Assembly (NCBI GenBank): GCA_964016885.1
Contig: OZ024760.1
Location: 19,220,001-19,284,000 of the forward strand
Direction of reading: 5' to 3'
DNA from: Eledone cirrhosa
Taxonomy: Eukaryota
DNA: 64,000 nt
Shown: piece by piece, positions 1 through 64,000 of the stretch
Layout: each line of letters starts with the position of its first letter
Position numbering within the stretch: the stretch's first letter is position 1
Notes under the pieces: generated by a model
Seen by the model: the letters and a program-made list of their open reading frames with translations, nothing else
Told to the model about the DNA's origin: nothing
Database searches by the model: none
Position numbers and translations under genes: made by a program

Positions 1-490
1 AGCTCCCCCTTTGATACCATGAGACATATATAATTATCAAACCACATCCTGTGGATGGTGTATAAAATAAAACATGGCTCTCTTAATTTATAGGTGGGCC
101 ACGGAGAAATAAATCACTTCCCCTTTATTTATGCTTTCTGTATAACAGGCATATATTTACAATTCATAAACTACTACTGAAGCTTCACTAGAAAATACCT
201 CGTACCTCTCCTCCTTTTATGTAATAAATAGCTCTTTTTTGTCCATGCTCTTTTTTGATACCATGCAGACATATATAATGTATATACCACAACTGTAGCA
301 GGGCTACAAAATACCACATAGCTCTCCTCTTTCTCTGCTTTCCGTATAAACAGATATATATAATTTATAAAGTTCTGGTGTGTTTGGGCGACTAAATAAT
401 AACTCTTTTTCCATGCTCTTTTTTGATACCATGCAAACAAATATAATTCAAAAACCTTAATTGTGTCTGGGCCACAAAATACCACATACC
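1..490. repeat. Degenerate tandem repeat, about 3 copies, 170-240 bp spacing
   Basis: Recurring gctc(t/c)n-tgataccatg(c)a.acatatataat...aaataccacata at ~2, ~247 and ~416. Confidence 0.55.
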
Positions 491-629
491 AACCCTATGT
501 TTATACCCTCCGTATACCGTGTCTTTTATATCGGGAATCTAATTTATTCGGTCCTCAATGTTGCCATTGACTGACCAACGGTCAAAAATAATACAGATAC
601 AATATAGACACAAACACATATATATAGTT

Positions 630-673
630 TATCAAAGTTCTTTCGTTGCACATCTGCAACATCGTCAGTGGTG
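630..673 (-). ncRNA. Type I hammerhead ribozyme motif in the 3' pseudo-LTR (sense to the ORF)
   Basis: CUGACGA-u-GUUGCA/gaug/UGCAAC-GAAA-GAACUU; minimal stem III; stem I weak (cacca/ugaua). Confidence 0.7.
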
Positions 674-903
674 CTATTGTTTCCTCCCGTTACATTGTAT
701 TTTCTACGCCATCTTTATTTAGTCTGTTTATATATTTATTTATTTGTTTATTTTATTTTGTCTTTGCGTTTGCGTGTGTGTATAGTGTTTTGTTTGATGT
801 GTGTTCGTGATTGGGTGACTGTGTATTGGTTAATGTATTCTATCTTTACTAGTGTGTTTATATGTGTTTGTTATTGTGCTTGTGTATGTATTTATTTATT
901 TAT

Positions 904-2133
904 TTATACTTCTCTTAGGTCAGTGTTGTTTGTTTGGGTGTTGTTGTTATTCCATTCATTCTTTCTGTTTAGCCTTGGCCTTCTAAGTTCTATTTCACTG
1001 GCCTCTCTGATTTTCCTATCTGCTGGGTCATTTCTATGTTTAGATATTATTCTAATTTCTATGTTGTCTATGTTACCGTCATGTTGTTGTCTAGCATGTT
1101 CGTATAGTACTGACCCGTTTTTTTTTCGTCCTTTTAGTTCCCCCCAGTGTTGGTCTATCCTTTCACCTATGCTACGAGCTGTCTCGCCTATGTATGTTGT
1201 CATGTTTCTGCAAGTACCCTCTGTACATCTTATGCTATAGACTACGTTTCTAGTTTTACAGTTTATCCGGGGGTTTACCTTACATATGATACATTTCCTA
1301 TTAGTACAGTGGGTTTTCTTAAAAGGGTAGGTTTTGCTGATCAGGGATTTTATGGTAGTTCCTGGCTTTTCTACCACCTTAATCTTTAAGTGGGTCTTTC
1401 TCTGGGCCGTTCTACACTGGTTAGCTAATTTCCCTCCAGGGGTAGCGTCCACAAACATGACACTCTGGTATCTCTGGTTGTCGTACCATGAGCTGGCTTT
1501 CCCTATCTTTTGTCTAGCCCTATCTAAGCTATTCCATGATTTGCTCCTGTATAATTGGCAAATTCCTTTCATGTCCAGTTCTATGAGGGTCTTATACTTC
1601 TCCATGGTTCCTTCGTATACCCTGACTCTGTCTCTTTGGTTGTAGCCAGAGAACTGCATGCAGTTGATGAAGTGTTGGATGTGTCTTTCCATTTTTGTTG
1701 GGTCGCACATGCGGGACACATTCTTCATCACTCGTACCAAATCTGCGATCAGAATATTAAACTTAGCACTACTGGACATTGCTGAGTTTTTGAGTATCAG
1801 GTATTTGGAGGCCATGGGTTTGGCATAGTGTGAGTGGAGAATTTGGGCTCTCTCGTCTATAGTGTTAATCCAGAGTTCTGTGTCTAATACAGGTAGTCTA
1901 TTGTTAGGGTGTTTGGAAGGGTAGTCGATAGTTACAGTTATACTCTGGTGTATGGAATTAGCTATCTGCTGGATGCGTTCCATTGTGCTACGTTCTAAAT
2001 CAAACTTGTTAGTGCTCTCGAGTGGGGGTGTTCTTATAACTATATTGATATCGTCTACATAACGAGAGTACATGATGAGGTCTATGGAGCTCTCACGAAG
2101 GAGATCTTTAAGTCTCCTTTCCCACCATACCAT
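904..2133 (-). CDS. Penelope-like polyprotein, C-terminal part: RT palm/thumb, Cys-rich linker, GIY-YIG endonuclease
   Basis: YSRYVDD, LPVLD, KPMAS and FSGY motifs; CTNRKCIIC...C linker; VVYSIRC...TYIGET..R...H GIY-YIG with E and N residues downstream; the frame stays open upstream through KIYTQNEGAAIGVSIAGDVANLFM (~2134-2230), so the annotated Met is internal. Confidence 0.9.
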   Translation of the reverse strand: MVWWERRLKDLLRESSIDLIMYSRYVDDINIVIRTPPLESTNKFDLERSTMERIQQIANSIHQSITVTIDYPSKHPNNRLPVLDTELWINTIDERAQILHSHYAKPMASKYLILKNSAMSSSAKFNILIADLVRVMKNVSRMCDPTKMERHIQHFINCMQFSGYNQRDRVRVYEGTMEKYKTLIELDMKGICQLYRSKSWNSLDRARQKIGKASSWYDNQRYQSVMFVDATPGGKLANQCRTAQRKTHLKIKVVEKPGTTIKSLISKTYPFKKTHCTNRKCIICKVNPRINCKTRNVVYSIRCTEGTCRNMTTYIGETARSIGERIDQHWGELKGRKKNGSVLYEHARQQHDGNIDNIEIRIISKHRNDPADRKIREASEIELRRPRLNRKNEWNNNNTQTNNTDLREV

Positions 2134-2346
2134 AAAAAGGTTGGCAACGTCACCAGCTATGCTGACGCCAATGGCTGCACCCTCATTTTGGGTGTAGATC
2201 TTCTCGTTGAACTTGAATATGTGGCCCTTTAGGGTAGTTTGATACTACCCCCTATTGCATGTGCGACCATTTTTCTTACCTGATCATTGTTTTGGGGGGT
2301 CCGTATAGCTTTGGTCCACCCAATCCACCTTTCCATGGGAGTCTTT

Positions 2347-4464
2347 TTAGCCATTGAGGTTATGGTGGGGGGGGGGGGGGGGTCTACCTCTTATGGGTCT
2401 ACTAGGGCAGAAACGTCTAAGGTCATGGCTGTCTGGGTAGTCAGTGTCGTAGGTAAGTCTAAGTAGGAGGCCCAGTTCGTCTGTGTCGAGGTCGCAGAAC
2501 TCCACCTCACTCTCAATGATCATCTCCACACATCTTTTCACAGCAAAATCAATGTTAATGGATGGGTACAGTGATACCACATCCATGCTGCCTATTATGC
2601 AGTTAGATAGGTTCCTGTTTTTGTTGCACTCACTGATTATCCTGAGGAGGTCCTCTGTACTGTCACATACATCTGGGGACATCTTGATTATGGGGCGTAT
2701 AACCATTGAGAGAAAGTAGGAGATCCTGTAGTTGCTAGCTATATTTGCTCCGCATACGGGTCTTGTTGGTGGTCCTCTTGTCGAGTCGTCGACTGTCTTG
2801 TGGTCTTTGCGGAGCCCATACAAGGGGGATATGCCATTGTTAGACGCCTGGAAGTTGTTGGCAGTGCGTCTGCTTGGCTTTAGGATGTCGGTCCACATCA
2901 TCATGTGAGCGTTGAGGATTTTCTCTCTCCCATCATGTGTTTGCTGTGCAATTTCGCTCGTGTTGGTGATGTGGGGTTGCATAGCCTTGGTGTAGTTCGG
3001 CATGCTATCTATTGACATCCTACCGGACTTATCCGTGGGTAGACATACTACCTCACCATCCCTTGTGCGCTGCTTGAGACTAACCAAGCCTTCTACAGGT
3101 TTCCTCCCAAGTTGTTGGGCCTCTGGTCTGCTCTGTCTCTTAGTATACCGGTCTACTATTTGTCTAATCTTATTTCTAGCTATGGTGAACTGTGCCTCTG
3201 TCTCGTCATCTATTTGTTGTGGTATGCAAACTCTTTTATTAAAGGGTAACCTCGTAGGATAGATATTACCCATCTTATATGTTTTGTCAGCTGGGTTGAA
3301 AAATAGTTTCTCTAAGGGGTTGTCATTATATCTATCGTCATAGTTGTGTGTGTTGCTATTATTGTTATTATGGTGGTTGTTGTTGTTCCTATCATTAGCA
3401 TTATTATTATTGTTATGATTGCTAGATGTATTGTTGCTGTGATTGTTAGATGTATTGTTGTTATGATTGCTAGGTGTATTGTTGCTGTGATTGTTAGATG
3501 TATTGCTGTTATGATTGCTAGATGTATTGTTGCTGTGATTGTTAGATGTATTGTTGTTATGATTGCTAGATGTAGTGTTGCTGTGATTGTTAGATGTATT
3601 GTTGTTATGATTGCTAGATGTATTGTTGCTCTGATTGTTGTTTACTTCACCGTTATTGTTGTTGTTACTGTTATTTCTACCATTGTGGTTGTTACTTTTA
3701 TTATGTTTCTTGTTTTTGTTGTGTCTATCATTAATGTTCCTACATGTATTATTTCCATTATTACCACTGTGGTTGTTGTTGTTGTTGTTCGTATTGTTAC
3801 CGTTATTACTACTGTGGTCGCTGCTGCTGTGTCTGTAGTTAATGTTTCTATTATTACTATTATTGTGGTTGTTGTTCTGTCTATCGCTAGTATTATTACC
3901 ATTATTACTATTTCTCACTCTCCTGCTATTGTTATTGTTATGGCTGTTATTTCTATACTCAGTTATTGTTTATATTACTACTACCGTTATTATTATTATT
4001 GTTGTTATTGTTGTTTACTTTTGCATTCCAACGTATTTTTGTGAAACACTTTTCCAGCTCTGTTTTGCACTCAATAGGGTTAATCTTTTTGTAGATGGCA
4101 AATTTTGGTGGTAGCTGCAGGATTTGTTGTTCTTGTTCACTGATTAAAGTGTTCCCATAAATATTTACTGTGTGGTCATTGGTAAATTCTTCCGGTAGTC
4201 TTACATCAGTCATACGGATATTGTTGATGTTATCTGGGTATTTTTGAGAATATTCTACTTTCTTTCTTGTAGTTTTTTTTTGTTCATCCATTCTAATTTC
4301 TTATTGAAATGCCTATTGCATTCATTTCGGGTGTATTTCGTTTCACGTCGGATGACGCTCAAGTCATCCCTTTCGTTTGGTGTGGTGAGATTTTGGACTT
4401 CCTTACCGTTAATGCGTTTCTGTCTGTAAAGTTCGTTGACTTTTGTGTATGTTGTTCTTTTCAT
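2347..4464 (-). pseudogene. Frameshifted N-terminal and RT-finger part of the same polyprotein, with an Asn-rich repeat insertion
   Basis: Fragments 4255-4464, 3959-4291 (LQLPPKFA) and 2347-3918 (PTDKSGR, PLYGLRKDHK, PTRPVCGA, SMDVVSLYPSI); frame breaks near 4270, 3960, 2370 and 2240. Confidence 0.85.
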
Positions 4465-4773
4465 ATTAACTGTTATTGTGTGTTTTAGTCGTTCAGCCTA
4501 AGAGAAGTATAAATAAATAAATAGATAAATAAATAAATAAAGACATACACAAGCACAATAACAACAAACACATATAAACACACACTAGTAAAGATAGAAT
4601 ACATTAACCAATACACAGTCACCCAATCACGAACACACATCAAACAAAACACTATACACACACGCAAACGCATGCGCAAAGAAGACAAAATAAAATAAAT
4701 AAAATAAACAAATATATAAACAGACTAAATAAAGTTGGCGTAGAAAATACAATGTAACGGGAGGAAACAATAG

Positions 4774-4817
4774 CACCACTGACGATGTTGCAGATGTGCA
4801 ACGAAAGAACTTTGATA
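4774..4817 (+). ncRNA. Hammerhead motif in the inverted pseudo-LTR
   Basis: CTGACGA 4779-4785, 6-bp stem II, GAAA 4803-4806; reverse complement of 630-673. Confidence 0.7.
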
Positions 4818-5003
4818 AACTATATATATGTGTTTGTGTCTATATTGTTATTTTTGACCGTTGGTCAGTCAATGGCAACATTGAGGACCGATTAAATTAA
4901 ATTACCGATATAAAAGACACAGAAGCGAAAAACCAACCAAACAGTGAGTGTTCTGTTATTAATTCTGGCAATATTGCACAAATATGACCCTCCCCAAGTA
5001 TAA

Positions 5004-6453
<1,450 letters not shown>

Positions 6454-7150
6454 AGGTCTCGATTCTACGAAGCAGTCAGGTTTGATCATTGAATCGATCG
6501 TGCCTCGGGCTGGTCACCATAGAAACGATTGTAATATGTCTAATAAATCTTATTCGTCGCACCACTGTTTCTCCGTTTCTTATGTGATATATATATATTT
6601 GTGAAATGTGGGAATGCCTATAAATAACTCGCACATTATTATTTCATTGTCACCTGGGATACATTGTTAGTTATTTGTTGGTTTGTCAAAGTTCTTTTAT
6701 CACACCTCCTGTGACCACCCCAATGAATATTTATCTGCGGTTACTCCTCCTCCTTCTAATTATATCTTTGCAAAACAAATACACACTCACAAATATGTAA
6801 ATATATATATATATACGTGTGTGTATATATATATATATGTGTGTGTATTGACTTTCATCTAATAGGATCGAGGAAACAATGTTTTCATTGGTCTTTCCAA
6901 TTGCTAATACGATCTATCCGTCGCAACTCTCTCTCTCCCTCTTTCTCCCTCTCTCCCCCTCTCTCCCTCTTTCTCCCTCTCTCCCCCTCTCTCCCTCTTT
7001 CTCCCTCTCTCCCCCTCTCTCCCTCTTTCTCCCTCTCTCCCTCTTTCTCCCTCTCTCCCTCTCTCTCTCTGTATAATTGTGTGTATTTATATATGTGTGT
7101 GAGTTTATATATGTATTTATATATTTATGTGAGTTGATATATATATAATG

Positions 7151-7181
<31 letters not shown>

Positions 7182-7667
7182 GAAAGTTATGTATTTATAT
7201 ATTTATGTGAGTTGATATATATATAATGTATATATATATATATATATATATATTTGTGAAAGTTATATATATATATATTTGTGAAAGTTATATATATATA
7301 TATTTGTGAAAGTTATATATATATATATATAATGTGTATATATAAATTCCATTATATTCTACACCAGTTAACACAACCAATCAAAGTGAAGCAGTTCTAA
7401 AATCTATGGTGTAAAAAGAAATTCACTGATTCATTGACACAAAAAAAATATTTAAACATCGTTCTTTTTTTCATGTTTAAAATATCTCAGCTATATAAAT
7501 GAACATATAACTATCACCTTTGATCGTTCTATTTACATTAGAAATCATCTTTTCAGAGAAAAATATATTTCCAGTCTGTATATCTGTTTCGGAGTTTCAA
7601 AGTTAACTTGTGTACTCATTAAAATAAAACATTTCCAAACGTTTTATTTGTCTTGGTCTGGAGATTC

Positions 7668-7710
<43 letters not shown>

Positions 7711-7779
7711 TCGATTGTGTGTTTGAATAGTTTTTAGCTAGATATAATGTTTGTACGTACTTATATATTAAGAAAAAAA

Positions 7780-8721
7780 TATATATATATATATGTATAT
7801 ATGAATATATATGTATATATGAATATATATGTATATATGAATATATATATGAATATATATATGAATATATATATGAATATATATATGAATATATATATGA
7901 ATATATGTATATATGAATATATGTATATATGAATTTATATATGAATATATATATGAATATATATATGAATATATATATATGTATATATGAATATATGTAT
8001 ATATGAATATATGTATATATTTATATATATGTATATGTATATATTTATGTATATGTATATATTTATGTATATGTATATATTTATGTATATGTATATATTT
8101 ATGTATATGTATATATTTATGTATATGTATATATTTATGTATATGTATATATTTATGTATATATGAATATATATATGTATATATTTATGTATATATGAAT
8201 ATATATATGTATATATTTATGTATATATGAATATATATATGTATATATATATTTATGTATATATGAATATATTTATGGATATATGAATATATATATGGAT
8301 ATATGAATATATATATGTATATATGAATATATATATGTATATATGAATATATATATGGATATATGAATATATATATGTATATATGAATATATATATGGAT
8401 ATATGAATATATATATGGAGATATGAATATATATATGGATATATGAATATATATATGGATATATGAATATATATATGGATATATGGATATGTGTATATAT
8501 GTATGTATATGTATATATGTATGTATATATATGTATATATGTATGTATATATATGTATATATGTATATGTATATATGTGTATATGTATATATGTATACAT
8601 ATATGCGCTTCTGTGTCGGTATCTATATACATATATCTATATATGTATGTGTGCTTGTGTCTGTTATATAATACATATCATATATATGATATACATATTT
8701 ATACATATGTATATATATTTC

Positions 8722-8774
<53 letters not shown>

Positions 8775-8820
8775 TCATACACATTTCTAAATATATATAT
8801 ATATACACACACACACACAT
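7780..8820. repeat. TA-derived compound microsatellite (ATGAATATAT, ATGTATAT)
   Basis: Direct inspection. Confidence 0.9.
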
Positions 8821-9454
8821 ACACAGCGAGGGGATGATTGAGAGAGGGGAGGTTTTATTAGTCGCAGCAAAATATTTAGTTATATTAATAGTATTGTTAT
8901 TCACACAATAGCCTGACCGTGATCTTAGGGATGGAGTTAATTCGCCAAATAAAACTTCTAAGCAAGTGAAAAACTATTCGTCTATTTTAGATTTAAATAA
9001 TATATTACAGGTCCATTTTATATTTTCAGAAGATCTGAAGAAAGTACGTTTCACTTGAAATCTCAGAAAAACCTTCAGTTTATTTGATTGTTTATTTTTT
9101 TCCATACATTCGTATAAGAAAGAAATCTGTGAATGTCTTCTTTCTAGTATCATAGTTATTTAAATGCAAGATTTTGACGTAGATGGGGAGGTTTTGCACA
9201 TAATACATTTAGAAATATAAGCTTTTTTTTCTTGTTTTTTCTGTGCTTTTTATTATATTTTGTTCGGTTCTAGTGAAACCTAACAACCTGTGAAAAATCT
9301 TCTGACACCGCTAGGCTTTCGTTTCAAATATAGAAATGAATACAAATGAAATAAAACATTACATTCTATAATGACTACAGAAGAAACAGCCTGTGTGTAT
9401 GTGCATAGTGTATAGAGATAGAATTATTCACACACGCACGCGCACGCACGCACG

Positions 9455-10032
<578 letters not shown>

Positions 10033-10033
10033 A

Positions 10034-10216
10034 CACGTTATTCCGGGTTGAATCGGAGGTAACCACAGTAAGTAAGGTGCTCAATACATAGCAGAGTATA
10101 AAAGTTTTAATATAGATGAGATTCTACAAGACTAGAACCGTTTCATTCTTTAGAAATCATCAGGTATTCCTGATGATTTCTAAAGAATGAAACGGTTCTA
10201 GTCCTGTAGAATCTCA

Positions 10217-10226
<10 letters not shown>
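10034..10226. mobile_element. Fold-back non-autonomous insert in (TA)n with a 5'-truncated hammerhead core on both arms
   Basis: Arms 10107-10164 and 10169-10226, loop tatt; CTGATGA 10170-10176, stem II ttct/agaa, GAAA 10189-10192; same family as 32560-32735. Confidence 0.8.
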
Positions 10227-10250
<24 letters not shown>

Positions 10251-10754
10251 TTAATGAGCGAAATTGCACGCCAGAAAGTAGCTGAAGAGATTGAAATGTT
10301 TGTATCTGTGCATATTTCTGCGAATATTATGTTTTTTTTATACCCAAATACTCAATTTCAATCAAGGCTCCATTATTCCCACTCTAAATCATTTTTTTTC
10401 TTTTTTTGAAAATTCAGAAAAATAAATTGATATTAACGTTATATATTATATATTAAAAAATATTTTTTTAATATATTTTGGAATGATTCCCCCCAAGCAT
10501 TGAATTTATTTTTAGTTTTATTTCATTTTTTTTTTTAAATAAATTTTTGTTTTTTTCTTTTTATAAATTTTATTTATTTATTTATTTTATTTATTTATTT
10601 TTTTTATTTGGTAAATTGTAAATTCTATAAAAAAAAATCGAGTATCGCCTTATTTTTACGTTTCTTATTTTTTAGAGATTTACATGTTTGATGGTGGTGT
10701 GTAATTTAGTTTAAAAACAAACATTTGACGTGTGATAATAAAAAAACACATTGT

Positions 10755-11520
10755 AATTTGTTGTTGTTATTGTAGCTGTTTTTGTTGTTATTGTTCCTGT
10801 TGTTATTGTGGTTATTATTGCTGCTACTGTTGCTGTTATTACTGTTGTTGTTATTACTGTTGTTGTTATTACTGTTGTGGAGGTAGTGGTGGTGGAGGTT
10901 GTGGTTGTCTGTCGTGGTAGTGGTAGTTGTGGAGGTGGTGGTTGTGGAGGTAGTGGTGGTGGAGGTTGTGGTTGTCTGTCGTGGTAGTGGTAGTTGTGGA
11001 GGTGGTGGTTGTGGTGGTGGAGGTTGTGGTTGTCTGTCGTGGTAGTTGTGGTGGTAGTTGTGGTGGTTGCGGTGGTAGTGGTGGTGGTTGTGGAGGTAGT
11101 GGTGGTGGAGGTTGTGGTTATCTGTCGTGTTAGTGGTAATTGTGGTGGTGGTAGTTGTGGAGATAGTGGTGGTGGTGGTAGTTGTGGAGGTGGTTGTGGT
11201 GGTAGTTGTTGAGGTTGTGGTTGTCTGTCGTGTTAGTGGTTGTGGAGGTAGTGGTGGTAGTTGTGGAGGTAGTGGTGGTGGTTGTGGAGGTAGTGGTGGT
11301 GGTTGTGGAGGTAGTGGTGGAGGTAGTGGTGGTGGTTGTGGAGGTAGTGGTGGTGGTTGTGGAGGTAGTGGTGGTGGTTGTGGAGGTAGTGGTGGTGGTT
11401 GTGGAGGTAGTGCTGGTGGTGGTTGTGGAGGTAGTGCTGGTGGTGGTTGTGGAGGTAGTGCTGGTGGTGGTTGTGGAGGTAGTGCTGGTGGTGGTAGTGG
11501 TGGAGGTTGTGGTTGTCTGC
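10755..11520. repeat. (TTG)/(GGT/GTA) triplet compound microsatellite
   Basis: Direct inspection. Confidence 0.9.
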
Positions 11521-11658
11521 TTCTCTTTCTCCCTCTATATCTCTCTCTCTCTCTCCCTATCTCTATCAATCTATCTCTCTCTCTCTCTTTCTCTCTTTCT
11601 CTCTTTGTATCTCTCTCTCTATTGAAAAATGTGTGAAATCGTTGGTACAGTTAGGTAC

Positions 11659-11786
11659 ATTTGAAAAAAGGAAATGAATGAGTTGTAGTTCTAAACAATT
11701 TGATTTAATTTTATAATATTATAATATAAAATTAAATCAAATTGTTTAAAACTACAAGTGAAGTCATTCTTTTCCTTTTTACAAAT
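11659..11786. repeat. Imperfect AT-rich palindrome
   Basis: ttgtagtt.taaacaatttgatttaattttat / ataaaattaaatcaaattgtttaaaactacaa. Confidence 0.75.
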
Positions 11787-11927
11787 ATATATAAACATAT
11801 AAAATATATATATTTACATCTCCTGTGGATTTTATCTGAAAAGAACACGTTGGCAGATGTTATCAAAAAGTCATGTCTACGAAATACGTATAACAAAATA
11901 AATAGCTATGGAGAAATATAACCGTCA

Positions 11928-12030
11928 TAGGTTAACTTTGCTTTTCATCCTTATGGGGTCGATAAAATAAAGTACCAGTAATACAGTGGTTAATTGCTGG
12001 CCTTGTGCCAAAAGTAGAAACAATTATTAT
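11928..12030 (+). mobile_element. tRNA-derived SINE, 3' half
   Basis: ggttaactttgc..ttcatcctta.ggggtcgataaaataaagtaccagta...gccttgtgccaaaagtagaaacaatt. Confidence 0.85.
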
Positions 12031-12042
12031 CCTTGTTATTAG

Positions 12043-12089
<47 letters not shown>

Positions 12090-12352
12090 AACATACACAC
12101 ACACACACATAAATTCAGTCGTTCTCGGGCTTCTGTTAATTAAAAGTCTTCTGTCATGTTTTAAAAGAAGGAAGCTAGTTTTAACAATGAAAAGAAAATT
12201 TAATGATAGAAACACAGCTGAACTCCTTTTATGCTACTTCAAGGATGCAGGATAAATTATGAAATGAAAGGAGGATTCTGTAGATTTGTAAGGATAATAC
12301 TATTGAGACGTGTTATATATATATATGTATATATATGTATATATGTATATGT

Positions 12353-12383
<31 letters not shown>

Positions 12384-12853
12384 TATATATATGTATATAT
12401 ATCATAAAAGATGTCTATAGAATCACCAGAGATAATATATACCGTTTCCTCTCCCAATTAGCATAATTAACCATATAAAAATCGAATAGACGAGGCTATA
12501 AGAATAAGGCTTCTATGAAGAAATCTCCAACAAATAACCGAAACCAGCCTTCGCGCCGGCTGCGACGGAATATTTTTCGAATATTCGATAAATATATGTA
12601 CATGTATATGTATATGTATGTATAAAGTATATATATATATGTATATTTATATATATGTGTGTGTGAGTTCGTAGTTGTATTTTCGTTCGAGTCATGACAC
12701 AGGAGTTTCATTAATTATAAGAAACACAGACTTCGTGCGAATGAAATGTATTGCTAAATTGGATGGAGACTTAAATACAAATAGTGTGTGTGTGTGTCTA
12801 TGTATATATATAGTGTGTATGTGAATGTATGTAGATGGGAATGTGAGTATATG

Positions 12854-12885
<32 letters not shown>

Positions 12886-13085
12886 GGAACCAGTAAGACC
12901 CCGACAGCTGAGCTCAAGCCGTTTCGACGGCTAATTCTGGACTAAATTTAGTCCAGAATTAGCCGTCGAAACGGCTTGAGCTCAGCTGTCGGGGTCTTAC
13001 TGGTTCCTATTACCCACTCTACTACCTCAAGTATTGAGTACTTTGGTGCGTTATGGTCCACCTGGTTCCTTTCCACATTTCCTTC

Positions 13086-13090
<5 letters not shown>
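12886..13090 (+). mobile_element. Fold-back insert in (TA)n: perfect 122-bp palindrome plus 3' tail
   Basis: 12886-13007 is loopless with its centre at 12946/12947; tail homologous to 18375-18484 (minus) and 60538-60680. Confidence 0.85.
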
Positions 13091-13131
<41 letters not shown>

Positions 13132-13348
13132 TATGTATTTATGTATATATACAAGAAGGTGCAAGGTATACTTGAAAATATCTCACACTCATACAACCAC
13201 GCATACATGCACACACACATGAAATATATATATATGTATATATCATATGAAATATATATACTTATATATGTGATATGAAGTGTATATATATATATGTATA
13301 TATATACATATATTTATGTCATGAAATAAATATATATATGTATGTATA

Positions 13349-13383
<35 letters not shown>

Positions 13384-13727
13384 GTATATATCATATGAAA
13401 TATATATACTTATATATGTGATATGAAATAAATATATATATGTGTATATATGTATATACATATATACATATATTTATGTCATATGAAATAAATATATATA
13501 TGTATGCATATATATATGTATATGTGTGTGCATATATATATATATATATGAATGACATGAAATATACACATATGTATATGTCATATGAAATAAATATATA
13601 TATGTATGCATATCATATATATATATATATGTATATGTGTGTGTGGATATATATATATATATGAATGACATGAAATATACACATATGTATATATCACATG
13701 AAATAATATGTTTATATATGTGTATGT

Positions 13728-13776
<49 letters not shown>

Positions 13777-14139
13777 TAGCCTGAGGCGATCGTTACATAA
13801 GTAATAAGTTATGGGAAATAACTCTTAGAGCAACTTTGAGTTATGTCCCATGAATTTTGGTTTTGATTTTTCATTCTACTTTCTGATATATTTTGTAAAG
13901 AAATAAAGCTTCCCAAGTGTAAAGAATGTCTAGCCTCAGTAATTCAGTCCTTTTTATTGTTTTATATTACATTTGGAGTTCACAACATGCTTTTTTACTC
14001 TGTATTTCAGACACTGTATGTAGTTTTACATATATACATATCTTTCACGTATGTGTATATGTGCATTATATATACATATATGTGTGTGGGTGTGTATATA
14101 CATATGTACGTATCTATCTTACTATCTATCTATTTACCA

Positions 14140-14655
14140 TGTGCTCCCCGGGCAAAGGATTGCACACTTTTTCGGGGGTGTGTGCAACCCCCATCACGTC
14201 CCCTCCCTTTTGAGGTTATTTTCGATTATTTTCATGTTACACCCTTTTTACTCGATTATATGTAAACTCCCCCTTTGTATTTGTCCCTTCTTTTTATGCC
14301 TTTATGGTAAATAAAGAAATCTATCTATTTACCTATCTACCTTCACTCTACATCAGACTATAGGTGAGGAAGATGAAAGACCAAGGGAGCACCCCTTCTC
14401 TGTGCTCCTGAGGAGAAGGGTTGCACACTTTTTTTTCGGGGGTGTGTGCGACCCCCCCCCCCCCCCCCCCCCACCAGGCGCCTCCCCTCTATTGAGGACT
14501 TTGTTATAAATTTTATTTTTTGTTATATTTTATTTTATTTTTATATTTTGTTATTGCCTCCTCCTTATTGAGGACGCCTTGTTTTGTAAACTCCCCCCCC
14601 CCCCCCCCCATTGTACTTGTCCCGCTTTTGATGCCCTGGTGGCAAATAAAAGAAA
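14140..14655 (+). repeat. Two diverged direct copies of a ~200-250-bp element ending in AATAAA followed by (CTAT)n
   Basis: gtgctcc...ggattgcacacttttttcgggggtgtgtgc.acccc...aaataaa at ~14140-14320 and ~14402-14655. Confidence 0.7.
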
Positions 14656-14751
14656 CATATCTATCTACCTACCTATCTATCTACTTATCTATCTCTCTAT
14701 CTGTCTACCACCTATCTATCTACCTTTCTATATATCTATGTATCTATCAAC

Positions 14752-14875
14752 TAATTGTTTCTACGTTTTGGCACAAGGCCGGAAATTATCCCAGTGCATT
14801 ACTGGTACTTTATTTTATCGACCCTGTAATGCTGAAAGGCGAATTTAACCTCGGCTTGATTTAAACTCAGAACGT
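14752..14875 (-). mobile_element. tRNA-derived SINE, partial
   Basis: Reverse complement of the SINE body including the B-box region. Confidence 0.85.
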
Positions 14876-15204
14876 AATTATATATATATATGTGTGTGTG
14901 TGTTTATGTGTGTATATATATATATGTGTGTGTGTTTATGTGTATATATATATATATGTGTGTGTAGATGTGTGTTTATGTGTATATATATATATATGTG
15001 TGTGTGTTTATGTGTATATATATATATATGTGTGTGTAGATGTGTGTTTATGTGTATATATATATATATGTGTGTGTAGATGTGTGTTTATGTGTGTATA
15101 TATGTGTGTGTAGATGTGTGTTTATGTGTATATATATATATATATGTGTGTGTAAATGTGTGTTTATGTGTGTATATATATATATGTGTGTGTAGATGTG
15201 TGTT

Positions 15205-15235
<31 letters not shown>

Positions 15236-15701
15236 TCGTGGAATCATTTCTTAACATCTACATCATCATCTCCATCATCATCATCAGCTGCATCAACAAC
15301 AACAAAAAATTAATGAAGGGTTTTCCCGCCCTATTCTCCCACAACCTCTTTAGAAATTTCCCATACGAATGACTGAACAGTATGATGGAGGCAGAAAGTT
15401 TCCACCACGCCCGAAATTAAAATTCTGTAAGAAAACGTTGTCTATTTAACAAATAGTTTTGTGCTTAGTTAACTTCTTTCAGTGATTCCCTGGAGCTGGG
15501 GTGGAAGGCATTGTCGAAGCCGCTGGGATTCTGATCGTGAAAATAAAAGTTTGGATGTTTCATATATAATTATATACTAAATAATATCCAGCTAATTTCT
15601 CATATTTTCTCATATTTTCTCATATTTTCTCATATTTCTCATATTCCTAAACCCTTTCTGACAACATAAAATGTTTTAAACCTCCCAATATACACCAGAT
15701 A

Positions 15702-16250
15702 GGCGGCGAATTGGCAGAATCGTTAGAACGTCAGATAGAATGACAGTCGTTAGAACGTCAGATAGAATGACAGTCGTTAGAACGTCAGATAGAATGTCAG
15801 TCGTTAGAACGTCAGATAGAATGACAGTCGTTAGAACGTCAGATAGAATGACAGTCGTTAGAACGTCAGATAGAATGACAGTCGTTAGAACGTCAGATAG
15901 AATGACAGTCGTTAGAACGTCAGATAGAATGACAGTCGTTAGAACGTCAGATAGAATGACAGTCGTTAGAACGTCAGATAGAATGACAGTCGTTAGAACG
16001 TCAGATAGAATGACAGTCGTTAGAACGTCAGATAGAATGACAGTCGTTAGAACGTCAGATAGAATGACAGTCGTTAGAACGTCACATAGAATGTCAGTCG
16101 TTAGAACGTCACATAGAATGTCAGTCGTTAGAACGTCACATAGAATGACACAGTCGTTAGAAGGTCAGATAGAATGACAGTCGTTAGAACGTCAGATAGA
16201 ATGACACAGTCGTTAGAACGTCAGATAGAATGACAGTCGTTAGAACGTTA
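15702..16250 (+). repeat. 27-bp minisatellite (about 19 units) grown from a SINE 5' head
   Basis: Begins ggcggcgaattggcagaatcgttagaacgtcagatagaatg; unit atgacagtcgttagaacgtcagataga. Confidence 0.9.
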
Positions 16251-16867
16251 GATTTACACACACACACACACACACAGATGCACACACATACTAAGACAGA
16301 CACACTCACACACTCACTCACATACACACACTCACACACTCACTCACATACACACACTCACACACTCACTCACATACACACACATACTCACTCACATACA
16401 CACTCACTCACGCACGCGCGCATATATATATGTATATATATATACGTTTGCTTTTGCTACAATCGCATCCCATTGGTATCGACCTATCTAAATTTTTATC
16501 ATACCATATATATATCATACCATATAAATATATATGTGTGTGTGTGTTTATATATTTATAAATGTTTGTGTGTGTTTATATATTTATAAATATGTTTGTG
16601 TGTGCGTGTTTATATATTTATACGCGTGTGTGTGTCTTTATATATTTATACATGTTTGTTTGTGTGTGTGTTTATATATTTATACATGAGTGTTTATATA
16701 TTTATAAATATGTGTGTGTGCGTGTTTATATATTTATACATGTTTGTTTGTGTGTGTGTTTATATATTTATACGTGTGTGTTTGTGTGTGTGAGTGTGTG
16801 TGTGTGTTCCTTGGCTTCAGAACACGTCAATTACTTTCACTTGTTAATTATTATCCATCTTGCATGC

Positions 16868-16898
<31 letters not shown>

Positions 16899-17210
16899 GG
16901 GGTTGAGGGCGAGATTGGGGGAGAGACAGATAGAGAGAACGATTGAAGAAGAAGAGAGAAAGGGAGAGAAAGATAGACAGACGTAAGCCTGTTTGTTTAA
17001 CATTGAAATACTGTTTGTTTGTTTGATTGATTGATATAATTTTTCATATATCGATTAACAAGAATAATCAACAGTCAACATTGAATGATATTTTAACTTT
17101 AAGTATTTCATTAAATTTCTAAAGTGGAGTTGGTGTTGCGCCGGGGGCTGTTGATAATTGAATTGATGAAATATTTTCTCTTAAATCCTTATTTTATATC
17201 CACAAACACG

Positions 17211-17370
17211 ATCTCCTCATTAGTTGTTTTATAGTATATCTCCTCATTAGTTGTTTTATAGTATATCTCCTCATTAGTTGTTTTATAGTATATCTCCTCA
17301 TTAGTTGTTTTATAGTATATCTCCTCATTAGTTGTTTTATAGTATATCTACTCATTAGTTGTTTTATAGT
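17211..17370. repeat. 27-bp tandem repeat, about 6 units
   Basis: atctcctcattagttgttttatagtat. Confidence 0.9.
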
Positions 17371-17842
17371 TCATATATTTATATTTATATTTGTGTTATA
17401 TTTGTATTATATTTGTTATATTTGTGTTATATTTGTGTTATATTTGTATTATATTTGTTATATTTGTATTATATTTGTTATATTTGTGTTATATTTGTAT
17501 TATATTTGTTATATTTGTGTTATATTTGTATTATATTTGTTATATTTGTGTTATATTTGTTATATTTGTTATATATTGTAATTAAAATATTGGTTCCTAT
17601 CTCTTAGATAGAAACAATGCCAACCATATATGGCGTTGCACGTATGTAGACGATTATCTCGACTAAAGTACGTAATTGGCACGTGATCTCTACGTGATCA
17701 GAACGTATTTTGTGTTTGCCATATCCCCTTAGGCGAAGAAACAAATGAAATTGTGCACGAAAGAAATTTATAATTAGATGCGGCCAATCCTTTCAAGTCA
17801 ACGTTAACCTTTTGCAACGGTTCTAATAAAATCCAAAGCTAT

Positions 17843-17930
17843 ATTGTTATATTTGGGGAGGGTCATATTGTTGTTATATTGCCAGAAAAAATATAGTAAA
17901 ACACTCACTGTTTCGTTTTCGTTAGTTTTC
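17843..17930 (-). mobile_element. Solo 3' terminus of the Penelope-like family
   Basis: Reverse complement of aaacagtgagtgtt...ctggcaatat...atatgaccctcccca.tataac, compare 4940-5003. Confidence 0.75.
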
Positions 17931-18343
17931 ACTTCTGAACACAGCAAGTGCAGCAAATACTAGGAAACATTCTCTTTAAAGTTCTGACAATTTTACCACT
18001 TCACCTTTTCAACGTTGTACACCTACAGTCCTTTCTAGATTCTTCTAACGGACTGTAACCTTTCTCAACGTAGACATAGCATTAATTTTAATCAAACTAT
18101 CTGACACTTTCTCTGCTCTTATCAATGACATTATATTCGTATTTTGTATCAAGTCTTCTGGTTCACAAATAATTTATTTTTAAACACTTATTACTGTGGC
18201 ATGCATAATTCTTAAGACATAAGACATGAACACAAACGCACACACACTATGTATGTATCTAAGACTTTTTGTACCATTGTTTCTTGTCTTCTTGAACTAT
18301 ATATATGTCTCTCTATCTATCTATCTATATCGATATCTATCTA

Positions 18344-18374
<31 letters not shown>

Positions 18375-18379
<5 letters not shown>

Positions 18380-18484
18380 GAAGGAAGTGTGGTAAGGAAG
18401 CAGATGGACCATAACGCACCAGAGTACTCAATACTTAGGTTAGTAAACTGGGTAATAGGAAAATGTTCAAGACATTTTCCTATT
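18375..18484 (-). mobile_element. 3' tail of the 12.9-kb family with a short terminal hairpin, in (TA)n
   Basis: Homology to 13005-13090; taataggaaaatgt/acattttcctatta hairpin. Confidence 0.8.
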
Positions 18485-18599
18485 ATATATATATATATAT
18501 CGATGAAATATCAATGATGATTGGCAAATGACTGACGAAGGACTAATTTTATCATATGTAACCCATGTGCAACCACGCAGTATTCTTCTTTCTTCTCAT

Positions 18600-18631
<32 letters not shown>

Positions 18632-18633
<2 letters not shown>

Positions 18634-18830
18634 CTAAGAAATGGAAAAAGATGAGTATTTACTCATCTTTTACCATTTCTAAGCCCACTGTCAGGCTTAA
18701 ATTTCTTTACTCATCTTTTCCTATTCCTTAGAGAGTTGTAGCTAAAATTTCTTTAGTCAGAAATACACCGAAAGCTTCTATTTCTATTTTCAAACTCACT
18801 CGCTGTTTCAAAACAAACTTACTTGTCATC
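18632..18830 (+). repeat. Dispersed repeat; second copy inverted at ~58945-59080
   Basis: agcttctatttcta.tttcaaactc.ctcg.tgtttcaaa shared between the two sites. Confidence 0.7.
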
Positions 18831-19123
18831 TCTTTTGATATTATCTACTGATTCTGATGATTTCGCTACAAAGGAATTAAATGTTACTTCCTTCTGTTGT
18901 AGAATGAAACATATGTAAATCAATTATATAATGCATTAACATATTAAAGCTTGGTGTAATTTTTCGTCTATATTTGATCTGTGATTTTGCAAATCTATGA
19001 TGACAGGAAATTTACAAATTAGATTTAACTCTGAACAGTCTTTCGCCAATATTTATGTGGATAAAGGATGAAATTAAATTAGAGCTATAAATATCGGACT
19101 GCCTTATCTAGTTGTATCAACTC

Positions 19124-19157
<34 letters not shown>

Positions 19158-19158
<1 letters not shown>

Positions 19159-19533
19159 AAAGTTATATTTAAATTGTTGGGTTACAACTAGTAAATATTT
19201 ATAACTGATATAAAAGCACTCAACAAGTATTTGGAGTATATTTACGATATTAAATAAATGGAAACTATATTTATAAAACCATATTTATTTCATTATATAT
19301 ATTTCAGGGATATCATATTAACAATATGTTATGCCTTCTTCAGACAAAATACAATATAGACAGTTTTATAGATAAATAGATTTGAACGGTATGTCAAATC
19401 TATTTATCTATAAAACTGTCTATATTGTATTTTGTCTGAAGAAGGCATAACCTATTGTTAATATGATATCCCTGAAATATATATAATGAAATAAATATGG
19501 TTTTATAAATATAGTTTCCATTTATTTAATATC

Positions 19534-19535
<2 letters not shown>
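19158..19535. mobile_element. Fold-back insert in (TA)n with a complete hammerhead on each arm
   Basis: Arms ~19245-19385 and ~19394-19535, 8-nt loop. Confidence 0.88.
19428..19493 (+). ncRNA. Type I hammerhead ribozyme (mirror copy at 19286-19351, minus strand)
   Basis: Stem I uauuuugu/augaaaua; CUGAAGA 19436-19442; stem II agg..ccu; GAAA 19474-19477; palindromic (AU)n stem III; AUA site. Confidence 0.8.
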
Positions 19536-19562
<27 letters not shown>

Positions 19563-19568
<6 letters not shown>

Positions 19569-19701
19569 CTACTTTTGGCACAAGGGCAGCAATTAGCCAG
19601 TACATTACTGGTATTTTATTGAACTCAGACCATAAAGGGCCGTAACTCTAATCTGCAAAGTATGGTGTCCAACCCTCTACCAATACTGTCAATCCACCGC
19701 C
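19563..19701 (-). mobile_element. tRNA-derived SINE, internally deleted
   Basis: Tail and head (..ccaatccaccgcc) present in reverse orientation. Confidence 0.8.
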
Positions 19702-19702
19702 C

Positions 19703-19744
<42 letters not shown>

Positions 19745-19839
19745 TAAGGGCGTGCACTTCCACGACCTTTCAGACCTGTATTAGTTGGAGTGAGGTCATA
19801 TATTTTGTCGTTCCTGGGGTTTTTAACCCTAGGACAGGA

Positions 19840-19929
19840 AAATGCTTCTCTGATGATCGTTGTTTCTCCATTAATATCCTCGTGATATTTAATGTTTTGC
19901 ACCGTGAAACTGTACAGTTAGGGCCATTT
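19840..19929 (+). ncRNA. Type I hammerhead ribozyme in a solo insert (~19742-20040)
   Basis: Stem I aaaugcuucu/agggccauuu; CUGAUGA 19850-19856; long imperfect stem II; GAAA 19906-19909; palindromic ACUGUACAGU; GUU site 19917-19919. Confidence 0.78.
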
Positions 19930-20879
19930 GAATAGGTAAATATTTATATTATATTTTTTAATTTTGATTAATTTTAATTGTATATTAACTTTGATTTATT
20001 TTGAAAAATTGGTTGAATTTTACTTGTACTGCTTATCTTGATATATATATATATATATATATATATACGGGGTAACAGATTATTGTTGTAGGTATATATA
20101 TATATATAGCTACTGCAAGTAGTACCATAAGTTCAGTGACTTGCTTAGAACTCTCAGAATCCTGGGACCACCAAAGACGTTTCCTCTACTACTACTACTA
20201 CTACTACATTCACTACAACAACAGAACCACTGAAAGGACCTTACAATCCTCCCCCATATCAATTCCCTGTCTTACATGAACAGTCACAATAAAAATACAC
20301 GATGTGAGACCCTATCAACGGAAGTACTTAAAAGATTCTAATGTGAGACTTAGGATTCCATTATTATCTTGATTCAAGAGGAAATTCTTTGTGCTTTCTC
20401 TTTGGTATTTATAAGATTTCTATATATTGGACAGAGGCCTTACTAGAGCAAGGCTTTCAATATTTGTTATGGTTTGCTTGTTCGTTTGTTTGTTTTATTT
20501 TCTTTTGTTTACAAATATATCGAATCCATTAGTTATTTAAATTTTTTTTTTTTTTTTTTTTTTTGTAAGTCTCATTCTTATTTGATCGACGGCTGTTTTG
20601 TGAAACTGCGAAGTACGGGAGTTATAACAAAACAGCAACGTGGATGTAAACATTCTCACTACACACACACACTCATATATATATATATATATATATAGAT
20701 ATAGATATATATATCCAAGAAAATCCCGCTTAAGGTGAAAGCAGTAATTTATTGCTTAAACTTTTAATCCCTACTAAATCTATATAGATAACATATACTT
20801 ATATATATATATATATATATATCGAGCCCTTATTAATTTTATATATATATATACGTATAAATATATGTATATACACACA

Positions 20880-21103
20880 GTTCAAGAGTAACCAATCTTA
20901 AAGAGAGAGATAGGAGAGGAGAGATTGGTGAATTAGTGAGAAGCCAAAGCATAAAGGCATGTGCTCAATGTGCAATATGCAGTAGAAAGCAGCTAGGTGG
21001 TTGGGTTCATGCACAAGTTAGGTGCGCAGAGCTGGAAATATTCATTAGTTAAGCAAAACAAGACCACAAATTTGTGGTCTTGTTTTGCTTAACTAATGAA
21101 TAT
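20880..21103 (-). mobile_element. Fold-back insert with a perfect 66-bp palindrome (21038-21103)
   Basis: Loopless palindrome; the arm sequence recurs at ~37197-37232. Confidence 0.7.
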
Positions 21104-21158
21104 AATTTTTTTTTTGCTTTTCTTGATGAGACTTTCCAAGTATTTAGCCATGTTTTAT

Positions 21159-21236
21159 ATTGCCTCGTCTGACGAACGAATGAAGACGTTTCTTTCGTAT
21201 TCGCCTCATTCGGGAAACCTCTGGTAATGAGGTAAT
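21159..21236 (+). ncRNA. Intact type I hammerhead ribozyme
   Basis: 10-bp stem I auugccucgu/augagguaau; CUGACGA 21169-21175; stem II cgaauga/ucauucg; GAAA 21214-21217; stem III ACC-ucu-GGU; GUA site 21224-21226. Confidence 0.9.
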
Positions 21237-21258
21237 TATATTGTATTGATTTTTATAC

Positions 21259-21299
<41 letters not shown>

Positions 21300-21724
21300 T
21301 CTAATGAGGAACCTATGTCACACTACATTTTTACTTTGCTGGTGGTGGGAGAGACACGTATACACAGTACAACAGTAATTCTTGTCTGATATTTATTTTA
21401 ACGGATCGACCCCGTGACGTGAAGAATGAAACTTTATCATGACCTTGACCTGATTTGAAATCAGAACGTTAAAAAATACGAAAGTAACAAAATATGTATT
21501 ACTGATTATTCCAAAGACCTCCACCCAAGTGTCGTTTAATAACATTGAAGTATTATTAAAACGCTAGGGAATGCCAAGGGTTCTTTAAATGAAATAATTA
21601 CTCGTAATCAATAGCTGCGGAAATATAATTCTATTCGCCATATTGTTGTTGAAAGTTTATCTTAGAGAAACATAAATATCGTCACAGCTTAGTGCTGCTA
21701 GAATAACTTTTCCTACAAGGAATT

Positions 21725-21975
21725 GAAATATTCATGCGGTTAGAATGTCTCAGGAATTCTTTCAGGAAAGAATCGCTGGAAAGATTTTACGGGCAAAAAT
21801 CAACTGACAGGAGACCCAGAGGTAGACTACCCCTGAGCAAAATGGTTGGATAACATCTATGAGCTTTTCTGGTCTCGCTAGGGGATTTATCGGGATCAGT
21901 TGGAGATGGTTGCTTCTGATAGGACCTGCTGGGCGGAGTGTTTGAGGACTCACAGGAATAAGTGGACGACTAAGG
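21725..21975 (+). mobile_element. Decayed 3' end of an RTE-like LINE
   Basis: Frameshifted H.VRMSQE..RIAGKILRAK..RRPRGR..KWLDNI, typical of the RTE-clade C-terminus. Confidence 0.55.
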
Positions 21976-22330
21976 AGGAGGAGAAAAAGTAGGAGAATAA
22001 AGGTGAAAATACATTTTTCAAATAATCCTTTCTGAAAAATAAATAGGCTTAAAGCCATCGAGAATCTTCTTTTTATACCCCCAGGCCTATGAAAATTTCG
22101 GGGAGCAAGTTTGATGAAAGCTTCGCATCTACGCTGTTCCAAGTTCGATACCACAGGGTAGTAAATTTTGTTCTTGGGACTCGAATGTATATTTTATATT
22201 TTAACGAAACATTACTATCTAACATCTAACTCAGATTTTCCGCCCCCTAGTGGTAAGGGTCTTCGGATTATTATCTTACTCAAATTCTTGATTACCTACG
22301 ATTTTTTTTTTTTTATTCCTATATATTATA

Positions 22331-22696
22331 CTAGACCACCCGTGACCCGTTGATCGCGTTCGCTTAAAAATATATCTTTAAAATCATTTTCACTTAAAAA
22401 TAGTTTTTGAATAATTAAAATATATACAGACATGTATATAATGTAACATCAAATTTTCAATCTACCCTCTCATAACCACTAACGCGCGCTCTCTCTCTAT
22501 TTTGTGAAGGTAGCGTGACACCCCCCCCCCCCCCGTAACTCGGGACCCATGCTCCGATTTACGTGAAACTTGTTTATTTCATTTATATTCCCATTTCAGG
22601 GGCAACTTCCTTAAAAGTATTTTCCGATTATGCACCGTTTTGGCTTTATTAAATTACAGACAAGCACACAATCACAGAGTTTTAGTAGTATATAGA
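22331..22696 (-). mobile_element. Non-autonomous Helitron-like element
   Basis: Minus strand reads A|TCTATATACTACTAAAA...CACGGGTGGTCTAG|T: 5'-TC, 3'-CTAG, A/T insertion site, no TSD; subterminal hairpin degenerate. Confidence 0.65.
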
Positions 22697-23029
22697 TTGT
22701 AATATAAAGTATTGTATTGTTTACCGTCCCCCAAACCCCTCCTGGGTAACATTTGAAACAAAGGATTTGGTAAAGTTAATTATAAACATGAGAAAATGTT
22801 AGATGTAAAGGAAATAGCAGATGTATAGTATAATGATGTAGATGGAAGTCTATTGTTTGTAGAATTATATTATGTTGATGTTTTTTATAGCAATGTAAAT
22901 ACCAAAGACACAATAAAGGCCAAAATGAAAGCGGAAATGAGCAGGAAATATTAGTTTTTTTTTTATTTATTCGTGTCAACTCTAAATGACAAATCTACTC
23001 GGTAATATTTTGATTAGGGGCATTATTAA

Positions 23030-23367
23030 TATATTTATATATGTATATATATATATATGTATATGTATATATGTATATATATATATATGTATATATATAT
23101 ATGTATATATGTATATGTATATGTATATATATATATGTATGTGTATATGTATATATATATATATGTATATATATATGTGTATATATATATGTATATATAT
23201 ATAAATAAATTTATATATATGTATATGTATATATAGATAAATAAATTTATATATATATATATGTATCTATATATATATCTATATGTATCTATATATATAT
23301 CTATATGTATCTATATATATATCTATATATATATATATATATATCTATATATATCTATATATATATA

Positions 23368-23408
<41 letters not shown>

Positions 23409-23419
23409 ATATATATATC

Positions 23420-23458
<39 letters not shown>

Positions 23459-23481
23459 GTATATATATATATATATATATC

Positions 23482-23518
<37 letters not shown>

Positions 23519-23539
23519 CTATATATGTATATATATATG

Positions 23540-23574
<35 letters not shown>

Positions 23575-23947
23575 GTATATATATATGTATATATATATAT
23601 GTATATATATGTATATATATATGTATATATATATGTATATATATATGTATATATATATGTATATATATATATATATATCTATATGTATATATATATATAT
23701 CTATATGTATATATATATATGTATATATATGTATATATATATATATCTATATGTATATATATATATATATGTATATATATGTATATATATATATATCTAT
23801 ATGTATATATATATGTATATATATGTATATATATATGTATATATATATGTATATATATGTATATATATATGTATATATATGTATATATATATGTATATAT
23901 ATGTATATATATATGTGTATATATGTATATATATATATATCTATATG

Positions 23948-23978
<31 letters not shown>

Positions 23979-23985
23979 CTATATG

Positions 23986-24016
<31 letters not shown>

Positions 24017-24079
24017 CTATATGTATATATGTATATATATATATATATCTATATGTATATATATATATATATCTATATG

Positions 24080-24111
<32 letters not shown>

Positions 24112-24169
24112 TCTATATGTATATATATATATGTATATCTATATGTATATATATATATGTATATATATG

Positions 24170-24201
<32 letters not shown>

Positions 24202-24273
24202 TCTATATGTATATATATATATGTATATCTATATGTATATATATATATGTATATCTATATATATATCTATATG

Positions 24274-24306
<33 letters not shown>

Positions 24307-24911
24307 GTATATATATATGTATATATATATGTATATATATATGTATATATATATGTATATATATATGTATATATATATGTATATATATATGTATATATAT
24401 ATGTATATATATATGTATGTATATATGTATGTATATATGTATGTATATATGTATGTATATATGTATGTATATATGTATGTATATATGTATGTATATATGT
24501 ATGTATATATGTATGTATATATGTATGTATATATATATGTATATATATATATGTATGTATGTATATATATATGTATATATATATGTATATATATATGTAT
24601 ATATATATGTATATATATATGTATATATATATGTATATATATATGTATATATATATGTATATATATATGTATATATATATGTATATATATATGTATATAT
24701 ATATGTATATATATATGTATATGTATATGTATATGTGTGTGTATATGTGTGTGTATATGTGTATGTATATGTGTATGTATATGTGTATGTATATGTGTAT
24801 GTATATGTGTATGTATATGTGTATGTATATGTGTATGTATATGTGTATGTATATGTGTATGTATATGTGTATGTATATATGTATGTATATATGTATGTAT
24901 ATATGTATGTA
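23030..24911. repeat. TA-derived compound microsatellite
   Basis: Direct inspection. Confidence 0.95.
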
Positions 24912-25105
24912 TGCTGATGATAGCTAACAAGCTTGAAACTAGTACATCGTTCCTGTGTCAGTGTTGAACAAAAAGGTGACGTGGTTGCCTTAACACCGTA
25001 TGGCATAAATTCAGGCTGTTCAGTTTGTTTACAAACGAACAAAGCGACGTTAGCGCCGCTAAACTGATACGTGCATATATGTATGTGTACCTGTATGCAT
25101 ATGTA

Positions 25106-25138
<33 letters not shown>

Positions 25139-25577
25139 GTGCATGCTACTGTACGTCTGTATACATATATGTATGTACGTATACATGCATACTTACATTT
25201 AAGTAAGTGCCATACTAAGAGTGAGAAATGAAATTTCGTTTTCATTTTGTTTCAATTTATCGTTTTCGGTATGCCTAACCGATTTAACTCACTCAATATG
25301 CAAATTAGGCTGCTCAGCCGTTAATTTTCATAAGGAAAGTATATACTTTCGAACGTTCAACTATCTGGCAGATGGGTAAACGGTGCTGATGATAGCTAAC
25401 AAGCTTGAAACTAGTACATCGTTCCTGTGTCAGTGTTGAACAAAAAGGTGACGTGGTTGCCTTAACACCGTATGGCATAAATTCAGGCTGTTCAGTTTGT
25501 TTACAAACGAACAAAGCGACGTTAGCGCCGCTAAACTGATACGTGCATATATGTATGTGTACCTGTATGCATATGTA

Positions 25578-25619
<42 letters not shown>

Positions 25620-26055
25620 CATGCTACTGTACGTCTGTATACATATATGTATGTACGTATACATGCATACTTACATTTAAGTAAGTGCCATACTAAGAGT
25701 GAGAAATGAAATTTCGTTTTCATTTTGTTTCAATTTATCGTTTTCGGTATGCCTAACCGATTTAACTCACTCAATATGCAAATTAGGCTGCTCAGCCGTT
25801 AATTTTCATAAGGAAAGTATATACTTTCGAACGTTCAACTATCTGGCAGATGGGTAAACGGTGCTGATGATAGCTAACAAGCTTGAAACTAGTACATCGT
25901 TCCTGTGTCAGTGTTGAACAAAAAGGTGACGTGGTTGCCTTAACACCGTATGGCATAAATTCAGGCTGTTCAGTTTGTTTACAAACGAACAAAGCGACGT
26001 TAGCGCCGCTAAACTGATACGTGCATATATGTATGTGTACCTGTATGCATATGTA

Positions 26056-26097
<42 letters not shown>

Positions 26098-26533
26098 CAT
26101 GCTACTGTACGTCTGTATACATATATGTATGTACGTATACATGCATACTTACATTTAAGTAAGTGCCATACTAAGAGTGAGAAATGAAATTTCGTTTTCA
26201 TTTTGTTTCAATTTATCGTTTTCGGTATGCCTAACCGATTTAACTCACTCAATATGCAAATTAGGCTGCTCAGCCGTTAATTTTCATAAGGAAAGTATAT
26301 ACTTTCGAACGTTCAACTATCTGGCAGATGGGTAAACGGTGCTGATGATAGCTAACAAGCTTGAAACTAGTACATCGTTCCTGTGTCAGTGTTGAACAAA
26401 AAGGTGACGTGGTTGCCTTAACACCGTATGGCATAAATTCAGGCTGTTCAGTTTGTTTACAAACGAACAAAGCGACGTTAGCGCCGCTAAACTGATACGT
26501 GCATATATGTATGTGTACCTGTATGCATATGTA

Positions 26534-26568
<35 letters not shown>

Positions 26569-27007
26569 GTGCATGCTACTGTACGTCTGTATACATATAT
26601 GTATGTACGTATACATGCATACTTACATTTAAGTAAGTGCCATACTAAGAGTGAGAAATGAAATTTCGTTTTCATTTTGTTTCAATTTATCGTTTTCGGT
26701 ATGCCTAACCGATTTAACTCACTCAATATGCAAATTAGGCTGCTCAGCCGTTAATTTTCATAAGGAAAGTATATACTTTCGAACGTTCAACTATCTGGCA
26801 GATGGGTAAACGGTGCTGATGATAGCTAACAAGCTTGAAACTAGTACATCGTTCCTGTGTCAGTGTTGAACAAAAAGGTGACGTGGTTGCCTTAACACCG
26901 TATGGCATAAATTCAGGCTGTTCAGTTTGTTTACAAACGAACAAAGCGACGTTAGCGCCGCTAAACTGATACGTGCATATATGTATGTGTACCTGTATGC
27001 ATATGTA

Positions 27008-27051
<44 letters not shown>

Positions 27052-27487
27052 CATGCTACTGTACGTCTGTATACATATATGTATGTACGTATACATGCAT
27101 ACTTACATTTAAGTAAGTGCCATACTAAGAGTGAGAAATGAAATTTCGTTTTCATTTTGTTTCAATTTATCGTTTTCGGTATGCCTAACCGATTTAACTC
27201 ACTCAATATGCAAATTAGGCTGCTCAGCCGTTAATTTTCATAAGGAAAGTATATACTTTCGAACGTTCAACTATCTGGCAGATGGGTAAACGGTGCTGAT
27301 GATAGCTAACAAGCTTGAAACTAGTACATCGTTCCTGTGTCAGTGTTGAACAAAAAGGTGACGTGGTTGCCTTAACACCGTATGGCATAAATTCAGGCTG
27401 TTCAGTTTGTTTACAAACGAACAAAGCGACGTTAGCGCCGCTAAACTGATACGTGCATATATGTATGTGTACCTGTATGCATATGTA

Positions 27488-27529
<42 letters not shown>

Positions 27530-27649
27530 CATGCTACTGTACGTCTGTATACATATATGTATGTACGTATACATGCATACTTACATTTAAGTAAGTGCCA
27601 TACTAAGAGTGAGAAATGAAATTTCGTTTTCATTTTGTTTCAATTTATC
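24912..27649 (+). mobile_element. Tandem array of a 472-480-bp hammerhead-containing unit (non-LTR retrozyme-like), about 5.7 copies
   Basis: CTGATGA cores at 24914, 25386, 25864, 26342, 26816 and 27296; units differ almost only in the internal (TA)n length; flanked by TA tracts. Confidence 0.92.
25379..25423 (+). ncRNA. Minimal type I hammerhead, representative of the six copies in the array
   Basis: Stem I aacggug/caucguu; CUGAUGA; u-AGCU-aaca-AGCU-u; GAAA; palindromic ACUAGU; GUA site. Confidence 0.88.
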
Positions 27650-45668: not shown

Positions 45669-47430
45669 AGGTTCTCCTTATAGAGTACACATTCTTGTCT
45701 TATCTTATCTTAGATCTGCAACTCCTGGGGGAGCTGTAGGGGCGCCGCAACGACATACGGCATTTCTAGGGCAATTTTTAAAACCTGACAAAGCCCAACT
45801 CCTCTCCAAGTTTAAATACAGCAGATGTCTTTCAGAGAAGGATAGTGAGAAAGAGATATAGAGGAAGGATCTGCCCCTGTACTAGACTGGTATTATATTT
45901 GTATGTATGGTCCCGTAACTCCTGAGGGAGTTGGGGTGCCACAGTGATATACGGCATTTCCTGGGCAATTTTTTTTAAAACCTGGCAGAGCCTACCTTCT
46001 CTCCAAGTTTAAATACAGTAGATTTCTTTCAAAGAAAGATAGAAAGTGAGAAGGAGATATAGAAGTAGGATCTACCCCAGTACTTGACTGCTACATTTTT
46101 TTTGACATGCATTCATAAATGCATCCTTGCATACATACATTCATAAATACATGCTTGCATACATACATTTCATAAATGCATGCTTGCATACATACTAACA
46201 GGACTAGTTAGGAAATTACAAGTACAATCCATTAATAGAACAGTAAAAATATGGAAAACATTTCAAAAGTGGGGCATCTAGTAACTACATATACACTGAT
46301 ACAGATATACACATATACACATGCACACTTATAACTCAAAACATACACATCCACACATACAATAACATCCATATCTACACATGCATGCCGACATGCATAC
46401 ATATCTTCCTAGTTGCTCTTGTGTAAATACCAATAAGAGAGTCTTGTATCTATGTTAGAAATCGACTCTCTCTATTGGCAAAAATGTGTGAAATTATAAA
46501 ACCAGAACACATACAGACATACATACATACATAGAAGTGAAATATATTTAGAGTTTAGCCGGGGATTAAACCAGCTTACAGATTTACTGCGAGGTTCCCG
46601 ACCCCACCTGATTTAATCTAAGACCCACAACATTACAGCAGTTGTCTTTGACACATTAAAAGTTCTTGACACCAAAGTATATTTTTACTAAATATACTAA
46701 AAATATATTTTATTTTTTTTGCCTGTGGGGAAATATATAAAGTTTAGTGACGTAACCAGGGGAAGTGTAAGAAGATCTGATCTTTGGAGTATGAAAAAAA
46801 AAAAAATAAATGAATAAATAACGGGATCTAAAATCAGCAACAAAAAAAAACACCCAAAAACAAAGATGGTGGTATGTAGTTTACTCAGTATCCCATTTTT
46901 CCTTGTTTGTAGAAGAGATATTTTTGAGAGCTGTTAAGATTTTTTGGGTAACTGATGAGGTGTCAGAGAGAGGAGTGTAAAATTTGAATGAAATATAAAC
47001 ATTACACAAGCTAAAGGATGTTAAGTCTAAGAGATTACGGCTTATCAATGCCACTTGCTAACATTGCGTATATATACACATATACATATATAAATATGTG
47101 TATATTTATATATATATATGTATGTGTGTGTGTATGTATGTGTGTATCTGTGTGTGTGTATATATATATATGTGGATATGTCTGTATATATGTGTGTGTA
47201 TATATATGTGTGTGTGTATATATGTGTATGTGTGGGTATATATATATATATGTGTGTGTGTATATTTATGTGTGTGTGTGTGTATATATATGTGTATATA
47301 TATATATATATAAATATATATAGGGATGAAGGGCGAGAAATTTTGGGCTGATTTAAGTTTAGAGGTAGAGAGTAAATAAATATTTGTAATTGGTGAATGG
47401 AAAAATAGATAACAAATATATTGGCTACAG

Positions 47431-47462
<32 letters not shown>

Positions 47463-47639
47463 CATACACACAGGGTGTCCCCAAAATGTATACATATATT
47501 TATTAGAATGCTGTTGTTGTGTGTATACATTTTTCGGACAACATGTGTATATATATATTTATACACAGACGCATATATATATAAGCGTATATGCATATAC
47601 ATACATATATGTGTGTATATACGTATATATATGTGTATA

Positions 47640-48502
<863 letters not shown>

Positions 48503-49194
48503 GAAAACAAATAACGAAACGAAATTAAATTTCGTTTCGCTTCTAACTCACTTTTGTATGACTGACGCTTAAACAATTAAGTTAAAGTGTACATTTACAT
48601 ATGTATACGGAAGTATTAGTATGCATATAAATACACACATGTATACATATGTACATGTACTCAGCTTTTCACTAGACACTTTACATTGAGTGTCAGCTAG
48701 TCTTTATGTAACCACACAGACGGACCGGGTTTTAGAGTCATACGAGTTTTCAAGGAAACACATTTCCTCTATTCTCCAGAGGGCCAGACAGGAATATTGG
48801 ACTAGTTTCGATGTTATTACATCTCATCAGCAATATTTACCCATCTTCCGGCTTCTCTGGAGAATTGTAAAAGCACATATCTGATATGTGCTTTTACAAT
48901 TCTCCAGAGAAGCCGGAAGATGGGTAAATATTGCTGATGAGATGTAATAACATCGAAACTAGTCCAATATTCCTGTCTGGCCCTCTGGAGAATAGAGGAA
49001 ATGTGTTTCCTTGAAAACCCGTATGACTCTAAAACCCGGTCCGTCTGTGTGGTTACATACAGACTAGCTGACACTCACTGTAAAGTGTCTAGTGAAAAGC
49101 TGAGTACATGTACATATGTATACATGTGTGTATTTATATGCATACTAATACTTCCGTATACATATGTAAATGTACACTTTAACTTAATTGTTTA
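48503..49194. mobile_element. 625-bp fold-back (312-bp arms, 1-nt centre at 48882) of a hammerhead retrozyme related to the 478-bp array
   Basis: Arms 48570-48881 and 48883-49194 with few mismatches; extra tail 48503-48569. Confidence 0.92.
48927..48971 (+). ncRNA. Minimal type I hammerhead (mirror copy at 48793-48837, minus strand)
   Basis: Stem I aauauug/caauauu; CUGAUGA 48934-48940; stem II gaugu/acauc; GAAA 48955-48958; ACUAGU; GUC 48962-48964. Confidence 0.92.
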
Positions 49195-49406
49195 TATATA
49201 TATGAATATATATATATGTTGTTATACCTTGGGAAATTCAGAAACGAAATATATATATATATGAGTATATATGAATATATATATATATGAGTATATATAT
49301 ATGAATGTATATATATATATGAATATATATATGTGTGTATATATAATATGAATATATATATATGTGTGTATATATATATGAGTGTATATATATATGAATG
49401 TATATA

Positions 49407-49452
<46 letters not shown>

Positions 49453-49480
49453 TATATATATATATGAATATATATATATA

Positions 49481-49518
<38 letters not shown>

Positions 49519-49533
49519 TATATATATATATGA

Positions 49534-49564
<31 letters not shown>

Positions 49565-50439
49565 CACATATATATATATATGAATGTATATATGTGTGTA
49601 TATATATATATGAATGTATATGTGTTTATATATATATGAATGTATATATGTGTGTGTGTATATATATATGAATGTATATATGTGTGTGTATATATATATG
49701 AATATATATATGTGAATGTATATGTGTGTACATATATATGAATATATATATGTGTGTGTATATATATGAATATATATATGTGAATGTATATGTGTGTACA
49801 TATATATGAATATATATATATGTGTGTACATATATATGAATATATATATGTATATGTATATATATATGTGTGTACATATATATGAATATATATATATATA
49901 TGTATATATACATGTATATATATGTGTGTATATATATGGATGTATATATATGTGTATATACATATACACGCATTAGTGTTACTAAAACAAACAGTATTTG
50001 GTAGAAAAATGCTTACCCCATTATTTTGTTTATAATCAAGTAATAAAAAAGTAACTCGAGCTCTAAAGTACACAGCGACATCTCTGTTAATTTTTTTAAA
50101 TGTTTCTATTGAATATGAAGAAGTATTTCGTGGTTTCTAAGTAATTTCCCACAGGATTATTTTATTAAAAGGCCTTATCAATGTTAACAGTACACAGGTT
50201 TAAATGTAGAAGATGAAACGTTGGCTAATATAGAACAAAAGACAAGCTCACACCAGAGGGATTTTAAGTTTGTTTTTCCCTCCAAATAAAGTAGCATTTC
50301 TAATATAATGACAACTTGTAGAGAGAGGAAAAAAGGTGGGTTATTCTGGCGTTTGTAGGGTGAGGGAGAAATGTGGGTTATACCGGTGCTTTGCATTATT
50401 ACGCTTGTGTTTTGGGAGCATAGCTTTATGTAAGTACTT

Positions 50440-50800
50440 AAAAGTATGATGGAGGATTGTCTGGATAAACATAAACACTTTAAAAGAAGCAGCTTTGTAT
50501 CTTAAAACCAGGGGAGCTTTTAGTTGGTTTGAAACATAACTTAAAAAAGGTTTGATTTGATAAATATAAACACTTTAAAACAAACAACTTTGTATCATAG
50601 AACCAGGGGTGGTTTTAGTTGGTTTGGAACATAACTTAACAAAGGTTCTTAAATAAAATTATGATGGAAGATTGTTTGGATAAACATAGATACTTTAAAA
50701 AAAAGAACTTTGTATCATAAAACCAGGGGTGGTTTAGTTGGTTTGGAACATAACTTAACAAAGATTCTTGGAAAAAATAGAACCAGGAGCGGTTTCCGCT
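50440..50800. repeat. Degenerate ~100-120-bp tandem repeat, 3 or more copies
   Basis: gataaacataaacactttaaaa...ctttgtatc.taaaaccagggg...tagttggtttg.aacataactt. Confidence 0.8.
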
Positions 50801-51529
50801 AGTTTGGTATCAAAAGTGTTAACGACTTACTGTTATATAAGAACAAAACTATATGAAAGAAATATGAACGCTTCTTGTAAAACATTGCTTGATAACTGGA
50901 ATTCCTACCTTTTCAATATATCTAATGAATCATGACAACTTGGGTTAAATTAGGTGACCTGGTTCCCTAAACTAATTTATATATATTGCGGATATACAGT
51001 GTGGGCGATGTAATAGCGTTTTCTTTTATGTAAAATATTCTGAGTACTAGCAAAGAATTCTTCACTTGTCAACACAGTACGAACGTATAAATAATTTCTT
51101 CAGTAAAAAAAGGTCATCTGCATTCCACCATGTTGCCGACACACCATTGTCGATGTTGTTGATGATGATGTTGATGATGATGATGATAATATTGTTCATG
51201 TTGATGATGATGATATTGTTGATGATAACGACGATGACGATGACGTCGATGGTGATGGTGATGATTTCTTTTTTTTCTTTTAAAAAAAAAGTAAAGAATA
51301 TTCTATTCGTTTACCGCTTTCACTCATTAGACTGCGACCATTCTGGGGCACCGCCTTCATTTAGTTAATCTTATTCTCTCTCTCTCTCTCACGTGTGTGT
51401 GTCTGTGTATATTTGCGTGTTTTTATACACAATATAGGTAACATGACCATGCCAAAATGTGAACACACACAAAAACAAGATGGCGTAGGACAACAAAGGA
51501 GAGGCACAAAACAAAGAAAAGAATCCCCA

Positions 51530-51572
51530 GTCACTGAAGAGGTCACAGAATGTGTGACGAAAGAACTTTGAC
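51530..51572 (+). ncRNA. Hammerhead of the pseudo-LTR type (GAAAGAACUU)
   Basis: Stem I guca/ugac; CUGAAGA 51534-51540; stem II gucaca/ugugac; GAAA 51559-51562. Confidence 0.78.
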
Positions 51573-51876
51573 ACTATATGAACAACCGTCTGGTTGTGGA
51601 ACCAACCAACCGGAAATTTATAAATTTAAAAAAAAAAAAGAATTTTTTAATTTTTTTAATTTTTATTCTTTTGTTTATAATAACTTGGAGTGAAAGCACT
51701 GGTGCGTGTGTTTCTTATTGGCAACATGACCCCCCCCCCAAAAAAAAAAGTATAACAATATATATATATATACATATATACATACACAGACAGACGCACT
51801 CTCGCTCATACAACTTAACCACTCACACGAGATCATTTTCATAATTTCGGCTCTCCCTTTTTTCCTCTCCTACCTC

Positions 51877-51915
<39 letters not shown>

Positions 51916-51939
51916 CACGAATATGTCTATTTATCTGTC

Positions 51940-51982
<43 letters not shown>

Positions 51983-52113
51983 GAATATGTCTATTTATCT
52001 GTCTATGTGTATATATATATATATACGAATATATGTGTCTACTTATCTATCTATATGTGTGTGTGTATATATATATATATATATGTGTGTGTGTATATAT
52101 ATATATATGTGTG

Positions 52114-52164
<51 letters not shown>

Positions 52165-52165
52165 A

Positions 52166-52196
<31 letters not shown>

Positions 52197-52353
52197 GTGT
52201 GCTTACATACATATATATCTACGTGTGTATAGATAAACTCACCCGTTCATATATATAATACATACATATATTTCTCTATATACAAGAAGCTATAACACGT
52301 ATTTATCTTTTCATCAAGCAATTATTTTCCCACGTGAAGAATATAACTCACCA

Positions 52354-53793
52354 AGAACTGTACCTGCTATCATTTTCCAAGGGCATCAATCAAAACAGTA
52401 ATGTAGCATTTACATTTAGTACACATGCTGTGTGAATCAGTGTATGTGTGTTGTGTGTTGTGTGTTGTGTGTTGTGTTGTGTGTTGTGTTGTGTTGTGTT
52501 GTGTGTTGTGTTGTATGTTGTGTTGTATGTTGTGTTGTATGTTGTGTTGTATGTTGTGTTGTATGTTGTGTTGTATGTTGTGTTGTATGTTGTGTTGTGT
52601 TGTATGTTGTGTTGTATGTTGTGTTGTATGTTGTGTTGTATGTTGTGTTGTATGTTGTGTTGTGTTGTGTTGTGTGTTGTGTTGTGTGTTGTGTTGTATG
52701 TTGTGTTGTATGTTGTGTTGTATGTTGTGTTGTATGTTGTGTTGTATGTTGTGTTGTATGTTGTGTTGTATGTTGTGTTGTATGTTGTGTTGTATGTTGT
52801 GTTGTATGTTGTGTTGTATGTTGTGTTGTATGTTGTGTTGTGTGTTGTGTTGTGTGTTGTGTTGTATGTTGTGTTGTATGTTGTGTTGTATGTTGTGTTG
52901 TATGTTGTGTTGTATGTTGTGTTGTATGTTGTGTTGTATGTTGTGTTGTATGTTGTGTTGTATGTTGTGTTGTATGTTGTGTTGTATGTTGTGTTGTATG
53001 TTGTGTTGTGTTGTATGTTGTGTTGTGTGTTGTGTTGTGTGTTGTGTTGTGTTGTTGTGTGTTGTGTTGTGTTGTGTGTTGTGTTGTGTGTTGTGTTGTA
53101 TGTTGTGTTGTATGTTGTTGTGTTGTATGTTGTTGTGTTGTATGTTGTGTTGTATGTTGTGTTGTATGTTGTGTTGTATGTTATGTTGTGTTGTGTGTTG
53201 TGTTGTATGTTGTGTTGTATGTTGTGTTGTATGTTGTGTTGTATGTTATGTTGTATGTTATGTTGTGTTGTATGTTATGTTGTGTTGTATGTTATGTTGT
53301 GTTGTATGTTATGTTGTGTTGTATGTTATGTTGTGTTGTATGTTATGTTGTGTTGTATGTTATGTTGTGTTGTATGTTGTGTTGTATGTTGTGTTGTGTT
53401 GTGTGTTGTGTGTTGTGTTGTGTTTTGTGTTGTGTGTTGTGTTGTGTTTTGTGTTGTGTTGTGTGTGTTGTGTGTTATGTGTGTGTGTTGTGTGGTTATT
53501 GATACTTGGAGAGTCTATCTCTGTGTGTGTGTGTGATGGTACTAGGAGAGACTGTATCTCTGTATTTGTGATTGTGTGTGATGAAATTTGGAGTCTGTAT
53601 CTGTGTTTGTATGTTTGTGTGTATGTGTGTGTGACTGTGTATGTGTTTGTGTTTGCGTGTGTGATTGTTGATAATGGGAGAGTCTGATCTGTGTGTGTAT
53701 TGTGTGAGAACTGAACCTGCTATCATTTTCCAAGGGCATCAATCAAAACAGTAATGTAGCATTTCCATTTAGTACACATGCTGTGTGAATCAG
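52354..53793. repeat. (TGTTG/TATGT)n satellite bracketed by an 87-bp direct repeat
   Basis: 52354-52440 and 53707-53793 are near-identical. Confidence 0.9.
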
Positions 53794-53809
53794 ATGCTGT
53801 GTGAAAGAT

Positions 53810-54755
53810 GACAACAGCCGCAACTAGAGCTTCCACGTCAGGAACAACAGCAGCAACATCATCAACAGCAGCAACAATAACTGCCGCAACGACAGCAACA
53901 GCAACACCACCAATAGCAACCACAGATGCAACAACAGCAAGCAACAACAACAGCAGCAAGCAACCACAGACAACAACAACAACAACAACAGCAACACCAC
54001 CAATAACAACAGCAAGCAACAACAAGCAACAACAGCAAGCAACAACAAGCAACAACAGCAAGCAACCACAGAGACAACAGCAACAGCAACACCACCAATA
54101 GCAACCACAGATGCAACAACAGCAACAACCAGAGACAACAACAACAACAGCAACACCACCAACAACAACAGCAAGCAACAACAGCAAGCAACAACAGCAA
54201 GCAACCACAGAGACAACAACAACAACAACAGCAACACCACCAATAGCAACCACAGATGCAACAACAGCAACAACAGCAGCAACCAGAGACAACAACAACA
54301 GCAACAGCAACACCACCAATAACAACAACAGCAAGCAACAACAGCAAGCAACAACAGCAAGCAACCACAGAGACAACAACAACAGCAACAGCAACACCAC
54401 CAATAGCAACCACAGATGCAACAACAGCAGCAACCAGAGACAACAACAACAGCAACAGCAACACCACCAATAACAACAACAGCAAGCAACAACAGCAAGC
54501 AACAACAGCAGCAACCACAGAGACAACAACAACAGCAGCTACAACAACCAGAGACAACGACGACAATAGCAACAACAGCCACAAAGACACCAACAACAAC
54601 AATAACAACAACAGCAGCTACAGACACCAACAACAATAACAAAAACATATTCAGCTACAACAACAGAAAAAAGCAACAATAACTACAACCGCTACAACTA
54701 CAACATTGACAACAACAAAAGCAACAGCCACAACGACACAAACAATAACAACTGC
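53810..54755. repeat. (CAA/CAG)-rich compound repeat
   Basis: Direct inspection. Confidence 0.9.
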
Positions 54756-54774
54756 AATTTTTTGGGGGAGGGGA

Positions 54775-54936
54775 AAGTTGATTATATCGACCCCAGTACG
54801 TTACTGGTACTTTATTTTATCGACCCCTTGAGGACAAAAGGCAAAGTTAACCTCGGCGGGATTTGAACTCAGACCGTAAAGGGCCGTAACTCTATGCCGC
54901 AAAGCATCGCCTCCGACCCTCTACTGATACTGCCAT
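54775..54936 (-). mobile_element. tRNA-derived SINE
   Basis: B-box and head in reverse orientation. Confidence 0.85.
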
Positions 54937-55029
54937 CATACAAGTACCATATCTGTAGCAGAATCTCTGCAATTCTAGCCTTCCTAATTTAGTCCTCGTT
55001 AAATTTCCACGGAATTATATTTCTTTTTT

Positions 55030-55950
55030 TCCTCCACCACCACCATCATCTCCTCCACCATCACCTCCTCCACCATCACCTCCTCCACCATCACCTCCTC
55101 CATCATCACCTCCTCCACCATCACCTCCTCCACCATCACCACCACCACCAACTCCTCCACCATCACCACCAACTCCACCATTACCACCACCACCAACTCC
55201 TCCACCATCACCTCCTCCATCATCACCTCCTCCACCATCACCTCCTCCACCATCACCACCACCACCAACTCCTCCATCATCACCTCCTCCACCATCACCT
55301 CCTCCACCATCACCTCCTCCATCATCACCTCCTCCATCATCACCTCCTCCACCATCACCACCACCACCAACTCCTCCACCATCACCACCAACTCCACCAT
55401 TACCACCACCACCACCACCTCCTCTACCAACACCACCTTCTCCAACACCACCACCATCTCCACCACCATTACGCCGCCACCGTTACCACCACCACCACCG
55501 CCACCACCACTAGTATCAGCACCACCAACACCCCCACCCCTCTAATTCCACCACCACCACCACTGCCACCCCCCTAACTCCACCACCACCACTGCCACCC
55601 CTCTAACTCCACCACCACCACTGCCACAATCATCATCTGTATCACCTCCTCCAAAACAATAGCATCATCACTGTCACCACTACCATCACCACCACCAACA
55701 ACACCACCACCACCAACAACAACACCACCACCAACAACACCACCACCAACAACACCACCCCTCTAACTCCACCACCACCACTGCCACAATCATCATCTGT
55801 ATCACCTCCTCCAAAACAATAGCATCATCACTGTCACCACTACCATCACCACCACCACCAACAACACCACCACCACCAACAACACCACCACCAACACCAT
55901 CACCATCACCACCGTCACCGTCACCGCCACCACCACCGCCACTGCCGCTC
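55030..55950. repeat. (CAC/CTC/CAT)n compound repeat with an internal duplication
   Basis: Direct inspection. Confidence 0.9.
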
Positions 55951-56194
55951 TCAGATGGAATGAAATAAGAACTAGTTTCAAATGTCGAGTAGAATACTGA
56001 AATGCATTTCGTCTTCCATAATGAGGAAAACTCTGTCTTTGATTAGATTGGAAGTAGAAGAAGGCGGAGAAGAAGAAGAGAGGAATATATATGACATGAA
56101 TAAAAAAAAAAAAACTAAACAAATACCAGATTCAACTCCCACACATTCTCTTTTTAATTAAGTTGCTAAAATATCGGCCGCTCTCTAATGAGAA

Positions 56195-56815
56195 CATCTG
56201 GTGTTCTCTGTCCCATGTTCCCGAACCAATTTGCCTCCCTATTTTACTGTGATCAGGATTCAGATGACCAGCTGCAAGAGCGAACCCCGTGAAGGGATGT
56301 GAAGTGAAGTGATGTGAAGTGATGTGAAGGGTTGTGAAATGAGGTGAACTGGTGTTCTGACGATCCGAGGGTGGTGGGAACATCTGACATTCTCTGTTCT
56401 ACGTCCTTACGTCACCGGAGTCAGGATTTAGATCGCCAGCTGCAAGAACGAACCCTGTGAAGTGATGTGAAGTGAAATGAACTGGTGTTCTGACGATCCC
56501 AGAGTGGTGGGAACATCTAGCAATCTCTGTTCTACGTCCCTAACTTACCGTATCCAGGATTTAGATGGCCTGTTGCAAGGACGAACCTCGTAAAGAGATA
56601 TGATGTGATGTGAAGGGTTGTGAAATGAACTGGTGTTCTGACGATTCCAGTGTGGTGGAAGTATCTGGCATTTTCTGTTCTACGTCCCTAACTTACCGAA
56701 GTCGGAATTTAGATGGCCATCTACAAGAACGAACCCCGTGAAGGGATGTGAAGGGTTGTGAAATAAACTGGCATTCTCTGTTCTCGAACGAAACTATGTC
56801 CCTAACTTACCGTAG
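56195..56815. repeat. Degenerate ~130-150-bp tandem repeat, about 4.5 copies
   Basis: ctctgttctacgtccctaacttaccg...ggatttagatggcc...gcaagaacgaaccc.gtgaag.gatgtgaa. Confidence 0.85.
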
Positions 56816-56917
56816 TCACGATGGAAGTGGTTGTCCGTAAAAGCACGAGCCCTATCGAAGTTCACTGTCATCTTGTCGAATTTATAGTTATAAAAATATA
56901 TATTATAACCATTATAT

Positions 56918-57266
56918 CGGTGAATTGGCAGTATCGGTAGAGGGTTGGACGCCATGCTTTCTAGCATAGTTACGTCCCTTTACAGTCTGAGTTCAAATCC
57001 CGCCGATGTTAACTTTGCCTTTCATCCTTACGGGGGTCGATAAAATAAAGTACCAGTAATGTACTTGGTAATTGCTGGCCTTGTGCCAAAAAGTAAAAAT
57101 AATTATTACATATATATACACATACATATATAATATGTATATGTAATAATTATTTCTACTTTTGGCACAAGGCCGGCAAATCTCCAATACATTACTGGTA
57201 CTAAAATAAAGTACCAGTAATGCACTGGGCAATTGCTGGCCTTGTGCCAATAGTAGAAACAATTAT
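56918..57266 (+). mobile_element. Full-length SINE (56918-57108) followed by an inverted pair of tail fragments
   Basis: A- and B-boxes present; tail fragments at ~57148-57202 (minus) and ~57203-57266 (plus). Confidence 0.88.
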
Positions 57267-58200
57267 ATATATTTCCCCGTTCTCCTCTTTCACTCACACG
57301 CTCAGTGTCTGGAAGAAAGTGGCTGGGCTCTGACAGAAATAATACCCTCACTCCAACAAGTCCATCAGGAGTTACGGCTGTATACAAACATCATGAAGGT
57401 GGTCTTTACGGCTACTCTCGGGTCTCGAATAATGCCCCACCCTCTTATTAATGTTTTCATATTTTTCCACCACATCCCCTCTTATTGCAAACCCCTCGCT
57501 TATTTAATTTAGCTAAACTATCTCCAGCGAAATGTTATTTTAAGTAGTAGCATTCCTGCGAGAAGTAATTTTCAAAATGTATCATCAGTAGCTTGTCTCC
57601 CGTAGTCTAACAGACCCTGATACAAAAACAACAAAAAAGACTATGACACAGCGCTTCCCTCCCAGACAAAAACATTAAATTAACAATTCCCACTTTATTC
57701 TATTTATAATTAATTATAATTAATTCAAATTTTAAGTTTGTCTTCCCTGCAAGCTTTGAAAATAATAAACTATTATTACAATGGTTTATATTCTTTTCCC
57801 CTCGCTACGGGTGTAATTTTAATGAATTGAAGTAAATTTCTAGTCCTTACTACACTTAGTGTTTTAATACATATATGACTGTTTGCTTTTCTTGCAAAGG
57901 AGGTCCCCCGCATTCTTTATTGAAAATAAACAGACTGGCTTAAATAGACAAACTGTCAAAATCTGAAATATAAACATTGAACACAACATCAATTCTAGAA
58001 TTACACACGCATTACACACACATACATATATAGACACACTCACACAGACATATATAAACACACTCACACAAACTCACACTTACACATTCAAACACACAGT
58101 CACAGACACACACACAGACACATACACACACAGACACATACACACACGTGCATTTCACACACTCGCACAGAGATATGTATAATATATATCATATATGTAT

Positions 58201-58243
<43 letters not shown>

Positions 58244-58355
58244 GAATTAATGCAAACTGTTTTCTTTTAATTTGGTGGGTGGCAGTATGGATAGAGCGTC
58301 AGACACCATGCGTTGTGGTATATAGTTACATCCCTTTACGTTATGAGGTCAACAC

Positions 58356-58388
<33 letters not shown>

Positions 58389-58661
58389 ACCAAACTATTA
58401 GCAGAAAAGGATGGACAGAGAAACGAACTCCCTTCTCTGAATGAACATGTGTGAAAATTAATTTTTCTTCCCCTTTTTATTTTTATTATTATTATTATTT
58501 GTACAAATATGCAGCTTAACAATATTCTGCATATATGCAATTGACAATGCATACAATACTGAAACCGGTATTGCAAATAGATTAATGTTTTGATATTTCA
58601 CTGAAAAAATCTCTTCAGCATTTTCTACTGAAAAGAAAAAACTCTTTCCTTTCTACAATTT

Positions 58662-58703
<42 letters not shown>

Positions 58704-58812
58704 CTCCAGTTCCCCAGTGAATTAACAACCCAACAAGGAACTGGGCATATCAGAGTATTGACAATATCATACACCTAAACAACATATGTACTTGTCTATA
58801 CCATACTAATTC

Positions 58813-58867
58813 ACTGCCTGAAGAGGTCACAGCCAAAGATGGCTGTCACTGAAATATATATAGCAGT
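58813..58867 (+). ncRNA. Type I hammerhead in a solo insert (58702-58912) within (TA)n
   Basis: Stem I acugc/gcagu; CUGAAGA 58818-58824; stem II ggu-acagcca/uggcugu-acu; GAAA 58851-58854; (AU)n palindrome; AUA site. Confidence 0.85.
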
Positions 58868-59405
58868 AATAAACGAAGCTAAATTTTAATCATTTGACTT
58901 TTATTTAACTTTATATATATATATATAATGTAATGTGTATATATATGTAAGTATGGTTTGAAACAACGAGCGAGTTTGAAATTAGAAATAGAAGCTTCTG
59001 CCGTATTTTTTTTAATAAAATTTTTTTAGCCTCGTAGTGATGTTTAGAACCCTCTAAGGAATCGAAAAAGATGAGTATTAATGTACAAGTGATATGTATA
59101 TATATATATATATATGCGTGTGTATATATATATGTATATATATATATATATATATACAGTATTTTCCGTAGTGTTGTAATATAATATATTCCGATGAAAT
59201 GACAGTTGATAATAACATTGAAATATTGAATGTCTGCATAACTAATACTTTGTAGATAGCAGCTGTTTTCAGGTTATGTAACTGTTATAGAAACACGTGT
59301 CAATAAATTCCTTTTAACTAAACTGTATCCATTAAAATCCTTCTCTCTATATATATATATGCGTGTGTGTGTGTGTACATATATATATGTGTGTGTGTAT
59401 GTATG

Positions 59406-59451
<46 letters not shown>

Positions 59452-60067
59452 GTTCCTTTTAATTAGTTATATAATCAATATATAAAACATATGTTTCCTA
59501 GATTTCGCTGACCAGCATTCAAACTATTCAAGACTGCGTAATAACTGTAGGGTGTAAACACACTTATTTAATAATATATCATTATATAGCTATGATATAT
59601 ATATATACACATATATACATATATATATTTATATGAATCTATGAGTGTATGTATGCATATATATATATATATATAAGGTCTGCTTATATTAGGGATTGTG
59701 TTTCGGGGAAGACCAAAAATCTGTTTTATGTTCATTTTCTTTATCCGCTCTCCTGAACATGAGATTTCCACAATCAAAACTTATTATATATATATATCTA
59801 TAAATAGTGTTGAAAATAATATGAGTACACACGATGTATTTATAATAAGGAGAAAACATAGGGAAAAAAATTACTTAAATTTGATTGTTAATGAGCCGGA
59901 GGAGAGGAAATTAACTTGTAACAGCAACAAACTTTAGGAATACATATACTTTGGTTTTCTCACGGTAACTCTGACTAAAGAATCGTTAGTGTTTGCTATT
60001 TTACTAAGGGGACAGCAGCTGTGTGACAACAACTCCTTTAATTCGAGTCAAGTAATTCTGGTAATAT

Positions 60068-60222
60068 AATAATTGTTTCTACTTTTGGCACGAGGCCAGC
60101 ATTATCTCAGTGTATTACTGGTACTTTATTTTATCGACCCCGGCGGGATTTGAACTCAGATCATAAATGGCCGTAACACTTTGCTGCAAAGCGTGGCGTC
60201 CGACCCTCTACCAATACTGACA
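60068..60222 (-). mobile_element. SINE, internally deleted
   Basis: Homology to the full-length copies. Confidence 0.85.
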
Positions 60223-60479
60223 AATAATAATAAACATGTATAATACACTCTACTCTACTCTGGTATTGAGCACTTTTCCTCATATTTGCAAACCTAATAT
60301 ATATATATATATATATACGTGGGAGAGTAAAAAATCGGAGAATAGACCGTTAAAACATGTTTATTTAAAATATCACCTACGTACGTTTCGCTACTTGGCA
60401 AATAACTATATGTATCACCTATCCCACCTTTTTTTCTCTTTACGTAAATACGTAAATACTATATATTTACGTAAATACG

Positions 60480-60516
<37 letters not shown>

Positions 60517-60537
60517 AATAGAGAGAGAGAGAGAGAG

Positions 60538-60677
60538 GAAAAGAGTCAGGACCCCGACGTCTGAGCTAGATTTCGACAGCTAGATCCGAACTCTTTTCCT
60601 ATTACCCACTCTACTACCGTAAGTATCGAGTACGCTGGTGTGTTATGGTCCTCCTGGTTCTTTACCACACTTTCTTT

Positions 60678-60680
<3 letters not shown>
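60538..60680 (+). mobile_element. Third member of the 12.9-kb fold-back family
   Basis: gaccccgac.ctgagct arm plus cctattacccactctactac... tail running into (TA)n. Confidence 0.8.
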
Positions 60681-60713
<33 letters not shown>

Positions 60714-60716
<3 letters not shown>

Positions 60717-60887
60717 AAAAAGAGATGAAATCGAAAATGCAACTGAAGTCTTATTTTTTTTTTAAATATATATATTTAAAAAAAAAATAAGACTTCAGTT
60801 GCATTTTCGATTTCATCTCTTTTTCTTTATACTTTCACTCGTGTAGGACACCTCGGTTATTTTTCATTTTGTAAAAAAAAACCTCAC

Positions 60888-64000: not shown

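Follow-up and report, generated by a model that had tools for sequence, protein, structure and literature searches.

A tandem hammerhead array in Eledone cirrhosa, a likely PLE-type insertion from a probably circular RNA

The tandem array at 24912-27649 in a stretch of 64,000 nucleotides of the Eledone cirrhosa genome is likely to be a single recent insertion of a non-coding unit with a ribozyme motif into a (TA)n repeat. It would have been made by the enzyme of a Penelope-like element (PLE) that reverse-transcribed the RNA of the unit, probably circular, several times round. Below, the window is the whole 64,000-nt stretch analysed, coordinates are positions within it, and unit positions are counted from the predicted cut site of the ribozyme. 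The features are listed in Table 1.

The array, its predicted ribozymes and its family

TRF describes the array as 5.7 copies of a period of 478 with 99% matches, in agreement with the 5.7 head-to-tail units reported by the first-pass annotation. The hammerhead cores start at 24914, 25386, 25864, 26342, 26816 and 27296, which reproduces its spacings of 472, 478, 478, 474 and 480. The units had also been described as varying almost only in TA length, and this is correct up to one TG. With the TA run collapsed, no difference is found over 451 positions of the five full units or over 329 of the partial one, and the only unit-specific change is an additional TG inside the TA run of unit 5, which does not recur. 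Outside the central TA region the units differ nowhere from the commonest unit of the young subfamily to which the array belongs, and whose 40-nt marker has 393 exact matches. The insertion is therefore young, and the recent origin claimed for it is borne out by this match together with the absence of other differences between the units.

Table 1. Features of the array and its flanks in the window.
Feature	Position	Strand	Remarks
Degenerate (TA)n tract on the left, target of the insertion	23029..24911	.	TRF; (TA)n flanks family-wide; 1.9 kb
Single-armed insertion, 5.7 head-to-tail units	24912..27649	+	5' truncation at unit position 446; 3' end is the long, tail-bearing end at unit position 322-323
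Hammerhead 1, truncated, without proper stem I 5' strand	24912..24951	+	predicted cut after 24944
Octamer ATGCAAAT and second octamer-like box, candidate internal promoter (one example of one per unit)	25298..25334	+	also kept in the 469-bp sister family
Hammerhead 2, complete type I	25374..25426	+	stem I with outer extension, U-U at stem II base, ACUAGU palindrome as stem III; predicted cut after 25416
Long TA/TG hairpin (one example of one per unit)	25535..25666 (unit 119-250)	+	length-variable
Hammerhead 3	25852..25904	+	predicted cut after 25894
Hammerhead 4	26330..26382	+	predicted cut after 26372
Hammerhead 5	26804..26856	+	predicted cut after 26846
Hammerhead 6	27284..27336	+	predicted cut after 27326
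Tail of ~60 nt between the two fixed family 3' ends	27590..27649	+	the two ends are the predicted start sites of reverse transcription
Right degenerate (TA)n tract	27650..29972	.	TRF; 2.3 kb

The unit contains no ORF, the longest stop-free frames being 85 codons on the ribozyme strand (+) and 118 on the other strand (-), crossing the TA run. An LTR layout was not found in the insertions. The GC content of the array including its flanks is 0.26-0.30. The unit folds far below its shuffles (z -8.8), mostly due to the long TA/TG hairpin; the microRNA matches that Rfam gives on this hairpin were rejected as composition artefacts, far below their cut-offs. The octamer and the octamer-like box lie upstream of the cut by 110-120 and 80-95 nt and are kept between the 478-bp and the 469-bp families. 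We take these boxes to resemble the snRNA-type promoter of newt satellite 2.

According to the sequence, the units carry a predicted self-cutting RNA motif. It is a type I hammerhead whose stem I measures 6-7 bp and carries an outer extension. Stem II, of 4-5 bp, begins with a U-U mismatch at 10.1/11.1, which the first-pass annotation did not mention, stem III is formed by ACUAGU, and the cleavage triplet is GUA. The core is intact, and the ACUAGU duplex was computed at -4.8 kcal/mol. The palindromic stem III is as the first-pass annotation had it, and the label "minimal" had to be dropped in its published sense, given the dimensions of stems I and II. Six hammerheads had been counted. All six cores are present with the GUA triplet, but the array begins 2 nt before the first core, where about three chance pairs with the microsatellite replace stem I. 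As this first copy has lost the 5' strand of stem I, five complete type I motifs remain in consecutive units, with four monomers between complete ribozymes. With its tandem non-coding units, consecutive complete hammerheads and dispersed copies, the repeat is of the retrozyme type, as had been proposed.

In Rfam no match reached gathering level, and only a weak Hammerhead_HH9 hit was obtained (18.5 bits, E 0.086). When the window family, an older subfamily and the 469-bp sister family are compared, 5 out of 16 stem pairs are changed on both sides and 90.6% of the cells pair, in a set of six sequences from about three lineages. Exact pattern matching finds 10,333 copies of the 37-nt ribozyme motif in the 3.0 Gb genome and none of the reversed control. 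Together with the compensatory changes among the three lineages, this argues that the motif is not due to chance. We also considered the U-U mismatch as a decayed version of a G-C pair, which was ruled out for the family by 10,333 exact copies with U-U, 7 with U-C and none with G-C.

The first 100 matches group into 52 clusters, and scaling this to all 10,333 gives a family of thousands of insertions, about 5,000-5,400 by extrapolation. Unit length ranges from 466 to 540, and near-identical arrays of at least 15 units are present in the genome. In the 10-kb stretches flanking the window no copy of the stem III motif was found. An artefact of assembly, in the array itself or in the number of its copies, is extremely improbable. 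The array does lie inside 4 kb of low-complexity TA sequence, and its exact copy number is given by the assembly only. However, the TA length varies between the units, the ends of the array are the fixed ends of the family, and the family is found genome-wide and also in contigs of public runs (5037 contigs of X1, possibly the source of the assembly, and 31 of X6).

Other repeats are present in the window. At 48503-49194 the 469-bp sister family is represented by a two-armed insertion in (TA)n, with one tailed arm and one without a tail; it has the same ACUAGU stem III, but its stem II has a G-C pair at the base and its site is GUC, and the octamer and tail motifs are common to both families. 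A third hammerhead-bearing family is represented by two fold-back fragments in TA repeats (10036-10225 and 32560-32737), also with U-U at the base of stem II. The region 30586-32177 is an exact repeat of 591-bp period, with 1001 bp at 100% identity. A dispersed repeat of ~190 bp, SINE-like in size and with 85-92% identity, is located at 39711-39919, 41769-41973, 54792-54935, 56880-57108, 61095-61295 and 62822-63599.

Insertion ends, inverted arms and candidate helper elements

To describe the insertions we collected 176 arm ends at 102 loci. Among these, 82 are at unit positions 305-326 (the long end), 60 at 250-267 (the short end) and 34 elsewhere, many of the latter being alignment breaks in the TA run. 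The fixed 3' ends are found 260-263 and 317-322 nt beyond the cut site, and not at it, about 60 nt apart. The 102 loci include 45 two-armed, back-to-back insertions, and in 34 of these 45 a long end is paired with a short end. The window copy has one arm only, with the long end. Flanks of the family copies are nearly always (TA)n. This signature corresponds to the "tail" of PLEs, which makes the family a non-LTR retrozyme likely to be moved by a PLE enzyme; that the insertion is of PLE type we hold to be highly probable.

The 5' ends are scattered. Of 112 arms, counted at loci other than the 29 selected for 5' ends close to the cut site, a single one ends no more than 7 nt from it, against 1.6 expected. 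TA-joined 5' ends at the cut site were found in 2 of 29, read by eye from the 100 matches listed among 340. Linear monomers cut by the ribozyme are ruled out as the main template by this lack of an excess of 5' ends at the cut site. As cDNA synthesis passes through the cut site, the template would be either uncut or re-ligated.

Units within an array differ on average at 1.6 of 313 positions (92 pairs), and units from different loci at 8.8 (1471 pairs). In all 27 comparable cases the two arms of one insertion are closer to each other than the control. For L171, L172, L173, L175 and L181 an array-specific unit length and TG pattern is common to both arms.

The array unit has no ORF for RT plus GIY-YIG and is not an autonomous PLE by that criterion. 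A near full-length autonomous PLE lies in the window at 519-4920 on the minus strand, with an RT and, at the C terminus, GIY-YIG, frameshifted in this copy, and is flanked by inverted terminal repeats with a hammerhead-like core. Pfam did not recognise its ORF pieces. Its family is young and abundant, with 94 other scored copies at 95-97% identity and open frames often longer than 1000 aa, and no similarity was found between its ends and the array unit. Nor is the end sequence of the unit shared by any of 60 loci, 30 of them from one PLE family and 30 out of 150 GIY-YIG matches; two matches near these loci are neighbouring insertions of an older subfamily. Hammerhead-like cores of PLE type are also located at 51534 and 58818 in the window, and the motif at 51534 recurs near one GIY-YIG locus (L208).

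Strand-biased A>G changes and the template of the arrays

A-to-I editing of an RNA that is then reverse-transcribed leaves a strand-specific excess of A>G changes. Variants were typed on the RNA strand, outside the pure TA run (unit 160-203) and the poly-T tract (296-322). Among 56 rare variants found in at least two units of a locus, 22 are A>G and 4 are T>C (p=3e-4). Counted by loci, the two classes stand at 13 against 4. Without the array L174, described below, the shared variants still include 15 A>G against 4 T>C (p=0.011). The 252 single-unit variants include 19 A>G and 35 T>C. The TA/TG hairpin (unit 119-250) contains 8 of the 22 shared A>G variants (p=0.045), and the neighbour preference of the edited A is unremarkable. 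We are very confident that the template was RNA and that it was edited.

The array L174 (G000:C1:160404000-160412600) contains 11 full units of two types in strict alternation, for which the chance is 1/462 if L174 is considered alone. Outside the central part the two types carry 10 and 2 changes, all 12 of them A>G, and inside it they carry 5 and 3 additional G. The inverted arm is in phase, and both arms begin in a type-A unit. The edited motif of L174 occurs seven times in the genome; six of these copies lie in L174 itself and the seventh in a rearranged piece that has no full unit, so the assembly holds no parent array with this phase. One of the two alternating ribozymes has an A>G change in stem II (A-U to G-U) and could, speculatively, be the uncut site in a dimer. 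In L188 the period is three, marked by A69G and A221G across 18 units. The phase is broken near the 3' end, where one unit is missing, and A394G is present in just two units, six apart. The A221G motif is too common (115 matches) to trace the parent of L188.

An oligomer phase is found in these two out of 11 arrays with at least six full units, examined unit by unit; the others are uniform or irregular. The check covered arrays other than L192 and the older L031, L137, L160, L165 and L166. Six loci obtained from edited-motif matches gave no additional strict phase. Recurring variants of irregular distribution and other than A>G are seen in S069, in L187 and in a 14-unit array of the sister family, which points to duplication or conversion at the DNA level as a further process in the arrays. 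In the last of these, L132-L133 (G000:C1:14042500-14058000), the irregular recurring changes are C>A, G>A and A>C.

The simplest reading of the edit phases is a reverse transcriptase that goes round edited RNA circles one, two or three units long. At the level of the family, a circular template is likely. The window array has neither a periodic nor a private edit, so that its own circular origin is inferred from its relatives; it is the reading we favour, with somewhat less assurance. A rolling-circle origin had been put forward by the first-pass annotation. Periodic A>G changes in two sister arrays favour it for the family, but the window array lacks a diagnostic phase and its extra TG is ambiguous.

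According to this model, the arrays would be transcribed, as suggested by the A>G bias and the candidate promoter. Neighbouring ribozymes would then cut the transcript, probably as dimers via ACUAGU, pieces of one, two or three units would circularise, and the RNA would undergo ADAR-type editing. A GIY-YIG/RT protein of a PLE would nick (TA)n and begin cDNA synthesis at unit position ~322 or 262. The fixed ends are observed, and the enzyme is proposed by analogy with the one in PMC11167929; intact ORFs of PLEs are plentiful in the genome, which speaks for this model. It would pass the cut site without stopping, consistent with the lack of excess 5' ends there, and fall off at random. Both ends of the target would often be extended from the same molecule, giving the inverted arms observed in the family, with the long-end arm only in the window. 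We are evenly divided on a more specific version, in which the RT of the PLE would prime on the same circular RNA of one to three units from the two ends of a DNA break and run round it for up to 18 units, the editing acting as a natural barcode. If true, oligomeric circles that were edited are recorded in the genome, and copying from circles could account for the tandems, inverted arms and tails of PLEs generally.

Several observations speak against copying from circles. The window array is free of phase, only 2 of 11 long arrays have an oligomer phase, and that of L188 is imperfect. There are irregular variants other than A>G, and a phase could result from DNA-level duplication of a short insert that had been edited. 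No autonomous partner that shares sequence was found among the 60 PLE/GIY-YIG loci, and the covariation comes from six sequences of about three lineages. In published experiments cleavage was seen in 1 of 9 Xenopus dimers (10.64898/2026.07.22.740005), and uncut RNA was the main template of a PLE in vitro (PMC11167929). One alternative is the insertion by a PLE of a long, linear, uncut read-through transcript of an existing homogeneous array, with the periodic edits appearing afterwards, when a short edited insert is amplified at the DNA level. It would fit the absence of 5' ends at the cut site equally well, near-identical source arrays of at least 15 units exist, DNA-level reshuffling is visible, and the arms of S069 have common irregular variants offset by one unit. 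Even so, we consider it unlikely. Edits on a linear multimer would differ from unit to unit, yet the A>G bias sits in the shared variants. The unit types of L188 differ by single bases, which would be too little for a period-3 register under homology-driven crossing-over. The arms of L174 are in phase and the assembly contains no parent array, and repeated 5' truncation would be expected to shorten the arrays every generation.

Much less probable again is the insertion of one or two units by a PLE, followed by satellite-like growth in place through unequal crossover or extrachromosomal DNA circles, a route that is discussed in 10.64898/2026.07.22.740005. The homogeneity within arrays, the array-specific unit lengths and the irregular shared variants would also be expected from such growth. 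However, inverted arms are unable to exchange by simple unequal crossover, and in this family both are multimeric with a common haplotype and phase; moreover, thousands of separate and very young loci are multimeric, and their ends remain at the two fixed positions.

Comparison with known retrozymes and PLEs

By the features tested, all of them read from sequence, the array family belongs to the metazoan non-LTR retrozymes, and its insertions have the anatomy of a non-autonomous PLE. Like axolotl Rtz_353/HHR_Amex2, the family consists of non-coding, low-GC tandems with one type I hammerhead per unit, a weak helix III and thousands of copies, and like HHR_Amex2 it has a U-U mismatch where helix II begins (Cervera and de la Pena 2020, PMC7229834). 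The RNAs of these published retrozymes include monomers, dimers, trimers and circles, and the dimers cleave better (PMC7229834). Cutting by the ribozymes and closure into circles have been shown for axolotl and for other retrozymes. PMC7229834 proposes tandem cDNA made from circles by an unknown RT, without genomic evidence in the passages covered. Unlike the axolotl and mussel retrozymes, with units of 330-390, the array family has units of 466-540 with an internal TA hairpin, is targeted to (TA)n, and shows two fixed ends as well as inverted arms.

Animal retrozymes have been described as non-autonomous PLE derivatives by Li, Clavereau and Pollet 2026 (10.64898/2026.07.22.740005). Our family belongs to the same class as theirs, whose units span 51-972 bp, in most cases with no more than seven repeats, and which co-occur with PLEs (10.64898/2026.07.22.740005). 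Their link to PLEs is drawn from this co-occurrence and from pLTR homology in Xenopus, whereas here it comes from the anatomy of the insertions and the phase of the edits; a homologous pLTR was looked for and not found. Local satellite-like amplification is also suggested by Li et al. (10.64898/2026.07.22.740005).

For the PLE Poseidon PAc of Anolis, reverse transcription starts in vitro at two internal sites whose spacing equals the tail, with uncut RNA as the main template (Frangieh et al. 2024, PMC11167929). PLEs are known for partial tandems, an inverted truncated arm, a tail at one end and microsatellite targets, in a cycle that is called undefined (Craig et al. 2021, PMC8557442). The array family resembles EN+ PLEs in its AT-rich or (TA)n targets, its 5' truncation, its partial tandems, its inverted 5'-truncated arm, its tail and a hammerhead upstream of the predicted RT start sites (PMC11167929, PMC8557442). 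It differs from them in a unit without ORF, a tail of ~60 nt instead of 30-40, and many full tandem units. The nearest structural precedent is found in non-autonomous Chlamys elements such as MRC1, which form multicopy head-to-tail insertions.

The minimal hammerheads of PLEs have, like the array motif, palindromic positions 15.2-16.2 and loop 3 and a predicted dimeric fold (Cervera and de la Pena 2014, PMC4209133). They also have a helix II of 7-8 bp, a short helix I, an extra nucleotide and a conserved G10.1-C11.1 (PMC4209133), whereas the array motif has canonical helix sizes and U-U. Its helix II is 4-5 bp, the extra nucleotide is absent, and C11.1 occurs as a variant seven times, never with G10.1.

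The retrozyme class, the dimer-type stem III, the U-U mismatch, the link to PLEs and, as a proposal, rolling-circle cDNA are already in print. In the literature searched, with most subscription journals outside the search, we found no paper with such genomic evidence from edit phases in the parts available. The family also shows likely RNA edits written into inherited DNA. Its two fixed start points, in-phase arms and periodic edits give countable marks for the pasting of retrozymes and for the formation of tandem and inverted PLEs, and its unit is a small template suited to an in vitro test.

What the first reader, a model, noticed from the sequence alone, without database searches (positions are those of the whole stretch)
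48503..49194. Structural covariation between the 625-bp fold-back element and the 478-bp array
Seen: both read agatgggtaa-[stem I]-CTGATGA-[stem II]-GAAACTAGT(A/C)-[stem I']-tcctgt. Stem I is aacggtg/catcgtt in one and aatattg/caatatt in the other; stem II is agct/agct versus gatgt/acatc. The distal helix atggg/cctgt with a taa bulge is conserved, and the 3' tails (ttaag...catac..agtgag...aatttcgttt...ttgttt) are homologous. The 48.9-kb copy extends into a long rod (ttctccagag/ctctggagaa). Inference: the fold is under selection, the bulge probably contacts loop II, and one family integrates either as tandem arrays or as hairpins.
Basis: partly seen in the sequence, partly recalled or inferred. 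Interest (0 to 1): 0.8.

Follow-up and report, generated by a model that had tools for sequence, protein, structure and literature searches.

The report
Self-cutting ribozyme repeats, likely octopus
Two related non-coding jumping elements, probably from an octopus, carry a hammerhead self-cutting RNA. One landed as a tandem array and the other as a mirror-image hairpin, both known habits of Penelope-type retrotransposons, so this is a new example of a known kind.

Summary
Both elements carry a type I hammerhead ribozyme (core CUGAUGA...GAAA, cut site GUC or GUA). All 12 differences in stems I and II fall as 6 two-sided pair changes, and 5 of the 6 keep pairing (null 72 of 200,000); core plus helix III is 16/17 identical. 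Helix III is one pair plus a palindromic loop (ACUAGU), the known form that cuts as a dimer. The elements are collinear at about 65% identity and end at nearly the same point, in (TA)n.

The array fits a non-LTR retrozyme. The hairpin has the known Penelope-like (PLE) layout: an inverted 5'-truncated copy, a one-sided tail and a (TA)n target. Six other short fold-backs in the window share that layout, and a PLE nearby has it in part.

Corrections: the bulge is TA; the array has U.U at the base of stem II; the distal helix is invariant; the array has a rod too; covariation outside the ribozyme is not significant. Only two distinct sequences could be aligned, with no read or expression data. Verdict: new member of a known kind.

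The parts
48503..49194 (.). Whole fold-back insertion: 625-bp near-perfect palindrome plus a 67-nt one-sided tail, between (TA)n-rich flanks
48503..48881 (-). Long arm, sense on the minus strand: 379-nt 5'-truncated copy of the element, ending in (TA)n
48503..48569 (-). Tail present on this arm only; holds a 13-bp hairpin; homologous to the array's 3' end
48883..49194 (+). Short inverted arm, 312 nt, lacks the tail and joins TATATA at the internal TTTA site where the tail begins; 3 differences from the long arm
48918..48976 (+). Type I hammerhead: distal helix, TA bulge, 7-bp stem I, core CTGATGA at 48934-48940, 5-bp stem II with AATA loop, GAAA at 48955, palindromic ACTAGT, predicted cut after C48964
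   Evidence: (Rfam HH9 31.8 bits, E 6.5e-7, below the gathering score 52)
48788..48846 (-). Mirror copy of the same hammerhead in the long arm
48900..48992 (+). Rod closing the ribozyme (TTCTCCAGAG 48900-48909 with CTCTGGAGAA 48983-48992)
   Evidence: (z -5.4)
24912..27649 (+). Tandem array, 478-nt unit, 5.7 copies; 5' end truncated 2 nt before the core, 3' end after the tail; both ends in TA-rich microsatellite
25370..25428 (+). First complete array hammerhead (identical copies at 25848, 26326, 26800, 27280; truncated one at 24912): GUA cut site, U.U at the base of stem II, AACA loop
25355..25441 (+). The array's counterpart of the rod (GTTCAAC 25355-25361 with GTTGAAC 25435-25441)
27588..27649 (+). 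3' end of the array, homologous to the fold-back's tail; the same sequence lies inside every unit
519..5004 (-). Context: Penelope-like element (RT with YVDD, CxxxxCxxC linker, GIY-YIG-like end; two frames, 2347-3969 and 904-2244) with an inverted terminal copy (4580-4920), a one-sided 84-nt tail ending in (TA)n and minimal hammerhead-like cores; not the same sequence family

Best explanation
The array and the fold-back are insertions of two diverged sister families of a non-coding, hammerhead-bearing retroelement (non-LTR retrozyme type) that borrows the reverse transcriptase and GIY-YIG endonuclease of a Penelope-like element. SHOWN: shared ribozyme with two-sided stem changes, collinearity, nearly the same 3' end, (TA)n targets, PLE-type inverted layout. 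FROM THE LITERATURE on this kind of element: tandem transcripts cut as double hammerheads, are ligated to circles and are copied back into DNA. INFERRED here: (1) an array transcript folds neighbouring ribozymes together through the ACUAGU palindromes and releases 478-nt monomers; a lone ribozyme is nearly off, which protects the template; (2) the PLE enzyme nicks (TA)n and starts copying at the tail's 3' end; (3) if it keeps rolling round a circle, or reads a multimer, the product is an array; (4) if it stops early, the cDNA snaps back, is copied up to the TA-like site where the tail begins and is joined to the other target end, giving arm + inverted arm + one-sided tail. The fold-back is then a dead-end copy.
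For: Stems I and II: 6 of 12 pairs changed, all on both sides, 5 still pair; 72 of 200,000 random placements keep as many pairs; 18 of 500 shuffles reach it, and slid controls pair 35-47% against 97%. Core + helix III 16/17 identical against stems 12/24. Two array units constrained as a swapped double hammerhead fold at -178.5 kcal/mol, as two single hammerheads at -162.3, unconstrained at -179.5. The unit as a circle folds at z -8.1, 0 of 60 shuffles (the internal TA hairpin contributes). Collinearity after the ribozyme scores 102 against a shuffle maximum of 63 (0 of 300). Both insertions run through the cut site, so the template was uncut or religated. Layout: 6 of 9 fold-back centres examined (this one included) have one end at (TA)n and a 66-80-nt tail then (TA)n at the other; a seventh, whose centre I mis-set there, fits with a 38-nt tail; background 6.4% and 22.8%. 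PMC8557442 describes the inverted 5'-truncated copy, a one-sided tail and (TA)n bias for PLEs. A PLE lies in the window with an inverted terminal copy and one-sided tail.
Against: Rfam scores are below threshold. The array ribozyme lacks G10.1-C11.1, and its free fold shifts stem I (pair probabilities 0.19-0.85); 8 of 9 predicted Xenopus retrozyme dimers did not cleave in vitro. No sequence link to the window's own PLE (117 and 245 of 300 shuffles as high; tails 49 and 102 of 500), so the helper is unidentified. The tail (67 nt) is longer than the 30-40 bp described. 2 of the 9 fold-backs do not fit the layout, and the PLE's short end is not in (TA)n. Covariation outside the ribozyme is not significant. 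No cleavage, expression or read data.
Confidence: 0.72

Rival explanations
1. The fold-back is simply the 5'-truncated 3' end (pLTR plus tail) of an autonomous, protein-coding PLE with a canonical hammerhead, and the array is a retrozyme or satellite born from a related pLTR. No circle is needed for the hairpin.
For: Only about 35 nt lie upstream of the ribozyme in the fold-back and they do not align significantly with the array (928 of 1000 shuffles as high). The window's PLE has the same inverted copy and tail. The 2026 preprint finds retrozymes to be sisters of pLTRs.
Against: Metazoan PLE hammerheads are mostly minimal, with short stem I and long stem II (PMC4209133), as in the window's PLE; these two are canonical, like retrozyme ribozymes. 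The upstream stretch pairs with the downstream one to close a rod in both elements.
Confidence: 0.3
2. The array grew at the DNA level (unequal crossover or slippage from a dimer) rather than by rolling-circle reverse transcription; the ribozyme is a relic.
For: The preprint proposes local amplification by unequal crossover. The array ribozyme has U.U at the base of stem II. The internal TA run varies between units.
Against: The 3' end coincides with the fold-back's 3' end and the 5' end is truncated inside a unit, as for one retro-insertion. Apart from the TA run the units are identical, which fits a single event but also a recent DNA expansion.
Confidence: 0.2
3. The palindrome is an assembly or library artefact (fold-back chimera).
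For: Arms are 99% complementary around a 1-nt centre; no read support was obtained.
Against: Three substitutions between the arms; one arm ends exactly at an internal TA-like site fused to (TA)n; the same layout recurs in unrelated families, in two copies of one family at different loci (10108-10225 and 32635-32734, the latter with 6 mismatches in 48) and in the PLE at 88.5% arm identity.
Confidence: 0.06
4. They are DNA elements (fold-back, MITE-like or Helitron-like), and the matching stem changes come from DNA template switching in short inverted repeats, not from selection on RNA.
For: Palindromes, 3' hairpins and tandem arrays also occur in DNA transposons (recalled, not tested).
Against: The unpaired catalytic core is better conserved than the stems; one change makes a G.U pair, which DNA copying would not give; the motif works on one strand only; the ends are asymmetric rather than terminal inverted repeats.
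Confidence: 0.05

Closest known systems
Non-LTR retrozymes of metazoans (PMC7229834; bioRxiv 10.64898/2026.07.22.740005)
   Same: Non-coding tandem units, each with a type I hammerhead; low GC; predicted self-paired circle; PLEs in the same genome.
   Different: Unit 478 nt (150-450 in the first paper, 51-972 in the second), with an internal TA hairpin; inserted in (TA)n with no visible target duplication; a sister copy is inverted rather than tandem; expression and circles not shown here.
Axolotl HHR_Amex1 and HHR_Amex2 (PMC7229834)
   Same: Amex1 has a one-pair helix III with a palindromic tetraloop and cuts well only as a dimer; Amex2 has a U.U mismatch at the base of helix II. The array ribozyme has both traits, the fold-back the first.
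   Different: No sequence comparison was made; different phylum.
EN+ Penelope-like elements, insertion layout (PMC8557442)
   Same: Inverted 5'-truncated copy next to the 5' end, tail on one end only, (TA)n targets, hammerhead in the terminal repeat.
   Different: No RT/EN frame in either element; tail 67 nt rather than 30-40; both arms truncated at the same base, giving a perfect palindrome; canonical rather than minimal ribozyme.
Rfam Hammerhead_HH9 (RF02275, clan CL00010)
   Same: Same topology; UA bulge before stem I, A-rich loop II and GUC aligned to the model consensus.
   Different: Scores 31.8 and 18.5 bits against a gathering score of 52; helix III much shorter; no 3' bulge strand.

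Membership tests
Type I hammerhead ribozyme | Core CUGANGA ... GAAA ... NUH | tested here: met
   CTGATGA, GAAA, GTC (fold-back) or GTA (array)
Type I hammerhead ribozyme | Helix I open-ended and flanking the core; helix II closed | tested here: met
   7-bp stem I plus distal helix; stem II 5 bp or 4 bp; 35 of 36 cells paired
Type I hammerhead ribozyme | G10.1-C11.1 pair closing helix II | tested here: inconclusive
   Met in the fold-back, not met in the array (T.T). The same departure is reported for axolotl HHR_Amex2
Type I hammerhead ribozyme | Helix III, or a palindromic loop allowing a dimeric helix III | tested here: met
   ACUAGU self-duplex -4.8 kcal/mol; swapped dimer of two array units within 1 kcal/mol of the free minimum
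Type I hammerhead ribozyme | Tertiary contact between the helix I bulge and loop II | tested here: inconclusive
   Bulge 2/2 and loop 3/4 identical, aligned to the HH9 bulge and loop; the contact itself cannot be computed
Type I hammerhead ribozyme | Self-cleavage at the predicted site | not testable with these tools
   Needs in vitro transcription
Rfam RF02275 Hammerhead_HH9 | Score at or above the gathering threshold (52 bits) | tested here: not met
   31.8 and 18.5 bits; no Rfam hit at gathering level in the window
Non-LTR retrozyme | At least two consecutive tandem units, each with a complete type I hammerhead | tested here: met
   Met by the array (5 complete ribozymes); the fold-back is not tandem and does not meet it by itself
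Non-LTR retrozyme | Short, non-coding, GC below 50% | tested here: met
   478-nt unit; GC 0.26-0.30 in the 2-kb bins holding the array; the only frames of 120 aa or more that touch it run out of the flanking microsatellite
Non-LTR retrozyme | Monomer predicted as a highly self-paired circle | tested here: met
   -159.6 kcal/mol, z -8.1, 0 of 60 shuffles; partly due to the TA hairpin
Non-LTR retrozyme | Expressed as linear and circular monomer RNA | not testable with these tools
   No RNA data were obtained
Non-LTR retrozyme | Long target-site duplication when present | tested here: inconclusive
   Both ends lie in TA-rich microsatellite, so none can be discerned
Autonomous EN+ Penelope-like element | Single frame with RT and GIY-YIG endonuclease | tested here: not met
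   None in the array or the fold-back; present only in the separate element at 519-5004
PLE-type insertion (non-autonomous) | Inverted 5'-truncated copy at the 5' end, tail on one end, microsatellite target | tested here: met
   Fold-back anatomy against the description in PMC8557442; tail longer than described
PLE-type insertion (non-autonomous) | 3' sequence shared with an autonomous partner | tested here: inconclusive
   No similarity to the one PLE in the window; no genome was available to look for others

The most novel reading that the evidence does not exclude
The 'tail' is a cis-acting start signal inside a circular RNA. A PLE enzyme primes there from a nicked (TA)n and either rolls (array) or snaps back and is resolved at the element's own TA-like site (perfect palindrome with a one-sided tail). 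The pair would then be anatomical evidence that canonical-hammerhead retrozymes are moved in trans by PLE machinery, and that PLE tandem and inverted insertions are two fates of one intermediate. The 478-nt circle would be a minimal substrate for the unsolved PLE mechanism.
Probability: 0.4. Interest if true: 0.6.

Novelty: new member of a known kind. Interest (0 to 1): 0.37.

Why it matters
Which enzyme moves animal retrozymes is argued from co-occurrence and phylogeny (PMC7229834; the 2026 preprint), and how PLEs make tandem and inverted insertions with a tail is stated to be unresolved (PMC8557442). Here a retrozyme-type array and a sister element with the full PLE insertion signature share a 3' start point and target, which gives a short testable substrate. 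The ribozyme, the dimer mechanism, the bulge-loop contact and both insertion layouts are already described, so the interest is moderate.

Tried and rejected
Rfam at gathering level: 0 hits in the window. The microRNA-precursor hits at E-value level are artefacts of the palindrome and TA runs. No host genome was held.

The strict family pattern found 0 matches in metagenome and in viral contigs. None of the 142 matched either element by blastn at E 0.01; 9 of 142 passed a stem filter and 8 of 142 matched only the core part of a model built from the two ribozymes. I treat them as unrelated hammerhead-like motifs and did not pool them into a covariation count. That model found no further member in window 1-48500 or 49200-64000.

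No read evidence for the palindrome centre or for family variants was obtained.

Rejected: covariation across the whole element (P 0.08 and 0.47 outside the ribozyme; RNAalifold on the MAFFT alignment missed the rod); a motif common to the tails of different fold-backs (only the H-A pair of 28 comparisons stands clear of shuffles); the window's PLE as demonstrable parent. Pfam at E 0.001 gave nothing for the two PLE frames; at E 5 it gave RVT_1 at E 0.015 for one of them. No tRNA genes. Earlier scan notes: none.

Full report
Setting. The window is microsatellite-rich animal DNA (about 46% masked as simple repeats). The best relative of a reverse-transcriptase frame at 904-2244 is an Octopus vulgaris protein (64% identity, E 2e-154; 47 hits among 3968 candidates), so the host is probably an octopus; this is an inference from one hit. 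No whole genome was available.

The observation. The motif is there 8 times, with none expected by chance. The fold-back (H) is a palindrome, 48570-48881 / 48883-49194, with 3 mismatches, and its left arm runs 67 nt further. The array (A) is 24912-27649, 5.7 copies of 478 nt, identical except for an internal TA run. H and A are collinear over the length of H: ribozyme score 62 (shuffle maximum 31 of 1000), everything after it 102 (maximum 63 of 300), tail 38 (0 of 1000); the 35 nt upstream are not significant (928 of 1000). Identity is 136/209 aligned columns in the 5' part and 77/94, with 27 internal gap positions, in the 3' part. They are sister families, not one family.

It is a type I hammerhead. 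Rfam HH9 aligns over its full length with the bulge, core, loop II and GUC in register (E 6.5e-7 for H, 0.014 for A), but below its gathering score. In stems I and II, 6 of 12 pairs differ, all on both sides, and 5 still pair; random placement of 12 changes keeps that many pairs in 72 of 200,000 trials. The tool's own controls agree (18 of 500 shuffles; slid partners 35-47% paired against 97%), although the structure was drawn from these two sequences. Core plus helix III is 16/17 identical, bulge 2/2, loop II 3/4, stems 12/24. Outside the ribozyme similar hairpins appear at similar places, but pair retention is not above chance under sequence-only alignment (30 of 47, P 0.08; 24 of 46, P 0.47).

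ACUAGU allows one pair and a 4-nt palindromic loop in a monomer (pair probability about 0) but a 6-bp duplex between two ribozymes. Two array units constrained to the swapped form fold at -178.5 kcal/mol, against -162.3 for two single forms and -179.5 unconstrained. This is the described norm: most metazoan type I hammerheads have a 1-2-bp helix III with a palindromic loop and cut as dimers (PMC4209133); axolotl HHR_Amex1 has this helix III and HHR_Amex2 the U.U mismatch (PMC7229834). The loop I-loop II contact is established for canonical type I ribozymes (PMC6155905). In H the two ribozymes are on opposite strands, so a transcript carries one ribozyme and, if read through, its complement. 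H is therefore probably an inactive end product (inference).

The insertion layout. Both elements end 3' at nearly the same homologous point, within about 8 nt, followed by (TA)n. A starts 2 nt before a core with TG microhomology. H's short arm stops at an internal TTTA where the tail begins and is fused to TATATA. This layout is common in the window: of 9 palindrome centres examined, 6 (H included) have one end at (TA)n and a 66-80-nt tail then (TA)n at the other, 2 do not fit, and 1 was mis-centred and fits with a 38-nt tail when read directly. Only 6.4% of non-TA positions have (TA)5 within 10 nt. At 519-5004 a Penelope-like element (YVDD, CxxxxCxxC linker, a GIY-YIG-like stretch read by eye; one of the 47 relatives carries PF00078 and PF01541, the latter recalled as GIY-YIG) has an inverted terminal copy at 88.5% identity with an 84-nt tail ending in (TA)n and minimal hammerhead-like cores; its other end is not in (TA)n. 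PMC8557442 describes this: partial tandems, an inverted 5'-truncated copy, a 30-40-bp tail at one end attributed to endonuclease resolution, (TA)n bias linked to the Zn-finger linker, and an unresolved mechanism. PMC4209133 already notes pairs of minimal hammerheads 100-700 bp apart on opposite strands. The window's PLE is not detectably related to H or A, so the helper remains unknown.

Spread. The long arm of H is held, wholly or in part, by 15 of 23 listed runs; the 10 with shares of 0.22 or more come from 6 studies and 6 coded organisms.

Mechanism. Most likely (0.72): non-coding retrozyme-type RNAs, cut as double hammerheads and circularised, are copied by a PLE enzyme from a nick in (TA)n, starting at the tail. 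Continued copying gives arrays; early stop with snap-back gives palindromes. My rough odds for the steps: ribozyme fold selected in the family's history 0.9; PLE-type retro-insertion 0.8; a circle as template for the array 0.55; snap-back for the hairpin 0.5. The main rival is that H is the truncated end of an autonomous PLE (0.3). The rivals are not all exclusive of the best explanation.

Literature seen. bioRxiv 10.64898/2026.07.22.740005: parts 1-3 of 5, abstract through discussion, supplements not seen. PMC7229834: parts 2-4 of 6, supplement unreadable. PMC4209133: parts 1-2 of 4 and a term search of 2 supplementary files, one file not searched. PMC8557442, PMC6155905, PMC8969392, PMC6962438: passages only; the last reports 235 hammerhead 1 matches in the giant squid genome. 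Nine searches listed no paper on octopus retrozymes or on a canonical-hammerhead retrozyme with an inverted PLE-type copy; the library lacks most subscription papers, and the unseen supplements may hold cephalopod examples.

Verdict. Observation confirmed, interpretation partly supported, new member of a known kind, interest 0.37. The part worth pursuing is the shared 3' start point and the retrozyme-PLE anatomical link.

Noticed in passing
window 30581-32171 (+): A second tandem array, 591-nt unit, 2.7 identical copies, 3' end in (TA)n at an internal ATATAT site. Each unit has a hammerhead-like variant: TTGATAA (the U3-A8 core covariation of PMC4209133), a helix II with a long inserted arm, GAAA and a 10-nt palindrome ACTACGTAGT before C. 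Circular fold z -5.4 on this strand against -1.1 on the other. No hammerhead hit in Rfam.
   Followed up: partly
window 519-5004 (-): Penelope-like element, Neptune/Nematis-type linker, coding region in two frames with an Asn-rich repeat at the start; inverted terminal copy with tail; minimal hammerhead-like cores at 668 (-) and 4779 (+).
   Followed up: partly
window 10108-10225, 12883-13010, 19237-19542, 32635-32734, 38057-38262, 60714-60827, 37477-37926: Short fold-backs of several unrelated families with a one-sided tail and (TA)n ends (37477-37926 has a long spacer and fits only partly). 10108 and 32635 are one family with nearly the same centre, just before a CTGATGA core; 19237 also has a hammerhead-like core in each arm.
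   Followed up: partly
window 51500-51580 (+): Lone minimal hammerhead-like motif resembling that of the window's PLE, probably a truncated terminal repeat of a related family.
   Followed up: no
window 17846-17937 and 38347-38478: Solo copies of the PLE's tail region, 78-82% identical.
   Followed up: no
window 11929-12041, 14749-14877, 39711-39908, 41824-41985, 56918-57107, 61097-61293, 63415-63596 and others: A dispersed 100-190-bp repeat in more than a dozen copies at 80-92% identity; SINE-like by appearance, not tested.
   Followed up: no
L038, L048, L065, L079, L095, L112, L127, L137: Metagenome loci with hammerhead-like cores and the same ACTAGT palindrome, unrelated in flanking sequence.
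   Followed up: no
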